A stretch of 60,746 bases of DNA from Eubacteriales bacterium (GTDB lineage: Bacteria > Bacillota > Clostridia > Oscillospirales > CAG-272), in contig JAZOVD010000041.1 in the NCBI GenBank assembly GCA_045658525.1, positions 1 through 60,746 on the forward strand, written 5' to 3'. Numbering within the stretch: position 1 is the stretch's first letter; every line of letters begins with the position of its first letter. Below the pieces are notes generated by a model. That model was not told the origin of the DNA. It ran no database searches and worked only from the letters and a program-made list of their open reading frames with translations. The translations under genes and the position numbers were made by a program. Shown piece by piece: positions 1 to 60,746 of this stretch.

Positions 1-246
1 GTTCATTCCTTTGAGGTACTGCTTCATTTCGCCGTAACCGGAAGCCTCGCATGCACGCTCGGTCATCGTGTTCTTGTAAACGTGATAATCGACGCCTGCC
101 TTGCGGAGAGCCGCACGGAGAGCTGTGTCGTCCTCAACCGTTATACCGGTGTAGTTGACGAGAACTCCTGCTGCCGCCTTCTTGATCTTCTCGGTAAGAG
201 CCTCTGTTGCTGCCTGCTTCTGAGCAAGTATCTTCGCGCTGGGCAT
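1..246 (-). CDS. rplJ: 50S ribosomal protein L10, first 82 codons (gene runs off the left edge)
   Basis: Reverse-complement translation from the ATG at 246-244 gives MPSAKILAQKQAATEALTEKIKKAAAGVLVNYTGITVEDDTALRAALRKAGVDYHVYKNTMTERA..., a typical L10 N-terminus. It is absent from the ORF track because it has no stop in the window. Confidence 0.9.
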   Translation of the reverse strand, partial: MPSAKILAQKQAATEALTEKIKKAAAGVLVNYTGITVEDDTALRAALRKAGVDYHVYKNTMTERACEASGYGEMKQYLKGMN

Positions 247-470
247 AGTTTTCACCTCCATATAGATTTGTCAAACAAGCCCGGGAAAACAAAAACTCCT
301 GACACAACCGAAATAGCCTTCGATCTGCCGGGAGAGAACTGTCTGTTTTTTCGGATCGGCACAACTCAAAAAAGCCGTTTTCGACCCAATTTTTCATATT
401 TGTTCTGTTACCTCGGCAGGAAAACCGCATCACGGTTTATTACGTGAACCTGCTGTCTTTGGACTCATGA
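247..470 (-). promoter_or_regulatory. Long 5-prime untranslated leader of rplJ; candidate L10(L12)4 autoregulatory leader
   Basis: About 225 nt lie between the predicted promoter (478-506) and the rplJ start, with no coding potential. Firmicute rplJ genes are known to carry an L10 leader RNA. The structure was not folded here. Confidence 0.4.
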
Positions 471-477
471 CCTTGTT

Positions 478-506
478 ATTCTAACATAAATAAATTGGTT
501 TGTCAA
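478..506 (-). promoter_or_regulatory. Sigma-A type promoter for rplJ
   Basis: The minus strand reads TTGACA (506-501), a 17-nt spacer, then TGtTAGAAT (extended -10; hexamer at 483-478). Confidence 0.55.
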
Positions 507-611
507 TACATTTTTGAAATATTTTTTTATTTTTGAAAATCGGCGCGTGAATAATCTGCCGATAAGCACGCAAACTATACGCGTATTCGTATAAATAGAA
601 AGGAAGAAATT

Positions 612-815
612 ATGATTAAAAAGAACGGAAAAAATAACGTTCCTTACACCGAAGAAGATATTTTTACGGAAGAAAATAACCCCGCTATGGCAAAGGCTAT
701 GAATATAGCCGAAAGCTTCCGCAGGGGAAGCTCGCATTTTGATCCGCTTGGAATGTGGACGGGCGTACCCGAGGACGGTAACGATCAGCCTACTCAGGAC
801 GCGGACGACCTTTAA
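612..815 (+). CDS. Small acidic hypothetical protein (67 aa)
   Basis: ORF with the RBS GAAAGGAAG 7 nt upstream of the ATG. C-terminus is ...DPLGMWTGVPEDGNDQPTQDADDL. No family recognised. Confidence 0.55.
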   Translation: MIKKNGKNNVPYTEEDIFTEENNPAMAKAMNIAESFRRGSSHFDPLGMWTGVPEDGNDQPTQDADDL

Positions 816-825
816 ATTTTCGTGT

Positions 826-960
826 CATCCTGAGTGGAGAGCCGCCGAGATTCCGCCGTGCGGCGATTTTGGCAAGCCAAAATTTCGACTACGGCTCAGA
901 ATGACAGGCGGCTCGGAATCGAACCCGTAGGGCGAGGCGCAGCCTCGGGAGCTTGTAAAA
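826..960. repeat. GC-rich hairpin module cluster (second intergenic repeat type)
   Basis: Imperfect inverted repeat GTCATCCTGAG (826-836) / CTCAGAATGAC (895-905) encloses the hairpin ATTTTGGCAAGCCAAAAT. Similar small hairpins occur at 14455-14525 and 22320-22430. Confidence 0.4.
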
Positions 961-970
961 AATCCGAACT

Positions 971-1255
971 CTATATAATAAAGCATATAAGCGAAAACAC
1001 GCATACGGATGCGCCGATACCGAAAAAGAACCATTTTATCTTTTCCTTTTTCGGCAGATGTGGTTTTTGTTCTGTTCCGAACGTTGGTATAGGGGCAAAA
1101 CGGTCCGCGATGAGTCTGTTTGCCTCGGATACCATGTCGTTTTCGCTTATACGTTTGCTTTTTACTCTGTCCGATACTATGAAATACGCTTCCTCGAACA
1201 GCTCGCTTTCCGTACTGCGTATCCATACTACGTTTTTCTGACAGCCCTTTATCAT
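971..1255 (-). CDS. Hypothetical protein with a C-terminal transmembrane anchor (94 aa)
   Basis: GGAGG RBS 8 nt upstream of the ATG at 1255. Hydrophobic C-terminus WFFFGIGASVCVFSLICFII. No family recognised. Confidence 0.65.
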   Translation of the reverse strand: MIKGCQKNVVWIRSTESELFEEAYFIVSDRVKSKRISENDMVSEANRLIADRFAPIPTFGTEQKPHLPKKEKIKWFFFGIGASVCVFSLICFII

Positions 1256-1425
1256 TTATCCGACCTCCGAAATAATAAATTCGGGGAGATTATGGGCGTT
1301 TTAAGTGGAAAATATTCGTCCAAAATCAAAAAAACAGTTGTATAAAAGATCTTTTTTCGGTCAAATATCATTTTGTGTTTATCCCGAGTGCCGTTACATA
1401 TTTTGAAAACGAGGTAAATAGCATA

Positions 1426-2052
1426 ATGGCAGGAAAAAAGGCAAACGGGATATTTTTGATCGCGGTGATAGCGGTGGCTTTATTTATGGCGGCGTTAAGC
1501 GGAATCAAGGGTTCGGTCTCGGAATATACGGAGATATACGATAAGACGCTTCGTCTGCATATACCGGCAAATTCAGACTCGGAGAGCGATCAGGCGGTAA
1601 AGCTCAAGGTGCGCGACGCGATCACCGGATTATTAAAAGAACCGCTTTCCGACTGTCAGAACAGAGACGAGGCGGTAGCGGTAGTTATGAGTATGAAAGA
1701 GGAGCTTGAAGCCGAGGCGAACAGGACGTTAGCCGAAAACGGCTCGGATTACGTCGCGAATATAAGCGTTACTGAGGAATATTATCCGCGCAGAGAGTAT
1801 GAGGGGATAGCGCTCCCCGCGGGAACTTATACCTCGGTCAAGGTAGAGCTTGGAGAGGCGAAAGGACAGAATTGGTGGTGCGTTCTTTTTCCGCAGGTGT
1901 GTACGGGAACGGCTTCAAACGTAGGAGAGACGCTTGCGGACGTTGGGTTTACGGCTAACCAGATAAAGCTACTCACCAAATACGAGGACGAGGGGTATGC
2001 AGTGAAGTTTAAGATATTAGAGGTGATGTCCTACTTTCTTGAAAGAAAGTAG
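1426..2052 (+). CDS. spoIIR: Stage II sporulation protein R
   Basis: Motifs LRLHIPANSDSESDQAVKLKVRDAI and NWWCVLFPQVC are SpoIIR hallmarks. Start chosen at MAGKKANG (GAGG RBS at 1411), with an N-terminal TM segment. Confidence 0.88.
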   Translation: MAGKKANGIFLIAVIAVALFMAALSGIKGSVSEYTEIYDKTLRLHIPANSDSESDQAVKLKVRDAITGLLKEPLSDCQNRDEAVAVVMSMKEELEAEANRTLAENGSDYVANISVTEEYYPRREYEGIALPAGTYTSVKVELGEAKGQNWWCVLFPQVCTGTASNVGETLADVGFTANQIKLLTKYEDEGYAVKFKILEVMSYFLERK

Positions 2053-2065
2053 CAAAGAACTTTTC
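2031..2065 (+). repeat. Partial copy of the intergenic hairpin repeat (palindrome module only)
   Basis: CTACTTTCTTGAAAGAAAGTAGCAAAGAACTTTTC overlaps the last 7 codons and the stop of spoIIR. Confidence 0.8.
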
Positions 2066-2088
2066 AGCATACTTTGTTGTGTACATCA

Positions 2089-2115
2089 AACGGGCGGATT
2101 TTATATCCGCCCGTT
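2089..2115. terminator. Bidirectional stem-loop between convergent spoIIR and the GH127-like gene
   Basis: AACGGGCGGAT-tttat-ATCCGCCCGTT forms an 11-bp stem. The flanks are only moderately T-rich. Confidence 0.55.
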
Positions 2116-2120
2116 ATTCG

Positions 2121-3965
2121 TTATTTTACCTTTATGATCGGCATCTCCGTCATACGCATACGCGTACAGCCGTAGGGGTAGAGGGTCATTTTGCGAGGCT
2201 CGTCGAGCGGTACACGGCTATTTGGCTCTTTGGCGCAAACAAACTCATATCCGTCCTCGCAGCCCCAGTCGATATGGCACATATCCGCGTACATAACGAC
2301 GGGCGGGTTCTTTGAGGAGAACGGAGTACCGTCTATATTTTTATTTTCTTTGACTAACTCTTTTGAGGTGAACGCGTAATTAAACTCCGATACGGTATTT
2401 GAATGGTAATCGCAGTATGGGAATTTACGTTCAACACCGTCCTTTTCGTATTCGACGATCTTTGATTCGTACTCGATCGGGAGAGAGAAGATAAGCGAGC
2501 CTGATCTTACTGCTTTCAGGGAATAGGGGCGAGAAATAAACTCGTTTTTCGCGTCAAAAGCAATAGTTATTTCGGTCGTTCCCGCTTTAAAGCCGCCGAA
2601 AACGAGCTGAGCGCGTTTTCTTATCGGCGAGCCGTTTACCGTGAGGTCACGCGCAAACGACGGGATACGAACGCGGAGCTTCATAGACGTATTCTTTTCA
2701 GCGCATACAGTGTATTTAAAGCTGTTTTCAAACGGATAATTTGAGGTAAGGGTCACTTTTACGCGATTTTTGCCGCGTTTTAACGTTACCTCCGACGGTA
2801 TCGGAGTGACCGATATGAGACCGTCGTCCGATTTCATAAACGCGGAGAGGGTGAGCTTGGGCCAACCCTGACCGAAGTTTGAGGTACAGCAGCCGAAATT
2901 CGGTTCGAGACCGAAGATGTGAGCGTCAGGGAAGTTTGTGCGGAAGAGCGATTTTCCCGGGAACGGCGTACCGTCCGTCTGGTTGCTTAACTGAACGTAC
3001 TGATGAGTCCACATATCGTCCGATATAGTGGCGGGGAGAGCGTTGAACGCGACGGTTTCGAGGCGTTCCGCCCATTTGGGGTCGCCTGTGTGGGCGTAGA
3101 GCCATTCAAACGAGTACATAAGCTCTACTACGGCACAAAGCTCAGTTCCCTGTATTGGGCTGAGTCCGGAAAGACATTCGTCACCGGTAAAGATGCCGGT
3201 GGGAGAGCCGTTATACTTCATCAAGAGCTGATAGTAATGCTCGGCGAGGTCTGTATATTCGCCGCCGATTATGTCGCGCGATACTGCCTCGGATTTGAGC
3301 ATCATCGCAAGGTTTACGACGTGGGTGTAATACGTCCATTTATTAAGGGGACGCTCCCAGGTTTTTTCTACGTCGGAGTAATTAATGCCCGTTTCTTTAA
3401 GATAAACGGCAAGCTCGTCTATCCATTTTTCGTCGGGATACCACTCTTTTAAGCGGTTGAGCGCGATAAATCCCTCGAACCAACGGTACTGTCCCCAGTT
3501 GAACGCGCGTATCTCGCCGCTTTTTAAGCTCTCGTGGAAGTTTTTCATTATGCGGAGTACGACCTTCGGGATACGTCTGTCGCGTGAGCATTCGTAATAA
3601 ACGACAAGCACCTTTGATATAAGATGGACTGCCCATATATCGTATTTGTCCTTAGGGGTCGTGCCGTTCGGGCATATCCAACCGTCCGGCTGCTGGAAAT
3701 CAAGTATCTTATCTATGTAACGCTTGGCACGTGACTTCATATCCTCGTTATCAAGAAGATATGCGAGCGGAATGAAACCGTCGAGCCAGTAGGGAACGCG
3801 TTCCCAGCCCTCGCGGTCGCCGCCTATCCATTTACTGTCGCGAACGTCGGGCCATACCTTGTCAAGGTTGCCGCAAAGGCCGTTTGCCTCTATTTCGAGC
3901 TGACGTTTCAGCCAACCGAGAGGCTTTATTTCATTTGACGTGAGGAATTGATATTTTGAGGACAT
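2121..3965 (-). CDS. Glycoside hydrolase family 127-like (beta-L-arabinofuranosidase / DUF1680-type) protein
   Basis: 614 aa. N-terminus LGWLKRQLEIEANGLCGNLDKVWPDVRDSKWIGGDREGWERVPYWLDGFIPLAYLL and the GCCTSN di-cysteine motif resemble GH127-type six-hairpin enzymes. Assigned from recall only. Confidence 0.6.
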   Translation of the reverse strand: MSSKYQFLTSNEIKPLGWLKRQLEIEANGLCGNLDKVWPDVRDSKWIGGDREGWERVPYWLDGFIPLAYLLDNEDMKSRAKRYIDKILDFQQPDGWICPNGTTPKDKYDIWAVHLISKVLVVYYECSRDRRIPKVVLRIMKNFHESLKSGEIRAFNWGQYRWFEGFIALNRLKEWYPDEKWIDELAVYLKETGINYSDVEKTWERPLNKWTYYTHVVNLAMMLKSEAVSRDIIGGEYTDLAEHYYQLLMKYNGSPTGIFTGDECLSGLSPIQGTELCAVVELMYSFEWLYAHTGDPKWAERLETVAFNALPATISDDMWTHQYVQLSNQTDGTPFPGKSLFRTNFPDAHIFGLEPNFGCCTSNFGQGWPKLTLSAFMKSDDGLISVTPIPSEVTLKRGKNRVKVTLTSNYPFENSFKYTVCAEKNTSMKLRVRIPSFARDLTVNGSPIRKRAQLVFGGFKAGTTEITIAFDAKNEFISRPYSLKAVRSGSLIFSLPIEYESKIVEYEKDGVERKFPYCDYHSNTVSEFNYAFTSKELVKENKNIDGTPFSSKNPPVVMYADMCHIDWGCEDGYEFVCAKEPNSRVPLDEPRKMTLYPYGCTRMRMTEMPIIKVK

Positions 3966-4079
3966 ACCGGTACTCCTTTTGAAATTTTAAATTGTGTTTT
4001 GTGAAAATTGTACGGGTCGTCGAAGGCGCCGACCCCTACGAGTTTTGATGAGATTTTAAGTTTCGGAAGATATTTCTGC

Positions 4080-4177
4080 CTTTTTGCGAAGCAAATAACA
4101 AATCCTTTTCTCGCACGCTACACAACAAGGTAGTGTGCGAGAAAAGTTTTTTGCCTACTTTTTTTCAAAAAAGTAGG
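4080..4177 (-). repeat. Intergenic hairpin repeat, inverted orientation
   Basis: Contains CTTTTTGCGAAGCAAATAACAAA, a 16-bp stem (4105-4120 / 4131-4146) and the palindrome CCTACTTTTTTTCAAAAAAGTAGG (4154-4177), which overlaps the ribF 3-prime end. Confidence 0.8.
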
Positions 4178-5082
4178 AAGTATTCCTCTGTAACTTTACA
4201 ATCCTCCTCGATCGCTTGACGGAGAGTGTCGAGAGACGGGAAGCGCTTTTCGGGTCTCAGATAACGGTAAAGCTCGACCGTGACGGTTTTTCCGTACAGA
4301 TCGAAGCGTTTGCCTATTATATGCGTCTCGCAGGTTACGTCGCTTGCATCAGCGTTTACAGTAGGGCGAAAGCCGATATTCGTTACCGACGGGTAACGGA
4401 TACCGTCAATTACCGAAGCCGAACAGTACACCCCGAAACGTGGAACTACCCGTCCGTGTTCGAGCGACTGGTTAACGGTAGGAAAATCCATAGTCCTGCC
4501 TATGTGCTTGCCCTCTGTTATCTTAGCGGTTATTGAGAACGGACGCGCAAGGAGCATACGCGCCTCCTCGACGCTTCCGTCCGCTATAAGCGAACGTATA
4601 TAGGTAGAGCTTACCTTTTCGTTTTCTTGCGTTAACAGCATTACGGGTTCGATTATCGCTACCTCCGCGCCAAGCTCTCCCGCAACGGCTTTTAACGTCT
4701 CGGCTGAGCCTTCTCTGTTATGCCCAAAGCGGAAATCGCGCCCGCAAACGAATTTTTTTACTCCGAGATCGTTAAAAAGCCGAGTAATAAACTCTCTCGG
4801 CGTAAGATCTTTTATCGCGTTGAAATCCTCGCAAACAGCGTACTGAACTCCAAGTTCGCCGCATATCATAAGACGCGCATCTACGCTTTCTATATACGAG
4901 CCCCCGAAAGGCTTTGAAAACGTCCAGACAGCGGATACGTATCCCCTTTTTTGGTCTTTAACGGTTTCCTCTATAAGCGCTCTGTGACCGAGATGAACGC
5001 CGTCAAAGCACCCAAGAGCGCAGGATACGGGCAAGCTTATTCTATTTACAGGAGAAATACCTTCGCTAAGCTTGTATATCAT
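4165..5082 (-). CDS. ribF: Bifunctional riboflavin kinase / FMN adenylyltransferase
   Basis: 305 aa. Motifs GCFDGVHLGHRALI, GRDFRFG and FPTVN. Confidence 0.9.
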   Translation of the reverse strand: MIYKLSEGISPVNRISLPVSCALGCFDGVHLGHRALIEETVKDQKRGYVSAVWTFSKPFGGSYIESVDARLMICGELGVQYAVCEDFNAIKDLTPREFITRLFNDLGVKKFVCGRDFRFGHNREGSAETLKAVAGELGAEVAIIEPVMLLTQENEKVSSTYIRSLIADGSVEEARMLLARPFSITAKITEGKHIGRTMDFPTVNQSLEHGRVVPRFGVYCSASVIDGIRYPSVTNIGFRPTVNADASDVTCETHIIGKRFDLYGKTVTVELYRYLRPEKRFPSLDTLRQAIEEDCKVTEEYFLLF

Positions 5083-5108
5083 TTTCGACGTTCCCTTTCT
5101 CTGTGATC

Positions 5109-5627
5109 TTAAACAGTTTCGTGTGATATTTCAAATTTTCCGTCCGATACGGTCAGAACACCGTAAGAATACGGCTTACCCATAGGCGGTTCGCCTATAC
5201 TTCCGGGATTGAAAACGGTTATTTTCTCTCCGTTTCCGTAGTCATATTCTTCGCAAAAAGCTCTGTGCGTATGCCCGAAAAGCGCAATACGCGCGCCGTC
5301 CTTTCTCGCGCTCGACACAAGTGAGGAGACTCCGATAACGGCGTCCTTTACCTTAAACGTGTGCCCGTGACAGAAAAAGACCCTCACTCCGTCGTAAACC
5401 GCGCTTTGCACAACAGGCGTGTTGAGCGTTTCGCGGTCAACCGCAAGATCGCAGTTACCCTTTACGCAGGAGACGGCGAGTAACGGATATTCCTTTAATA
5501 CCTCGCGGAAATTACGGAGTCCGTCACCGAGAAATATCACATATTCAGCTTCGGGGTGCGTTTCAAGCGCACCCCGAAGTGTTCCGCTTGCGTAATGCAG
5601 GTCGGAAAAAATAAGTATAGTGGTCAT
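5109..5627 (-). CDS. YfcE/MJ0936-family metallophosphoesterase
   Basis: 172 aa. Motifs ILIFSDLHY, GDG, GNCD and HGHTH. Confidence 0.8.
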   Translation of the reverse strand: MTTILIFSDLHYASGTLRGALETHPEAEYVIFLGDGLRNFREVLKEYPLLAVSCVKGNCDLAVDRETLNTPVVQSAVYDGVRVFFCHGHTFKVKDAVIGVSSLVSSARKDGARIALFGHTHRAFCEEYDYGNGEKITVFNPGSIGEPPMGKPYSYGVLTVSDGKFEISHETV

Positions 5628-7276
5628 CTTGTGGTCTGTGCCTCGACCAGACGCTTCCCGCAGTATATCTCGCGCAGACGGGGCTTTTCTATCTTACCCG
5701 TAGGGTTACGCGGAACGTCAGCGAAGATTATCTTCTTCGGACGCTTGTATCTCGGAAGCGTCATACAAAATTCGTTTATCTCGTCCTCTGTGCAGGCAAC
5801 TCCCGGTTTAAGCTCGATTATAGCCGCGGCTATCTCTCCGAGACGCTCGTCGGGAAGTCCGATGACGGCAACGTCCTTTATAGCGTCGTTGGTTCTGAGG
5901 AAGTCCTCTATCTGTACGGGGTAGAGGTTCTCTCCGCCCGTGATGATAACGTCCTTTTTGCGGTCAACGAGGTATATAAATCCGTCGCTGTCGCGTTTAG
6001 CCATATCGCCTGTGTAGAGCCATTCGCCTTTAAGTATCTCTGCTGTTGCCTCGGGGTTCTTATAGTAGCATTTCATAACGCCCGGACCCTTTACCGCAAG
6101 CTCGCCGACCTCCTCGGGGCCAACCTCTTTTCCGTCGCTGCCGACTATCTTGGTCTCCCAGAGATGTCCCGCAACGCCGATAGCACCGACCTTATGTGTG
6201 TTTTCAACGCCAAGGTGAACGCAGCCGGGGCCTATTGATTCGGAAAGACCGTAGTTGGTGTCGTAATCGTGATTCGGGAATACGCTGAGCCAACGCTTGA
6301 TAAGGCTCGGCGGAACGGGCTGAGCGCCGACGTGCATAAGTCTCCACTGTGAGAGCTGATAATCGGAAAGCTTTAAATTGCCGTTTTCAAGCTCATCGAG
6401 AATGTCCTGTACCCACGGCACGAGGAGCCAGACTATCGTTGCTTTCTCCTCGGAAACGGTGCGAAGCACCCATTCGGGCTTAACGCCGCGGAGAAGTACA
6501 GCGCGGCTTCCCGCAAGAAGTGAGCCGAACCAGTGCATTTTAGCACCCGTATGGTAAAGAGGCGGAATGCAGAGGAAAACGTCGTCTCTGGTCTGTGAGT
6601 GATGCTTCTGCTCTGTACGGCAGGAATTTATAAGCGCTTTGTGAGAATGAAGTATCGCTTTCGGGAATCCCGTAGTACCCGAAGAGAAGTATATAGCCGC
6701 GTCGTCGTCCTCGTCAAGCTCGACCGCAGGGGGAAGTGACGAGCAGTATGACGACATCTTGCGGCAGTTTTCCGCAAACTCCGGAATATCCTCTCCGACG
6801 TAGAAGAAGTATTTGACCTTCTTTTTGAGCTTATCAAGAACGGATCTTACGCGCTCGGTAAAATCCTGACCGAAAACGAGGACGTCAGCGTCGGCAAGGT
6901 CAACGCAATAAGCGATCTCGTCGGCTGTGTAACGGTAGTTCATAGGAACGGCGAGCGCACCCGCTTTGAGCGCACCGAAGTAAAGCGGAAGCCATTCAAG
7001 GCAGTTCATAAGCAGTATAGCGACCTTATCGCCTTTTTTAAGACCTCTCGAAAGGAGAAGATTGGCGAAGTTATTTGCTCTTACGTTGAACTCCTTCCAG
7101 GTTATCTCGCGGCGGTATTTCTCGCTTTTAGCGGTCTCGATGAGATTAAATTCTTTCCAGGTAACGTCGTCTCCCGGTCTGTTAGCGGGGTTGATCTCGA
7201 CGAGGCTGACCTCATCGGGGTAGAATTTGGCGTTACGCTCCAAAAGCTCTGTGATTACCATATTATGTATCTCCAA
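5624..7276 (-). CDS. AMP-dependent acyl-CoA synthetase/ligase
   Basis: 550 aa. AMP-binding motif YFSSGTTGFPKAIL, YHTGA and GDMAKRDSDGFIYLVDRKKD. There is a 4-nt overlap with the downstream phosphoesterase gene. Confidence 0.88.
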   Translation of the reverse strand: MEIHNMVITELLERNAKFYPDEVSLVEINPANRPGDDVTWKEFNLIETAKSEKYRREITWKEFNVRANNFANLLLSRGLKKGDKVAILLMNCLEWLPLYFGALKAGALAVPMNYRYTADEIAYCVDLADADVLVFGQDFTERVRSVLDKLKKKVKYFFYVGEDIPEFAENCRKMSSYCSSLPPAVELDEDDDAAIYFSSGTTGFPKAILHSHKALINSCRTEQKHHSQTRDDVFLCIPPLYHTGAKMHWFGSLLAGSRAVLLRGVKPEWVLRTVSEEKATIVWLLVPWVQDILDELENGNLKLSDYQLSQWRLMHVGAQPVPPSLIKRWLSVFPNHDYDTNYGLSESIGPGCVHLGVENTHKVGAIGVAGHLWETKIVGSDGKEVGPEEVGELAVKGPGVMKCYYKNPEATAEILKGEWLYTGDMAKRDSDGFIYLVDRKKDVIITGGENLYPVQIEDFLRTNDAIKDVAVIGLPDERLGEIAAAIIELKPGVACTEDEINEFCMTLPRYKRPKKIIFADVPRNPTGKIEKPRLREIYCGKRLVEAQTTR

Positions 7277-7329
7277 TCTGTCTTTTCCTGCCGATTTACG
7301 GCGGAAATTACATCTATTATTTTTAAAAT

Positions 7330-7358
7330 ATTATATCATTGCTTATTTGTTTTGTCAA
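7330..7358 (-). promoter_or_regulatory. Perfect-consensus sigma-A promoter for the acyl-CoA ligase / phosphoesterase / ribF unit
   Basis: The minus strand reads TTGACA (7358-7353), a 17-nt spacer, then TATAAT (7335-7330), about 55 nt upstream of the start at 7276. Confidence 0.7.
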
Positions 7359-7375
7359 TAATAACAGAAAAAATA

Positions 7376-7408
7376 AAATAAAAAAGCTCGCGAAAAGCGA
7401 GCTTTTTG
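7376..7408. terminator. Rho-independent terminator (bidirectional shape) downstream of the Q/N-rich ORF
   Basis: A-run, GCTCGC-gaaaa-GCGAGC, then a T-run, lying 7 nt from the stop at 7415. Confidence 0.75.
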
Positions 7409-7414
7409 AAGGAG

Positions 7415-7570
7415 TTAAGAGCGTTTATTGTTATTCTGGTTGTTATTCTGACTGTTGTTCTGATTGTTATTCTGCTGATTCTGATTATTGTTCTGCTGAT
7501 TTTTGCTGTTCTTCTGACTATTGTTTTGATTATTATTCTGCTGATTGCGGTTCTGGTTGTTCTGATCCAT
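7415..7570 (-). CDS. 51-aa Gln/Asn-rich low-complexity small protein
   Basis: MDQNNQNRNQQNNNQNNSQKNSKNQQNNNQNQQNNNQNNSQNNNQNNNKRS. The RBS GGAAAGGAG lies 8 nt upstream of the ATG at 7570-7568, and a terminator follows directly. The ORF-track entry (7415..7804) extends it upstream without support. Confidence 0.6.
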   Translation of the reverse strand: MDQNNQNRNQQNNNQNNSQKNSKNQQNNNQNQQNNNQNNSQNNNQNNNKRS

Positions 7571-7614
7571 TCGTATCAACTCCTTTCCCTTATTATTGTT
7601 TCCGAAAAAAACGC

Positions 7615-8004
7615 TTATATACAGTGCTTTTCGCGTTTTTTGAACGCTTTTTTGACTGTTCCGAGCAAAGCGAGCGCACCTGAGACGATCAGGAATATAC
7701 CGAACGCCGTCCTTACAAGGCGTGGAGCGGTTTTCGCTCCGAGGATACAGCCGAATATCGCTCCGAACGCACCCGCAGACGCGAAAACGCCCGCGATCTT
7801 CCATTTTATACGTCCTTTTTTTGCGTGGAACGGTAGCGAGCAGAGAGAGGCGATGATAAAGAAAACAAGGTTTATTCCCTGAGCCGTTTTTTGTTCTACT
7901 CCAAGCACCAACACAAGATATATAACGGCAAGTCCGCCTCCGCCTACTCCCATAGCCGCGAGCGCCGCGGCGGCAGTAGCCGCCAAAATGTTGTATATGA
8001 GCAT
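7615..8004 (-). CDS. Half-size TauE/SafE-family membrane protein (129 aa, about 4 TM)
   Basis: GVGGGG motif in the first TM. Own GGAG RBS. Lies downstream of a second half-size TauE gene. Confidence 0.75.
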   Translation of the reverse strand: MLIYNILAATAAAALAAMGVGGGGLAVIYLVLVLGVEQKTAQGINLVFFIIASLCSLPFHAKKGRIKWKIAGVFASAGAFGAIFGCILGAKTAPRLVRTAFGIFLIVSGALALLGTVKKAFKKREKHCI

Positions 8005-8052
8005 CGTTTCTCCGTTTTATACAGTCCCTGCGGCACAGCCCTTATGCCGTTT

Positions 8053-8508
8053 TCACAGCATACGAATACCCGCCCACACCGTAAGTGCCGCAAAGACTGT
8101 TTTTAATATAGCTGACGGCATTTTGTCAGTAAGAAACGCGCCGAGAATACCGCCGAGAACGGCGCATACAGGAAATTCAAGGTATGAAAATATATTAATA
8201 TCGCCGCGAGCGGCGTAGAAGATGACGGATATTACCGACATAGGAAGAATTGACGCGACCGCGGTCGAAAAGCAATCCTTGGGATCGCTTGGAACGAGAT
8301 CCGTTCTGTTTTCCGAGCTTTGGGGTGCGATCATTCTTTTCAAAAGGTTGTCGCTTCCCGAAAACATAAACGAGCTTATGAGCACGAGGATAACACCGCC
8401 GCCGCTTCCGAGAAATCCGTTTATAAAGCCTGCGACGATACCTGATACGCATAACAGGATAAGCTCCGTTTTTGACAGGAATAATTTTTTTGAAACTGTT
8501 TTTTGCAT
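8053..8508 (-). CDS. Half-size TauE/SafE-family membrane protein (151 aa)
   Basis: GFINGFLGSGGGVILVLI motif and multiple TM segments. Confidence 0.75.
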   Translation of the reverse strand: MQKTVSKKLFLSKTELILLCVSGIVAGFINGFLGSGGGVILVLISSFMFSGSDNLLKRMIAPQSSENRTDLVPSDPKDCFSTAVASILPMSVISVIFYAARGDINIFSYLEFPVCAVLGGILGAFLTDKMPSAILKTVFAALTVWAGIRML

Positions 8509-8780
8509 ATCGGTATGCCTTTCTCAGCGCTTTGTATGCTTTATCATTTCCCTTTTTGCGAAAAGTATTCGGGTTTATGTTGAAAAAAGCCGATAAAAAT
8601 AATTATGAATTTTCGTCTAAGGTCTTGTATTTAAGATGAAATCGTGTTATTATAATAATATATGTGCGCGTGACTATATAGAAAAAAGACAGTTTTGGTA
8701 TATATACTGCGCAAAACGTCGAAAATAAATAAACGCCTATCTTTGAGGCTTACATTCGGAAACGGAAAGGAAGGAAGTAA

Positions 8781-11700
8781 ATGCAGAAAAACAAACACCA
8801 AAATACAAAAAGCGCAACTACCGCAGCTTCTAAACAGACCAAAAGTGCGGGTAGTAAGGAAAGTAAAGTTTATACCTTTGTTCCGTTTATCGTATTCGCG
8901 CTCGCGCTCATTGTAGAGACCTGTCTTATCTTCTCTGACGGCACTGGTGTTGTCGGAAAAGCTCTCCACGGACTTTTTACAGGTCTTTTCGGCGCGGTCG
9001 CGTATCTTATCCCAGCGGGAGCGATAGTTATAGCGTACCTGTATTTCGATATGAATAAACGCAAAACTACCGTTTACAAAATAATAATGCTCTCTGTGTT
9101 TACTCTCTTTTTTGCCGCCGCGAACTCCATACTCGCCTTTGACGGTATCGTGGAGAACGCTTTTTCCGCTTCCGTCAGCTGGAACGGCGGTAAAGCGGGA
9201 CAGGGCGGAGGATTTTTCGGCGGACTGCTCGGTAAATTGCTTGCCGCTATGTTCGGACGCGTTTTCGGCGCGGTCGTCGCTATACTGATAACCGTTCTTT
9301 CACTTTCGTTTTTCATAGGCTCGGCTTTCCCCGGTCTTTGGGGTATGATATTTTCACGTAAGAACGCTCCTCGCGCGGAAAAGTCAAACGAGCCTGTCGC
9401 TCCGCCAAGGTTTGAGCCTAAGCCCGCTCCGACACCCAAGTTCAACCCCGCACCGACTCAGCCCCCGAGGTTTGAGCCGACACCTATACCTGAAAATCAG
9501 CCGAAGCGTACCGTTCGTGAATATCCCGTTGACGTTCCGAGGACTTCGCATAAAAAGGTTGATACCACTATTTCAGATCCGTTCTCTTACGGAGACGTTT
9601 TCCTCAAAAATATGAGCGGAAGCTCGGTAAGCGAAGCTCCCGCTGAGGAGGTCAAGGCAGAGCCTACGCCGACCCCGACCTCGTATCAAAACGAGTACCG
9701 CGCAGAGCCGCGCTCCTCTTATTCTTCATCTCAAACCCAGAGCGGCACCTCGACGAAAAGCAGTTATTCCTCTTACGGAAAGACCTCAGCCTCTAAATCA
9801 AAGGTATATTCTCCGTTCTCTAATCCGTTCGTCAGTATGGATGACGTTTTCGGAGACGGGAAAAACTCGGGCGGTAACGGATCTCAGAAGCGCACGGGTG
9901 AGAGAAAATCAATGGCGTATTCGCCGTTCGGAAATCCGTTCGCTGATATAGACGACTCTCTTAAAGAGGTCAGGGAAAAGGATTCACGTTCTCAGGCTTA
10001 TATAGCGTATGAAAGCACGGTCGATCCGTCGCAAAGACAGTCAGCGCGGCGAGAGTCGAGGGAAAATAACGAACGCTATCAGCAGCCGCCTCAGCAGACA
10101 CAGCCGCAGGGCTCTATATTCGATACCGTTATAGATTCCGGCGGAGCGATGCGCGACGCGGACGACGTTCGCCATACGAAGGGTACAGTGGACGCGGGTT
10201 TTACCCCCACGGCGGAGACGGTTCCGCCCGCTGACGGCGGCAGTTATACATCTCGTTTTTCAGAGCAAGCCGAAAGCGTTTCTCCCAACCGTGAGGTAAG
10301 ACAGGAAGCAGATACGGCGGAATATACCGAGACCTCTGAACCGGAAAACGGTTCCGTTCTTACTCCTTTTGATTATAAAACTATGAAGCCGCTTGGCGGC
10401 TCGTCGCGTACCGAAAGCGAGCCGACAAGACCAGTATATGACGAGTATTCCGAGGATACGGACACCTCGTCGGACGAAAACGACGGTGACGATGACGGAT
10501 TTGACGTGGTCTCCTCAACGGAGAACGTTACCGTAACAAGAGGGATACCTGAACGCGAAAACAAGCCCCGTAAGCCATTACAGATGAAGTTTGATACCGA
10601 GGAGGACGAGAACAGAACTGTCACTCCGAGAAGCGAGAGACGTTACCCGAATTACGCTTTCCCCGAGTTCGGACTTCTCGACCCGCAGATGCAGAACAGC
10701 GCGGTAACTGACGAGGATATACTTGAAGTCAAGAACAAGCTCCTCGGCAAGCTTGCGAGCTTCCGTGTTGAGGCGTCACTCTCGGGTTACAGCGTAGGTC
10801 CTACGGTAACGAGATATGAGCTTACCCCCGGTCCGGGCGTCAAGGTCAAGTCGATAACCTCGCTTATAGAAGATATTGCGCTTGAATTACAGTCGGACGG
10901 AGTAAGAATAGCTACCGTTCCGGGTAAATCCGTAATAGGAGTCGAGGTGCCGAACAAGAAAGTGACGGTCGTTTCGCTCCGTTCGCTTATAGAAAACAGA
11001 GATTTCATTAACGCAAAGAGTAAGATAACCGTCTGTGTCGGTCTTACCGTAACGGGTAAGCCGGTTTATATGGACATAGACGATATGCCGCACGTTCTTA
11101 TCGCCGGTCAGACAAAGGCGGGTAAGTCCGTTGCGATAAACTGTATGCTCCTTAGCTTGCTTTACCGCGCCACTCCCGACGAGGTACAGCTGATACTGAT
11201 CGACCCAAAACGTGTTGAGCTTAATATCTATTCAAAGCTCCCGCATCTCGTTATGCCCGTAATAGACGACCCGCAGAGAGCCGCCGCCGCGCTTAACTGG
11301 GCGGTAGTGGAGATGGAAAGACGTTACGCGCTGCTTGACAAGTTCGGGGTAAGAAACAGAGAGGAATACTACGAGCTTAAAGCAGAAAACCCCTCGCTTG
11401 AGCTTATGCCCCAGATAGTTATAGTTATAGACGAGCTTGCGGACCTTATGCTTCAAGTAAGGGAGCACGTCGAAAGTCTTATAAACCGTCTTGCCGCTAT
11501 GGCGAGAGCCTGCGGAATACATCTGCTTATCGGTACTCAGAGACCGTCGGTCGATATAATAACGGGTCTTATAAAGGCAAATATTCCCGCGCGTATCTCG
11601 TTCAAGGTATCGTCGAGCGCCGACTCGCGCATAATACTTGGTAACATCGGAGCTGAAAAGCTTCTCGGACGCGGCGATATGCTTTATCAGGCGACGGGCT

Positions 11701-12143
11701 GCGGCAGAGTGAGGGTTCAGGGCGCGTTCGTTACTTCGAGCGAAATAAAACGCATAACTCGGTTCATAATAGATAATAACGGCGAAGCGCAGTTCGATCC
11801 CGAGATAATGCGCCACCTTGACAGCGAGGTCGATAAGATGAACAAGGACCGCAAGAAGGGCGGAGCGTCTTACGGCGACGGTGATGACGATGACGGGATA
11901 GTCGATACCTCAGAGGTGGATTTCGATTACCTTTGCCGCGCGATAGAATACGCAATAGAGACGGACAGAGTAGCGACTAACAATATCCAGAGACATTTGA
12001 GAATAGGCTTTAACCGAGCCGCTGATATAGTTGACCGTATGGAGGAGCTTGGATTTATCTCGCCGAGAAACGGAAGTAAGCCACGCGAGGTGCTGGTGAC
12101 GTGGGATAAGTACGAGCAATGGAAATACAACAGAATGCCTTAA
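8781..12143 (+). CDS. ftsK: DNA translocase FtsK/SpoIIIE
   Basis: 1120 aa. N-terminal TM segments, a low-complexity linker of about 430 aa, a motor domain with Walker A GQTKAGKS, LIVIDELADL and GTQRPSVD, and a C-terminal gamma winged helix. Confidence 0.93.
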   Translation: MQKNKHQNTKSATTAASKQTKSAGSKESKVYTFVPFIVFALALIVETCLIFSDGTGVVGKALHGLFTGLFGAVAYLIPAGAIVIAYLYFDMNKRKTTVYKIIMLSVFTLFFAAANSILAFDGIVENAFSASVSWNGGKAGQGGGFFGGLLGKLLAAMFGRVFGAVVAILITVLSLSFFIGSAFPGLWGMIFSRKNAPRAEKSNEPVAPPRFEPKPAPTPKFNPAPTQPPRFEPTPIPENQPKRTVREYPVDVPRTSHKKVDTTISDPFSYGDVFLKNMSGSSVSEAPAEEVKAEPTPTPTSYQNEYRAEPRSSYSSSQTQSGTSTKSSYSSYGKTSASKSKVYSPFSNPFVSMDDVFGDGKNSGGNGSQKRTGERKSMAYSPFGNPFADIDDSLKEVREKDSRSQAYIAYESTVDPSQRQSARRESRENNERYQQPPQQTQPQGSIFDTVIDSGGAMRDADDVRHTKGTVDAGFTPTAETVPPADGGSYTSRFSEQAESVSPNREVRQEADTAEYTETSEPENGSVLTPFDYKTMKPLGGSSRTESEPTRPVYDEYSEDTDTSSDENDGDDDGFDVVSSTENVTVTRGIPERENKPRKPLQMKFDTEEDENRTVTPRSERRYPNYAFPEFGLLDPQMQNSAVTDEDILEVKNKLLGKLASFRVEASLSGYSVGPTVTRYELTPGPGVKVKSITSLIEDIALELQSDGVRIATVPGKSVIGVEVPNKKVTVVSLRSLIENRDFINAKSKITVCVGLTVTGKPVYMDIDDMPHVLIAGQTKAGKSVAINCMLLSLLYRATPDEVQLILIDPKRVELNIYSKLPHLVMPVIDDPQRAAAALNWAVVEMERRYALLDKFGVRNREEYYELKAENPSLELMPQIVIVIDELADLMLQVREHVESLINRLAAMARACGIHLLIGTQRPSVDIITGLIKANIPARISFKVSSSADSRIILGNIGAEKLLGRGDMLYQATGCGRVRVQGAFVTSSEIKRITRFIIDNNGEAQFDPEIMRHLDSEVDKMNKDRKKGGASYGDGDDDDGIVDTSEVDFDYLCRAIEYAIETDRVATNNIQRHLRIGFNRAADIVDRMEELGFISPRNGSKPREVLVTWDKYEQWKYNRMP

Positions 12144-12157
12144 AAGGAACGAAAATT

Positions 12158-12703
12158 ATGATATACGTATATCTTGCAAACGGATTTGAGGAAACCGAAA
12201 TGATAGCACCGCTCGACCTTATCAGACGCGCGGGTCTTGATGTAAAGACGGTTTCGGTAACAAATGAACTTCTCGTGACAGGCTCTCACGGTATAACCGT
12301 AAAGGCTGACACTACGGTTTTTGACGGGGATTACGACGCGTCAAAGGCGGAGATGGTAATTCTTCCCGGCGGACTTCCCGGAACGACCAACCTTGAAGCA
12401 AGCGAGCAGGTAAGAAACGCGCTTACCTTTGCTTACGAAAACGGAAAATATATCTGCGCTATATGCGCGGCACCCTCTGTTCTCGGTAAGATGGGACTTC
12501 TTAAAGGTAAACGCGCGGTCTGTTACCCAGGATTTGAAAAGTATCTTGACGGTGCGATAAATACCGATAAGAGATGCGAGCATGACGGCAAATTCATAAC
12601 CGCGGTCGGAATGGGCGCGGCGGTGGAGTTCGGACTTAAAATAGTTGAGGCACTTTGCGGAAAAGAAGTTTCGGAGAAGCTCAAAAATGGAATACTCGCC
12701 TAA
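12158..12703 (+). CDS. DJ-1/PfpI (ThiJ) family protein
   Basis: MIYVYLANGFEETEMIAPLDLIRRAG... and the nucleophile elbow ICAICAAP. The ORF-track start at 12119 overlaps ftsK, so the ATG at 12158 is preferred. Confidence 0.85.
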   Translation: MIYVYLANGFEETEMIAPLDLIRRAGLDVKTVSVTNELLVTGSHGITVKADTTVFDGDYDASKAEMVILPGGLPGTTNLEASEQVRNALTFAYENGKYICAICAAPSVLGKMGLLKGKRAVCYPGFEKYLDGAINTDKRCEHDGKFITAVGMGAAVEFGLKIVEALCGKEVSEKLKNGILA

Positions 12704-13292
12704 CAGCCGTATGTCACTGCGTGACAGAAAAAGCGAGCTTCGCGCCTCATTTCGTGAGCAGAGAAAACAGATCTCTGCCGAGAAAAGAGCGACACTGAAC
12801 TCGGAGATATGTAAAAGACTGCTGTCCTTGGCGGCGTTTCGCTTTGCGGATACCGTTCTTTCCTATTCGCCGCTTGTGGGAGAGGTCGATATAACGGAAT
12901 TTAACCGCGCGGTGCTTAATTCGGGCAAAAAGCTTGCGTTTCCCAAATGTACTCAGGGAGATCCGCTTATGAAGTTTCACGTTATAAGCGATCTTGACAG
13001 TATGGAAACGGGAATGTTCTCCATAAAAGAGCCGAGCGAAAACGACCCGTTATGGGTTCCATCGAGCGGAGAAAAGGCTATCTGTATAGTTCCCGCGATG
13101 GCGTTTGACCTTACGGGACACAGGCTTGGATACGGAAAGGGCTACTACGACAGATTTCTTTCCGGTATAGAGGTAACGAAGATCGGTGTTGCTTACACTG
13201 ATTTCGTGGTAAAGAGCTTGCCGAGAGGGCGTTTTGACCTCGCGGCGGATCTTATCGTTACCGATACGAGGATAATTACGCCGAAGAAATAG
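12687..13292 (+). CDS. 5-formyltetrahydrofolate cyclo-ligase
   Basis: Motifs AFDLTGHRLGYGKGYYDRFL and ELRASFREQRKQIS. Start 12687 has a GGAG RBS; 12711 is an alternative. Confidence 0.85.
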   Translation: MEYSPNSRMSLRDRKSELRASFREQRKQISAEKRATLNSEICKRLLSLAAFRFADTVLSYSPLVGEVDITEFNRAVLNSGKKLAFPKCTQGDPLMKFHVISDLDSMETGMFSIKEPSENDPLWVPSSGEKAICIVPAMAFDLTGHRLGYGKGYYDRFLSGIEVTKIGVAYTDFVVKSLPRGRFDLAADLIVTDTRIITPKK

Positions 13293-13384
13293 GCTTCCCC
13301 CTCAGGGGGAAGGCATACATATTCATTTTTCCTTACATATCGCGAAAGCGCGGTATGATATACCAAAGAAACGGAAAAACGAAT

Positions 13385-14428
13385 ATGAAAAAGAAAAATA
13401 AGCTCATATATTTCGCCTCGGTGCTGGCGGTGTCCTTAGCTCTTTCGGTACTGCTGATATTCCTCGCAAACGACGCATTTGCCATAACCGCCAAAAGCGG
13501 AGAGGAGACGATATACGTTTCCGAGGGAGACGGCGCGGGAGAGATAGCAAGCTCACTTAAAAAAAGCGGAGTTATAAAGAGCAAAACGTGGTTCAGAACT
13601 TATCTTGCTCTGCGCGGAAAAAGTCTTAACGGGGTAAAAGAGGGAAGCTATACAGTTTCAAAAACGGGCGGCTTTGACGGAATACACAGACGGCTTACGG
13701 GCAATGTAAGGCGCAAAAGAACAGAGCTTACCGTTGTGATACCCGAGGGAAGCACGGTCGAGGATATTCTGACTATCGTTTGCGATAACAAGGGTATATG
13801 TACACGTGAGGAGCTTACCGACGTTATACAGAACGGAGATTTTTCGAGGTACGATTTTGTAAACGCGATCTCGGGAGAACGTTTATACAGGCTTGAAGGT
13901 TATCTTTATCCCGACACCTACTGCTTTTATTCCGATTCCTCGGCGTACTCGGTGGTGGATAAGCTGCTTTCAAATTTTGAGTCGAAGTTTGACGAAAAAT
14001 ACAGAAAAGCGTGCAAGGCTAAGGGGTTAAGTATAGACGAGGCTGTTAAGATAGCATCGATAATCGAAAAGGAAGCGAAGTTCGTTTCCGACTACCCCAA
14101 GGTCTCGTCGGTACTGCACAACAGACTTGGCAGTATAGCTTTCGGCGGACGGCTTCAAAGTGATGCGACGCTTACCTACGCCCTTAACAGACCTATGACG
14201 GCAAGCGATAAAGAGCTGGACGATCCTTATAACTCGTATAAGCACAGGGGTCTGCCGCCAAGCGCGATATGCAGTCCCGATCTTGACGCGATCTCATACG
14301 CTATATATCCCGACAAAACCAATTATTATTATTTCGTCTCTCGCTCCGACGGCACAGTCCTTTACGCGAGCAGCTACGAGGCACATAAACACAATATAGC
14401 CCTTGTGAAAAGGGAAAACGAAAAATAA
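13385..14428 (+). CDS. mltG: Endolytic murein transglycosylase MltG (YceG family)
   Basis: N-terminal TM segment, LEGYLYPDTY, IASIIEKEA and LQSDATLTY. Confidence 0.88.
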   Translation: MKKKNKLIYFASVLAVSLALSVLLIFLANDAFAITAKSGEETIYVSEGDGAGEIASSLKKSGVIKSKTWFRTYLALRGKSLNGVKEGSYTVSKTGGFDGIHRRLTGNVRRKRTELTVVIPEGSTVEDILTIVCDNKGICTREELTDVIQNGDFSRYDFVNAISGERLYRLEGYLYPDTYCFYSDSSAYSVVDKLLSNFESKFDEKYRKACKAKGLSIDEAVKIASIIEKEAKFVSDYPKVSSVLHNRLGSIAFGGRLQSDATLTYALNRPMTASDKELDDPYNSYKHRGLPPSAICSPDLDAISYAIYPDKTNYYYFVSRSDGTVLYASSYEAHKHNIALVKRENEK

Positions 14429-14583
14429 ACAGCGGTGTTTTTTGTCAAATGGCAGTTTATTAAAAGCCTCCCCTGTGTAAGGGGAGGTGGATTTGCCAAA
14501 GGCAAATACGGAGGGGTTGTAGAAAACAAAAGCAGGAGCAAGCAATCCCTCTTATGCTCAAAAAACATATTGAAAGGTTTTAT

Positions 14584-15846
14584 ATGACTAACAACAGAGT
14601 AGAAATACTTTCGCCTGCGGGTGATTTTGAAAAATTAAAGGCGGCGGTCGCGTTCGGCGCGGACGCGGTATATCTCGCGGGTAACGCGTTCGGCATGCGC
14701 TCTGCGGCGGGCAACTTTACCGTTGACGAGATATTCGAGGCGGTAAAATACGCGCACGAAAGAAACGTCAGAGTTTACATAACTGTAAATACGATGCCGA
14801 GAACTTCCGAATACGGCAGGCTTACCGAGTATTTGAAAAAGCTTGGTGAAAGCGGCGCGGACGCGCTGATAATATCCGATCTCGGAGTTTTTATGCTGGC
14901 AAAGGAGATCGTTCCTCACATGACGCTCCACGTCTCAACTCAGGCAAGCGTTGTGAGCGCGAGGACCTGTATCGAATGGTATAAGCTTGGAGCTTCGAGA
15001 ATAATACTCGCCAGAGAGCTTTCGCTTGACGAGATAAAGCAGATACGCGCGGAGATACCGAAGGAGTTGGAGCTTGAAGCGTTCGTTCACGGCTCTATGT
15101 GCGTTGCGTACAGCGGACGCTGTCTGCTTTCAAACTACCTTACGGGTAGAGACGCTAACCGCGGAGCGTGTGCTCAGCCCTGCCGTTGGGAGTACGACCT
15201 TTATGGGCTTCGTCAATTTCGGGGTGAGATCGAGGAGGTCAAGCGCAAGGGTGAGAGATTTGAGCTTATTGAGGAGAACGGCGAAACTTACACCTTTTCG
15301 TCGCGCGACCTCTGTATGATAGACCATATTCCCGAGCTTGCCGAATCGGGGCTTTCCTGTCTCAAAATCGAGGGCAGAATGAAGAGTGCCTGCTATACCG
15401 CGACGGTAACGAACGCATATAAGTGCGCGCTTGACCGTTACTATGCTGATCCCGAAAGCTACGTTACCGATCCCGCTTGGAAAACGGAGCTTGAAAGCGT
15501 TTGTCACAGAAGCTACGGCACGGGGTTCTTTTTCGGGGATACTGTGGATAACTCAAATATATGCCCAGAGCCTGGTTACATAAGAGAGCAGGCGGCACTC
15601 GGTATAGCGTTATCGTATGACGAAAAGACGGGTCTTGCTTGCTTTATGCAGAAGAATAAGTTTTCGGTCGGAGAGGAGATAGAGCTTCTCGTTCCTGGTA
15701 AGAGCGGCGTAGCTTTTACAGCCGAAAGGATTTTCGATGAGAATATGAACGAGATAGACTCCGTTCCGCATCCTATGATGAAATTCTTCGTAAAAGTCCC
15801 TTTTCCCGTTCCCGAATATTCGCTTTTGCGTTATGCAAAGCGGTGA
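14584..15846 (+). CDS. Peptidase U32 family protein
   Basis: VEILSPAGDFEKLKAAVAFGADAVYLAG, FVHGSMCVAYSGRCLLS and LKIEGRMK. Start at MTNNRVEIL with a GAAAGG RBS. Confidence 0.88.
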   Translation: MTNNRVEILSPAGDFEKLKAAVAFGADAVYLAGNAFGMRSAAGNFTVDEIFEAVKYAHERNVRVYITVNTMPRTSEYGRLTEYLKKLGESGADALIISDLGVFMLAKEIVPHMTLHVSTQASVVSARTCIEWYKLGASRIILARELSLDEIKQIRAEIPKELELEAFVHGSMCVAYSGRCLLSNYLTGRDANRGACAQPCRWEYDLYGLRQFRGEIEEVKRKGERFELIEENGETYTFSSRDLCMIDHIPELAESGLSCLKIEGRMKSACYTATVTNAYKCALDRYYADPESYVTDPAWKTELESVCHRSYGTGFFFGDTVDNSNICPEPGYIREQAALGIALSYDEKTGLACFMQKNKFSVGEEIELLVPGKSGVAFTAERIFDENMNEIDSVPHPMMKFFVKVPFPVPEYSLLRYAKR

Positions 15847-15854
15847 GATTTTCT

Positions 15855-16075
15855 CCTACTTTTTTGAAAAAAAGTAGGCAAAAAACTTTTCTACTACGCC
15901 ACATTGGTATATGGCGTAGTAGAAAAGAATTTGTTTATTTGCTTCGCAAAAAGGAGTGAAAATCTGCGTCAAATTTAATACCATCACTCTATGATATGAC
16001 ATTAAAATTTACACAATGGTACCCATAGAGAAGTCTTTGCCAAGCTTTCTTCAGAAAGCGGGAAAAATGAACGTA
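15855..16075 (+). repeat. Intergenic hairpin repeat (core 15855-15953 plus accessory module 15985-16060)
   Basis: Palindrome CCTACTTTTTTGAAAAAAAGTAGG, stem 15886-15900 / 15913-15927, and TTTGTTTATTTGCTTCGCAAAAAG. The accessory module is shared with 36734-36809. Confidence 0.85.
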
Positions 16076-16097
16076 AAAAACATAATGGGAGAATAAA

Positions 16098-17396
16098 ATG
16101 CAACACAAAGCCCAAAAAAGACTGTATATGATAATAATACTGTCGTTTTTCGCAGCGATAGCCATTTCGCTCGTTCTTATATCGATAGCCTCAAACTCGC
16201 TTCAACCCGTCTTTTTCGGTGTAGCGATAGCGTATATATTCAAGCCGATGTGCAACGTGTTCAACAGATGGTACAAAAAGCTGTTTATGCGTAAGTTCCA
16301 CGAGGCGAAAAGTAAAAAATTAGCTCACTATTTCAGTATGGTCACTACTTATATAGTGTGGGGCGCGATAATATACGTTTTCCTCTCGATAGTTATTCCG
16401 AGAGTTATAACGAGCGTATTAAGCGCCGTTTCGGCTATACCGAAGCTTATAGAGACCGTTATCGGTTTTACAAACCAGATCCTCAAAAATACTCCGTGGC
16501 TCTCTCATCTTATAGAGAACACGCTTAAAGACGTCAGTCTGGATTTCGATTCGCTCTATAATCAGTTAAAGCCGTTCATAAGCGGAATAACGAGCGGAAC
16601 GCTTGACTTTATAACAAGCACTGTCAGCTTCATCTTCAACGTATTCGTTGGCTTTGTAGTATCCGTTTACCTGCTCAACGGCAGAAAAAAGCTCTGCGCG
16701 CAGGCTAAGCTTCTTATAAGGAGCGTTTTCGGGCGCAGAATATCCGAGCTTATATTCGAGGAAGTAAGCTTTGCGGATAAGATGTTTTCAAGCTATTTCA
16801 TAGGAAGTATAATAGACAGCACGCTTGTGGGAGTTCTTTGTTACGTTGGCTGTCTTATAATGGGCATTCCGTACGCGGTCCTTGTTTCCGTTATCGTCGG
16901 AGTAACTAACATAATCCCGTTTTTCGGTCCGTATATAGGAATGATACCGTCCGCGATAATAATACTTACCGTTTCGCCTATACGCGCTTTGATGTTTGTC
17001 GTTATGATGATAATAATGCAGCAGATAGACGGTAACATACTTGCTCCTAAGATAATCGGAAGTAACACCGGTCTTTCGAGCTTTTGGGTGCTGTTCGCCA
17101 TACTTCTTTTCGGAGGGCTTTTCGGATTTATCGGAATGATAATAGGTGTTCCGATATTCGCCGTTATATACGATGTTTGCGGAAAGCTTATGCGTTACTG
17201 CCTGCACAGGCGCGGTGAAACAGATTCGATAAAGGATTACGAAAGCGAGTTCCCGACGAATGAAAATAAACCGTCGGTCATAGCCCGTATAAAGAACGCA
17301 AGGGAAAAGAGCCTGTCCGTAACGGAAGAAGCTCAGGAAGAGACCGGACCGTCAGAGGAAGAAACGCTTGAACAGGTCAGCTTTTTCGAGCAGTGA
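16098..17396 (+). CDS. AI-2E family transporter (PerM/YtvI-like permease)
   Basis: 432 aa polytopic protein. Motif QQIDGNILAPKIIGSNTGLSSFWVLFAILLFGGLFGFIGMIIGVPIFAV. Confidence 0.85.
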   Translation: MQHKAQKRLYMIIILSFFAAIAISLVLISIASNSLQPVFFGVAIAYIFKPMCNVFNRWYKKLFMRKFHEAKSKKLAHYFSMVTTYIVWGAIIYVFLSIVIPRVITSVLSAVSAIPKLIETVIGFTNQILKNTPWLSHLIENTLKDVSLDFDSLYNQLKPFISGITSGTLDFITSTVSFIFNVFVGFVVSVYLLNGRKKLCAQAKLLIRSVFGRRISELIFEEVSFADKMFSSYFIGSIIDSTLVGVLCYVGCLIMGIPYAVLVSVIVGVTNIIPFFGPYIGMIPSAIIILTVSPIRALMFVVMMIIMQQIDGNILAPKIIGSNTGLSSFWVLFAILLFGGLFGFIGMIIGVPIFAVIYDVCGKLMRYCLHRRGETDSIKDYESEFPTNENKPSVIARIKNAREKSLSVTEEAQEETGPSEEETLEQVSFFEQ

Positions 17397-17417
17397 AAAG
17401 AAAGGTAACGTCAGAAT

Positions 17418-18668
17418 ATGGACGCATTTGAATATGTAAAAGGTCTTTGTGCCTCGGTAAAAAAGGCGCAGAGAGAGCTTGCGTGCGCAAGGACCGCGGA
17501 AAAGGACGCGGCACTTGAAAGCATTGCCGCGGCTCTTGTAGAAAGCTCCGCGTACATTCTCGCGGAAAACAAAAAGGATCTTGAAAACGCGGAAAAGAAC
17601 GGTGTCCCCAAAACTATGCTGGACAGACTCGCGCTTACGGATGCGCGTATAAACGGCATTTCCTCGGCTATACGCGAGGTCATAGCGTTAAAGGACCCTG
17701 TCGGTAACGGTACTGTCACCGAAAGACCGAACGGACTGAGGATAATGAAGGTCGGAGTTCCGCTCGGAGTAGTCGGTATAATATACGAAGCGAGACCGAA
17801 CGTTACTGCCGATGCGGCGGCACTTTGCCTTAAAAGCGGTAACGGAGCGGTGCTTCGCGGCGGAAAGGAAGCGCTTAACACCAATCGCGCGATAGTCTCG
17901 GTTATCAAAAAAGCTCTTTCAAAGAGCCAAATATCGCCCGACGTTATAGAGCTTATAGACGACCCGAGCAGAGAAAGCACGAACGCGCTCATGAATATGA
18001 AAGGGCTTATAGATGTTCTCATTCCGCGAGGCGGAAAGGGGCTTATAAGAGCCGTAACCGATAACGCGAGCGTTCCCGTTATAGAGACGGGGGCGGGGAA
18101 TTGTCACATATATATAGACGAAAGCGCTGACCTTGAAAAGGCACTTAACGTAGCGGTGAACGCAAAGGTCTCACGCCCGTCTGTTTGCAATGCGGTCGAG
18201 ACTATGCTGGTGCATTCCGACGTTGCGGGTGAGTTTTTACCTATGTTTTCGAAGGCTACCGAGCAGTATTCTCTTGACATACGCGGTTGCCAAAGAACGC
18301 GTGCCATACTTGGCGGAATAAATGAAGCGACGGACGAAGACTACGAAACGGAGTATAACGATTATATAATCGCAGTCAAGGTAGTTGATTCGCTTGACGA
18401 GGCGATAGAGCATATATCGCGGTATTCGACGGGACACAGTGAGGCGATTATGACCGAGGATATAAAGAACGCGCGTTATTTCTGCTCGCATATAGACGCG
18501 GCGGCGGTTTACGTCAACGCTTCGACCCGTTTTACTGATGGCGGTGAGTTTGGATTTGGAGCGGAGATAGGTATTTCAACGCAGAAGCTCCACGCGAGAG
18601 GACCTATGGGACTGCCTGAGCTTACTACCGTGAAGTATATAGTAGAGGGCGACGGTCAGGTCAGGTAA
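17418..18668 (+). CDS. proA: Glutamate-5-semialdehyde dehydrogenase
   Basis: 416 aa. Motifs VLIPRGGKGLIRAV, CNAVETMLVH and NASTRFTDGGEFGFGAEIGISTQKLHARGPMGL. Confidence 0.93.
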   Translation: MDAFEYVKGLCASVKKAQRELACARTAEKDAALESIAAALVESSAYILAENKKDLENAEKNGVPKTMLDRLALTDARINGISSAIREVIALKDPVGNGTVTERPNGLRIMKVGVPLGVVGIIYEARPNVTADAAALCLKSGNGAVLRGGKEALNTNRAIVSVIKKALSKSQISPDVIELIDDPSRESTNALMNMKGLIDVLIPRGGKGLIRAVTDNASVPVIETGAGNCHIYIDESADLEKALNVAVNAKVSRPSVCNAVETMLVHSDVAGEFLPMFSKATEQYSLDIRGCQRTRAILGGINEATDEDYETEYNDYIIAVKVVDSLDEAIEHISRYSTGHSEAIMTEDIKNARYFCSHIDAAAVYVNASTRFTDGGEFGFGAEIGISTQKLHARGPMGLPELTTVKYIVEGDGQVR

Positions 18669-18675
18669 CCGTTCT

Positions 18676-19302
18676 ATGATAAATATTCTGTATTCGGATA
18701 AAAGCATTATAGTATGTGAAAAGCCGGCGGGCGTTCTTTCGCAGAACGACGCTAAGGGCGAAAAGGGACTCACTGAGCTTCTCGTACCGTATTCGGAAAC
18801 GGGACAGGTCTATCCTGTGCATAGGCTTGACAGACCCGTTGGCGGAGTTATGGTCTATGCCTGCGACAAGGAAAGCTGTGCTAAACTCTCGGCTGGATGC
18901 GCGATCGACAAAACGTATCTTACGCTTGTAAGCGGTTGTCCCGAGAGAGAAAAGGGTGAGCTTTTCGACTACATCTATAAGGACGGCGCGAAGAACAAAA
19001 GCTTTGTAGCTTCAAAGGAGCGTAAGGGTGTAAAGGACGCGCGTCTTTTGTACGAGGTCGTTGACAGAGACGAGGAGCGTGACGTTACGCTCGTTAAGGT
19101 CCGTCTGATAACGGGAAGAACGCATCAGATACGCGTTCAGTTCTCCTCGCGTGGAATGCCCGTCGTCGGTGACGGCAAATACGGTAGCCGCATAAAGGAC
19201 GAATTTATCGCTCTCTGGTCACACCGCATCTCGTTCGTTCACCCCAAAACAGGGGATATTGTGGAGTTTGATAGTTTTCCCTACTTTCTTGAAAGAAAGT
19301 AG
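18676..19302 (+). CDS. RluA-family pseudouridine synthase (short form)
   Basis: Motifs HRLDRPVGGVMVYA and GRTHQIRVQFS. The last 7 codons and the stop lie inside the repeat palindrome. Confidence 0.85.
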   Translation: MINILYSDKSIIVCEKPAGVLSQNDAKGEKGLTELLVPYSETGQVYPVHRLDRPVGGVMVYACDKESCAKLSAGCAIDKTYLTLVSGCPEREKGELFDYIYKDGAKNKSFVASKERKGVKDARLLYEVVDRDEERDVTLVKVRLITGRTHQIRVQFSSRGMPVVGDGKYGSRIKDEFIALWSHRISFVHPKTGDIVEFDSFPYFLERK

Positions 19303-19545
19303 GCAGAGAACTTCTCTCACACGCCACCGTGATACGATAGCGTGTGAGAGAAACATTTGATTATTTTGCTTCGCAAAAAGGCAAGAAAAACAATCAATAT
19401 TTCACTAAACCATATCTCTATGTGAACCCCTCGGAAGTGAAAAACTGTTCAAGGGTGAAGCAAGAGTTTGACTGTAAGTTTCTTTCTTTTTCTTTGCTTC
19501 GTTTCTTTTTCTTTCTTTACAAAGAAGGAAAAAGAAATGAAGAAA
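19280..19545 (+). repeat. Intergenic hairpin repeat, long form (core plus pyrimidine-rich module), upstream flank of argF
   Basis: CTACTTTCTTGAAAGAAAGTAG, CTTCTCTCACACGC..GCGTGTGAGAGAA, TTTTGCTTCGCAAAAAG, then TTTCTTTCTTTTTCTTTGCTTCGTTTC..ACAAAGAAGGAAAAAGAAA. Closely matches 20598-20885. Confidence 0.88.
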
Positions 19546-19568
19546 TAAATATTCAAGAGGTACAAAAA

Positions 19569-20555
19569 ATGAATCTTAAAGGCAGAAATTTTCTTAAACT
19601 TATCGACTATACTCCGAAGGAGATAGAATATCTTATCGATCTTGCCGCCGATTTTAAACGCAGAAAGAAAGCGGGCGAGGTATGCTGTGATATGTTCAGA
19701 GGCAAGAACATAGCGCTTATTTTCGAGAAAACGAGTACCCGTACCCGTTGCAGCTTCGAGGTTGCGGCGCACGACCTTGGCATAGCGGTTACATATCTCG
19801 ATCCCACAGGCTCGCAGATAGGTAAAAAGGAGAGTATTGCGGATACCGCGAGAGTTCTCGGTCGTCTTTACGACGGTATAGAGTACCGCGGATACGGTCA
19901 GAACATCGTTGAGGAGCTTGCCAAGCACGCAGGTGTTCCCGTTTGGAACGGACTTACGAACGAGTTCCATCCCACGCAGATACTTGCGGATTTCCTCACG
20001 ATACGTGAGCATTTCGGTAAGCTTAAAGGTATAAACTTTGTTTATATGGGTGACGCGAGATACAATATGGGTAACTCGCTTATGGTCGGTTGCGCGAAGA
20101 TGGGTCTTAACTTCACCGCTTGCGCGCCGAAGAAGTATTTCCCCGATAAGGCGCTTATAGAGCAGTGTGAGGAGTATGCCAAGGAGTCGGGCGCGACGCT
20201 TCGTTTCATAGAAGACCCCGCCGAGGCGGTAAAGAACGCCGACGTTATCTACACCGACGTATGGGTATCTATGGGCGAGCCTGCCGAGGTATGGGCGGAG
20301 CGTATAAAGGAGCTTTCACCTTATCAGGTAAACTCGGCTCTTATGAAAAAAGCCGGAGACGGTGCGGTGTTTATGCACTGCCTGCCCGCGTTCCACGACC
20401 TCAAAACCACGACAGGCGAGGAGATATTCAAGAAGTTCGGCATAACCGAGATGGAGGTTACAGACGAGGTCTTTGAAAGTCCCGCATCGATAGTCTTTGA
20501 CGAGGCAGAGAACCGTATGCACACTATTAAAGCGGTAATAGCGGCAACGATATAA
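19569..20555 (+). CDS. argF: Ornithine carbamoyltransferase
   Basis: Motifs [21 protein letters not shown] and HCLPAFH. Start at [11 protein letters not shown]. The 403-aa track ORF extends spuriously through the upstream repeat. Confidence 0.93.
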
Positions 20556-20564
20556 CAGTATATA

Positions 20565-20590
20565 AAAAACGCCCCTTGGGGCGTTTTTTG
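20565..20590 (+). terminator. Rho-independent terminator of argF
   Basis: AAAAAACGCCCC-tt-GGGGCGTTTTTTG. Confidence 0.85.
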
Positions 20591-20597
20591 TTATCTA

Positions 20598-20885
20598 CCT
20601 ACTTTCTTGAAAGAAAGTAGGCAAAGAACTTTTCTCACACGCTACCGTGATACGATAGCGTGTGAGAAAAGTGTTTGTTAATTTGCTTCGCAAAAAGAAG
20701 AAAAAACATCAATATTCCACAAAACACCGTATTCCGATATTTCACTAAACCACATCTCTATGTGAACTCCTCGGAAGTGAAAACTGTTTACGGTGGCAAT
20801 AAAAGTACGACTGTAAGTTTCTTTCTTTTTCTTTGCTTCGTTTCTTTTTCTTTCTTTACAAAGAAGGAAAAAGAAACGAAGATAA
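20598..20885 (+). repeat. Intergenic hairpin repeat, long form, downstream flank of argF
   Basis: Same module order as 19280-19545, including an identical stem loop CCGTGATACGATAGC. Confidence 0.88.
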
Positions 20886-20996
20886 AAGGATAATGAAAAT
20901 AAATTATATTAAAAGAAATTCCGTTGTATCACAACTATAATAATCGGCATATTATGTAACGAATGGGAGAAAATTTCCCCGAAAGGAGCGTTTTAT

Positions 20997-21254
20997 ATGC
21001 CGAAAAATACATTAAAGGACCGCATTTCGTCTTTGAGTGACAACGAGCTGAAAACGGTCATACTTACAGTCGCGCGGGCGGCAGGTCTCAGCGCGGAGAA
21101 AAGCGCGGAGCTTGTTTCGGACATTCCAAAGCTCAGACGCGTGCTTGTTCAGGCGGACGACGCGCAGTTATCCGCGTTTCTTTCAGCCATAGGCAGACAG
21201 TCGGGCGGTAAGACCGACGTTTCCTCGCTTCTCGGAAGCCTCGGCAAAGAGTAA
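20997..21254 (+). CDS. Hypothetical protein (85 aa)
   Basis: GAAAGGAG RBS. Predicted helical and soluble. No family recognised. Confidence 0.65.
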   Translation: MPKNTLKDRISSLSDNELKTVILTVARAAGLSAEKSAELVSDIPKLRRVLVQADDAQLSAFLSAIGRQSGGKTDVSSLLGSLGKE

Positions 21255-21268
21255 AGGAGGTATAGCTT

Positions 21269-21676
21269 ATGGGTGAGTCTTCCTTTGATCTCGGTTCGCT
21301 CATTTCCGCGTTGAGCGAAGATCCAAAGACGCTTTCCGCTATTGCGGGCTTGATGGACTCCCTCAAAACGCCTAAAAAGCAAACGGAAAGGCAGGTGGAC
21401 GATAACGCGTTCCCCGAAGCCGATAAGCTTAAAGGGCTTCTTGGAATGCTCACGCAGGGCGGTAACGCTTTGCCGCCGAAAAGCCGTCAGACTTCCCCCC
21501 TTGCGCGTCTTTTTGGAAGCAAGGAGGAGGTGCGTTGCAGGATAGCGCTTCTCAGCGCGCTTAAACCGTATCTAAGCGAAAGCAGATGCGAAAAGCTTGA
21601 TACGGTCATAAAGCTTTTAAAGCTCTCCGAGCTTGGCGAGCTTTCTCAGCTTACGGGGCTTTTTGACAGGCTTTGA
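21269..21676 (+). CDS. Hypothetical protein (135 aa)
   Basis: AAAGGAGG RBS. Starts 14 nt after the preceding gene. C-terminal motif RIALLSALKPYLSESRCEKLDTVIKLLKLSEL. Confidence 0.65.
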   Translation: MGESSFDLGSLISALSEDPKTLSAIAGLMDSLKTPKKQTERQVDDNAFPEADKLKGLLGMLTQGGNALPPKSRQTSPLARLFGSKEEVRCRIALLSALKPYLSESRCEKLDTVIKLLKLSELGELSQLTGLFDRL

Positions 21677-21709
21677 AATATTATTACAGATGATGAAAGG
21701 CGTGATGTA

Positions 21710-22168
21710 TTGTACACAAGAAATTACAGACAGATAAATAACAGACCTGAAATACCGCTTGCGTCCGCCGAGGAGGTAAGCGAGCAGACCGTTGAGCGGC
21801 TCGAAGTCGAAACAGAAATTCCCCCGGGTTACAGCGGAACGGCGCTTCTTCGTGATAGAGACGATGAGAGCGAAGCCGATAATGTACCGGTCGAAGCTGA
21901 GCCTCAAAGGGAGGTGCGGCGCGTCAGAAGATATAAGCTGGCGCGCGACATAAAACACTCCGAAATGTGCGCCGACGAGCAAAAAAAAGAACCCCAAAAC
22001 GAGTGTTTGGAGTTTAAAGAGGCTGCTCCCGTCAAGCCGTGTTTGAGGGAACGTATATTTTCGATAGAGGATATGCTGCTTTCCGCGCTTATCGTTCTTC
22101 TGCTCAGCGAGGGCGCGGACGATATGACCGTTCTTATTCTCGGCTTTTTGCTGATTTCGGAGTTATGA
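21710..22168 (+). CDS. Hypothetical protein with a C-terminal hydrophobic tail (152 aa, TTG start)
   Basis: TTG at 21710 is the only in-frame start after the stop at 21674, with a GAAAGG RBS 9 nt upstream. C-terminus MLLSALIVLLLSEGADDMTVLILGFLLISEL. Confidence 0.55.
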   Translation: MYTRNYRQINNRPEIPLASAEEVSEQTVERLEVETEIPPGYSGTALLRDRDDESEADNVPVEAEPQREVRRVRRYKLARDIKHSEMCADEQKKEPQNECLEFKEAAPVKPCLRERIFSIEDMLLSALIVLLLSEGADDMTVLILGFLLISEL

Positions 22169-22170
22169 TT

Positions 22171-22430
22171 TTCTCTTCTTTCTTGGAAATGAAAGTGATT
22201 GTCCTGCGGACAATTGCAAAGAACTTCTCTCACACGCCCACTTGGTATGAGCGTGTGAGAGAAAGCATTTGTTAATTTGCTTCGCAAAAAGTGGGAGAAA
22301 TCTCGCAAACGATAATGTTTACGTCATAAAAGCGTTTGAAGGGGACGGGATCCCCAAGGGGTGGGGAGGATCGCAACTCCCCGCCCTTGGGTCGTCCTTT
22401 GGTTACTTTCCCACGATCGGGAAAGTAACG
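22171..22430 (+). repeat. Intergenic hairpin repeat (variant core 22171-22292) followed by GC-rich hairpin modules
   Basis: CTTCTCTCACACGC..GCGTGTGAGAGAAAG, TTTGTTAATTTGCTTCGCAAAAAG, then GGGGACGGGATCCCC / GGGGAGG..CCCCGCCC / TTACTTTCCC..GGGAAAGTAA hairpins. Confidence 0.8.
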
Positions 22431-22451
22431 TAAAAAGAAATTTTAAATAAA

Positions 22452-23063
22452 TTAAGGGTTGGTATTTGTAGTAGTATTAGGAGGTATCTTAGTTGCCTTC
22501 AACGCCTCGTAGAAATTAGCTCTCGCGACCTGATGGTACGGCTCTACGAATAAAACTCCTATTCCGAGGCAGAGTGCGCCGACTATATACCAACCTATAA
22601 AGCTGAGGTCGAGGCAGAAAAGCTGCCACTTGTGACCCTCCATCCAGCTGATGCTCTCGTTAAGGCAGAATTTCCAGTCCTTGTTGGGCTGATCCTGCTG
22701 AATGTAGGACGCCATAGCGTAGGAATAGGACTTGATTATTCCCGGTATGATAAACAGAAGTGACCAAAGAGCGGTGAACACAGCTTGAAGAAGTCCAAGC
22801 AGGAGCGTGTTGGTGAAATCCTCGGTAAATCCCTTAAAAAGGTCCGCTATATCTATTTTCGTTTTTCCGCATACGAGCTGAGTTGTAACTCTTGTAAGAC
22901 CGTATGCCATAGGTCCTACCAGAATTATTGATACTGTGCCGGCAAAATTCAGTATTGCTGAATTTACTATGCAGACGGCAAGCACCATAAGCCAAACGTT
23001 AGCGAAAATGTTTCCGCCGAGCTGAGTTCTCGCGTTGGTTCTTAAAACGTGATTTTCTACCAT
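22452..23063 (-). CDS. DUF975-family integral membrane protein
   Basis: 203 aa. N-terminus ARTQLGGNIFANVWLMVLAVCIVNSAI and multiple TM segments. Start lies 2 nt after the stop of the upstream gene. Confidence 0.65.
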   Translation of the reverse strand: MVENHVLRTNARTQLGGNIFANVWLMVLAVCIVNSAILNFAGTVSIILVGPMAYGLTRVTTQLVCGKTKIDIADLFKGFTEDFTNTLLLGLLQAVFTALWSLLFIIPGIIKSYSYAMASYIQQDQPNKDWKFCLNESISWMEGHKWQLFCLDLSFIGWYIVGALCLGIGVLFVEPYHQVARANFYEALKATKIPPNTTTNTNP

Positions 23064-23065
23064 AA

Positions 23066-24535
23066 TTATTCCCTTCTTTCTGTTAGCTTGAAGCCCTCGG
23101 CTTTGAGAAGCCTTACCTCGTCCTTTTTGAAAAGCTTTATCATTGCCATCATATGAGTTACAAATATATAGGTAACGTTTATTTTGGGCAGAATATCGAG
23201 TATAGCCTTCATTCCCTCCGCGCCCTCGCGGTAAGCGGTCGTCTGGAAGCTCTCGTTGAGCAGTACGAGCGAGTAGGGGGTAAGCTCATCTATTATTTTC
23301 GCTATGTCGATGACCTCGCCCTCAAAGCGTCCCGCGGCATCACCGACGGTGAAATCCTTTTCAGCTGACGAGAAATGCGTGAATATTCCGCTTCTTACGC
23401 TCAGGGTCATCTCGTCGGCGCAAACGAAAAGTCCGTTTTGCGCGAACAGCACCGCTAAGCCCACAGAACGCAAAAACGACGTTTTTCCGCAGTTGTTGTC
23501 ACCCATAGCCAGTATGCCGCGTTTGTCGCAGCTAAGGTCGTTGGTGATTATATTTTTTGAGTCCTTGCCCTCAGAAAGCAGAAGCAGGTCGTACATACCG
23601 CGAGCCTCAAAGCAAAGCTCCTCTTTTTCCTTTACCGTCGGGAAAACGTATCTCATACCTGCTTCCGTCAGCTTTTTGGCTATCTCACAGGCAACAGTGT
23701 AAAAGCGAAGCTCCTCGCCTATACCGTAGAAAACGGAATATATTCCGCAGGCTATGTCGGAAAACAGAGCGGAAAGCTCCGAAAGCGCGGCGTTTACGAC
23801 GGAAGCGGCGTTATCGGCGGCGGACGAGCCTACGTTTATTTCTTTTCGCGTGTTCTTTCGTTTGAAGATCGAGCGCAGAGACTTGTTTTCCTTTTGAGTG
23901 GTGTCGGTCATCTCGGAAACGGCAGAGCCGACTGCGCGCATTGCTTCGTTTAAAACGCAGTCAACGGTGAATACGTAGTTGTCGGGAGATTCGCTTCTGA
24001 AACGCTCAGCCGCCTTTTCGACCTCCTCGATACACTTGCTCTCTTTCATAGAAACGCAGAAGTCTTTCATTTTAAGTAAGCCCTCTGACGTGACCCCGAA
24101 CTCGGAAAACAGCTCGTGTGTCTCCGAAAAGCAAGCGATAACGCTACGGGCAAAGTGAGCGTTTATATATAATTCCTCGTAGGTGCAGTCAAGCATTCCC
24201 GCGTCGCCTGACGGAACTCCGTAACGGAATATCTCCTTTGTCATCTCATCGGTTTCCGAACGGAGATTGTCGTAGCTCCTGAAAAGCTGTGTAAGAGATG
24301 AAAGAAGCTTCGGAAATCGTATGAAATCCGCAAGTATCGCGCTTCTGTATGACGCGTCGTCGGGGGTGTCGGGTAATGCGGAGAGTACGGAGAGGAAGTA
24401 TTCCGTGCTCTTGCGGTCAGCGCAAGCGTTTTCCGCCATTCTGTCAACGTTAAGATCGTATATGGCTCTCGATACCGACGCTTTTTTTGTATGCGGTGTC
24501 GAGTTTTTATATATAAGACTTATTCTGTCCTGCAT
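23066..24535 (-). CDS. MutS-related ATPase, paralog B (domain V only; no mismatch-binding or Smr domain)
   Basis: Walker A GDNNCGKTSFLRSVG, LLNESFQTT in the Walker B position, and VTH. Start moved to MQDRISL (ATG 24535), which has an AAAGGAGAA RBS. Confidence 0.8.
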   Translation of the reverse strand: MQDRISLIYKNSTPHTKKASVSRAIYDLNVDRMAENACADRKSTEYFLSVLSALPDTPDDASYRSAILADFIRFPKLLSSLTQLFRSYDNLRSETDEMTKEIFRYGVPSGDAGMLDCTYEELYINAHFARSVIACFSETHELFSEFGVTSEGLLKMKDFCVSMKESKCIEEVEKAAERFRSESPDNYVFTVDCVLNEAMRAVGSAVSEMTDTTQKENKSLRSIFKRKNTRKEINVGSSAADNAASVVNAALSELSALFSDIACGIYSVFYGIGEELRFYTVACEIAKKLTEAGMRYVFPTVKEKEELCFEARGMYDLLLLSEGKDSKNIITNDLSCDKRGILAMGDNNCGKTSFLRSVGLAVLFAQNGLFVCADEMTLSVRSGIFTHFSSAEKDFTVGDAAGRFEGEVIDIAKIIDELTPYSLVLLNESFQTTAYREGAEGMKAILDILPKINVTYIFVTHMMAMIKLFKKDEVRLLKAEGFKLTERRE

Positions 24536-24557
24536 CCGTTTTCTCCTTTCGTTAAGA

Positions 24558-26003
24558 TCAGATTCCGAATCTGTCACTCAGCGCTTCCTTTGTAAGACCG
24601 TACTTTTCAAGAATGTCGGCAGCAAAGGATCTTGGCGGCAGACGGCGTTTTTCGATCCTGTAAGTGCGTTTGTTGCCGTCAAGAGCGTCGATGACGACAC
24701 CCAGAAACGGTATTTTGCTTTCTCCTACCTCGTGCTGGTGGGTTATATACAGACCGAAGCTTCCGCTTTTGTTGAGCTTATCGGCAAGCTCCGAGGTGTA
24801 TTCGAGTGCTTTTTCCTCGCCAGTGGTAGCATAAGTTTCGTTTAAAAGTATAAGCGAGCTTCCGTTTTCGCGTTCAAGTATCTTGTTTACACGCGCGATC
24901 TCGTCAAAAAATCTTCCCGAGCCTTCAAAACGCTCGTCTCTCGGGAAATGAGTGAATACCGAGTCGAATATATAACATTCTCCGCCGTCGCAAACCACAG
25001 GCGCGCCTGCCAAGAACAGCAGTACGGCACAGCCTACGGCACGGAGATAGGTGGTTTTTCCGCCTCCGTTAGCTCCCGTAAGATAGAAAAACGGGTTCTC
25101 TGTGTCGAACGTGACGTCGTTTGGAACTATGTTTTTACATTCCTTTGCCATAAGGGTAAAGTCGTAAACGTTTTTTAAGGCGATCTTTTTTTCTTTTGAC
25201 ACCTTTGGAAGCGAGAGCGGAAGCCCGTAGGACTTGACCTTTTGGCAAAATTCGAGTATTCCGCAGATAAATTCAAGCTCCTCTATATATTCAAAAACCT
25301 CTCCGTTTACGATAGTTCTGTTTTCGCGGTAGAACTCGCACGCAGGCTCGAATACCTCGGGCATAAGCTTTGCAAGAGCATCCGGAATGCTCGCGCGAAG
25401 CTCTATTTCCGTTTTGGGGTGCGACGTAAGCGGTATTCCAAGCTCGTCGGCACAGGCGTGGAGCGAGGTGGATATTCCGTTTTCAAGCGGAAGCGAGACC
25501 GTTATCTCGTCTCCCGTTACCTTTAACGAGATGCTTTTGACGCTTGAAAGCGCGTTCGTTATATCGCCCAGACCTTCGGAAGCCGCAATGAACCGAGGAC
25601 TTGATATTACCTCGGAAAAGGTCTCGGAAAAGCGTTTGAACAGCTTTCCGTAGCTTGGCAATGCGGCGGCTGAGCGGCAAAATTCCGAATAGTGCCTGAA
25701 AAGAGAGGAAAAAATGAACGCTTCCGCCTTTTCACCGCTTGCGCGGTTGAGCGCGCGGTAAAGGTCGCAGGCGGTTTTAAGTTCTTTTAAAAGAGCGGAG
25801 ACCGTCTGAAACGCTCCGTCGTCGGAGAGCATAGCCGAAAACATCTCGCTTCTCAAAGCGACTGTCTCCGCTTCCGGTCTGCAAAGAAGCATACGGCAGA
25901 CCTCGGGAGCGAGCACCAGCTCCAGCTTCAAGTCCTCCGCCAGAGTCTCGTCCATACATAATGGCGTTTTTTCTTTTGCGAAAATAAGCGGTAGATAGGT
26001 CAT
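24558..26003 (-). CDS. MutS-related ATPase, paralog A (domain V only)
   Basis: Walker A TGANGGGKTTYLRAVG, LLNETYATT and ITHQHE. 481 aa, compared with about 850 aa for canonical MutS. Confidence 0.8.
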   Translation of the reverse strand: MTYLPLIFAKEKTPLCMDETLAEDLKLELVLAPEVCRMLLCRPEAETVALRSEMFSAMLSDDGAFQTVSALLKELKTACDLYRALNRASGEKAEAFIFSSLFRHYSEFCRSAAALPSYGKLFKRFSETFSEVISSPRFIAASEGLGDITNALSSVKSISLKVTGDEITVSLPLENGISTSLHACADELGIPLTSHPKTEIELRASIPDALAKLMPEVFEPACEFYRENRTIVNGEVFEYIEELEFICGILEFCQKVKSYGLPLSLPKVSKEKKIALKNVYDFTLMAKECKNIVPNDVTFDTENPFFYLTGANGGGKTTYLRAVGCAVLLFLAGAPVVCDGGECYIFDSVFTHFPRDERFEGSGRFFDEIARVNKILERENGSSLILLNETYATTGEEKALEYTSELADKLNKSGSFGLYITHQHEVGESKIPFLGVVIDALDGNKRTYRIEKRRLPPRSFAADILEKYGLTKEALSDRFGI

Positions 26004-26027
26004 ATCTTTCCTTTCGATAAGTGGTTT

Positions 26028-27335
26028 TTAGTGCTTTTTTGAGAGGAACGCGAACAGGCTCTTTCCCTTATAGAGAGCGAATGCCTTGTACAGCTTGCCC
26101 GCGAGCATACTGATAAGAAACGCTGAAAGCGCGGTTATGATAAGCGACACGAGCGCGCCAAACGGGTTAATATCTCCGAGAAGCACCTTGCCGGGAACGG
26201 TGAGTATAGCGGTGAACGGTATATAATCAAGGAACGCGGGTGAGGTCTTTGCGCCGGTGTACAGGGGGGTGGTGAATATCGTTACGCAGAAGCTTATCGC
26301 AAGCACGAGGGCAAAGATCATGTTGTTTGAGGAAAGATCCTCCGCTTTTTCGGAGACCGCGCCGCCGACAGCAGCAAGTGAGCAGTAAAGAACGAATCCA
26401 ACGCAGGCAAACAGTATTGCAATGACGATGCCGTAGATCGAGAACATACCGCTCATTTCGCCTATCATATCAAAGAAGCGTATCAGTCCCATATCGGTAT
26501 CGGGAGAAAAGCCCTTTACTATTTGTATTCCGCTTACAAATCCAAGAGCGAGTGAGATCACCCATATAGCGAACTGCATAAGACCCGCAAGCGATATAGC
26601 GAGCATTTTTCCAAACACCATATCCGTTGGCTTTACCGACACAAGGAAAGTATCCATAAGCTTGGAGCTTTTTTCAACTATTACGCCCGTCGCTACGCCC
26701 TGACCGTAGAACGCCAGCATAAAGTACAGTACCATTATATAAATAAGCGGCAGCGCCATTGATATTATCTGTTTGGTAAGCTCAAGCGGGTCCTCCTCCG
26801 GTACCTGACCGTCGGGGATTATGACCTCGGTGGGTCTCATAAGCTCGACGAGCTGTTCGGGGGTAAGCCCTGATTTCAGGAGCAGGATAGTCCTCATATT
26901 AGCGTCTATGAACGCGGCAAGCGTGTCAGCGTCGTCCGAGGTCAGGGAAGAGCCGTTTGGCATAAGTATTTCGGCAAGATAACCCGTTTCGTCCTTGTCA
27001 AGGATCAATATCAGCGACTCGGGGTCGTTTTCAGAGCTTGCTTTTGCGCTTTCAAATGAGTCCTCGGTCTTGAAAACGACGTGAGAAAATTCACTCTGTG
27101 CGCAGATCAGCGAAAGATCGACCGCTTCACCGCCGGAAATATCGCAGAAAAAGACGGTCTTTACGTTATAGCTTTCGATCGGCTCTGAGTCTGATGACAC
27201 AGCCTCGACTATTGGAATTATCGCGGTCGGAGCGGCGAAAAAGATCAAGGCAAGTATCACGGTAAGCGCGATAAACCGTTTGCTTTTCGCGTACTGCCGA
27301 AAGGTGAACGCGAATATGTTTTTGAAATTTTTCAT
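26028..27335 (-). CDS. ABC-2 type (NatB-like) transporter permease
   Basis: 435 aa. One N-terminal TM segment, an extracytoplasmic domain of about 150 aa, then 5 C-terminal TM segments. ATGA overlap with the upstream gene. Confidence 0.7.
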   Translation of the reverse strand: MKNFKNIFAFTFRQYAKSKRFIALTVILALIFFAAPTAIIPIVEAVSSDSEPIESYNVKTVFFCDISGGEAVDLSLICAQSEFSHVVFKTEDSFESAKASSENDPESLILILDKDETGYLAEILMPNGSSLTSDDADTLAAFIDANMRTILLLKSGLTPEQLVELMRPTEVIIPDGQVPEEDPLELTKQIISMALPLIYIMVLYFMLAFYGQGVATGVIVEKSSKLMDTFLVSVKPTDMVFGKMLAISLAGLMQFAIWVISLALGFVSGIQIVKGFSPDTDMGLIRFFDMIGEMSGMFSIYGIVIAILFACVGFVLYCSLAAVGGAVSEKAEDLSSNNMIFALVLAISFCVTIFTTPLYTGAKTSPAFLDYIPFTAILTVPGKVLLGDINPFGALVSLIITALSAFLISMLAGKLYKAFALYKGKSLFAFLSKKH

Positions 27336-28561
27336 TTTGTTTCGTCCTTTCGGGGTAGCGTTACCGCTGTTTTGGGGGCTTGTGGAAAGCCTATGAGCTT
27401 TTTAAGCGTAGGCTCAACGCCGAGGAGCGCGCACGCCTCATCATATTCCTTAATAAGCGTGTCTGCGGTCTTATAACCCGCGCGGGTGCGTTTTATGGCG
27501 CGTATGAGCAGGTTTTTCGGTGTTTCCTCGGGATCGATAAGCTCGCAGACGGTTACTTTATAACCGTGTATTTCAAGCATTTTCGCGCGGAGCGCGTCTG
27601 TCGCCGCGGCGGCGAGCTTCTGCTTTATCATTGAATGCTCGGTCATAAATCCGAGCGCGGGGCTGTTCATTTCGCGGTTGAACTCGTGCTGACAGCAGGG
27701 AGTCGAAAGAATGACGCGCGCCTTTTGTCTTACCGCACCCGCAAGAACGTAATCGGTCGCGACGTCGCACGCGTGGAGTGAAAGCACCAGATCGGGGGGC
27801 GACGGCGGAGTAAATTTACTGACGTCACCGCACTCGAAGTGCATACCGTTCCAGCCGAGCTTTTCGGCAATGGAAGCGCAGTATTCTATTACGTCGGGTT
27901 TGAGATCTATCCCGTACATCGTTGTTTGGCGTTTGAGCACCTCGGTGAAGTACCAATATGCGGCGAACGTAAGGTAGCTTTTTCCGCAACAGAGGTCGCA
28001 TACAGTGAGCGCGCCTTTTTGGGGAAGCTCAGAGGCTACCGTTTCTATCTGTTCGAGAAATTTATTTATTTGGCGGTATTTTGCCTGCTTTTTATCGTGT
28101 ATTGTGCCGTTTTTGGAGCATATACCGAGCTTTTCAAGAAAACCTCCGTCGTTTTCGGGGGTCAGAATGTAGTTTTTTACCTTGTCCTGCTGAGACGGGA
28201 TCGTTTCTGTGGGCATAGCTCCGACAAGTGTTCCCGAAAAATGCGCCTTACCCTTTGACGATACCATTATTACCGCGCTTTTTCCGTTTGCGATAAGATC
28301 GGTCTGCATAAAATCGCTTCCCGTTTTTTCGCATATAAAAGCCACAGCGTCCTTGTAAGGAAGTACCGTTTGCAGAGCTTTTCCGTCCTTTTTAAACGTT
28401 TCAAGCTTCAAAAACAGCTCCCCGTCCTTTGAAAACGCGGTCGCTACGGTCTTTATCACGCTTTTGTCCTTTGGCTTTGAAAGAACGGCTTTTTTAAGCG
28501 CGCCTGATATAAGTGAATCCGTCAGTTCTTTTTCGAGGCGTGACGCTATACTTGCTTCCAA
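27332..28561 (-). CDS. Class I SAM-dependent methyltransferase (about 400 aa, Methyltransf_32-like)
   Basis: Motif I VCDLCCGKSYLT, plus LHACDVATD. TTG start with an AAAGGAG RBS 10 nt upstream. Confidence 0.7.
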   Translation of the reverse strand: MEASIASRLEKELTDSLISGALKKAVLSKPKDKSVIKTVATAFSKDGELFLKLETFKKDGKALQTVLPYKDAVAFICEKTGSDFMQTDLIANGKSAVIMVSSKGKAHFSGTLVGAMPTETIPSQQDKVKNYILTPENDGGFLEKLGICSKNGTIHDKKQAKYRQINKFLEQIETVASELPQKGALTVCDLCCGKSYLTFAAYWYFTEVLKRQTTMYGIDLKPDVIEYCASIAEKLGWNGMHFECGDVSKFTPPSPPDLVLSLHACDVATDYVLAGAVRQKARVILSTPCCQHEFNREMNSPALGFMTEHSMIKQKLAAAATDALRAKMLEIHGYKVTVCELIDPEETPKNLLIRAIKRTRAGYKTADTLIKEYDEACALLGVEPTLKKLIGFPQAPKTAVTLPRKDETK

Positions 28562-28602
28562 TTGCTCGGTACTCCTTTCATTATATTTCGCTGTCTCTTG
28601 TT

Positions 28603-28631
28603 ATTATATAACGATTTTCGGTATATGTCAA
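28603..28631 (-). promoter_or_regulatory. Perfect-consensus sigma-A promoter of the methyltransferase-to-DUF975 operon
   Basis: The minus strand reads TTGACA (28631-28626), a 17-nt spacer, then TATAAT (28608-28603), about 40 nt upstream of the TTG start. Confidence 0.7.
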
Positions 28632-28710
28632 GGCATTAAACGTAAAAAACGCGGCACAGTAGCGTTTGAAGCCACCGCGCCGCGCGCACTGAGGACAGAT
28701 ACCGCAGATA

Positions 28711-28827
28711 TTAGTCGCAACCGCATCCGTTTCCACAGCCACAACCGTTGCAGCTGAGGAGAATAAGAGCGATTATTATTATCCAAAGGCACTTGTTATC
28801 CTCGAAGAAATTGCAAAAGCATCCCAT
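28711..28827 (-). CDS. 38-aa cysteine-rich small membrane peptide
   Basis: MGCFCNFFEDNKCLWIIIIALILLSCNGCGCGNGCGCD. RBS GGAAGGAGGA. A GC-rich stem plus TTTTTT follows at 28644-28690. It falls below the ORF-track size cut-off. Confidence 0.6.
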   Translation of the reverse strand: MGCFCNFFEDNKCLWIIIIALILLSCNGCGCGNGCGCD

Positions 28828-29040
28828 TTTCGGACATCCTCCTTCCTTTATCGGAGCGATATATCGGATACCCTTCCGCTTTCGCTCCTCTGATATTATA
28901 GTATGCCGTATGCTCGGATTTGGTGTTGAGTTTTGGAGCTGCGGATTTTTATAAGAGCGGCTTTTGGCGCGAAGCGGTGCTTCTTGTTAAAATATCTAAA
29001 AATATCCACTATATTTTTTGAAAGTTTTATCCGTCGGGGA

Positions 29041-29069
29041 TTGACATACGGGCAGATTTCGTTTATACT
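29041..29069 (+). promoter_or_regulatory. Sigma-A promoter of typA
   Basis: TTGACA (29041-29046), a 17-nt spacer, then TATACT (29064-29069). Confidence 0.6.
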
Positions 29070-29144
29070 AAAATATAGTAGATTTAAAGGATATTTTGAA
29101 GAGTAAGCTTGCAAAAGGTTGAAAAGGAAGGATCGATATTAAGT

Positions 29145-30974
29145 ATGGTAAGACAGGATTTAAGAAATATCGCTATAATAGCGCACGTTGACCACGGAAA
29201 GACTACGCTGGTCGATGAGATGCTCAAACAGGGTGGCGCGTACAGAGAAAATCAGGAGACCTCCGAACGCGTTATGGACAGCGGTGACATAGAAAAAGAA
29301 AGAGGTATAACCATACTCGCAAAGAACACCTCGATCCATTACAAGGATGTTAAGATAAATATTATAGACACCCCCGGACACGCGGATTTCGGCGGAGAGG
29401 TAGAACGCATACTCAAAATGGTAAGCGGTGTACTGCTTTTGGTCGATGCGGCTGAGGGCCCTATGCCTCAGACGAGATTCGTTCTTGAAAGAGCGCTTGA
29501 ACTCGGTCACAGAGTAATCGTTGTCATCAACAAGATAGACCGTCCCGACGCGCGTCTTTCCGAGGTTCAGGACGAGGTCCTCGAACTTCTTATGGAGCTT
29601 AACGCTACCGACGAGCAGCTCGACAGTCCTATGGTGTTCTGTTCGGGCAGAGCGGGAACGGCGTCCCTTTCTCAGGACGTTCAGGGGACCGACCTTATAC
29701 CGCTTTTCGACAAGATACTTGAATATATCCCCGCTCCCGAGGGAGAGCCTGACGAGCCGCTTCAGCTTCTCGTTTCCTCTATTGACTACAACGAGTTCGT
29801 CGGAAGAATAGGTATAGGTAAGATAGAGCGCGGACGTATGCGTCAGAATCAGGAGGTAGTTATAACTAACTTCCATAATCCCGATCAGCCGCCCGTTAAA
29901 ACGAGAATAGTTTCGATGTATCAGTTCGAGGCGCTTCGCCGCGAGCCTTGTGAATACGCCGAAACGGGTGATATAGTTTGCTTTTCCGGTGCTGAGGACA
30001 TCACGATAGGTGATACGATATGCGGCACCGCTTGTCCCGAGCCGCTTCCTTTCGTTAAGATAAGCGAGCCTGTTATGGAAATGACGTTTTCCGTAAACGA
30101 CGGTCCGTTTGCGGGTCGTGAGGGCAAGCTCGTTACGTCAAGACAGATACGCTCGCGTCTTTACAGAGAGACGCTTAAAGACGTTTCGCTCCGTGTACGT
30201 GACGGCGAGAGCGCGGACAGCTTCCTTGTTGCGGGACGCGGAGAGATGCATCTTTCAATACTTCTTGAAAATATGCGCCGCGAGGGCTACGAGCTTCTCG
30301 TAAGCGCGCCGAGAGTTCTCTATAAGACCGATGAAAACGGTGCCAAGACCGAACCCGCAGAGCGTGTAACGATAGACGTTCCCGAGGATTATATGGGTTC
30401 AGTTATGGAAAAGCTCGGCTCGCGTAAGGGTACGCTTATAGATATGGGAATGCACGGTTCCAGAATGAGAATAGAGTACGTAGTTCCCGCGAGATGTCTT
30501 TTTGGTTACAGAAGTGAGTTCTTGACCGATACAAGAGGAGAGGGAATACTCAACAGTGTTTTTGAGGGATATATTCCTTATCAGGGAGAGATCGCGACCA
30601 GATTTACAGGCTCGCTCGTAGCGTTCAGCGAGGGCGAAGCGACCTCGTATGCGCTTTACAGGGCGCAGGACAGAGGAGATCTGTTTATTGGAGTCGGTGC
30701 TAAGGTCTATGAGGGAATGGTCATCGGAGAGAACCCCAAGCCCGGTAATATAGAGCTTAACGTCTGTGAGCAGAAGCATCTGACCGCTATACGTTCATCG
30801 GGTGCTGATGAAAAGCTTATTCTTACTCCTCCGCGCGACATAAGTCTTGAAAGAGCCATAGAATTTATCGCAAGCGACGAGTTGGTTGAGGTAACTCCTT
30901 TGAATATCCGTCTGCGCAAGCGTATTCTCGATACTCAGCTCAGAAAGAAAGCGGAAGCGAAGCTCAGAAAGTAA
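29145..30974 (+). CDS. typA: Translational GTPase TypA/BipA
   Basis: [33 protein letters not shown] and NKIDR. About 609 aa, starting at MVRQDLRN. Confidence 0.93.
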
Positions 30975-30996
30975 ATCCTTTGGGAAAGCAAAGGTA

Positions 30997-31025
30997 TTGA
31001 CAATATTCGACGTATATATTATACT
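30997..31025 (+). promoter_or_regulatory. Sigma-A promoter of the split transketolase genes
   Basis: TTGACA (30997-31002), a 17-nt spacer, then TATACT (31020-31025). Confidence 0.6.
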
Positions 31026-31098
31026 AAGTGTAGATGTATAGACCCACAACGAAAAAATATATAAAAATATAAACCGCAATTTGAAAGGGCAAGACGCA

Positions 31099-31938
31099 AT
31101 GTTAACATCACGCAAAAAAGAACTTCAAAAGATCGCTACCAACGTCCGTCTCGGCATAATAGAGGAGGTATATAACGCGGCTTCCGGTCACCCCGGTGGA
31201 TCGCTCTCCATAGCTGACGTGCTTACATACCTCTATTTCGAGGAGATGAACGTTGACGTAAACGCCCCGAAGGCTGAGAACAGAGACAGATTCGTTCTGT
31301 CGAAGGGTCATACCTCTCCCGCGCTTTACGCTACGCTCGCGGAAAAAGGATTTTTCCCGAAGGAGGATCTCAAAACCTTCCGTAAGCTCGGAAGTTATCT
31401 CCAAGGTCACCCCGATATGAAGGGCGTTCCGGGAGTTGATATGTCCTCGGGATCGCTCGGTCTCGGTATTTCCGCCGCCTGCGGAATGGCGCTTTCGGGT
31501 AAATATAACAAGAAGGATTACCGTGTTTATACCGTTATAGGAGACGGAGAGAGCGAGGAGGGTCAGGTCTGGGAGGCGGCTATGTTCGCCGCTCACTACA
31601 AGCTCGACAATCTTTGCGCTATCCTCGACTTCAACGGCTTGCAGATAGACGGCCCCGTTGCGGACGTTATAGGTCCTGCTCCGTTCGATACGAAGTTTGA
31701 GGCGTTTGGCTGGAACGTTATAAAGGCTGACGCTCACGATTTTGACTCGATAGAGGAGGCGTTTGCTAAGGCAAAGGCTTGCAAGGGCAAGCCCTCGGTC
31801 ATAATAGCCAATTCCGTTAAGGGTAAGGGAGTTTCCTATATGGAAAACAAGTGCGAGTGGCACGGCTCTGCGCCCAAAACAGAGCAGTACGAGATAGCTG
31901 TGGCAGATCTCAAAGCCATACTTGCATCAATAGATTAA
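31099..31938 (+). CDS. Transketolase, N-terminal (TPP-binding) subunit
   Basis: Motifs SGHPGGSLSIADVL, GDGESEEGQVWEA and FNGLQIDG. Confidence 0.9.
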   Translation: MLTSRKKELQKIATNVRLGIIEEVYNAASGHPGGSLSIADVLTYLYFEEMNVDVNAPKAENRDRFVLSKGHTSPALYATLAEKGFFPKEDLKTFRKLGSYLQGHPDMKGVPGVDMSSGSLGLGISAACGMALSGKYNKKDYRVYTVIGDGESEEGQVWEAAMFAAHYKLDNLCAILDFNGLQIDGPVADVIGPAPFDTKFEAFGWNVIKADAHDFDSIEEAFAKAKACKGKPSVIIANSVKGKGVSYMENKCEWHGSAPKTEQYEIAVADLKAILASID

Positions 31939-31954
31939 AGAATCAGCGGAGAAT

Positions 31955-32890
31955 ATGAATATGTCAGAGAAGATAGCAACAAGAGACGCATACGGCAAGG
32001 CACTTGCCGAGTTTGGTGAAAAATATGATTTCGTGGTGCTTGACGCAGACCTTGCGGCGGCTACCAAGACCTGTAACTTTAAAAAGGTGTTCCCCGATCG
32101 CTTTTTCGATTGCGGTATAGCGGAGGGAAATATGATGAGCGTTGCGGCAGGTATAGCCGCTACGGGACAGCTCGTTTTTGCCAGTAGCTTCGCGATGTTC
32201 GCGGCAGGCAGAGCATTCGAGCAGGTCAGAAACTCGATAGGTTATCCTCATCTTAACGTCAAGATAGGCGCAACTCACGCGGGAATAACCGTCGGAGAGG
32301 ACGGTGCGACCCACCAGTGCAACGAGGACCTTGCGCTTATGCGTACGATCCCCGGTATGACCGTTATCTGCCCCGCGGACGCGGTTTCCGCGAGAGCGGC
32401 TGTTGAGGCGGCTATACTCCACGAGGGTCCTATGTATATGCGCTTTGGACGCGCGCCGATGCCTGTTATATACGATCCCGATACATATAAGTTTGAAATA
32501 GGCAAGGGCAGGGTTCTTGCGGACGGTAAGGATATTACTCTCGTGGCTACCGGAATAACCGTTTCTATGGCTCTTGAAGCAAGAGAGATGCTCAAAAACG
32601 ACGGTGTAGATGCGGCGGTTATAGATATATCTACCATAAAGCCCATAGATACCGAGCTTCTTTGCGAGTACGCACGTAAGACCGGTAAGATAGTTACCTC
32701 AGAGGAGCACAGTATAATAGGCGGACTTGGCGGAGCGGTCTGCGAGGCACTCGCTGAAAATTGCCCCGTTCCCGTCAAACGCGTCGGAATACGTGATACG
32801 TTTGGTTCGTCCGGTAAAGCTCTCGAGGTCGCCGAGGCTTACGGAATATGCGCGCAGAACATTTACGAGACGGCTAAAAGCTTAATATGA
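31955..32890 (+). CDS. Transketolase, C-terminal (pyrimidine-binding) subunit
   Basis: Motifs DADLAAATKT, GIAEGNMMSVAAG and THAGITVGEDGATHQ. Confidence 0.9.
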   Translation: MNMSEKIATRDAYGKALAEFGEKYDFVVLDADLAAATKTCNFKKVFPDRFFDCGIAEGNMMSVAAGIAATGQLVFASSFAMFAAGRAFEQVRNSIGYPHLNVKIGATHAGITVGEDGATHQCNEDLALMRTIPGMTVICPADAVSARAAVEAAILHEGPMYMRFGRAPMPVIYDPDTYKFEIGKGRVLADGKDITLVATGITVSMALEAREMLKNDGVDAAVIDISTIKPIDTELLCEYARKTGKIVTSEEHSIIGGLGGAVCEALAENCPVPVKRVGIRDTFGSSGKALEVAEAYGICAQNIYETAKSLI

Positions 32891-32912
32891 TCTTAGATTG
32901 GAGTAAATTACT

Positions 32913-33269
32913 ATGAAAACATTAGGAAACCTTATATGGCTTTTACTTGGAGGGCTTATTACGGGTATGATAATGGCGGTCGTTGGACTCGTTCTTTGCC
33001 TGACTATCGTTGGAATACCTTTCGGTAAGCAGTGCTTCAAGATAGGTAACCTCGACCTTTCGCCCTTTGGCAAGACCGTTTATACCGATTTCGGAAGCCA
33101 CCCGATAGCTAACGTTATCTGGATGATCTTTGCGGGTATCTGGCTCGGAATGCTTCACCTGTATATGGCTATTCTGTACTGTGTTACTATAATAGGAATA
33201 CCGTTCGGCAAGCAGCACTTCAAGCTCGCGAAGCTTGCGCTTCACCCGTTCGGCGCGACGATCTATTGA
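32913..33269 (+). CDS. YccF-domain inner membrane protein
   Basis: Duplicated motif TI(V/I)GIPFGKQ(C/H)FK(I/L), typical of YccF/DUF307. Confidence 0.85.
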   Translation: MKTLGNLIWLLLGGLITGMIMAVVGLVLCLTIVGIPFGKQCFKIGNLDLSPFGKTVYTDFGSHPIANVIWMIFAGIWLGMLHLYMAILYCVTIIGIPFGKQHFKLAKLALHPFGATIY

Positions 33270-33281
33270 TAGGAAAAAGCA

Positions 33282-33836
33282 ATGGTAGATCTTATAGCTC
33301 TTGAAAAGGCTTTTTTATCTGCTCATATAAAGGTCGGCGGCGTTGGCGCCGACTTTACTATGGGTAACGGTCACGATACCGCGTTCCTGTCAAAGGCGGT
33401 CGGTGAAAACGGCAGGGTATATGCCTTTGATATACAGGAAAAGGCGCTCGAAAGCACCCGTAAAACGTTATCTGAGGAAAATTGTCCCGATAACTGTACT
33501 CTTATATGTGATTCCCATTCAAATCTGCTTCAATATATAAAAGAGCCTATATGCGTGGGAGTTTTCAATCTCGGTTATCTTCCGGGCGGAAATAACAAGG
33601 CTCTTACCACTATGCGTGCGACTACCAGAAAGGCGGTAGAGGACGCTATATCAATCCTCGATAATGACGGTATAGTCCTTATAGCGGTCTATCCGGGTCA
33701 CGAGGAGGGCAGACTTGAAGGCGAGATGCTTGACGAGTTTCTTCGCGGATATGACAGAAAAAAGATCTGCGTTTCAAGATTTCAGATAGTTAATTCTCCC
33801 ACGTCTCCGTTCTTTTTTGCCGTTGAAAGTAAATAA
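33282..33836 (+). CDS. YtqB/MnmM-like class I SAM-dependent methyltransferase
   Basis: ADFTMGNGHDTAFLSKAVGENGRVYAFDIQEKAL and FNLGYLPGG. Confidence 0.75.
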   Translation: MVDLIALEKAFLSAHIKVGGVGADFTMGNGHDTAFLSKAVGENGRVYAFDIQEKALESTRKTLSEENCPDNCTLICDSHSNLLQYIKEPICVGVFNLGYLPGGNNKALTTMRATTRKAVEDAISILDNDGIVLIAVYPGHEEGRLEGEMLDEFLRGYDRKKICVSRFQIVNSPTSPFFFAVESK

Positions 33837-33873
33837 AAACGACTGAGCCAAGATCTGGCTCAGTCATTTTTGT

Positions 33874-34731
33874 TTAATTCAATTTTATTCCTCTGCCGCG
33901 GCCGAGCTTACCGCCATTTCTTATATGCGCGATATAAGCTCTACGTATAAAGCTGTCTGTGGGTAATTTATCAAGGTCTTTTTCTTCCGTATCAAACAGC
34001 CTCCAAAGGTCAACGCCATCGTTTTCCGATGACTCGAATATGTCGTATTCCGACATAAAGCGGTAAACGTTCGATTTTGGGGAAAGGATCTGAAGGTTTC
34101 CGGGGTAGAGAAGCCAAGAGTTGCAAACGAAATACGGATTTTCCACCTCGTTTTTGAATAACTCCCTTGCGCGTGCGTATGAGGCGTCACAGCTTGCTTT
34201 GTCGAGAGGGGTCTCGGTTCTCGGGATGTGGACGTTTATTACTTTCGTGTCGGGTGATAAAGTTATGCCGTTTCCGTTATAATCACAGCCGAGCTTTATT
34301 ACCTCAAACTGCAATCTACCGAGGGCGAAGCGCGTAAGATTAAAGAATCCAACAAACCACGAAGCGACAAAAGAGCCGCGTATGCCTTTTACGAGCTTAC
34401 ATTCAGTAAGCTTGTATTTTAAATCGAGCATGCTGTTGAAAAATATATCGTCACTTATTCCGCGCTCGGCGTAAAGCTCCTTCAAACGCCTTGAAAGACA
34501 GATAAACACGATCAGCTTTACCGTATATTCGTGAACACCGCAAGCTTTTGAGATCTCCTCGGAAAGCTCTAATATCTTCTTGTAATCCGTTTTTTGAGGA
34601 TCATTGTAGGCTTTTATGATAGTATCTAATGTAGATGAAGTTGCGATCCTGTCATATTCTGCAAGAAGAAATTCCGCGTCCTGCTTTTCGTAATCGAAAC
34701 GTTCAAAGAAATCAATAAGATAGCCTTTCAT
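33874..34731 (-). CDS. Conserved hypothetical protein, possibly an acyltransferase-like (DUF5596-type) protein
   Basis: Start set at MKGYLIDFFERFDYEK (ATG 34731), which avoids overlap with the upstream gene. The family call comes from weak recall only. Confidence 0.6.
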   Translation of the reverse strand: MKGYLIDFFERFDYEKQDAEFLLAEYDRIATSSTLDTIIKAYNDPQKTDYKKILELSEEISKACGVHEYTVKLIVFICLSRRLKELYAERGISDDIFFNSMLDLKYKLTECKLVKGIRGSFVASWFVGFFNLTRFALGRLQFEVIKLGCDYNGNGITLSPDTKVINVHIPRTETPLDKASCDASYARARELFKNEVENPYFVCNSWLLYPGNLQILSPKSNVYRFMSEYDIFESSENDGVDLWRLFDTEEKDLDKLPTDSFIRRAYIAHIRNGGKLGRGRGIKLN

Positions 34732-34804
34732 TTTTCGAAAAATCCTTTCTTGAATATAAAACGGGGTCTGCTCATACAGCTGACCCCGTTCGTCTGATCG
34801 GTTA

Positions 34805-35974
34805 TTATTTCTTTTTGGGATTGAAGTTGAAAACTTCCTTTTCGACGGGAGTTGCGCTGACTGGAAGTGCTTCCACATCATCGTCATCATCCTCGACTGC
34901 CGCACTCTGGGGTGCTACTACCTCGTCCTCATCGTCGTCATCGTCGTTTGCAGATGCCGCGCGGGTTACCGCGAGGAAGCCGCCTATCTTTATGTAACCT
35001 TTAAGATAAAGCGTATCGAAATCCTCGAAAGGAATAGCGCTGTTTGCGTTTGCTACGCTTACGTTGTACTCGGGAGCCTCGGTCTGTACGCCTTCAAGAA
35101 GCTGAGCTATAAGCTCCATTGCGTACTTCATCTTTCTGTTTCCGTTTATGCGGTAAGCGAACGGAACAGCCTTATATCTTGATACCTTGGAAACGTCCTC
35201 GCCTATGTACTTAGTTCCTTCCATAGTTTTAGGATCGATAGGGAAGTAAACAACGAGATTTTTTCCGCGTATCTTCATTTTAGCTATCTGCTTTTTGCCA
35301 ACGAAATAGCTGTCGTAGTTCCAGCTTACGTTGGATCTGACCTTAGCGTAAGCCAAAAGCATACGGCGCAGGGTCATATAACGGTATTTGACAACGTTAT
35401 CCGACTGGATAAGGCGTCCGAGGAAGCTCCATTTGTATCTGATGATCATTCCCTCGGGCGGTACGGGTATGCCTTTTTCATCGAAAGTATATGTACAACC
35501 TGTTTCGGGGTCAACGGCTTCTGTGGGAGCTACGGGGGCTTCCGTTACAGCTTCTTCGGTAGGCGCGACTTCCGCCGTCTCCGTGACCTCTTCGGCAACG
35601 CTTTCCTCTGCCGCTTCTTCTGTGACCTCAGCCTTAACCTCTTCGGCTGCCGCAGGGGTCTCGGCGACGACTTCCGCCGCGCTCTCGGACTTATCCTCTG
35701 CTACGGGAGCTTCGGTCTTCTCCTCGGACTCAGCGACCGACTCGGTCTCTGCGATAGAGGTACCCTTTTTCTTTTTGGGCTTGAATATAATAATAAGAAG
35801 GATTACTGCGACGACAATGACCGCGCCTCCTATGATCAGCTGCTCGGTGGTAAGTCCAAGCAGAGTAGAGGAGTCCTCAGAAGCAGCAAAGCTCGGTACT
35901 GCGAAAAGCACCGAAAGTACTGACATGAGGAGAGCTGAGATTGCCATAGAGAAAAAACGTCTTGTCTTTTTCAT
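34805..35974 (-). CDS. Membrane-anchored protein with an acidic low-complexity linker and a conserved C-terminal domain of unknown function
   Basis: Signal-like N-terminus ...VPSFAAS, a TM segment IIGGAVIVVAVILLIIIF followed by KPKKKKG, an E/A/T/V-rich stretch, a globular region of about 200 aa, and a poly-Asp tail. Confidence 0.7.
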   Translation of the reverse strand: MKKTRRFFSMAISALLMSVLSVLFAVPSFAASEDSSTLLGLTTEQLIIGGAVIVVAVILLIIIFKPKKKKGTSIAETESVAESEEKTEAPVAEDKSESAAEVVAETPAAAEEVKAEVTEEAAEESVAEEVTETAEVAPTEEAVTEAPVAPTEAVDPETGCTYTFDEKGIPVPPEGMIIRYKWSFLGRLIQSDNVVKYRYMTLRRMLLAYAKVRSNVSWNYDSYFVGKKQIAKMKIRGKNLVVYFPIDPKTMEGTKYIGEDVSKVSRYKAVPFAYRINGNRKMKYAMELIAQLLEGVQTEAPEYNVSVANANSAIPFEDFDTLYLKGYIKIGGFLAVTRAASANDDDDDEDEVVAPQSAAVEDDDDDVEALPVSATPVEKEVFNFNPKKK

Positions 35975-36114
35975 AATGGTGACCGTTCCTTTCCTTTATT
36001 CGGCAGAATCATTAATGCCGAACACTCACTTTTCGGTATGTAAAAACACCCTAAGTACATTATATCATCACAATTTACAAAATGCAAGAGTTTTTTTAAC
36101 AAAAATTATAATTT

Positions 36115-36168
36115 TTTTGAAAAAATAAAAAACTTCGGTCGAACGAGGCTCTGAAATGACCGAAGTTT
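36115..36168 (-). terminator. Rho-independent terminator of abrB
   Basis: On the minus strand, the stem ACTTCGGTC..GACCGAAGT is followed by TTTTTTATTTTTT. Confidence 0.75.
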
Positions 36169-36185
36169 TGAAAAAGGAGAAAAAA

Positions 36186-36428
36186 TTAGTCTTTTATGAG
36201 TTCTTTGATGCAATATTTGCAGACGCATTTGTCGTGGAACGTAACGGTATCGTTATCGGAACCGCAAAATACGCAGGAGGGTTCGTACTTTTTGAGAATG
36301 ACAGTGTCTCCCTCAACGAAAAACTGTATGTCATCAAGGCGTTCTACGCCCAGAGTCTTTCTAACCGGCTTGGGTATAACTATTCTTCCAAGACTGTCTA
36401 TTTTTTTGATAAAACCTGTTGATTTCAT
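36186..36428 (-). CDS. abrB: AbrB/SpoVT-family transition-state regulator
   Basis: MKSTGFIKKIDSLGRIVIPKPVRKTLGV... (SpoVT-AbrB swapped-hairpin N-domain) plus a Cys-rich C-terminus. Confidence 0.88.
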   Translation of the reverse strand: MKSTGFIKKIDSLGRIVIPKPVRKTLGVERLDDIQFFVEGDTVILKKYEPSCVFCGSDNDTVTFHDKCVCKYCIKELIKD

Positions 36429-36522
36429 AAGAGTAATACTTCCTTTCTCAATGTGTTGAAATTGCGATCTTGCTTGGCGAGAAAATCAGAATTATATCGG
36501 TTCTTGCCGAAGCACGTAGAAG

Positions 36523-36551
36523 ATTATACCATAAACTTATTTATAAATCAA
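36523..36551 (-). promoter_or_regulatory. Candidate abrB promoter
   Basis: The minus strand reads TTGATT (36551-36546), a 17-nt spacer, then TGGTATAAT (extended -10; hexamer at 36528-36523). Confidence 0.5.
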
Positions 36552-36578
36552 TGGCATTTGTTTGAATAAATGGTGTAT

Positions 36579-36815
36579 TTCTCTTCTTTCTTGAAAGAAA
36601 GAATCAAAGAACTTTTCTCACACGCCCACTTGTTATTGAGCGTGTGAGAAAAGAATTTGTTATTTGCTTCGCAAAAAAAGGGAAATACGCAATTTCTTCA
36701 TTTATATATTGTGTTTATAAATACATAATACGTCGCTCTATGATGAAATATCAAAATTTACACGCTGGTACCCATTCAAAAGTCTTTGCCAAGCTTTCTT
36801 CAGAAAGCGAAAACT
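36579..36815 (+). repeat. Intergenic hairpin repeat (core 36579-36680 plus accessory module 36734-36809)
   Basis: CTCTTCTTTCTTGAAAGAAAGAAT, CTTTTCTCACACGC..GCGTGTGAGAAAAG and TTTGTTATTTGCTTCGCAAAAAAAG. The accessory module matches 15985-16060. Confidence 0.85.
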
Positions 36816-36908
36816 CTTCCTATTTATATATAGGGGCTGTGCGGGGGTAAAAATAATATTCCTGAAAAAATAAATTTATGAATTATTTGTAAATATTGCA
36901 AAAAGGTA

Positions 36909-36937
36909 TTGCAAAAAAAATCCGTATATGCTATAAT
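36909..36937 (+). promoter_or_regulatory. Sigma-A promoter of the S10 operon
   Basis: TTGCAA (36909-36914), a 17-nt spacer, then TATAAT (36932-36937). Confidence 0.65.
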
Positions 36938-37188
36938 GATAGGGCTTGAAGTAACGCGAACAACGGAGATTGCCCATAAAAGTTCCTTGTTATGGGGTAA
37001 CTTCGGGTTCGTAAACACCCGTTTTTCTCGAAAGAGAGAAGCGAGGAGGCCGGAGTAAACGGTCTTTTGCGGTCAAGGTGTGCTGCGCCTTCCGGCGTGG
37101 CGCAAATTTTTGCTGCCAAAGCAATGAAACACCCGAAACCGTGTGAAAAGATGACGGCTCCGAACTTAAATTAAAGGAGGAAAAACCA
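36938..37188 (+). promoter_or_regulatory. 5-prime leader of about 250 nt for the S10 operon (candidate r-protein autoregulatory RNA)
   Basis: Non-coding, with hairpins such as CCCATAA..TTATGGG and GCGCC..GGCGC followed by AAATTTTTG. No defined motif was recognised. Confidence 0.35.
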
Positions 37189-37497
37189 ATGGCAAGCGAA
37201 AAAATCAGAGTGAGACTCAAAAGCTACGATCACGCTCTCGTAGATGCCGCGGCCGCTAAGATAGTGGACGTTGCAAAGAGAAACGGCGCAGCAGTTTCCG
37301 GACCTATCCCGCTCCCCACCGAGAAGGAAGTGGTCACGATACTCAGAGCGGTCCATAAGTATAAGGACAGCCGTGAGCAGTTCGAGCTTAGAACTCACAA
37401 GAGACTCATCGACATTCTCAATCCCGGTCAGAAGGTCGCGGATGCACTTATGAATGTTGAGCTTCCCGCAGGTGTAGAGATCGACGTAAAGCTCTGA
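37189..37497 (+). CDS. rpsJ: 30S ribosomal protein S10
   Basis: [19 protein letters not shown]... First gene of the conserved S10 operon order. Confidence 0.97.
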
Positions 37498-37592
37498 TCT
37501 AAGCACAGGCAAACAGACCCGATAGCGTTTTATGTCAAGTTGGCGGACAAAAGATGCGTCAACCAATAACAAAAACAGGAGGAAATCAAAAA

Positions 37593-38222
37593 ATGATCAA
37601 AGGCATTATCGGAAAGAAAATCGGAATGACACAGATTTTCGACGAGGTCGGAAACGTTATTCCCGTAACGGTCATCGAGGCAGGTCCCTGTGTGGTCGCT
37701 CAGAAGAAGACCGTTGAAACGGACGGCTACGACGCCGTTCAGCTCGGATTTATAGATACACCCGAGAAAAGAGTAAGCAAACCCGAAGCAGGTCACTTCA
37801 AGAAGAACGGTCTTACCGTGAAGCGTCACCTCAAGGAGTTCCGTCTGGATGATATATCCGGTCTTAATGTAGGCGATACCGTTGCCGCCGATATCTTTAC
37901 GGCAGGCGAAAAGGTCGATGTAACCGGAATAACAAAAGGACATGGATACACAGGTGTCGTTAAGAGATGGAATCACCACGTTCTCAGAATGACCCACGGT
38001 ACCGGTCCTATACACCGTCAGGTCGGATCTCAGGGTTCGATAGACCCCGCAAGAGTCTTCAAGAACATGAAGATGCCGGGTCAGTACGGAAACGAGCAGG
38101 TAACGATCCTTAATCTGGACGTTGTCAAGGTAGATGCGGAGAAGAACCTCATTGCGATAAAGGGCGCGGTCCCGGGCGCAAAGGGCGGCATAGTATTCAT
38201 CCGTGATAGCGTCAAAGCGTAA
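37593..38222 (+). CDS. rplC: 50S ribosomal protein L3
   Basis: [16 protein letters not shown]... GGAGG RBS. Confidence 0.97.
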
Positions 38223-38242
38223 GCGGAAGGAGGAGAAACACA

Positions 38243-38872
38243 ATGGCTAACATTAAAGTTGTAGATATGACCGGAAAAGAAGTCGGCTCGATAGAGCTTT
38301 CCGACAAGATTTACGGCATAGAAGAAATAAACAGTGCTGTCCTCCACGCATCTGTAAGAGCGTATCTGCTCAACCAGAGACAGGGCACACAGTCGGCTCT
38401 TACCCGTTCCGAGGTATCGGGCGGAGGAAAGAAGCCTTGGAGACAGAAGGGAACCGGACGCGCAAGACAGGGTTCCACCCGTTCGCCTCAGTGGACGCAC
38501 GGCGGAATCGTTTTCGCTCCGAAGCCGCGTGAATACAGAGTTGCGATGAACCGCAAGACCAAGAGAGTTGCTCTTTACAATGCGCTTTCTTCTAAGTTCG
38601 CGGCAAACGAGATAGTCGTAGTTAACGAGATAAAGACCGAGAGCTACAAGACCAAGACCATGGTCGAGATGCTTAACGCCATCGGCGCGGGCAAGAAGGC
38701 ACTTGTAGTACTCGATACCGTAGATCCTATGGTAATAAAGAGCTTTGCCAACATCCCCGGTGTAAAGACCGTTCAGGCAAATCAGCTCAGCGTATATGAC
38801 GTTCTCAACTGCAACACGTTCGTAATGACGCAGGCTGCATCATCCATAATTGAGGAGGTGTACGGCAAATGA
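38243..38872 (+). CDS. rplD: 50S ribosomal protein L4
   Basis: KPWRQKGTGRARQGSTRSPQW motif; operon position. Confidence 0.97.
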   Translation: MANIKVVDMTGKEVGSIELSDKIYGIEEINSAVLHASVRAYLLNQRQGTQSALTRSEVSGGGKKPWRQKGTGRARQGSTRSPQWTHGGIVFAPKPREYRVAMNRKTKRVALYNALSSKFAANEIVVVNEIKTESYKTKTMVEMLNAIGAGKKALVVLDTVDPMVIKSFANIPGVKTVQANQLSVYDVLNCNTFVMTQAASSIIEEVYGK

Positions 38873-39162
38873 AAACAGTATACGATATAATCATCAGACC
38901 GATAATCACGGAAGCGAGCATGGATATGACCGCCGACAAGAAGTACGTCTTTGAAGTAAGAAAGGACGCAACTAAGCCGGAGATCGCTGACGCAGTCGAG
39001 AAGATGTTCAAAGTTAAGGTGGCATATGTAAACACCGTATCCATGAAGAAGAAGCCGAAGCGCCTTGGCGTTCACGAGGGCTACACTTCCGCATGGAAGA
39101 AAGCAATAGTACAGCTCACAGAGGATTCTGAGACGATCGAATTCTTTGAGGGTATGAGATAA
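38869..39162 (+). CDS. rplW: 50S ribosomal protein L23
   Basis: MKTVYDIIIRPIITEAS... ATGA overlap with rplD. Confidence 0.96.
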   Translation: MKTVYDIIIRPIITEASMDMTADKKYVFEVRKDATKPEIADAVEKMFKVKVAYVNTVSMKKKPKRLGVHEGYTSAWKKAIVQLTEDSETIEFFEGMR

Positions 39163-39182
39163 GTTAAAGGAGGAGTAAAACA

Positions 39183-40016
39183 ATGGCAACAAAGAAGTAT
39201 AATCCTACGTCGCCTGCAAGAAGACATATGTCTGTGCCCTCCTTCGACGAGGTCACTAAGTCGGTTCCCGAGAAATCTCTCCTGACCGTACTTAAAAAGA
39301 ATGCGGGACGTAACAGCTACGGACGTATAACTGTACGTCATCAGGGCGGCGGTAACAAGAAGAAGTACAGACTTGTCGATTTCCGCCGTAACCGCGACGA
39401 TATGCCTGCTAAGGTCCTCGGTATAGAGTACGACCCCAACAGAACCGCATACATCGCGCTTATTCAGTATGAAGACGGAGTAAAGAGCTACATTCTTGCT
39501 CCTACCGGACTTACCGACGGCGATACGGTCTATACCGGAAGCGCTTCCGATATAAAGCCCGGAAACACTATGGAAATATCTGCTATTCCGGTAGGTACTT
39601 TCATCCACAACATCGAGATATATCCCGGTAAGGGCGGACAGCTCGTTCGTTCCGCGGGAGCCGCCGCTCAGCTTATGGCTAAGGAGAACGGTATGGCTCA
39701 GGTAAGACTTCCCTCCGGTGAAGTTCGCCTCATAAGACTCGATTGCAAAGCAACGATAGGTACAGTCAGCAATATCGAACACGACACAGTCAAGATCGGT
39801 AAGGCAGGTAAGAAGCGTCACATGGGTATCCGCCCGACCGTACGCGGATCTGTCATGAACCCCTGCGACCACCCGCACGGTGGTGGTGAGGGTAAATCAC
39901 CTGTCGGACGTCCTTCTCCGGTAACTCCTTGGGGCAAGCCCGCGCTTGGATACAAGACGCGTAATAAGAAGGCTAGAACCAATAAGTTCATCGTGAAGAG
40001 CCGTCACGCTAATTAA
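39183..40016 (+). CDS. rplB: 50S ribosomal protein L2
   Basis: [16 protein letters not shown]... and [11 protein letters not shown]. Confidence 0.98.
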
Positions 40017-40033
40017 TTCAGGAGGACACTAAA

Positions 40034-40315
40034 ATGAGCAGAAGCTGTAAAAAAGCCCCGTTCGTTGAGGTTAAGCTCTATAACCGTATAGTAGCTATGA
40101 ACGAAGCGAACGACAAAAAGGTAATAAAGACCTGGTCCAGAGCCTCCACCATTTTCCCGGAGTTCGTTGGTCATACCATAGCGGTACATGACGGAAGAAA
40201 GCACGTTCCGGTATATGTAACAGAGGATATGGTCGGACACAAGCTCGGAGAATTCGCACCTACCCGTACCTTTAAAGGTCACGCCGGTTCCAAGACGTCT
40301 AACAACGGTAAGTAA
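40034..40315 (+). CDS. rpsS: 30S ribosomal protein S19
   Basis: [16 protein letters not shown] motif. Confidence 0.97.
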
Positions 40316-40388
40316 TAGCCGTTGTTAAGACAAGCCGGATCAAATAAAAATACGGAGCGTTTAAACGTCCCGGAAGGAGGCACCTGAA

Positions 40389-40760
40389 ATGGAAGCTAAT
40401 AGAGAAGCAAAAGCGATACTGAAATATGCAAGAATTTCTCCTCGCAAGGTTAAGATAGTTCTCGACCTCATCAGAGGTAAGGACGCTGACATGGCGATGG
40501 CGATTCTTAAAAATACACACAAATCCGCATCGGAATACCTTATAAAGCTGCTTAAAAGCGCTGTTGCAAACGCAGAGAACAACTTTGAAATGGACGCAAG
40601 CAAGCTTTACGTATCCGAGTGCTACGTATGTCCCGGCCCGACACTCAAAAGAATGATGCCGAGAGCAAAGGGAAGCGCAAACCGCATTTTAAAGAGAACA
40701 AGCCACGTAACGATTGCCGTAAAAGAGAGAACGAGCGGCAATGCGGTTGCGGCTGAGTAA
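40389..40760 (+). CDS. rplV: 50S ribosomal protein L22
   Basis: [25 protein letters not shown]. Confidence 0.96.
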
Positions 40761-40777
40761 AAGAGGAGGCTAAAAGA

Positions 40778-41641
40778 ATGGGTCAGAAAGTTAATCCCCA
40801 CGGCCTTCGTGTTGGCGTCATTAAAGACTGGGATTCGAGATGGTTCGAGAAGGACGAAAGCTTCGGTGACACCCTCGTATCCGACTATAAGATAAGAACC
40901 TTCCTTAAAAAGAAGCTTCAGGACGCCGGAGTACCGAAGATCGAGATAGAGCGCGATAGCGCAAGAATCAGAGTATTCATTCACTGCGCCAAGCCCGGTA
41001 TAATCATCGGACAGGGCGGAGCGGCAATAGAAAAGCTCAAAGCCGAGATCGAGAAGATGGTCGGCGGCGAGAAGGCTGTGTTCGTAAACGTAGTCGAGGT
41101 AAAGAGCCCCGACCTCAACGCACAGCTCGTAGCTGAGAACATCGCAGCTAAGCTTGAAGGCAGAATCGCTTTCAGACGTGCGATGAAGATGGCAATATCC
41201 AGAACCATGCACCTCGGAGCAAAGGGAATCAAGATTTCCTGTGCGGGACGTCTCGCGGGAGCTGAAATAGCTCGTACCGAGCACTACCACGAGGGAACCA
41301 TACCGCTTCAGACCCTCAGAGCTGATATAGATTACGGCTTCTGGGAGGCTAACACCACCTACGGTAAGATCGGTGTTAAGGTATGGATATACAAGGGAGA
41401 GGTCCTCTCCGCCGGAAACGGTGCGAAGAGAACCGTAGAAAACGCCGATAAGAAGGATCGCAGAGGCGACCGCAGAGGCGACCGTAGAGACCGCAGAAAC
41501 GGAGACCGCAGAGAAGGCGGTTTCAACAAGGGTAACGGCGGACGTCGCTTCGACCGTAACGACAACAAGCCTCGCTACGGAACCGACGGCAGACGCGCTC
41601 CGGTAGCAACAGCTCCGGTTGCGCCCAAGAAGGAGGGCTGA
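40778..41641 (+). CDS. rpsC: 30S ribosomal protein S3 (with an Arg/Asp/Gly-rich C-terminal extension of about 70 aa)
   Basis: [23 protein letters not shown]... Tail [22 protein letters not shown]. Confidence 0.97.
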
Positions 41642-41646
41642 GCACC

Positions 41647-42072
41647 ATGTTGATGCCTAAGAGAACAAAATACAGACGTGTTCACCGCGGAAGATTAAAG
41701 GGAAAAGCAATGCGCGGTAACACATTGAGCTACGGAAACTTCGGACTCGTAGCTTGCGATCCCGCATGGATCACGAGCAACCAGATAGAGGCTGCCCGTA
41801 TAGCGATGACCAGATACATTCGCCGTGGCGGACAGGTCTGGATCAAGATATTCCCCGACAAGCCGATCACCGAGAAGCCGGCTGAGACCCGAATGGGTTC
41901 CGGTAAGGGTTCTGTTGACCACTGGGTAGCGGTAGTAAAGCCGGGAAGAGTGCTGTTCGAAATGGACGGCGTAAGCGAAGAGATCGCTCGCGAAGCTATG
42001 CGTCTTGCAATGCACAAGCTTCCGATAAAGTGCAAATTTATAGCAAAAGAACAGACGAAAGAGGAGGAATAA
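41647..42072 (+). CDS. rplP: 50S ribosomal protein L16
   Basis: [21 protein letters not shown]... Confidence 0.97.
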
Positions 42073-42075
42073 GCA

Positions 42076-42267
42076 ATGAAGGCATCAGAGATAAGAGCAA
42101 TGTCGGAATCCGATCTTCAGAAGAAGCTTACGGAGCTTAAAGATGAGCTGTTCCACCTCCGTTTCCAGCTTGCTATAAACCAGCTCGACAACCCTCACAA
42201 GATAACCGACGTAAAGCGTGACATCGCTCGCGTACTCACGGTCATCAACGAGGGAAAGAACGCGTAA
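42076..42267 (+). CDS. rpmC: 50S ribosomal protein L29
   Basis: LTELKDELFHLRFQLAINQLDNPHKI. Confidence 0.96.
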   Translation: MKASEIRAMSESDLQKKLTELKDELFHLRFQLAINQLDNPHKITDVKRDIARVLTVINEGKNA

Positions 42268-42285
42268 GACAGGAGGATAACGAAG

Positions 42286-42543
42286 ATGGAAGAAAGAAAT
42301 CTCAGAAAAACCAGAGTCGGACGCGTTGTCAGCGCAAAGATGGATAAGACCATAGTAGTAGCGATAGAGGACAGCGTAAAGCATCCGAAGTACGGCAAGG
42401 TTATGCACCGTACACTTAAAGTACACGCTCACGACGAGACAAACACCGCGGGTGTGGACGACAAGGTAATGATAATGGAAACAAGACCTCTTTCCAAGAC
42501 AAAGAGATGGCGTCTTGTAGAAATAATCGAGAAGGCAAAATAA
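42286..42543 (+). CDS. rpsQ: 30S ribosomal protein S17
   Basis: [22 protein letters not shown]... and [12 protein letters not shown]. Confidence 0.96.
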
Positions 42544-42604
42544 TATCACCGCAAGACAGGCGGACGATACGTCAAAATGCGTATAAAAGAGGAGGTAACC
42601 GCAA

Positions 42605-42973
42605 GTGTTACAGCAGCAGTCATATATGAAAGTTGCCGATAATACGGGTGCAAAAGAACTTATGTGCATTCGTGTACTCGGCGGAACAGGCAGACGCTAC
42701 GGAAACATAGGCGACATAGTAGTAGCCTGCGTAAAGAAAGCGGCTCCCGGCGGAACGGTCAAGAAGGGTGATGTTGTTAAGGCAGTCATCGTAAGATCTG
42801 TTCGTGGGATGAGACGCGCAGACGGCTCGTATATAAAGTTCGACGAGAACGCGGCCGTAATAATAAAAGAAGATAAGACCCCCAGAGGAACCCGTATATT
42901 CGGTCCTGTGGCAAGAGAGCTCCGTGAAAAGGATTTCACAAAGATCCTTTCGCTCGCTCCCGAAGTTCTTTAA
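42605..42973 (+). CDS. rplN: 50S ribosomal protein L14 (GTG start)
   Basis: (M)[26 protein letters not shown]... Confidence 0.97.
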
Positions 42974-42989
42974 GGAGGTACCGGTTTAA

Positions 42990-43340
42990 ATGAATACACT
43001 TCATGTAAAGAAGGGCGATACCGTCATAGTTCTTTCCGGTGACAAGAAGCGTCACCTTAAAGGAGAGATCGGCGAAGTCCTCGAGGTATCCCCGAAGGAA
43101 AGAAAGGTTATCGTTAAGGGCGTTAACCTTGTAAAGAAGCATGTAAAACCCCGCAAGCAGGGCGACCAGGGCGGCATACTTACCGTCGAGGGCGCAATAT
43201 ATGCGGATAAGGTTGCACTGTACTGCCCCGATTGTAAGAAGGGCGTACGCTACCATACCGAGATGATCGACGACAAGAAGGTCCGTGTTTGCTCCGGCAA
43301 GAAGGAAGACGGAACTCCTTGCGGTCACAAGTTTGACTAA
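42990..43340 (+). CDS. rplX: 50S ribosomal protein L24 (variant with four Cys residues in the C-terminal half)
   Basis: [17 protein letters not shown] (KOW motif); operon position. Confidence 0.95.
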
Positions 43341-43354
43341 GGAGGTATCGAGCA

Positions 43355-43897
43355 ATGGCAAGACTTAAAGATCTTTATAAGAACGAAGTAGCACCCGCTC
43401 TTATGACAAAGTACAACTACAAGAGCGTAATGCAGATACCTAAGCTTGATAAGGTGGTTGTCAACGTCGGAACCGGCGGAGAAGAGAGAGACAACGCTAA
43501 GGTTATGGAAGCCATCGTAGGCGACCTCACCGCTATCACCGGACAGAAGGCAGTAGTAAACAAGGCAAAGAAGTCCGTTGCTAACTTCAAGCTCAGAGCC
43601 GGTATGGCAATCGGAGGAAAAGTAACCCTCCGTGGAGAGATCATGTACGAGTTCATCGACAGACTCTTCAATATAGCCCTTCCCAGAGTACGTGACTTTA
43701 AGGGAATAAACCCCAATGCCTTCGACGGCAGAGGAAACTATTCTCTCGGACTCAAAGAGCAGCTCATATTCCCCGAGATAGAGTATGAGAAGGTTGACCG
43801 CGTACGCGGAATGGACATCGCATTCGTAACGACGGCAAACACGGACGAGGAAGCAAAAGAGCTTCTTACGCTCCTCGGCGCGCCGTTCGCGAAATAA
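43355..43897 (+). CDS. rplE: 50S ribosomal protein L5
   Basis: [39 protein letters not shown]. Confidence 0.97.
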
Positions 43898-43913
43898 AAG
43901 GAGGTAAATTGCA

Positions 43914-44099
43914 ATGGCTAAGGTATCAATGAAAGTAAAGCAGCAAAGACCTCAGAAGTTTGCGACCAGAGAGTATAACAGATGCAAGATCTGCGGAAGA
44001 CCTCATGCGTATCTCCGCAAGTTCGGTATCTGCCGTATCTGCTTCCGTGAGCTTGCATACAAGGGTGAAATACCCGGTGTACGCAAGGCATCCTGGTAA
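43914..44099 (+). CDS. rpsZ: 30S ribosomal protein S14 type Z (zinc-binding form)
   Basis: 61 aa. [23 protein letters not shown] (CxxC..CxxC). Confidence 0.97.
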
Positions 44100-44134
44100 T
44101 GCGAAAGCAAGAAGGACAGAAGGAGGATTAAGAA

Positions 44135-44530
44135 ATGCAAATGTCAGATGTAATAGCCGATATGCTGACTCGCATAAGAAATGCGAACAGTGCAAAGCAT
44201 GAATCGGTCGAGATTCCCGCGTCTAACATGAAGAAGGCGATAGCCGACATTCTTGTTAACGAGGGATATATAAAGGGTTATCAGATAATAGACGATAACA
44301 AGCAGGGCATCATAAAAATAACGCTTAAATACGTCGGTAAGCAGAAGGCGATCACCGGACTCAAGAGAGTATCCAAGCCCGGACTCAGAGTGTACGCAAA
44401 CTGCGAGGATATGCCTAAGGTAATGAACGGACTCGGTATAGCTATCGTATCCACGTCCAAGGGTGTAATGACCGATAAAAAAGCGAGAAAAGAAAACGTC
44501 GGTGGCGGAGTTCTCGCCTTCGTATCGTAA
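44135..44530 (+). CDS. rpsH: 30S ribosomal protein S8
   Basis: [17 protein letters not shown]... Confidence 0.97.
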
Positions 44531-44548
44531 AACGGGAGGATTAAGGAA

Positions 44549-45088
44549 ATGTCAAGAATCGGAAGACAGCCGATAAGCATTCCCGCGGGCGTAGACGTAA
44601 AGGTCGAAGCCGGTAATCTCGTTACCGTAAAAGGCCCTAAGGGAACAGCTACACAGCAGCTTCATGGCAACATGATAATAAAGGTTGAGGGTTCTACCGT
44701 AGTAGTAGAGCGCCCCAACGACGAAGCGGAAAACAGGTCGCTTCACGGACTTACCCGTACGCTCCTTAACAACATGATCGTCGGCGTTACCGAGGGCTAC
44801 GCAAAGCAGCTCGAGATCGTCGGAGTCGGTTACAGAGCACAGAAGTCGGGCAAGACCCTCACACTGACCCTCGGACATTCTCACCCCATCACATTCGAGG
44901 ACGGCAACGGAGTAACCTTTGAGTCTCCCCAGCCGAACATCGTAATAGTAAAGGGTGTAGATAAGCAGGTCGTAGGACAGGTCGCAGCGCAGGTCCGCGA
45001 GAAGAGACCTCCGGAGCCGTACCTTGGCAAGGGCGTTAAGTACGCTGATGAGCGTATCCGCCGCAAAGCCGGTAAGGCCGGTAAATAA
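44549..45088 (+). CDS. rplF: 50S ribosomal protein L6
   Basis: MSRIGRQPISIPAGVDVKVE... Confidence 0.97.
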   Translation: MSRIGRQPISIPAGVDVKVEAGNLVTVKGPKGTATQQLHGNMIIKVEGSTVVVERPNDEAENRSLHGLTRTLLNNMIVGVTEGYAKQLEIVGVGYRAQKSGKTLTLTLGHSHPITFEDGNGVTFESPQPNIVIVKGVDKQVVGQVAAQVREKRPPEPYLGKGVKYADERIRRKAGKAGK

Positions 45089-45104
45089 TTAGGAGGGTAG
45101 GCAA

Positions 45105-45464
45105 ATGATAACGAAACAGGATACAAATAAGGCAAGACTTCAGAGACATAAGAGAGTCAGAGCTAAAATATCCGGAACACCGGAGCGTCCGCGTCTTTGT
45201 GTTTACCGTTCCAACGCAAACATCTCCGCGCAGATTATCGATGACGTAAACGGCGTAACGCTCGTAAGCGCGACCACCGTTGAGAAGGAATTCGAAAGCT
45301 ACGGCGGAAACAAAGAAGCCGCGCGCGAGATCGGCAAGAAGATAGCCGAGAGAGCTCTTGCAAAGGGCATCGAGACGGTAGTATTCGACAGAGGCGGATA
45401 TGTGTACCACGGACGTGTACAGGAACTCGCCGAAGGAGCCCGTGAGGGCGGACTTAAGTTCTAA
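45105..45464 (+). CDS. rplR: 50S ribosomal protein L18
   Basis: [33 protein letters not shown]. Confidence 0.97.
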
Positions 45465-45479
45465 GGAGGAGCAAAGATA

Positions 45480-45980
45480 ATGGCAAACAAGATAATAGAT
45501 GCGTCGGCCTTGGACTTAAAGGAAGTAAACGTAGCGATAAACCGTGTTTCTAAGACCGTTAAGGGCGGACGTATAATGCGTTTCACAGCTCTTATGGTAG
45601 TCGGAGACGAAAACGGACACGTAGGCTACGGACTCGGCAAAGCAGCTGAGGTACCGGAAGCAATGCGTAAGGCTATCGAGGACGCAAAGAAGAACATGAT
45701 AGAAGTATCTCTCGTAGGAAACACCATTCCTCACGAGATAACGGGAATATTCGGAGCAGGTAAGGTTCTCCTCAAGCCGGCACCGGAAGGAACCGGAATC
45801 ATCGCTGGCGGCGCAGTTCGTGCGGTACTTGAACTTGCGGGCATAAAGAACATCAGAACTAAGTGCCTTCGTTCCAACAACGTAACGAACGTAGTTAAGG
45901 CGACATTTGAAGGACTTAAAGCTCTGCGTACGGCGGAAGAGGTCGCGCAGCTTCGCGGACTTACCGTCGAAGAGCTGTAA
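45480..45980 (+). CDS. rpsE: 30S ribosomal protein S5
   Basis: [24 protein letters not shown]. Confidence 0.97.
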
Positions 45981-45993
45981 GGAGGTACTGCAA

Positions 45994-46161
45994 ATGAAAA
46001 TCACACTTGTAAGAAGTCTGATAGGCGTAAACCCCAAGCAGAAGGCAACCGCTCTTTCTCTCGGACTTAAACGTCCCGGAAATTCCGTAACGGTAGAAGA
46101 AAACGCTGCCGTAGCGGGTAAGGTTGCGGCTATTTCCCACCTTGTAAAGGTCGAGAAATAA
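45994..46161 (+). CDS. rpmD: 50S ribosomal protein L30
   Basis: MKITLVRSLIGVNPKQKATALSLGLKR. GGAGG RBS. The track ORF start at 45907 lies inside rpsE. Confidence 0.95.
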   Translation: MKITLVRSLIGVNPKQKATALSLGLKRPGNSVTVEENAAVAGKVAAISHLVKVEK

Positions 46162-46203
46162 GCAATTATCCAAGACAATTATCAGATAAAAGGAGGAAAA
46201 CAA

Positions 46204-46644
46204 ATGAAGCTCCACGAACTTTCACCCGCGGAAGGCTCTGTACAGAACGCCTGGCGCAAGGGTAGAGGCCCGGGATCCGGAAACGGAAAGACCGCGGGTA
46301 AGGGACATAAGGGTCAGAATGCCCGTTCCGGCGGAGGCGTACGTCCTGGATTTGAGGGCGGACAGAACCCGCTTTACAGAAGACTCCCCAAAAGAGGATT
46401 CAAAAACAGATTTGCTGTTCGTTACGCTACTGTCAATGTTAAGGCACTTGAAAAGTATGCTGACGGAGATGTGATCGATATAAATACTCTGCTTAATGAC
46501 CGTGTAATAAGAAAAGCCTACGACGGTCTCAAGGTTCTCGGTGACGGCGAGATCAGCAAGAAGATTACCGTAAAGGCCTCTATCTTCTCTGCTTCTGCAA
46601 AGGAAAAGATTGAAGCTGCCGGCGGGAAAGCAGAGGTGATATAA
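46204..46644 (+). CDS. rplO: 50S ribosomal protein L15
   Basis: [25 protein letters not shown]. Confidence 0.97.
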
Positions 46645-47934
46645 GTGTTTAAATCACTTAGAAACGCATGGGCTATTCCCGAGATGCGTAAAAAGTTCCT
46701 CTTTACGCTCTTCATAATACTGCTTTACCGCATCGGTGCGGCAGTGCACGTTCCGTTTACGGATTATGAGGCAATGGAGGCAAGCTTTAACGTAGCCGAC
46801 GGAAACCTGTTCGCGTACCTGAATATACTTTCAGGTGACGCTTTCTCAAAAGCAACGTTGTTCGCACTTTCGATCTCGCCTTACATTACGGCGTCGATCG
46901 TTATGCAGCTCCTGACCATAGCAATCCCCGCTCTTGAAAGAATTTCCAAGAGAGGCGAGGAGGGTCAGAAGATAATAACCCAGTGGACCAGAGTAGTTAC
47001 CGTTATTCTCGGACTTCTTACCGCGTTCGGTTACTACATGTACATGAGAAACTACGGCTACCTCACCGATTTCGGTAACACCGTTCTCGGAGGCTTCGTA
47101 ATAGTTCTCTGTTACTCCGCAGGTGCGGCGCTCATAATGTGGCTCGCGGAAAAGGTAAACGACCACGGTATCGGAAACGGTATCTCGATCATACTCTTTG
47201 CCAACATAGTCGCAACGGGCGCGTCCAGCGTAATAAGCCTGGTCAACTACGCTCTTTCCGATGCGTGGAACCTCGTAATAATCGAGGTGATCGGATTTGC
47301 CGCTCTTGCTATGATAACCTTCGTAGTTTACATCACGAACAGCGAACGCCGTTTGCCTGTTCAGTACGCGAAGAAGGTAGTCGGACGTAAGATGTACGGC
47401 GGACAGAGCACCACTCTTCCCATAAAGCTCAATATGAGCGGCGTTATGCCGATAATCTTCGCGAACTCCATAGTAGCTCTTCCGAGTACCATCGAAATGA
47501 TAGTAACTCCTAAGAAGGGTGGCTTCTGGGAGAAGTTCTTTGACTTCTTCGCGTATGATTCAGTGGTATATGCGATACTGTTCTTCATACTCATCATACT
47601 TTTCGCGTACTTCTACATTCTTATCTCATTCAATCCTATCGAGGTAGCGAACAACTTGAAGAAGAACGGTGGCTTTATTCCGGGTATCCGTCCCGGTAAG
47701 CCTACCTCCGATTATATAACGAAGGTCCTTAACAGGATCACGCTTATCGGAGCACTCTTCCTCGGTATCATAGCGGTAGTACCGCTTATAGTAAACATCA
47801 TTCTCAACAACCAACTCGGTTCGATAGCGTTCGGCGGATCTTCGCTCCTTATAGTAGTCGGAGTTATCCTTGAAACGGCGCGTGAGATCGAGGCTCAGAT
47901 GACGATGCGTCATTACAAGGGCTTCCTTGAGTGA
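46645..47934 (+). CDS. secY: Preprotein translocase subunit SecY (GTG start)
   Basis: 429 aa with 10 TM segments; MFKSLRNAWAIPEMRKKFLFTL...; position after rplO. Confidence 0.96.
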   Translation: MFKSLRNAWAIPEMRKKFLFTLFIILLYRIGAAVHVPFTDYEAMEASFNVADGNLFAYLNILSGDAFSKATLFALSISPYITASIVMQLLTIAIPALERISKRGEEGQKIITQWTRVVTVILGLLTAFGYYMYMRNYGYLTDFGNTVLGGFVIVLCYSAGAALIMWLAEKVNDHGIGNGISIILFANIVATGASSVISLVNYALSDAWNLVIIEVIGFAALAMITFVVYITNSERRLPVQYAKKVVGRKMYGGQSTTLPIKLNMSGVMPIIFANSIVALPSTIEMIVTPKKGGFWEKFFDFFAYDSVVYAILFFILIILFAYFYILISFNPIEVANNLKKNGGFIPGIRPGKPTSDYITKVLNRITLIGALFLGIIAVVPLIVNIILNNQLGSIAFGGSSLLIVVGVILETAREIEAQMTMRHYKGFLE

Positions 47935-47972
47935 TAGCAAAAGCTTCAGAAAATAAAAATGAGGTTTCCTAT

Positions 47973-48611
47973 ATGAAAATAATCTTTTTAGGCGCTCCCG
48001 GCGCGGGAAAAGGAACACAGGCAGCGGCAGTAAGTCGCGAGCTCGGAATACCAACGATATCAACAGGAAACATGATACGGGAAGCAATAGCAAAAGGCAC
48101 TCCCGTCGGACTTGCGGCGAAGGATATAATCGCGAGCGGTAAGCTGCTCAGCGACGATATCGTAGTCGGCATAGTCAAGGAAAAACTTAAAAGCGTAAGC
48201 GGCGGATATATACTCGACGGTTTCCCGAGGACCGTGGCTCAGGCGGAAGCGCGTGAAGCTATGGGAGAGGACATCGACGCGGTACTCAACATTTATGTTC
48301 CGGACGACGTGATAGTGGAACGCTCCTCGGGCAGAAGATACTGTCCTAAGTGCGGCGCAACATACCACGTAACGTACAATCCGCCCGCGAGCGACGGAGA
48401 AAAAGCGGTCTGTACCGAGTGCAAAGCTCCGGTAGCGATTCGTGACGACGATAAGGCCGAGGTCGTAAGACAGCGCCTTGAAGTTTACCACGAGCAGACC
48501 CAGCCTCTTGAAGCGTTCTACGCAAAGAGAGGAAAGCTCAGGACTGTCATTGGTCAGGAGGAGGTCGCGGATACAACGCGACTGACCCTCGAAGCATTAA
48601 AAGGCAACTGA
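47973..48611 (+). CDS. adk: Adenylate kinase (zinc-lid form)
   Basis: MKIIFLGAPGAGKGTQ. Lid motif CPKCGATYH..CTECKAP. Confidence 0.96.
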   Translation: MKIIFLGAPGAGKGTQAAAVSRELGIPTISTGNMIREAIAKGTPVGLAAKDIIASGKLLSDDIVVGIVKEKLKSVSGGYILDGFPRTVAQAEAREAMGEDIDAVLNIYVPDDVIVERSSGRRYCPKCGATYHVTYNPPASDGEKAVCTECKAPVAIRDDDKAEVVRQRLEVYHEQTQPLEAFYAKRGKLRTVIGQEEVADTTRLTLEALKGN

Positions 48612-48612
48612 T

Positions 48613-49368
48613 ATGATAAAACTGAAAAACAGCGAACAGCTCGCAGCGATGAAAGAAGCCGGACGGATAACCGGAGAGGCACTTTATCTCGCGGGCGAAG
48701 CGGTAAAAGAGGGCGTAAGCACATACGAGCTTGACAGCATAGTGCGTGCGCATATCGAAAAGCAGGGAGCGAAGCCGTCCTTTCTCGGATACGGCGGATT
48801 CCCGGGAAGTGCTTGCATAAGCATAAACGACGAGGTCATCCACGGAATACCCTCTAAAAAGAGGATACTCCGTGAGGGTGACATAGTTAAAGTGGACGTC
48901 GGCGCTTTCTATCGCGGCTTTCACGGAGACGCGGCGAGGACCTTCGCGGTCGGTAACGTTACCGAGGAGGCGAAAAAGCTGATCGAAGTGACAAAGCAGT
49001 GCTTTTACAAAGGCGCGGAACAGGCTGTCATAGGAAACCGCATAGGCGATATAGGCTCAGCGGTTGAGGTACACGCCGCAAAGAATGGCTTCTCGGTAGT
49101 GAGAAGCTACGTTGGACACGGTGTGGGACACGAGCTTCACGAGGATCCCGAGGTACCCAATTACGGGAACGCGGGAAGAGGCGCGAGGCTGTGCGCCGGA
49201 ATGACCTTGGCAATAGAGCCGATGGTCAATGCCGGTACGTATTCGGTAAAGGTCCTTGGTGACGGATGGACGGTAAAGACGGCGGACGGAATGTTGTCCG
49301 CGCATTACGAAAACACCGTTGCAATAACAGAGGATGGACCGATACTTCTTACCGAAATAAACGGTTAA
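48613..49368 (+). CDS. map: Type I methionine aminopeptidase
   Basis: Motifs VDVGAFYRGFHGDAARTF, GHGVGHELHE and LAIEPM. Confidence 0.95.
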   Translation: MIKLKNSEQLAAMKEAGRITGEALYLAGEAVKEGVSTYELDSIVRAHIEKQGAKPSFLGYGGFPGSACISINDEVIHGIPSKKRILREGDIVKVDVGAFYRGFHGDAARTFAVGNVTEEAKKLIEVTKQCFYKGAEQAVIGNRIGDIGSAVEVHAAKNGFSVVRSYVGHGVGHELHEDPEVPNYGNAGRGARLCAGMTLAIEPMVNAGTYSVKVLGDGWTVKTADGMLSAHYENTVAITEDGPILLTEING

Positions 49369-49394
49369 AGTCATAAAGGTTTGGAGGGATAATT

Positions 49395-49613
49395 CTGGCT
49401 AAGGATGATGTAATGGAATTTGAAGGCACGGTAGTGGAAGCACTTCCGTACGCCGCCTTCAAGGTAAAGCTTCCCAACGGTCATATAGTGACCGCTCATA
49501 TATCGGGAAAGTTAAGAATGAATTATATCTGGATTCTGCCCGGCGATAAGGTTACGGTTGAGGTATCGGTTTACGACCTCACGAAGGGACGTATCACGTG
49601 GCGTGCAAAATAA
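49395..49613 (+). CDS. infA: Translation initiation factor IF-1 (non-AUG start, CTG 49395 or ATT 49392)
   Basis: The conserved N-terminus [17 protein letters not shown] lies upstream of the first ATG (49413). GGAGGG RBS at 49383-49388. The 72-aa product matches the canonical IF-1 length. Confidence 0.85.
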
Positions 49614-49631
49614 GAAAGGAATGGTAGAAAA

Positions 49632-49745
49632 ATGAAAGTTAAACCATCCGTAAAGAAAATTTGCGATAAGTGCAAAATAATCAAGCGCAAGGGAATCGTA
49701 ATGGTAATTTGCGAGAACCCGAAGCACAAACAAAGACAAGGCTAA
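49632..49745 (+). CDS. rpmJ: 50S ribosomal protein L36
   Basis: [37 protein letters not shown]. Falls below the ORF-track size cut-off. Confidence 0.96.
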
Positions 49746-49764
49746 AAGAAGGAGTGTAAACAGC

Positions 49765-50133
49765 ATGGCTCGTTTAGCAGGTGTAGATCTTCCGAATTCA
49801 AAAAGGATCGAAATAGCCCTTACCTATATCTACGGAATCGGCAGAAAGAGCGCAAACGACATCCTTGCCAAGACCGGTATCAATCCCGATACCAGAGCAA
49901 AGGATCTGACCGATGACGAAGTTGCAAAGCTTCGTGACGAGATACAGGAAAATTACAAGGTCGAGGGTGACCTTAAACGCGACGTAGCGATGGACATCAA
50001 GCGCATGGTGGAAATCAACTGCTACCGCGGAATCAGACACAGAAAAGGTCTTCCGGTAAGAGGACAGCGTACAAAGACTAACGCCAGAACCCGTAAGGGA
50101 CCGGCAAAGACTATCGCTAACAAGAAGAAGTAA
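49765..50133 (+). CDS. rpsM: 30S ribosomal protein S13
   Basis: [26 protein letters not shown]. Confidence 0.97.
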
Positions 50134-50148
50134 GGGAGTGAATCAGGA

Positions 50149-50556
50149 ATGGCAAAAGCAGCACAGAGCGTGGCGAAGAAGGTAGTCAAGAAGCGTCGCG
50201 AGCGTAAAAATGTTGAAAAGGGCGCAGCACATATCCGTGCAACGTTCAATAACACCATAATCACCATAAGTGATGTACAGGGCAACGCAATATCCTGGGC
50301 TTCCGCGGGAGAACTTGGTTTCAAGGGATCCAGAAAGTCCACCCCCTTTGCCGCACAGTCGGCAGCCGAAACAGCGGCGAAGATAGCTATGGATCACGGA
50401 ATGAAGACCGTAGAGGTATATGTAAAGGGCCCCGGAGCAGGCAGAGAGAGCGCTATCCGTGCACTCGCAGCAGCGGGACTTGAAATTACAATGATAAAGG
50501 ACGTAACTCCTATCCCTCATAACGGTTGCCGTCCTCCCAAGCGCAGAAGAGTTTAA
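50149..50556 (+). CDS. rpsK: 30S ribosomal protein S11
   Basis: [19 protein letters not shown]... and [15 protein letters not shown]. Confidence 0.97.
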
Positions 50557-50574
50557 TCAGGAGGTAAGTAAGAA

Positions 50575-51201
50575 ATGGCAAGATATACAGGACCCTCTTG
50601 CAGACTTTGTCGCAGAGAGAAAACTAAGCTCTTTTTAAAGGGCGACCGTTGTCTTAACGGTAAGTGCTCCCTTGAGCACCGTTCTTCCGCTCCCGGTCAG
50701 CACGGCGCGGCGAACGCAAAGGTAAAGGAATACGGTAAGCAGCTTCGTGAGAAGCAGAAGGCAAAGAGATACTACGGACTTCAGGAAGGACAGTTCAAGT
50801 CTTATTTCAAAGAGGCAGACCGTCTTGAAGGAGTTACGGGTGACAACCTTCTCATACTTCTCGAAAGAAGATTCGATAACGTCGTATATAGAATGGGAAT
50901 GGCAGAGAGCCGCAAGGAAGCTCGTCAGCTCGTTCTTCACGGACATTTCAGAGTAAACGGCAAGAAGGCTACTATACCCTCTATGCTTCTTAAAGCAGGA
51001 GATGTGGTTACGGTACGCGAGGAGAGCCGTTCATCTGCAAAGATCAAGGAGCTCGTAGAGGGACTTGATTCGAGAATAGCTCCTAAGTGGCTTGTAGTTG
51101 ACAAGGAAGCTGTTAAGGCTACCCTTGAAGCTCTTCCCACCAGAGAAGACATTGACTTCCCGTTCGAGGAGCAGCTCATCGTCGAATTGTACTCCAAGTA
51201 A
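50575..51201 (+). CDS. rpsD: 30S ribosomal protein S4
   Basis: [26 protein letters not shown]... Confidence 0.97.
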
Positions 51202-51285
51202 TACCCACCCCCGGCTGGAAACTGTTAACCGGCTGTGGGTCAGGGTGCCCACGGCTAACAAACTAACACAGGAGGGTAACGTGAT

Positions 51286-52236
51286 ATGATAGAAATAGAA
51301 AAACCAAATATAAGCACCATCGTCAATAGTGATGATGGAAGCAGTGCTACCTTTGTTGTCGAGCCGCTTGAAAGAGGCTATGGAACGACACTCGGTAACT
51401 CGCTGCGTCGGGTACTTCTCAGCTCTCTTTCAGGAGTAGCGGTAGTAAGTATAAAGATCGACGGAGTTCTCCACGAGATCTCCACGGTTCCCGGAGTAAA
51501 AGAGGATGTAACCGAAATAGTGCTGAATGTCAAGGGCATAACGGCAAAGCTCAACTGCGACGGATATAAGACCGTTGTACTTGACGTGACCGGCCCCTGT
51601 ACTGCAACTGCGGGAGATATAGCTCAGGATTCCGATATAGAGATACTTAACCCCGATCATGTTATCGCTACCGTAGGCGAAAACGCGCACCTGTTTATGG
51701 AGCTTACGTTCGGCCACGGCAGAGGATACGTCTCTCAGGAAAAGAACAAGCAGAACAATCCCGCGCAGATAGGTCTGATATATACTGACTCGATATTTAC
51801 CCCTGTTTACAAGGTAAATTACTCGGTTGAAAATACGAGAGTCGGAAATATGGTTGACTATGACAAGCTGACGATGGAGATAACGACTAACGGCGTAATA
51901 TCGGCAAAGGAAGCGATCTCGCTTGCAGCCAAGATACTCAACGAGCATCTCAAATTATTCGTGGATCTTTCTGATGAAGCGATTAATGCTGAGATAATGG
52001 TCGAGCGCGAAGAGACCATAAAGGAAAAAGTTCTTGAGATGACCATTGAGGAACTTGACCTGTCCGTAAGAAGCTTCAACTGCTTGAAGCGTGCGGGCAT
52101 AGATACGGTAGAGGATCTCGTCAACAAGACCACGGAAGATATGATAAAGGTAAGAAACCACGGAAAGAAGTCGCTTGAAGAGGTCATTCAGAAGCTTGAA
52201 TCACTTAACCTGAGTCTTAAAGCGGACGAGGAGTAA
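51286..52236 (+). CDS. rpoA: DNA-directed RNA polymerase subunit alpha
   Basis: [18 protein letters not shown] and the C-terminal domain [16 protein letters not shown]. Confidence 0.97.
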
Positions 52237-52304
52237 GTCTCGCCGTAAGCGAATATTTAACTTACGAAGTATTTAAGGATTATAACAATAAGGAGGTTCG
52301 TATA

Positions 52305-52718
52305 ATGGGAACCAGAAAACTTGGCAGACCTACCGCTCATAGAATGAGCATGCTTTACGGAATGGTTGCTTATCTTATCGAAAACGGTAAGATCGAGACT
52401 ACCCTTACCAGAGCAAAAGAGGTCAGCTCATTAACTGAAAAAATGATAACTCTGGGCAAAAAAGCGGGACTTGCAAACTTCCGTAAAGCCCTTGCGGTTC
52501 TCCCCGAGGAGACAGCTAAGAAGCTGTTTGACACAGTTGCTCCCAAGTATGCCGAGGTAAACGGCGGATATACTGCTGTATATAAGCTCGGACCGCGTAG
52601 AGGAGACGGAGCTGAAATGGCTCTTATCACTCTCACGGCACCGTCTGTACAGCTCGATACTCCCGCTACCGAGGAGAAGACTGAGGAAGCTAAGGTCGAA
52701 GTTGCTGACGCAGAGTAA
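52305..52718 (+). CDS. rplQ: 50S ribosomal protein L17 (short acidic C-terminal extension)
   Basis: LGRPTAHRMSMLYGMVAYLIENGKIETT. Confidence 0.96.
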   Translation: MGTRKLGRPTAHRMSMLYGMVAYLIENGKIETTLTRAKEVSSLTEKMITLGKKAGLANFRKALAVLPEETAKKLFDTVAPKYAEVNGGYTAVYKLGPRRGDGAEMALITLTAPSVQLDTPATEEKTEEAKVEVADAE

Positions 52719-52720
52719 GA

Positions 52721-52885
52721 TCTTCCTTCTTTCTTGAAAGAAAGAAGCAAAGAACTTCCCTCGCACGCACCCTTAATATGGGGCGTGCGAGGGAAGTGTT
52801 TTTTTGTTTTATTTTGCAAAAATCAACAAAGCTTCGAGTGTAAGTTTCTTTTTTTACAAAGAAGGAAAAAGAAGTGAAGAAGGGG
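52721..52885 (+). repeat. Intergenic hairpin repeat (divergent copy) directly after rplQ
   Basis: CTTCCTTCTTTCTTGAAAGAAAGAAG, stem CTTCCCTCGCACGC (52755-52768) / GCGTGCGAGGGAAG (52783-52796), TTTTGTTTTATTTTGCAAAAA, and a short pyrimidine module. Confidence 0.8.
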
Positions 52886-53015
52886 ATTAGAAATTTTCAG
52901 AGTAATACATTCTGTATGATTCGTACAACGCTCATCTTGACAATCTCAACACATTATGATATACTGACCGTATCGGATACTGACTGTATCGGAGAATTTT
53001 GAAAGGAGAACGGAA

Positions 53016-53825
53016 ATGATCACAGCGTGGTATGAGAGCGCGGCTGATAGAAAAGAGCACGTTCTTTTTAAGAAAAGAGTTATAAAACATGAGAGTACAG
53101 GATTAAGCAAATGGAATTCTATGCCGCATCTTCATAACTCGGTTGAGATCGCGTTTGGCATAAAAGGACTTTCGCAGGTTAAGGTAAACGACAAAATATA
53201 CGACATAAAAGAAGGAACGGTAGTTTTTATAGACCACTTTGAGCGTCATCAATATGATTTTAAAATCGGAACGGAGTGTTTTGTTGTTCTCATAAGCGCG
53301 AGCTTTTTTGACAGCATAAATAACCTCAAAAAATTAAAATTCCCAACGTTTATGGAAAAATGTGAGGGATTTGAAAAAATAAAAAGCTTTTTGGAGCTTA
53401 GCTATTCCACGTGCGATATGGATTCTATGGTATATAAGATAGGATTTATCAATATGCTTATCTCTATGATGATGCAGATATATCCTTATGAGCTTGATAA
53501 CGAACGCGCTAAGATCGGAGAGGTGCTGATAGAGGTATTAAAGTACATAAATGAGAATTGTACAGAAAACATTACCGTTTCCGATATAGCGAAAAGGTTT
53601 GGCTATTCTCCTAATTATCTTTCAATGCTGTTCAATAAATACGTTGAAATGAGCTTCCGTGAATATCTGAACAGACGCAGAATGGCTGAATACATAGAGA
53701 TAAGAAAAAATCAACCGGATCTTCCGAGCTGCAAAGCGGCAGAGCTTTGCGGATTTAAGAATCTCAGTACGTTTTACTCTACTCTTAAAAAAATGAAGAA
53801 GGATAGCGATATAATAGACTGGTGA
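53016..53825 (+). CDS. AraC-family transcriptional regulator (cupin sensor plus HTH)
   Basis: 269 aa. C-terminal HTH ITVSDIAKRFGYSPNYLSMLFNKYVEMSFREYLNRRRM. N-terminal cupin-like HxH region. Confidence 0.85.
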   Translation: MITAWYESAADRKEHVLFKKRVIKHESTGLSKWNSMPHLHNSVEIAFGIKGLSQVKVNDKIYDIKEGTVVFIDHFERHQYDFKIGTECFVVLISASFFDSINNLKKLKFPTFMEKCEGFEKIKSFLELSYSTCDMDSMVYKIGFINMLISMMMQIYPYELDNERAKIGEVLIEVLKYINENCTENITVSDIAKRFGYSPNYLSMLFNKYVEMSFREYLNRRRMAEYIEIRKNQPDLPSCKAAELCGFKNLSTFYSTLKKMKKDSDIIDW

Positions 53826-53873
53826 GCGAAATTCTGAAAGCCTCTCCCAGAGGGCGAGCCTTTAATTTAACAG

Positions 53874-53905
53874 AAAAAGGAGAAATATTCTCCTTTTTTC
53901 TTTTT
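53874..53905 (+). terminator. Rho-independent terminator after the AraC gene
   Basis: AAAAAGGAGAA-ata-TTCTCCTTTTTTCTTTTT. Confidence 0.8.
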
Positions 53906-53956
53906 GTGTAAAAATAAAAATCGTAGATTTTCATAATATTGTGATAGGAAAAGGAC

Positions 53957-53985
53957 TGTACAAACAGCAATATATGTGGTATAAT
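53957..53985 (+). promoter_or_regulatory. Candidate extended -10 promoter of the giant secreted-protein gene
   Basis: TGTACA (53957-53962), a 17-nt spacer ending in TGg, then TATAAT (53980-53985), about 65 nt upstream of the ATG at 54051. Confidence 0.5.
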
Positions 53986-54050
53986 AAGTATGCACAATGG
54001 GTGCTTAGTTTAAAAATTTCAAGTAACTGTGAAAGGAGTATTTAACGGTT

Positions 54051-57000
54051 ATGAAGATTAAAACAAGAATAACTTCGTTTCTCTTGCTGCTCTGTATGCT
54101 GATAGGTATGATGCCTTTATCAGCTATATCGGTGTTTGCAAGCGGAGACAGTACGGAAGAAAAGGAGGACGCAACGGTGAAGATCGAAGAAGAACTTAGC
54201 GATTATATTCAGGGCGGAACGCAAGAGTTTACTGACGACGGATATATAGGCATACCTTACGAGATCACCGTTTATTACGATGCATCTAAGGGCTCGACTA
54301 AGTCAGGCTATAACGGAACTCCCGTAATACTGTACATAGTAAACAGCTCAGCTGAAAGACTTGGAACCGAGACTGACGTAAATATCATTACGTCTATGAT
54401 TGAACGCGGATACGTCGTAGCGGTCCTCGACTATTTAAATAACGCAAAGGCTGTAAGCCCCGGACTTGAATATTCTGTCCAGAAGATAAGAACGAAGCTC
54501 AGAACCGGTACTTACTTTAAAGACAAGACCCTGTTCCCCGGCAGTGCTTACCACGAGAACCACGCAGTTCCCGCGGGACATAACGTAAGTCTCAGTAACG
54601 TTTTCTATGAGATAGATAAGCACGGAACTGACGGAACTATCGAAAGAATAGTTCACGTCTGGAACGAGGATTTCAGAGGCGTAAAGCGTGATACAGTCGT
54701 CAAATGGGTGGACGAGGACGGAAACCGCAAGACCACTCAGAACGGCTTTGATGACGGTAAATACCCTGTCGAGCCCGTTTGGTACGCCGACGCGGCGGGA
54801 ACAACGGTAGATAACGAAAAAGGTCAATATACAAGGTTGAGATACACCAAGGCAATGACGATAACCGATTGCGTTCAGAAGGACGGAAGCCCTCTTGATT
54901 TCAGCCTTTATATGCACGTCATTTATCCCGATAAGCCTTTAAATGACGTTCCCGTAATGACGCTTGCAAGCTCGTCCGAGCATATTACGTCGGGAACTTA
55001 TACCGAGTCAAGACCCTATCTTGTAGGCTATTCTCTTAACGGATACGCGGTATCTGTTTACGACTTTGAGTACGTTCCGATGTCGAGAAACGACCATTAC
55101 GGTTATTTCTCGGGCGATCAGGTGGGCGGTATAACGGGTCAGAACGGAACGTTCGCGCTCGGTTCGTTCAACAGAAGTAACTACAATACCGCGGCAATAA
55201 GATACCTTCGTTATCTTTCGATAACAGACCACGATACCTTTAAGTTCGATAACGATAGATTCGGTCTTTACGGAAACTCCAAGGGAGGATTCCAGACCTT
55301 CCTCGGTGCGGCGGCACTTCGAGAGAGCGCGACTGTTGACGAGTTCGGCGGAAGCGCAGAGGCTCTTGCGGCTTACGTTGATAAGAAGGTAGCGACCTTC
55401 TTAAACGATGGTTACATCGGCGCGACCGATCCTATTACGGGCATTCACACGAAATACGACGGTAATTCCCGTTATCAGAACGGTAAGACCGAGGATATAG
55501 TTAAAGGAAGCTACGTAGTTCATGGCGGAGAGTTGCAGCCTTGGCTGACCTATACCGACGAAAACGGCGTTCTCCGCGAGATACCCTCAGGACTTCAGTG
55601 GGTATATTCCAGCTGCGGCGGAACTACTATCCAGCCTTGGGAAAACCACGCTCCCGTATTTACCGCGGCTAACTACTACGATAACTTCGGAAGCGGTTAT
55701 AGTACCCATAACTATCTTGAAAATCTTCTTCGTATATATGACATTCCCTCGTTGTTCTTCGAAGCTCCGCTTCAACACGACGTAATTTCCGGACTTGACG
55801 TAAACTACGGAGTAGATGGCTACGACGCACTCTTTAAGCATACGGCTTATTACCTTAAAGATACGCCCGTAAGCGTGGTTTACAGCATACCCGCAAACGG
55901 CGACGCGGGTGTAAAGACTACCGACGGTATAACCATCAGATTCTATGGCCCCGTTGCCGCAGAGGAGATAGCTAAGGTAGTTATCAAGGACGAAAACGGC
56001 AACGTAGCACAGGGCGAATGGGTGTCCGGCTACGGCAAGACCCAATGGGTATTTAATCCCGTTGCTCTTAACGGCGGTGTAAAATATACCGTAACTGTTC
56101 CCGCGTCGCTCAAAGGCGATAACGGTAAGGAAATGGGTGCAGAGGACAGCTTTACGTTCTACACCAAGGGCGAAAGCGCGGTTGACTTTGAGATAACCAC
56201 TCCCGTTTCCGTAACTAACGAGAACGGAACGTATTTCAAGTTCACCGTTCCTTCTTCGCTTACCGCGCCGAACAATACCCTTAAGCTCCGCTTTAAGGTA
56301 TCTAACGCCGCGGCTAACGTAGCGCAGATCTACGAGGCAAGCTCCGAGACCGACACTGCGGGTGCGATGATCGGCAAGATAAACCTCAAAGGCGCAGGCT
56401 ACTACGAGTACGACGTTACCGACTATGTAATGGGCAAGACCGCGGGCGAGACCGTTTACTTCCTCGTCAAGGCGGCAAAGGCGGTAGTCGATACCGTAAC
56501 CTATTCTCACGATTTTGCCAACATCGGTGATTTCGTAAAGGGCGGCTCGCTTTCTACACCTGAGTTCGTTACCGAGGTAGCGGGCGAGGCTGTAACGGCT
56601 ATGAAGGTCTATAACACAGGCATCGGTGGCTGGTATCCCGTTGTTCTTTCCAATAATAAGATAATAAACGGCGGCAAAGCAGTTACCGAGGACGACTACG
56701 GACGCACCTTTATGATAAAGCTCAGAGTTTATGATACGGCTTCCCGTCCGTTCCAGCTCTGGTTCAACGACTGTACCAACGGCTCGGAGACCACGGGCGA
56801 TTACAGTTACACGAGAACGGCTACTCACACAGTAGCGGGCGAGTGGATAGAGGTCAGTGTTCCTTATACCGTATATGAAATGGACTACGGTGTACAGGAG
56901 CAGGTAAAGCAGTTCAAGCTCGTTGCTTATTCCACGGGCGGAACCCTTGCTCCTTATTACATTGATAACTTCACTGTTACCGAGCACGTGACCGCGATAG

Positions 57001-60000
57001 AGATAAGCGAGGCTTCTCTCGTTACTACGGCGGTCGGAAACGACGAGTATAAAGCTCCCGAGGGCGAAAAGCCCGTATCCGTTAAGAACGGAACGCAGTA
57101 CGCTACCTGGTGGGAGGCTGTAAATAACAACGGCGGTGTTATAACCTTCCTTTCCGATTATGATTTCTCGCAGAGCGGCGACCATAACCTGATTGCGGCA
57201 ATAGCTAACCTTACTATTGACCTTAACGGCTATACCGTAAGACTTTCCGATAACGGACTTCTCAACTTCTCGGCTCACTGGAAGCCCGATACCGTAAACT
57301 ATACCATAAAGAACGGTACGATAATAGTTGATGACGCGCCGATAATCAATCATCTCAGAGCTAATACCGACGGAACGGTCACCGAAAAGATATACAATAT
57401 CACCTTTGATAACGTATATATTACCACCGCAGAGGGTGCGGCTGTAAAGAGCATTATAACCTCTCCTACCGCTCCCGACGGAACGAATATAATACAGCAC
57501 ATAACCTTCAACGACTGCGTTATAGACGTAAACAGACGCGATATGCCTAAGTGTCCCGTTACGGTATTTTCAAACGGAAGTGGTAATATCACTACCGACT
57601 ATACCTTTAACAGCGGTGAGATAATCGTTTCCTCTACCACCAAGCTCACGCTTTGGGAGAATGGAGATAACGTTTACTTCAAGGCAGACGAAAACGGTGA
57701 ATTTACCACTATAAGTACAACTGAGGCTTCTTCTGTTTCGAGCGAGCTTAACGCTCAGAGCGATAAGGGATTTGCAACCCTTGCGCTTGATAGCGCGGCA
57801 AACGGTTGGAAGCTCTATAGGGTTACGGGTGCGAAGTACGCCACTCCTTACGGAGTTATTCCCGACGATAAGGACCCCGAGACGTATCCCTTCGCGGCAT
57901 TTACGGGCGGCGAGCTTATAGGTCTTTACACCAAGTTCAGCACAAACTCCGACAGCGACAAGGATCACGCGCTCTACGCCGCGTGGAAAAACGCGGCAGG
58001 CTCCGCCAGAGGCGAGCATAATAATGAGATACAGATCTTCCTTCGCCGTGATTACGATATGACGACGGGCGCGGACGTCGGCTTCCCCAACATTGCTCAG
58101 ATAGGCGGAACGCTCGTTATAGACCTTAATAGCAATACGCTCACTATGAATAGCGATATGGCGTTTATAAGCCTTACCTCTAAGTACGGTTATGACCCGA
58201 ATTGGAGCGGAAAGAACAGCGTAAACGGCGGTAACCACATTTATCCCTCTAACTTCGTAATAAAGAGCGGAGAGATAGTGACAAACGGTTCTCCCCTGAT
58301 CAGCTATTCCTCTATGTCCTCAAAGAACAGTGACGGCTCGGATAACACTAACGTTCTCAACCGTTACGACAAGCAGAAGGTCACGGATATACTGTTCGAC
58401 GGTGTTGAAATTGACGCTAAATCTCAGATGATCAGTACGTCAAACACCTCAAATCAGGAATTCGGTGCGCTCTGTAACGTCACGTTCAATAACTGCGATC
58501 TTGACATCAGCAGAATAACCGGCGCGGCTACACTCTTTGATGGAACCGATACCGCTTTGATGAATGACCTTAACGTCAAGATAAACGGCGGTAATATAAC
58601 CGCTTCCCAGATATCCGCTATAACGCTTTCCGCACTCGATACCGACGAAACCTTGGTATTTGGCAAGGATGAGAACGGAAGCTACACCACGCTCACGATG
58701 CCCGCCACCGCTGAACTTGCGGTATTCGGTGGTGTAAACGATGAGGGCAAGTACGTTGAATTCGGAAACGGCGTAGCTGACGGCGATAACAACGTTTATT
58801 CGCTCAAAGCCAGCACGATGATAACGGAGTACGGTATTATTCCGAGCGAGTATGCGGATACCACGGCTTATCCGTTCGCTATATTCACGGGCGGAAAATT
58901 CGTAACGGCTACCGCTTATTGGGTCACTGCGGGACCGGAGAACAACTACGCGCCAAGCACTGACTCTGTTCTTCAAAGTATGCTTTTATACCTTAGAGGA
59001 ACATATACCACTCAGTATCAGGTGCTTTTGCGTCGTGATTACGATGCCGCATCAACGGGTAACACATCGAACACTAACTTCCCGAACTTTGCTCAGATCG
59101 GCGGAGAATGGATACTTGATCTTGGCGGAAATACGATTTCCTTCCCGTCAACCCAAAGTATGATCAATATGAGCGCGACGTACGGTTATGACGGCGCAAT
59201 ATCTCCGAAGAAAAACCACGTTTATCCGTCGTCCTTCATAGTAAAGAACGGAACGGTAAACAATAATAGGGTATTAATAGAACAATCCTGCCGCAATACC
59301 GCCAATGCAAATTGGGATACTGATAAAATATCTAATATAACCTTTGATAACGTTATACTTAACGTTCCGGCTGCGGGAGTACTCAGCGTTAGCCCTACCT
59401 GCCACGCAACTTACAAGCATTATCTCACCCTTACGCTTAATAACTGTGAGATAAACTTAAAGGCAAACAACACCACGCTCTTTAAGGGTGCGGCAAGCAC
59501 TGTCAATAACAGAGCTTACGTTACCGTAAACGGCGGTCAGATAAACGCAGGCGGTTATACGGGTACAACGATAGCGAACTTCCCCGCTTCTGCGGACACC
59601 TTTACTCTCGGTAAGGGCGAAAACGGCTACCTCGAATATACGGCAACCAAGGCTGGCGTACCCTCTGCGGCGGCGTTCAACACCACCGAAAACGGAGCTT
59701 CCTACTTCGGTAGATATTCTATGGCGGTTTCGGGCAGCGTTAAGACTTACACCTACCGTCTCGGCTCTCAGACAAAGTACGGAGTTATTCCCTACGATTA
59801 TACGGCAAATGACTATCCGTTTGCGGTATTCTCTGACGGTGAGCTTATCGGCGCGTTCGCTGTACTGATAGACAACAACGATAATGACGGAATAAAGTAC
59901 GACAATAAGATAGGTGGCGTATCGAGTGCGTTCGAGCAGGCGAGAGCTATTCTCGTAGGACGTAGCGGAAATAGCGCGCAGATACTTGTCAGACGTGATC

Positions 60001-60746
60001 ATACTATTGACGTTACGAAAGCAGCCGGATATAACAACTTCGCGCACTTCGATGGAGAGTTTGTTCTCGACCTTAACGGAAAAACTCTTACGCACGACAG
60101 CACCAACCCCGTGTTCTCGGTTGATGCAAAGCAGAGCTACAACAACTATGACAGTAAGACGTACGTTCCGATAGCTAACGTGACCATCAAAAACGGTACT
60201 CTTATCACCAAGGGCGCGCTCATAAGGTTCAGTACCTTAAACAGCGCTAATTACAATAACGCAGACGGATATAAGATTATGAACTACGTTTTCGAGGATC
60301 TTAATGTGGTTTATAAGAATGAGAGCTACACCGCGCTTATCGCGTATCCGAGAGCAATGTCAAGCTACAACACCGTAAAGCAGGCAGATTTCAATATCAC
60401 GCTTAATAACTGCACGCTTGACGCAAGCGCGATTACGGCAGCTTCGCTCCCGCTCGTTGTAGGTAAAGACCTCGATACGAGCCTTAACTTAAATGACGTA
60501 AACGTAGTTATAAACGGCGGTAAGATAATCACTAATGCTACCAAGATCACCGCAGGCTCGTTCAACGAGATAGTCGGTGAAAACGGCGATAGCCTTACCT
60601 TCGGTAAGTATAACGACAGTTACACCACCTTTACAGGCGTAAACGTTCCTACCGACGTATTTGATACGACCGAGGGCTACAAAGCAGTATTCGGCAAGGT
60701 AGGAGAGATCTACACGCTTGTACCCGCTGAGCTGAAAATAGTCGGC
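54051..60746 (+). CDS. Giant secreted multidomain protein, first 2232 codons (open at the right edge): signal peptide, alpha/beta-hydrolase (esterase-like) domain, Ig-like domain, CBM-like modules, and tandem beta-helix-like repeats of about 320 aa
   Basis: GAAAGGAG RBS. MKIKTRITSFLLLLCMLIGMMPLSAISVFA signal peptide. GNSKGG nucleophile elbow near 55270. I translated 54051-55320, 55800-56220 and 57300-60746 by hand and found no stop. The remainder is inferred open, because the ORF track shows no competing + strand ORF and omits edge-truncated ORFs. Confidence 0.85.
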   Translation, partial: MKIKTRITSFLLLLCMLIGMMPLSAISVFASGDSTEEKEDATVKIEEELSDYIQGGTQEFTDDGYIGIPYEITVYYDASKGSTKSGYNGTPVILYIVNSSAERLGTETDVNIITSMIERGYVVAVLDYLNNAKAVSPGLEYSVQKIRTKLRTGTYFKDKTLFPGSAYHENHAVPAGHNVSLSNVFYEIDKHGTDGTIERIVHVWNEDFRGVKRDTVVKWVDEDGNRKTTQNGFDDGKYPVEPVWYADAAGTTVDNEKGQYTRLRYTKAMTITDCVQKDGSPLDFSLYMHVIYPDKPLNDVPVMTLASSSEHITSGTYTESRPYLVGYSLNGYAVSVYDFEYVPMSRNDHYGYFSGDQVGGITGQNGTFALGSFNRSNYNTAAIRYLRYLSITDHDTFKFDNDRFGLYGNSKGGFQTFLGAAALRESATVDEFGGSAEALAAYVDKKVATFLNDGYIGATDPITGIHTKYDGNSRYQNGKTEDIVKGSYVVHGGELQPWLTYTDENGVLREIPSGLQWVYSSCGGTTIQPWENHAPVFTAANYYDNFGSGYSTHNYLENLLRIYDIPSLFFEAPLQHDVISGLDVNYGVDGYDALFKHTAYYLKDTPVSVVYSIPANGDAGVKTTDGITIRFYGPVAAEEIAKVVIKDENGNVAQGEWVSGYGKTQWVFNPVALNGGVKYTVTVPASLKGDNGKEMGAEDSFTFYTKGESAVDFEITTPVSVTNENGTYFKFTVPSSLTAPNNTLKLRFKVSNAAANVAQIYEASSETDTAGAMIGKINLKGAGYYEYDVTDYVMGKTAGETVYFLVKAAKAVVDTVTYSHDFANIGDFVKGGSLSTPEFVTEVAGEAVTAMKVYNTGIGGWYPVVLSNNKIINGGKAVTEDDYGRTFMIKLRVYDTASRPFQLWFNDCTNGSETTGDYSYTRTATHTVAGEWIEVSVPYTVYEMDYGVQEQVKQFKLVAYSTGGTLAPYYIDNFTVTEHVTAIEISEASLVTTAVGNDEYKAPEGEKPVSVKNGTQYATWWEAVNNNGGVITFLSDYDFSQSGDHNLIAAIANLTIDLNGYTVRLSDNGLLNFSAHWKPDTVNYTIKNGTIIVDDAPIINHLRANTDGTVTEKIYNITFDNVYITTAEGAAVKSIITSPTAPDGTNIIQHITFNDCVIDVNRRDMPKCPVTVFSNGSGNITTDYTFNSGEIIVSSTTKLTLWENGDNVYFKADENGEFTTISTTEASSVSSELNAQSDKGFATLALDSAANGWKLYRVTGAKYATPYGVIPDDKDPETYPFAAFTGGELIGLYTKFSTNSDSDKDHALYAAWKNAAGSARGEHNNEIQIFLRRDYDMTTGADVGFPNIAQIGGTLVIDLNSNTLTMNSDMAFISLTSKYGYDPNWSGKNSVNGGNHIYPSNFVIKSGEIVTNGSPLISYSSMSSKNSDGSDNTNVLNRYDKQKVTDILFDGVEIDAKSQMISTSNTSNQEFGALCNVTFNNCDLDISRITGAATLFDGTDTALMNDLNVKINGGNITASQISAITLSALDTDETLVFGKDENGSYTTLTMPATAELAVFGGVNDEGKYVEFGNGVADGDNNVYSLKASTMITEYGIIPSEYADTTAYPFAIFTGGKFVTATAYWVTAGPENNYAPSTDSVLQSMLLYLRGTYTTQYQVLLRRDYDAASTGNTSNTNFPNFAQIGGEWILDLGGNTISFPSTQSMINMSATYGYDGAISPKKNHVYPSSFIVKNGTVNNNRVLIEQSCRNTANANWDTDKISNITFDNVILNVPAAGVLSVSPTCHATYKHYLTLTLNNCEINLKANNTTLFKGAASTVNNRAYVTVNGGQINAGGYTGTTIANFPASADTFTLGKGENGYLEYTATKAGVPSAAAFNTTENGASYFGRYSMAVSGSVKTYTYRLGSQTKYGVIPYDYTANDYPFAVFSDGELIGAFAVLIDNNDNDGIKYDNKIGGVSSAFEQARAILVGRSGNSAQILVRRDHTIDVTKAAGYNNFAHFDGEFVLDLNGKTLTHDSTNPVFSVDAKQSYNNYDSKTYVPIANVTIKNGTLITKGALIRFSTLNSANYNNADGYKIMNYVFEDLNVVYKNESYTALIAYPRAMSSYNTVKQADFNITLNNCTLDASAITAASLPLVVGKDLDTSLNLNDVNVVINGGKIITNATKITAGSFNEIVGENGDSLTFGKYNDSYTTFTGVNVPTDVFDTTEGYKAVFGKVGEIYTLVPAELKIVG
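57040..60746 (+). repeat. Tandem in-frame coding repeats (about 316-329 aa per unit, at least 3.8 units) within the giant gene
   Basis: Anchor motif YG(V/I)IP at 57849, 58830 and 59778. Anchor RRD(Y/H) at 58044, 59031 and 59991. Recurrent motifs FPN(I/F)AQIGG, xTFxNxxI, NGGxI and FGKxENGxY. Confidence 0.8.

Follow-up and report, generated by a model that had tools for sequence, protein, structure and literature searches.

Our analysis of a 60,746-nt stretch of DNA from a Eubacteriales bacterium (GCA_045658525.1, contig JAZOVD010000041.1, forward strand; hereafter the window) points to a new family of dispersed, noncoding, REP/BIME-like repeats, which probably descends from an ancestral terminator, would have been copied without target-site duplication and probably acts as a terminator or insulator. 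The anatomy of these elements, the covariation of their stems, their comparative occupancy and turnover in related genomes, and the occurrence of one of their units across phyla are direct observations. The window (GC 47.9%) codes for SpoIIR-like and YtvI-like proteins, RibF, a U32 peptidase, a pseudouridine synthase, an ornithine carbamoyltransferase (OTCase, argF), an AbrB-like regulator and an S10-spc-alpha ribosomal protein cluster with rpoA and rplQ as its last genes; its host is a sporulating member of the Clostridia. The window has no tRNA genes and no Rfam families at curated thresholds.

The core of the element consists of P1, an AT-rich palindrome of 22-24 nt; an A-tract, a hairpin of 13-17 bp (stem 2) and a T-rich tract; and a mini-hairpin, TTTGC-TTC-GCAAA. 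The original prediction, which gave the order as palindrome, second stem and tail in eight copies, was borne out in both respects: we found seven full copies and one partial copy of an element of about 120 nt, with none expected by chance. A profile built from the copies and run on the window recovered exactly these seven and the partial copy at 2023-2065, with no others. The P1 palindrome matched at seven loci and the tail motif, with up to 3 mismatches, at four, against 0 for either in shuffled sequence; the pattern CTTTYTTGAAARAAAGN{3,4}CARARAAC has 7 matches against 0 expected. This amounts to a P1 density of 8 units in 60.7 kb. The cores and the accessory modules that accompany some of them are as follows:

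2023..2065 (+): partial copy, a solo P1 unit with linker, found by profile match
4070..4183 (-): full core, inverted and in the same direction as ribF; P1 4155-4176, including the ribF stop; stem 2 4105-4146
15847..15964 (+): full core at the focal locus, beginning immediately 3' of the U32 peptidase TGA; left outer repeat GATTTTCTC 15847-15855, then P1 15855-15878, A-tract linker 15879-15886, stem 2 15886-15927 (of the CTACTACGCC type), the T-rich tract with the mini-hairpin 15930-15953, and right outer repeat GAGTGAAAATC 15954-15964
15965..16075 (+): module B, with a CTCTATG...CATAGAG hairpin and a terminal P1-like hairpin, GCTTTCT-TCA-GAAAGC; from repeat comparison
19272..19389 (+): full core; P1 encodes PYFLERK and the stop of the pseudouridine synthase; stem 2 19311-19353 (CTCACACGC type)
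19390..19548 (+): module A (TTTCACT...AGTGAAA hairpin, about 19397-19443), then module Y (pyrimidine-arm/purine-arm hairpin, 19474-19545), upstream of argF
20592..20706 (+): full core 3' of argF's own terminator (20564-20595); stem 2 20629-20671
20737..20885 (+): second occurrence of modules A and Y, 88-96% identical to 19397-19548
22167..22301 (+): full core with a degenerate P1, then a 21-nt hairpin insertion at 22196-22216; stem 2 22224-22264
36574..36688 (+): full core in the promoter region between the divergent AbrB-like gene and S10 operon; stem 2 36612-36653
36726..36811 (+): second copy of module B; from repeat comparison
52718..52832 (+): full core immediately 3' of rplQ; stem 2 52755-52796, then TGTTTTTTTGTTTTATTTT; orthologous in contigs L119 and L327 (below)
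52839..52885 (+): truncated module Y; from repeat comparison

The consensus of P1 is CYWCTTTYTT-GA-AARAAAGWRG, and the A-rich linker that follows it, CAAAGAAC, pairs with GTKTTTG to extend stem 2, which has a GC-rich center. Every core is predicted to fold into three hairpins: P1 itself (about 10 pairs, nearly all A-T), stem 2 with a loop that varies freely between copies, and a third hairpin of 5-6 bp. The last of these is the 'conserved tail' of the original prediction, which does recur but is more than a tail, being itself the TTTGC-TTC-GCAAA hairpin. The element also reaches further out than had been proposed, to an outer pair of inverted repeats, the left-hand GATTTTCTC and the right-hand GAGAAAATC, with the modules otherwise as described. 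For the copy at 20592..20706, the minimum free energy is -46.8 kcal/mol (z = -8.4 against shuffles), and small hairpins are nested within two copies. By sequence comparison, the third hairpin is a degenerate second P1 from which the middle is missing: the related elements found elsewhere read ...AAAAG TCTTTTTG CTTCTTTTTCTTCAGAAAAAGAAG and those of the window ...AAAAG TGTTTGTTAATTTG CTTCGCAAAAAG. The profile of the window family aligns end to end with these related elements (model positions about 12-112; E = 1e-8 to 1e-10). Thus, the core is a long imperfect palindrome; either strand of it reads A-tract, hairpin, T-tract, the form of a bidirectional intrinsic terminator, with weak AU hairpins on its two sides.

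The optional extra modules that had been noticed are true repeats: 15984-16060 is 86% identical to 36733-36809, 19441-19548 is 88% identical to 20780-20887, and 52845-52881 is a partial match. The 20592 core and its modules A and Y are part of a direct repeat of about 290 nt that lies on both sides of argF. Could all this be chance low-complexity similarity or an assembly artefact, given units rich in A/T runs on metagenome-assembled contigs? This can hardly be credited: shuffled sequence gave zero matches, copies occur in independent NCBI and ENA assemblies as well as in complete plasmids of a cultured bacterium, and the architecture is consistent with covarying stems.

For comparison, syntenic contigs were found through argF homologs, sampling about 150 kb of the lineage:

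L119: 98.6% nucleotide identity to the window; conspecific with it
L202 and L327: 81% and 93% nucleotide identity to the window, respectively; both from the same single NCBI assembly
L331: 82% nucleotide identity to the window; a separate species
L203: 81% nucleotide identity to the window; a separate species

The family is not confined to the window, copies being present in the related genomes as well. The element is shared by the window, L203 and L331 at four intergenic sites, with differing stems, modules or orientation. First, between the genes for the U32 peptidase and an AI-2E transporter, module B is present in the window, modules A and Y in L203, and an additional, inverted half-element in L331. 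Second, between the pseudouridine synthase gene and argF, the window and L331 carry modules A and Y and L203 carries module B. Third, downstream of argF (site 3), L203 and L331 have an inverted copy devoid of modules, and the window has a forward copy accompanied by modules A and Y. This window copy shares 86-96% identity with the composite that the window carries upstream of argF; taken together with the inverted, module-less copies of the other two species, this indicates that a composite of about 290 nt was duplicated from site 2 to site 3 in the window. That occupancy is identical in three species speaks against transposition being frequent today and accords with vertical retention over long periods. 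Turnover is also seen within the species of the window: the L119 copy at rplQ is only 84% identical to that of the window, with flanks that are 98.6% identical, and resembles other copies, which shows that the copy has been replaced. Same-species contigs break inside the element or just 3' of it; such repeats may help to fragment metagenome assemblies.

A profile search of L202 gave no match, and its four corresponding regions are short (102, 30, 109 and 59 nt). Sites 3 and 4 of L202 have their own unrelated terminators. P1-like remnants persist at two of the four 'empty' sites, so that gain versus loss is not fully polarized. At the pseudouridine-synthase site of L202 there is one palindrome, the two arms of which align with the outermost arms of the window composite. 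The genome of L202 and L327 does have one simple copy directly 3' of rplQ (a P1-like hairpin, linker, stem 2 and a T run), which is orthologous to the 52718 copy and is the best candidate for the ancestral state. Further out, relatives with 88% OTCase identity have no copy in about 20 kb.

These data bear on an account in which transposition was never involved and the copies are native cis-acting 3'-UTR or terminator structures, vertically inherited and homogenized by gene conversion. The shared occupancy of four sites by species that are about 18% divergent would be expected from it, as would the orthology of the rplQ copy in three genomes, the P1-like remnants at two 'empty' sites and the replacement of a copy within a species. 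However, loci that are otherwise unrelated, among them a promoter region, have about 100-290 nt in common, with accessory modules and outer inverted repeats included; gene conversion alone is insufficient here because it cannot create homology where none existed. The compact intergenic regions of L202, with unrelated terminators at sites 3 and 4, and the presence of the P1 unit in other phyla and in phages also speak against this account, and we consider it unlikely.

We instead favor a dispersed repeat of terminator origin. The family would descend from a native terminator of the type still present 3' of rplQ, copies of which would have been placed in further intergenic regions, most often directly at a stop codon and without target-site duplication. 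The likeliest mobilizer would be a trans-acting single-stranded-DNA hairpin enzyme (HUH/RAYT-like), or else recombination at P1-like palindromes; none is encoded in the window. Copies have been retained at the same sites across about 18% nucleotide divergence with their hairpin arms still complementary, and their replacement, inversion, duplication and re-assortment with modules A, B and Y would probably reflect gene conversion between copies.

With respect to genes, the original prediction had placed every copy in an intergenic region, and most of them at the 3' end of a gene. The former is not strictly so for three copies, which overlap the SpoIIR-like ORF (1375-2052), ribF (4165-5082, minus strand) and the pseudouridine synthase gene (18676-19302). 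Each of these ORFs stops at the TAG in the 3' arm of P1 (2050-2052 in the partial copy), and P1 thus encodes its last 7-8 residues. The latter stands for most copies, which lie at the upstream stop codon (the left end of the 22167..22301 copy overlaps the TGA of the upstream ORF), but not for the copy at 36579, which lies between the divergent AbrB-like gene (36186-36428, minus strand) and the S10-operon promoter. Across the lineage, nine of 12 copies start 0-3 nt from the upstream stop codon or supply it, and 11 of 12 share the orientation of the upstream gene. The C-terminus of the pseudouridine synthase reads ...SFPYFLERK* in the window and L203, and ...SFPAFFSKKEK* in L202, where the SFPAFFSKKEK codons form a shorter P1-like palindrome. 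The repeats also extend proteins at the C-terminus or change the residues there. The partial copy is followed, at about 2088-2115, by an ordinary GC hairpin terminator.

Next, we aligned stem 2 across 15 copies from the window, L119, L203, L331 and L327 (five related genomes), with a 12-copy version run in addition. The paired substitutions noted by the original prediction were evident: eight of 15 pairs change on both sides (34 cells) and none on one side only, with 93.8% of cells paired. The covariation score of 0.381 compares with 0.127 in shuffles and was reached in 0 of 500 of them, and shifting the partner by 1-3 columns reduces pairing to 35-62%. The site between the pseudouridine synthase gene and argF is illustrative, as three species have three different, perfectly paired stems there (CTCACACGC, CTACTACGCC and CTAAAACGC). 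P1 is similarly constrained. Among 266 units from all sources, its inner Y/R pair is C-G in 140, T-A in 124, T-G in 1 and C-A in 1, and pairing at the three outer positions is 90-98%, by several types of pair.

The changes in stem 2 are full Watson-Crick swaps, with G-U wobble intermediates almost absent, and the sense and antisense folds are about equally stable; both features point to strict Watson-Crick symmetry as the constraint. The antisense fold is in fact slightly the more stable, giving no support to an RNA role of the sense strand deduced from strand asymmetry. 'Selection on structure', as originally proposed, is accordingly backed by strong stem covariation, but paired substitutions may have other sources, such as symmetrization at the DNA level, for which quasi-palindrome template switching and arm-to-arm gene conversion are two routes. 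The swaps would fit a DNA hairpin or templated symmetrization at least as well as stepwise RNA compensation.

As for function, the copy 3' of rplQ is the clearest case. It has 14 contiguous Watson-Crick pairs, three more past one A-G mismatch, and then a run of seven Us. It and its orthologs thereby combine the GC hairpin and U-tract of a Rho-independent terminator, as expected of an efficient one, and the copy at this site is conserved in three genomes. It is the predicted terminator of the ribosomal-protein/rpoA operon. Most other copies have a U-rich but interrupted tract (UGUUUGUUAAUUUGC); a scan scored the stem 2 hairpins as terminator-like on the minus strand only. In a 73%-GC Pseudoroseomonas plasmid, the whole 130-nt space separating two convergent genes is taken up by a related element. 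The copies probably act as terminators or insulators between adjacent genes, and possibly as 3'-end stabilizers. Termination cannot explain every copy, as one lies 3' of argF's own good terminator and one in the AbrB/S10 promoter region.

The composites upstream of argF, of the next gene after argF and of the S10 operon raise the question of a structured noncoding RNA gene or a regulatory leader (riboswitch, attenuator or thermosensor) acting on downstream genes. The very stable fold would suit such a role, as would the related half-units found in Acetobacteraceae contigs 20-50 nt upstream of the start codons of groEL, hslU and folP. Yet the genes that follow have no function in common, the element lies upstream of the S10 promoter, most copies adjoin the stop codon of the upstream gene and one is inverted in sister species. 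Moreover, the loops differ freely, with none of the conserved unpaired positions expected of a ligand pocket, and Rfam gave no match. We hold this reading to be very improbable.

Several other candidate signals were set aside. A sigma-70 or sporulation-sigma promoter in the tail is at odds with hexamer spacing that varies from 18 to 21 nt and with the S10 and AraC-gene promoters lying downstream of the elements. A Bacteroidetes promoter (TTTG / TAnnTTTG) in the tail was dropped because SpoIIR, YtvI and other markers are those of a Firmicute. Three-frame stop codons in the purine-rich outer flanks, akin to an 'omega interposon', were rejected because these flanks close fewer frames than shuffled controls. 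The defining cores of sigma-32, LexA, CIRCE, dif, attC and hix sites, judged by eye, are absent.

The original prediction did not recognize the family as a named element and saw no transposase in the window, and it read the repeats as structured, mosaic, intergenic and REP/BIME- or MITE-like; each of these points held. No Rfam family was found in the whole window at gathering thresholds (0 matches, Rfam 15), and relaxed scans gave sub-threshold generic hairpins only (miRNA precursors, and a Phe leader at 40.5 bits against a threshold of 55). Sequence-string and topic searches of the literature gave no match to the core sequences and no account of such a family. Neither a transposase nor an integrase is found among the scanned ORFs of the window, and the annotation of the syntenic contigs contains none. 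A tblastn search with an approximate IS200-type TnpA query gave no match in the fetched loci, and in a sample of loci ordinary genes, but no transposase, occupy the gene-sized intervals that separate inward-facing units. The composite of about 300 nt of the window has no match among cultured phage or plasmid records, and its 17-nt tail, WTTTGCTTCGCAAAAAG, has only chance or unrelated hairpin matches in genome contigs. The terminal inverted repeats characteristic of MITEs are present, as the outer repeats GATTTTCTC and GAGAAAATC together with P1 and the degenerate P1', and as inverted ends of about 46 nt in related elements elsewhere. No target-site duplication was found at the window copies with readable ends. 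Integron attC core sites (RYYYAAC / GTTRRRY) are absent, the flanking genes are of the housekeeping type and there is no integrase. That the family has been mobile is hence suggested by the comparison of genomes.

The P1 unit of the window belongs to a much wider superfamily, and so the core of the element is not unique to its lineage. A P1-plus-linker pattern matched 81 viral-contig loci in IMG/VR, the virus database of the JGI, and a stricter pattern matched at least 120 metagenome loci ranging in GC from 0.31 to 0.72. Each unit is conserved over about 46 nt. Units occur singly, as inward-facing doublets and as back-to-back doublets (22 cases); 94 of the 112 convergent pairs are spaced by 20-120 nt, 87 of these by 20-80 nt. 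Genes or short cores may be bracketed by alternately oriented units. Hosts were identified from neighboring proteins or from records. Among them are Acetobacteraceae, in contigs of which the density reaches about 1 unit per kb. Metagenome-assembled hosts include Gemmiger formicilis, Phascolarctobacterium faecium and Bacteroidales, in the last of which a long perfect hairpin, arbitrary in sequence, makes up the variable core. The unit is also found on a contig with myovirus-like tail genes and in one Microviridae genome; a wider link to Microviridae was discarded, as no other locus encodes VP1 or VP4.

The unit of about 45 nt (S-TTCTTTYTTGAAARAAAGAA-S' CAAARAAC TTTT) is shared by Clostridia (the window), Oscillospiraceae (Gemmiger), Negativicutes (Phascolarctobacterium), Bacteroidales, Acetobacteraceae including 73% GC replicons, tailed-phage contigs and one ssDNA microvirus. 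We tentatively raise the possibility, while leaning against it, that it is a REP-like, cross-phylum structural DNA or RNA module shared nearly base for base. If true, this would point to a conserved recognition partner, for example a host factor of universal occurrence or an enzyme that acts promiscuously on single-strand-DNA hairpins, and also to a general mechanism that makes portable bidirectional terminators. As an observation in its own right, a nearly pure A/T motif of 45 nt is kept almost base for base across phyla, even in replicons of 73% GC.

The alternating orientation of units that flank short cores or whole genes might also suggest that P1 is the site of a site-specific recombinase or of a nucleoid or partition protein, with cassettes shuffled as in the dRS3/NIME of Neisseria or the pdif modules of Acinetobacter. 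The exchange of modules between species, the inversion of the copy at one site, and the match between the arms of the single L202 palindrome and the outermost arms of the window composite are compatible with it. Against it, the central spacer of P1 (2-4 nt) is too short for a tyrosine-recombinase crossover, P1 has no similarity to dif, attC or hix cores, and there is no recombinase in the window or beside the units. Further, a protein site needs no covariation of its half-sites, whereas the inner pair of P1 is C-G or T-A with only two mismatches, and five phage contigs carry the element in one orientation throughout, with no inversion polymorphism. This makes it an improbable explanation, and we retain the reading of a dispersed, terminator-derived repeat.

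REP/BIME-type repeats have been well studied in Proteobacteria and hardly at all in gut Clostridia, and their origin and spread are debated. The present family is of interest in this regard in having an identifiable probable ancestor, the terminator of the rplQ operon. Its orthologous copies, with wholesale paired changes in their stems, allow selection at the RNA level to be tested against symmetrization at the DNA level. A palindromic block common to phyla and phages is unexpected for REP-like repeats, and suggests an unrecognized common partner.

When set against known systems, the family resembles both REP/BIME/REPIN elements and portable bidirectional terminators but lacks some of the features that define them. 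With bidirectional Rho-independent terminators it shares an A-tract, a GC-containing hairpin and a T-tract, as well as a location at gene 3' ends and between convergent genes. However, those terminators are not mutually homologous, whereas the window repeats share about 100 nt and flanking AT palindromes, and sometimes lie 3' of another terminator or in a promoter region.

The Correia and dRS3/NIME elements of Neisseria are likewise small intergenic repeats with inverted ends and possible terminator activity, and NIMEs are similar in having variable segments bounded by a conserved palindromic repeat. They differ in that Correia elements have a TA duplication, 26-bp terminal repeats and an IHF site, dRS3 has the form ATTCCC-N8-GGGAAT, and both are confined to their genus and bear no sequence relationship to the window element. 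Among Firmicutes, BOX, RUP and SPRITE of Streptococcus pneumoniae and bcr1 of the Bacillus cereus group are modular, hairpin-forming, noncoding intergenic repeats that have no transposase of their own; BOX has ordered modules, the middle one in variable number. By their descriptions, these four are set apart from the present family by unrelated sequences and module structures, and RUP and bcr1 make target duplications. We know of none of them outside its own genus or group. Paired DNA uptake sequences (DUS/USS) that form terminators are comparable as a short motif at about 1 per kb, often in inverted pairs in 3' intergenic terminators, but have cores of 9-12 nt, belong to one family of naturally competent bacteria, and form neither three-hairpin units nor accessory modules.

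REP/BIME/REPIN elements are found in Enterobacteria and Pseudomonas and are mobilized by Y1 transposases of the RAYT type. We know of no described REP/RAYT system in sporulating Clostridia, and a literature search gave nothing specific. Unlike REP and REPIN, the present unit is almost pure A/T and has no GTAG/CGTC tag outside the stem; five window copies have CTAC...GTAG inside the stem and the others CTTC...GAAG, and the P1 ends among the 266 units are mostly CTT/AAG (93) or GTT/AAC (91). Nor is there a RAYT in the window or the fetched loci, and REP families are lineage-specific, whereas the P1 unit is nearly identical across phyla. On the other hand, the likeness is extensive. Both are short, extragenic, abundant palindromes (22-24 nt for P1) that occur as singles, as inverted doublets around a short spacer and as mosaics with other motifs; the inverted doublets of REPINs are seen in the pairs of the superfamily, with the second unit degenerate in the window. 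Both also lack target-site duplications and are long-lived and mostly vertically inherited, and the present copies, like REP elements, would be able to terminate or stabilize transcripts.

Two composites of the intergenic three-hairpin repeat, each comprising a core with the accessory hairpin modules A and Y, bracket the argF gene as direct repeats of about 290 nt each, lying 1.3 kb apart and 86–96% identical to each other:

Window 19272-19560: composite of core, module A and module Y
Window 20592-20890: composite of core, module A and module Y

Recombination between them would delete argF. These direct-repeat composites around argF are absent from the sister species.

Small hairpins and a related string were also found in or beside individual copies:

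Window 22196-22216: nested small hairpin TGATTGTCCTGCGGACAATTG, 3' of the P1 palindrome at 22171
L203 (a sister-species contig) 6188-6203: nested small hairpin AGCATACTTGTATGCA, within stem 2 of site 1
Window 2065-2085: CAGCATACTT, a string related to AGCATACTTGTATGCA, 3' of the solo unit (a single P1 with its linker) at 2031

Together, these may represent a second micro-repeat. Separately, a GC-rich imperfect palindrome, GGGGACGGGATCCCCAAGGGGTGGGGAGGATCGCAACTCCCCGCCCTTGGGTCGTCC, lies at 22320-22400 between the element and the terminator of the DUF975 gene; it is not present at the corresponding site in the sister-species contigs L203 and L331 or in L202, a relative without the element there.

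Two further features were recorded around the region upstream of rpsJ:

Window 36186-36428, minus strand: previously unlisted AbrB-like ORF (MKSTGFIKKIDSLGRIVIPKPVRKTLG...)
Window 36909-36937 (within 36900-37188): strong promoter-like site, TTGCAA-N17-TATAAT, upstream of rpsJ

The promoter-like site is followed by a GC-rich leader of about 230 nt, for which no Rfam match at threshold was obtained.

Other repeats in the window include a run of 9/12-nt periodic repeats at 7421-7564 (seven overlapping ATTCTGNTTGTT-like copies); both strands have ORFs that overlap one another here and contain the run, which is probably a low-complexity coding repeat. The minus strand of 54435-60746 carries a series of ORFs without a Pfam match that have internal DNA repeats in common (58563, 59508 and 60492; 57381 and 59319) and may encode paralogous surface or secreted proteins.

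Beyond the Clostridia, units of the wider superfamily were found at the following positions:

L230 2223-2297, L226 1215-1282 and L267 4039-4113: back-to-back double units in peat Acetobacteraceae contigs
L329 (MG945182.1) 5790-5945: one half-unit, AAAAGTTTTTTG GTTCTTTTTTTCAAAAAAGAAC, in a Microviridae genome from cattle blood

The Acetobacteraceae double units are situated between the groES and groEL cistrons, upstream of hslU and in ftsH-folP. Their linkers end 20–50 nt before the start codon, and they must therefore be transcribed through. The Microviridae half-unit occupies the main intergenic region, directly 3' of a long GC-rich hairpin. In Phascolarctobacterium faecium, a unit coupled to an AGCGC...GCGCT hairpin (L243 6737-6860 and about 15 other contigs) occurs repeatedly, both 3' of a gene for an autotransporter and elsewhere, and the flanking sequences diverge right after it; this looks like a species-specific subfamily. 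Finally, the string TTTTGCTTCGCAAAA forms the top of longer palindromes in many unrelated genomes (loci L014-L118), such as GTGATATTTTTTGCTTCGCAAAAAGTGATAT in Acutalibacteraceae; the palindromes seem to belong to repeat families other than this one.

What the first reader, a model, noticed from the sequence alone, without database searches (positions are those of the whole stretch)
22452..28561. Tightly coupled five-gene operon combining a methyltransferase, an orphan ABC-2 permease, two truncated MutS-like ATPases and a DUF975 membrane protein
All five genes are on the minus strand downstream of a perfect TTGACA-17-TATAAT promoter (28603-28631). Junctions are a 4-nt ATGA overlap (27332-27335), then gaps of 24 nt, 22 nt and 2 nt, so co-transcription and translational coupling are likely. 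The combination is unusual. MutS-domain-V proteins are normally linked to DNA transactions, yet here a tandem pair sits between two polytopic membrane proteins. The NatB-like permease has no canonical ABC nucleotide-binding gene beside it. The MutS ATPase domain belongs to the ABC-ATPase superfamily. One speculative reading is that the two paralogs form a heterodimeric ATPase working with the membrane components. Another is a membrane-associated nucleic-acid surveillance or defence module that includes the methyltransferase. I know of no characterised system with this composition.
Basis: partly seen in the sequence, partly recalled or inferred. Interest (0 to 1): 0.75.

Follow-up and report, generated by a model that had tools for sequence, protein, structure and literature searches.

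The report
Recent operon around a MutS-like pair
The five genes really do form one tight operon, but only the two MutS-like ATPase genes travel together across related bacteria, so this is an uncharacterised two-subunit MutS-family ATPase with three unrelated passenger genes rather than a new five-part membrane or defence system.

Summary
Five minus-strand genes (Methyltransf_32 methyltransferase, ABC-2 permease, two MutS-domain-V proteins, DUF975) sit behind a perfect TTGACA-17-TATAAT promoter, with junctions of -4, 24, 22 and 2 nt. No ABC ATPase gene lies anywhere in the 60.7-kb window.

- In 86 related loci, MutS-B directly follows MutS-A in 81 of 83 informative cases, and 45 of those have a 4- or 1-nt overlap.
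- The methyltransferase is adjacent in only 11 loci, all in one clade. The permease is adjacent in 5 and DUF975 in 2.
- None of 52 informative metagenomic loci of methyltransferase orthologues has a MutS-like neighbour.
- Permease homologues elsewhere sit in canonical ATPase-permease-permease operons.
- Neighbours are housekeeping genes. There is no PADLOC signal and no copy on viral contigs.

The conserved unit is a pair of full-length paralogues. Each has lever/clamp and ATPase domains, and neither has a mismatch-binding, connector or nuclease domain. Both keep Walker A and the trans signature motif, and both carry Asn in place of the Walker B Asp. This is most likely an obligate heterodimeric MutS-type clamp ATPase. 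It resembles the uncharacterised MutS4A/B pairs; its substrate is unknown.

The parts
28603..28631 (-). Perfect sigma-70-type promoter TTGACA-17-TATAAT that drives the operon
   Evidence: It matches 12 of 12 positions. There are 2 such sites in the window against 0 expected. The hexamers are perfectly conserved in 11 of 11 related loci while the spacer and flanks diverge.
27332..28561 (-). Class I SAM-dependent methyltransferase (Methyltransf_32), 409 aa, TTG start after an AGGAG ribosome-binding site. It is the first gene of the operon.
   Evidence: PF13679 scores 124.9 bits. It has no relative of solved structure by sequence. Orthologues elsewhere are stand-alone, with 0 of 52 next to MutS-like genes. 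It lies beside the MutS pair in only one clade.
26028..27335 (-). Orphan ABC-2 (ABC2_membrane_3) permease, 435 aa. Its start overlaps the methyltransferase stop by 4 nt.
   Evidence: PF12698 scores 84.7 bits. There is no ABC ATPase gene in the window. Homologues at about 40% identity are the second permease of ATPase-permease-permease operons. Orthologues lie beside the MutS pair in only 5 of 86 loci.
24558..26003 (-). MutS-like subunit A, 481 aa: lever/small-clamp region, domain V ATPase and a C-terminal helix-turn-helix (residues about 460-479, DNA 24564-24626)
   Evidence: PF00488 scores 53.9 bits. The AlphaFold2 model has pLDDT 85.7. The best Foldseek matches are MSH2, MutS and MutS2 at E about 1e-16. 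At least 1377 clusters (50% identity) match at E<=1e-30.
25050..25076 (-). Walker A of subunit A (GANGGGKTT)
   Evidence: These residues are invariant in 35 and 84 homologues. The translation was checked.
24837..24842 (-). Walker B of subunit A, reading N388-E389, with Asn in place of the canonical Asp
   Evidence: N388 is invariant. It aligns with MSH2 D748, and E389 aligns with E749. The translation was checked.
23066..24535 (-). MutS-like subunit B, 489 aa: the same lever/clamp plus ATPase architecture, with a basic disordered loop at the clamp tip (residues about 213-229) and no C-terminal helix-turn-helix
   Evidence: PF00488 scores 63.8 bits. The AlphaFold2 model has pLDDT 85.8. Foldseek matches MSH2 and the MutS2 core. 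hhalign against the A family gives probability 99.9 over 447 columns at 20% identity.
23480..23503 (-). Walker A of subunit B (GDNNCGKT)
   Evidence: G-K-T is invariant across the family. The translation was checked.
23252..23257 (-). Walker B of subunit B, reading N427-E428, again Asn instead of Asp
   Evidence: Both residues are invariant in 38 homologues. The translation was checked.
22452..23063 (-). DUF975 polytopic membrane protein, 203 aa, the last gene, starting 2 nt after the MutS-B stop
   Evidence: PF06161 scores 112 bits. It lies beside the pair only in L001 and L007.
22224..22264 (-). Terminator-like hairpin (18-bp stem plus T-rich tail) downstream of the operon. It is part of a repeated intergenic element.
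   Evidence: A second perfect hairpin lies at 22403-22428.
28649..28685 (-). Terminator of the upstream small Cys-rich ORF, which insulates the operon promoter from read-through
   Evidence: It has a 15-bp stem with 10 G-C pairs followed by a T-run.

Best explanation
This locus is a lineage-specific operon assembled around one conserved functional unit: a translationally linked gene pair encoding two paralogous MutS-family proteins, A and B.

A and B most likely form an obligate heterodimeric clamp ATPase of the MutS2/MutS4 type. Each has lever/clamp and ABC-type ATPase domains. Neither has a mismatch-binding, connector or nuclease domain.

Proposed mechanism for the pair:
1. The ATPase domains dimerise head-to-head. 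Each subunit supplies its 'GRF..E' signature motif to the partner's Walker A site.
2. Only A contributes a C-terminal helix-turn-helix to the interface.
3. ATP binding closes or opens the levers around a bulky substrate, most probably branched or duplex nucleic acid. Turnover is probably slow, because both Walker B aspartates are replaced by asparagine.
4. The pair therefore acts as a sensor or remodeller whose effector is encoded elsewhere.

The other three genes are functionally independent. The methyltransferase is a stand-alone housekeeping gene. The permease is a relic second permease of an ABC-2 exporter whose ATPase is encoded elsewhere. DUF975 is a membrane protein. All three came to share the strong promoter through local gene packing.

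Shown here: the operon anatomy, the conservation pattern, the folds and the motifs. Inferred: heterodimer formation, the ATP-switch behaviour, a nucleic-acid substrate and the independence of the passenger genes.
For: Anatomy.

A-B linkage:
- B follows A in 81 of 83 informative loci from distinct species. 37 have 4-nt overlaps and 8 have 1-nt overlaps.
- A natural fusion of two such modules exists (P0384).
- A and B are full-length paralogues.

Folds: the models have pLDDT 85.7 and 85.8, and the best matches are MSH2, MutS and the MutS2 core at E of 1e-14 to 1e-16.

Motifs: Walker A, the N-E Walker B, the GRF..E signature and the TH motif are invariant in both families. N388 aligns with MSH2 D748.

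No third partner: no neighbour family is present in more than 16 of 87 loci. Neighbours are housekeeping genes such as dnaG, rpoD, a YqeG-like HAD phosphatase, Band_7, a YlmH-like protein and BipA.

Passenger genes:
- The methyltransferase is adjacent in 11 of 86 loci, all in one clade. The permease is adjacent in 5 and DUF975 in 2.
- 0 of 52 methyltransferase orthologue loci have a MutS-like neighbour.
- Permease homologues sit in canonical ABC operons.

No defence or mobile-element signal.

Against: - Within the window's clade, the perfect promoter and the order methyltransferase ... A-B are conserved down to about 46-50% protein identity. Stand-alone methyltransferase orthologues almost never have such a promoter (1 of 66). 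A clade-specific functional link between the methyltransferase and the pair therefore cannot be excluded.
- The orphan permease is intact and retained in two subclades.
- The heterodimer was not modelled or measured.
- Both proteins are acidic overall, with only short basic patches, so nucleic-acid binding is not demonstrated.
- MutS-family ATPases can act on ribosomes (MutS2, PMC10897456). One is annotated by NCBIfam as an enzyme reactivase (KamC model name).
Confidence: 0.72

Rival explanations
1. Clade-specific three-part module. In the window's clade the Methyltransf_32 enzyme works with the A/B heterodimer, for example by marking the substrate that the clamp reads. The slot between the two is free to take up cargo genes.
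For: A perfect promoter followed by methyltransferase ... A-B is conserved in 12 of 12 clade members, including the window, despite about 50% protein divergence. The gap between the methyltransferase gene and A is often only about 25 nt. Stand-alone methyltransferase orthologues lack the perfect promoter (1 of 66).
Against: 69+ loci have the pair and no methyltransferase within 10 kb. 0 of 52 methyltransferase loci elsewhere have a MutS neighbour. All adjacency maps to one clade on the tree, so shared descent explains it. I saw no (D/N/S)PP(Y/F/W) DNA amino-methyltransferase motif when reading the sequence. The only PADLOC hit is a generic methyltransferase-domain match.
Confidence: 0.13
2. 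The A/B heterodimer acts on ribosomes or RNA, like MutS2 in ribosome-collision rescue, rather than on DNA.
For: The MutS2 core is among the best structural matches, including the B. subtilis MutS2-disome complex 7qv3. A YlmH-like gene (PF17774) lies immediately downstream on the same strand in 6-8 loci. YlmH takes part in ribosome-associated quality control together with MutS2 and RqcH (PMC11317155). Other neighbours include mini-RNase III, RlmA-like methyltransferases and BipA.
Against: MutS2 is recruited to collided ribosomes by its KOW and SMR domains (PMC10897456). A and B have no such domains. The translation-related neighbours are each confined to a few related loci. The dnaG, recG and holA contexts argue equally for DNA.
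Confidence: 0.15
3. One reading: the MutS-like pair is the ATPase motor of the orphan ABC-2 permease, possibly with DUF975, forming a new kind of membrane machine.
For: The genes are packed tightly in one operon and there is no ABC ATPase gene within 60.7 kb. The orphan permease is retained beside the pair in two subclades.
Against: More than 90% of loci have the pair and no permease. Lineages lying between the two permease-bearing subclades have lost it yet kept the pair. The permease family uses canonical ABC_tran/DrrA ATPases. Both MutS-like models show lever/clamp architecture and no membrane-facing element.
Confidence: 0.03
4. One reading: a membrane-associated nucleic-acid surveillance or anti-phage defence module that includes the methyltransferase.
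For: A weak PADLOC mad2 hit to the methyltransferase domain (1.2e-10) and marginal P-loop hits.
Against: No complete PADLOC system is present. Of 140 flanking genes, the only recurrent 'defence' hit is the MzaA model matching housekeeping RpoD. The window is core chromosome: BipA, ornithine carbamoyltransferase, and the S10-spc ribosomal operon 9 kb away. There are no relatives on viral contigs. The pair behaves as a vertically inherited housekeeping gene pair in a large group of Clostridia.
Confidence: 0.03
5. The pair is an enzyme reactivase or chaperone, analogous to the protein that NCBIfam names KamC (lysine 5,6-aminomutase reactivase ATPase), and has no nucleic-acid role.
For: Both proteins hit NF052383 KamC as strongly as they hit MutS models (64 bits). 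KamC is of similar length (508 positions) and its ATPase domain is in the same position.
Against: The scores are far below the KamC cut-off of 300. No aminomutase or other recurring enzyme gene lies beside the pair in 87 loci.
Confidence: 0.04

Closest known systems
MutS4A/MutS4B adjacent gene pairs (Lin, Nei and Ma 2007, PMC2190696)
   Same: Two paralogous MutS genes carrying only the C-terminal ATPase-type region, always adjacent, with the stop of the first overlapping the start of the second. They were reported in a Clostridia-class thermophile and a few other prokaryotes, and their function is unstudied. The family here shows the same layout in 45 of 81 loci.
   Different: Sequence-level orthology with the published MutS4 genes could not be tested because no sequences were available. 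In the window itself the two genes are separated by 22 nt rather than overlapping. The family here is large (at least 1377 clusters at 50% identity), whereas MutS4 was reported in five bacteria and two archaea.
Bacterial MutS2 core (T. thermophilus 7vuf/7vuk; B. subtilis 7qv3)
   Same: It lacks domains I and II and has core/lever/clamp plus ATPase plus helix-turn-helix. Subunit A aligns to MutS2 almost to its C-terminus.
   Different: MutS2 is a homodimer with C-terminal KOW and Smr domains that confer nuclease activity or ribosome recruitment. A and B have neither, form a two-gene pair, and score 44-55 bits against a cut-off of 400 for TIGR01069.
Eukaryotic MSH heterodimers (MSH2-MSH6, MSH2-MSH3, MSH4-MSH5)
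   Same: They are obligate heterodimers of diverged MutS paralogues with asymmetric ATP sites. MSH2 is the best sequence and structure match.
   Different: A and B have no mismatch-binding or connector domains. The Walker B Asp is replaced by Asn in both subunits. Only one subunit has the C-terminal helix-turn-helix.
DrrAB/NatAB-type ABC-2 exporters
   Same: The permease belongs to PF12698, and its homologues at about 40% identity sit in ATPase-permease-permease operons.
   Different: Here there is a single permease gene with no ATPase gene nearby.
KamC (NCBIfam NF052383, lysine 5,6-aminomutase reactivase ATPase)
   Same: It is about 500 aa, with a MutS-V-type ATPase in the C-terminal half.
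   Different: The score of 64 bits is far below the cut-off of 300, and there is no aminomutase context.

Membership tests
MutS family (PF00488 domain V ATPase) | Domain V ABC-type ATPase scoring above the Pfam gathering threshold, with Walker A and the TH motif | tested here: met
   The scores are 53.9 and 63.8 bits against a cut-off of 30.2. The motifs are invariant.
MutS1 (mismatch repair MutS) | N-terminal mismatch-binding domain I and connector domain II; NCBIfam equivalog score | tested here: not met
   There are no domain I or II hits. The scores are 60-64 bits against a cut-off of 480 for NF003810. In the models the lever region begins at the N-terminus.
MutS2 / RqcU | C-terminal KOW and Smr domains; homodimer; TIGR01069 equivalog score | tested here: not met
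   There is no Smr or KOW hit, and the proteins end at or just after domain V. The scores are 44-55 bits against a cut-off of 400.
MutS4A/MutS4B | Two adjacent paralogous genes, stop and start overlapping, carrying only the MutSac-type region | tested here: met
   The genes are adjacent in 81 of 83 loci, and 45 have 4- or 1-nt overlaps. The window itself has a 22-nt gap. Only MutS_V is detected.
MutS4A/MutS4B | Phylogenetic grouping with the published MutS4A and MutS4B sequences (T. tengcongensis, Thermoplasma) | not testable with these tools
   No reference sequences could be retrieved. The paper's supplement is not held.
ABC-2 exporter (ATPase + permease) | ABC2-type permease | tested here: met
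   PF12698 scores 84.7 bits against a cut-off of 31.6.
ABC-2 exporter (ATPase + permease) | Cognate ABC_tran ATPase gene in the same operon | tested here: not met
   None is present in the 60.7 kb. It is present beside homologues in L087-L089.
Known anti-phage defence systems (PADLOC-DB v2) | Significant matches to the component proteins of a system, and a defence-island context | tested here: not met
   The only hits are a match to mad2 confined to the methyltransferase domain (1e-10) and marginal P-loop hits. The neighbours give no real defence hits. There are no viral copies.
KamC reactivase | NF052383 equivalog score and a lysine aminomutase gene context | tested here: not met
   The score is 64 bits against a cut-off of 300. 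No such neighbours are present.
   All five are present only in L001 and L007. Adjacency counts across 86 loci are 11 for the methyltransferase, 5 for the permease and 2 for DUF975.

The most novel reading that the evidence does not exclude
In the window's subclade, the orphan ABC-2 permease (with or without DUF975) has lost its canonical ATPase and been captured by the MutS-like A/B heterodimer. This would be a membrane-coupled machine driven by a MutS-type rather than a transporter-type ABC ATPase. The evidence excludes this as a general property of the A/B family. It does not strictly exclude it for the few lineages that keep methyltransferase-permease-A-B under the conserved perfect promoter.

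A less radical reading is also open, at roughly 0.35 probability. On that reading the A/B pair is a housekeeping MutS-type heterodimer of Oscillospiraceae-like Clostridia with a role distinct from both mismatch repair and MutS2-type rescue.
Probability: 0.03. Interest if true: 0.85.

Novelty: new member of a known kind. Interest (0 to 1): 0.3.

Why it matters
As a five-gene system it does not matter, because the composition is an accident of operon packing in one lineage. It should not seed a new "membrane MutS" or defence category.

What remains of value is the A/B pair:
- It is a large family: at least 1377 clusters at 50% identity, found in more than 200 species-level genomes of gut, rumen and digester Clostridia.
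- It is entirely uncharacterised.
- It has an unusual, invariant Asn in place of the Walker B Asp in both subunits, and an asymmetric dimerisation element.

MutS paralogues have repeatedly turned out to do unexpected things, such as MutS2 on collided ribosomes. A cleanly delimited two-gene module with a strong conserved promoter is therefore a tractable target for biochemistry.

Tried and rejected
- Defence hypothesis: rejected. I ran PADLOC on the five proteins and on 140 immediate neighbours. The recurrent MzaA hit proved to be housekeeping RpoD.
- Phage or mobile origin: rejected. There are no relatives on viral contigs.
- RNA elements: none. Rfam over the whole window gave no hit.
- Search for a conserved third partner: clustering of all ORFs within 6 kb of the pair in 87 loci found none.
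- Methyltransferase-side synteny: 80 metagenomic loci showed no MutS neighbour. Their neighbours are PlsY, an rRNA methyltransferase and the S10 operon.
- Membership in MutS4: attempted through the literature, but no sequences were obtainable and Ogata et al. 2011 is not held.
- Naming through cluster members: all are unnamed or 'hypothetical'.
- Literature searches for a characterised tandem MutS-V pair or for KamC found nothing relevant.
- Charge analysis of the clamp regions: only short basic patches, so no firm call on the substrate.
- Solved-structure search for the methyltransferase: no hits.


Full report
**1. Observation**

The window carries five consecutive minus-strand ORFs:
- 27332-28561 (409 aa)
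- 26028-27335 (435 aa)
- 24558-26003 (481 aa)
- 23066-24535 (489 aa from the ATG preceded by AGGAG; a GTG at 24577 is an alternative start)
- 22452-23063 (203 aa)

The junctions are a 4-nt ATGA overlap and gaps of 24, 22 and 2 nt. Pfam assigns Methyltransf_32, ABC2_membrane_3, MutS_V, MutS_V and DUF975, all above the curated cut-offs.

TTGACA-17-TATAAT lies at 28631-28603. The exact pattern occurs twice in the window and never in 100 shuffles. A strong terminator of an upstream small ORF (28685-28649) precedes it. Hairpins follow the last gene.

No ABC nucleotide-binding gene exists anywhere in the 60.7 kb.

**2. Is the five-gene set a system?**

I collected contexts of MutS-A homologues at 78-35% identity. 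Six came from the look-up of encoding contigs. Eighty came from species-representative genomes, all of them uncultured Clostridia, Oscillospiraceae or Eubacteriales MAGs; 203 genomes matched in total. Local phmmer searches on six-frame ORFs gave a clear picture.
- MutS-B follows MutS-A in 81 of 83 loci that have room for it. Of these, 37 have 4-nt overlaps and 8 have 1-nt overlaps.
- The methyltransferase is adjacent in 11 loci.
- The permease is adjacent in 5 loci (L001, L007, L011, L012, L016).
- DUF975 is adjacent in 2 loci (L001, L007).

On a neighbour-joining tree of concatenated A+B, all methyltransferase adjacencies fall in one clade. The permease occupies two subclades of that clade, and lineages between them have lost it. 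DUF975 is found only in the terminal subclade that holds the window. The slot between the methyltransferase gene and A is variable. It holds the permease, a Peptidase_M18 gene (L002), or nothing (L003, L004, L009, L010).

Clustering of all neighbours within 6 kb found no family in more than 16 of 87 loci. The recurrent neighbours are housekeeping genes:
- dGTPase-dnaG-rpoD
- YqeG-like HAD phosphatase
- RlmA-like methyltransferase
- Band_7
- P-type ATPase
- YlmH-like protein
- BipA

**3. The passenger genes**

*Methyltransferase.* Eighty metagenomic loci encode orthologues at 33-48% identity. Fifty-two have at least 1.5 kb of downstream sequence, and none has a MutS-like gene. Their neighbours are PlsY, an rRNA methyltransferase and the S10 operon.

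*Permease.* Homologues at about 40% identity (Marvinbryantia, Lacrimispora and others) are always the second of two ABC2_membrane_3 genes that follow an ABC_tran plus DrrA1-3_C ATPase gene. A canonical ATPase partner therefore exists for this family. The copy in the window looks like a displaced second permease.

**4. Defence or mobile element?**

- PADLOC on the five proteins gives only a match to mad2 confined to the methyltransferase domain, plus marginal P-loop hits.
- Among 140 immediate neighbours, the only recurrent 'defence' hit is the MzaA model. It matches housekeeping sigma-70 RpoD.
- No relatives occur on viral contigs.
- The window is core chromosome. It holds BipA, ornithine carbamoyltransferase and, 9 kb away, the S10-spc ribosomal operon and secY.

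**5. One point in favour of a local link**

The perfect 12/12 promoter upstream of the methyltransferase gene is conserved in all 11 related loci that have the methyltransferase beside the pair, while the spacer and flanks have diverged. Stand-alone methyltransferase orthologues almost never have such a promoter (1 of 66). Pairs without the methyltransferase tend to have their own 10-11/12 promoter (23 of 69, against about 7% of random windows).

Within this clade, then, methyltransferase ... A-B is a stably co-transcribed unit under a selected strong promoter. This may reflect a functional link. It may equally be plain operon packing: recently formed operons often join unrelated genes that were already near each other (PMC1480536). 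I give the functional link about 0.13.

**6. What the conserved pair is**

A and B are full-length paralogues (hhalign probability 99.9 over 447 columns at 20% identity). The AlphaFold2 models are confident (pLDDT 85.7 and 85.8). Each shows, in order:
- long lever helices;
- a small beta-hairpin clamp-like insert (A residues about 156-204, B about 181-236);
- the ATPase domain.

Foldseek's best matches are MSH2, bacterial MutS and the MutS2 core (T. thermophilus 7vuf/7vuk, B. subtilis 7qv3), at E of 1e-14 to 1e-16. There is no domain I, domain II, Smr, KOW or other nuclease domain. NCBIfam scores are far below the cut-offs for MutS1, MutS2 and KamC.

Both families keep Walker A, the trans-acting 'GRF..E' signature and the TH motif. 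Both have an invariant Asn where the Walker B Asp normally sits. A's N388 aligns with MSH2 D748. From my own recollection of the E. coli MutS D693N work, this position coordinates Mg2+, and the substitution alters the ATP switch. A structure of that mutant is in the PDB (3k0s, listed).

The two subunits differ in two ways:
- A has a C-terminal helix-turn-helix that aligns with the one in MutS2. B ends without it.
- B carries a conserved basic, disordered loop at the clamp tip. A has a basic stretch just before its helix-turn-helix.

A natural fusion of two such modules exists (P0384, 1106 aa). It lies between comEC and rpsT-holA, in a stretch that also carries topA, recG and radC upstream.

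The A profile retrieves 1377 clusters (50% identity) at E<=1e-30, almost all about 480 aa long. Source names are 'hypothetical protein', 'MutS-related protein' or 'DNA mismatch repair ATPase MutS'.

**7. Mechanism**

The best-supported reading is an obligate A/B heterodimeric MutS-type clamp ATPase. The evidence for a heterodimer is strict 1:1 adjacency, translational coupling, conserved trans motifs in both subunits and the existence of a fused relative.

By analogy with MutS2 and MSH4-MSH5, the missing domains I and II leave a wide channel suited to branched DNA. Fukui et al. 2022, as quoted in PMC12292046, describe this for MutS2. The Asn-for-Asp Walker B suggests slow turnover and long-lived nucleotide states, which would make the pair a sensor or remodeller rather than a motor.

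The substrate is not established. DNA is favoured by family precedent and by the dnaG, recG and holA contexts. A role on ribosomes or RNA is a live alternative, because MutS2 splits collided ribosomes (PMC10897456) and YlmH-like genes follow the pair in 6-8 loci (PMC11317155). However, A and B lack the KOW and SMR recruitment domains.

**8. Comparison with what is known**

The closest named precedent is MutS4A/MutS4B. These are adjacent, overlapping, ATPase-region-only MutS paralogues found in Thermoanaerobacter tengcongensis, a few other bacteria and Thermoplasma, and their function is unknown (PMC2190696). The gene-organisation criterion is met here. Sequence-level membership could not be tested. 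A recent review confirms that prokaryotic MutS subfamilies lacking domains I and II remain largely uncharacterised (PMC12292046).

**9. Verdict**

The five-gene "system" is a lineage-specific operon, not a conserved machine. The conserved entity is a two-gene MutS-like heterodimer, which is a new, well-delimited member of a known but unstudied kind.

Interest is 0.3. It is low for the proposed system. It is moderate for the A/B family because of its size, its invariant Walker B Asn and its asymmetric subunits.

Noticed in passing
window 19276-19560, 20590-20890, 22216-22291: A hairpin-rich repeated intergenic element of about 270 nt. Two copies at 88-96% identity flank the ornithine carbamoyltransferase gene, and a partial third copy lies just downstream of the DUF975 gene and supplies the terminator-like hairpin. 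Rfam has no match.
   Followed up: partly
window 28711-28827 (-): A small Cys-rich ORF of 38 aa (MGCFCNFFEDNKCLWIIIIALILLSCNGCGCGNGCGCD). It has a strong ribosome-binding site and its own terminator (28649-28685), and lies between BipA and the operon promoter.
   Followed up: no
L001, L002, L003, L004, L007, L009-L012, L015, L016: upstream of the methyltransferase gene: The perfect TTGACA-17-TATAAT promoter is conserved 12/12 in every locus of the clade, although the spacer and flanks have diverged. Stand-alone methyltransferase orthologues lack it (1 of 66).
   Followed up: yes
L170 8001-11321 (protein P0384): A natural fusion of two MutS lever+ATPase modules in one 1106-aa protein. Both halves have the Asn-Glu Walker B and are equally distant from the A and B families. 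The gene lies between comEC and rpsT-holA.
   Followed up: partly
L019, L031, L033, L038, L045-L047, L049: immediately downstream of MutS-B: A YlmH-like S4/RNA-binding gene (PF17774) follows the pair on the same strand. In overlapping sets of loci, dGTPase-dnaG-rpoD lies immediately upstream.
   Followed up: partly
PADLOC model PDLC02203 (MzaA) against L033 4452-5729: The PADLOC MzaA model matches housekeeping sigma-70 RpoD at E=2e-69. This is a source of false defence calls.
   Followed up: yes
window 7330-7358 (-): A second perfect TTGACA-17-TATAAT site, upstream of the minus-strand ORF 5624-7276.
   Followed up: no
window 37189-47934 (+): The S10-spc ribosomal protein operon followed by secY. 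This explains the strong A-over-T skew of that region and shows that the window is core chromosome.
   Followed up: partly
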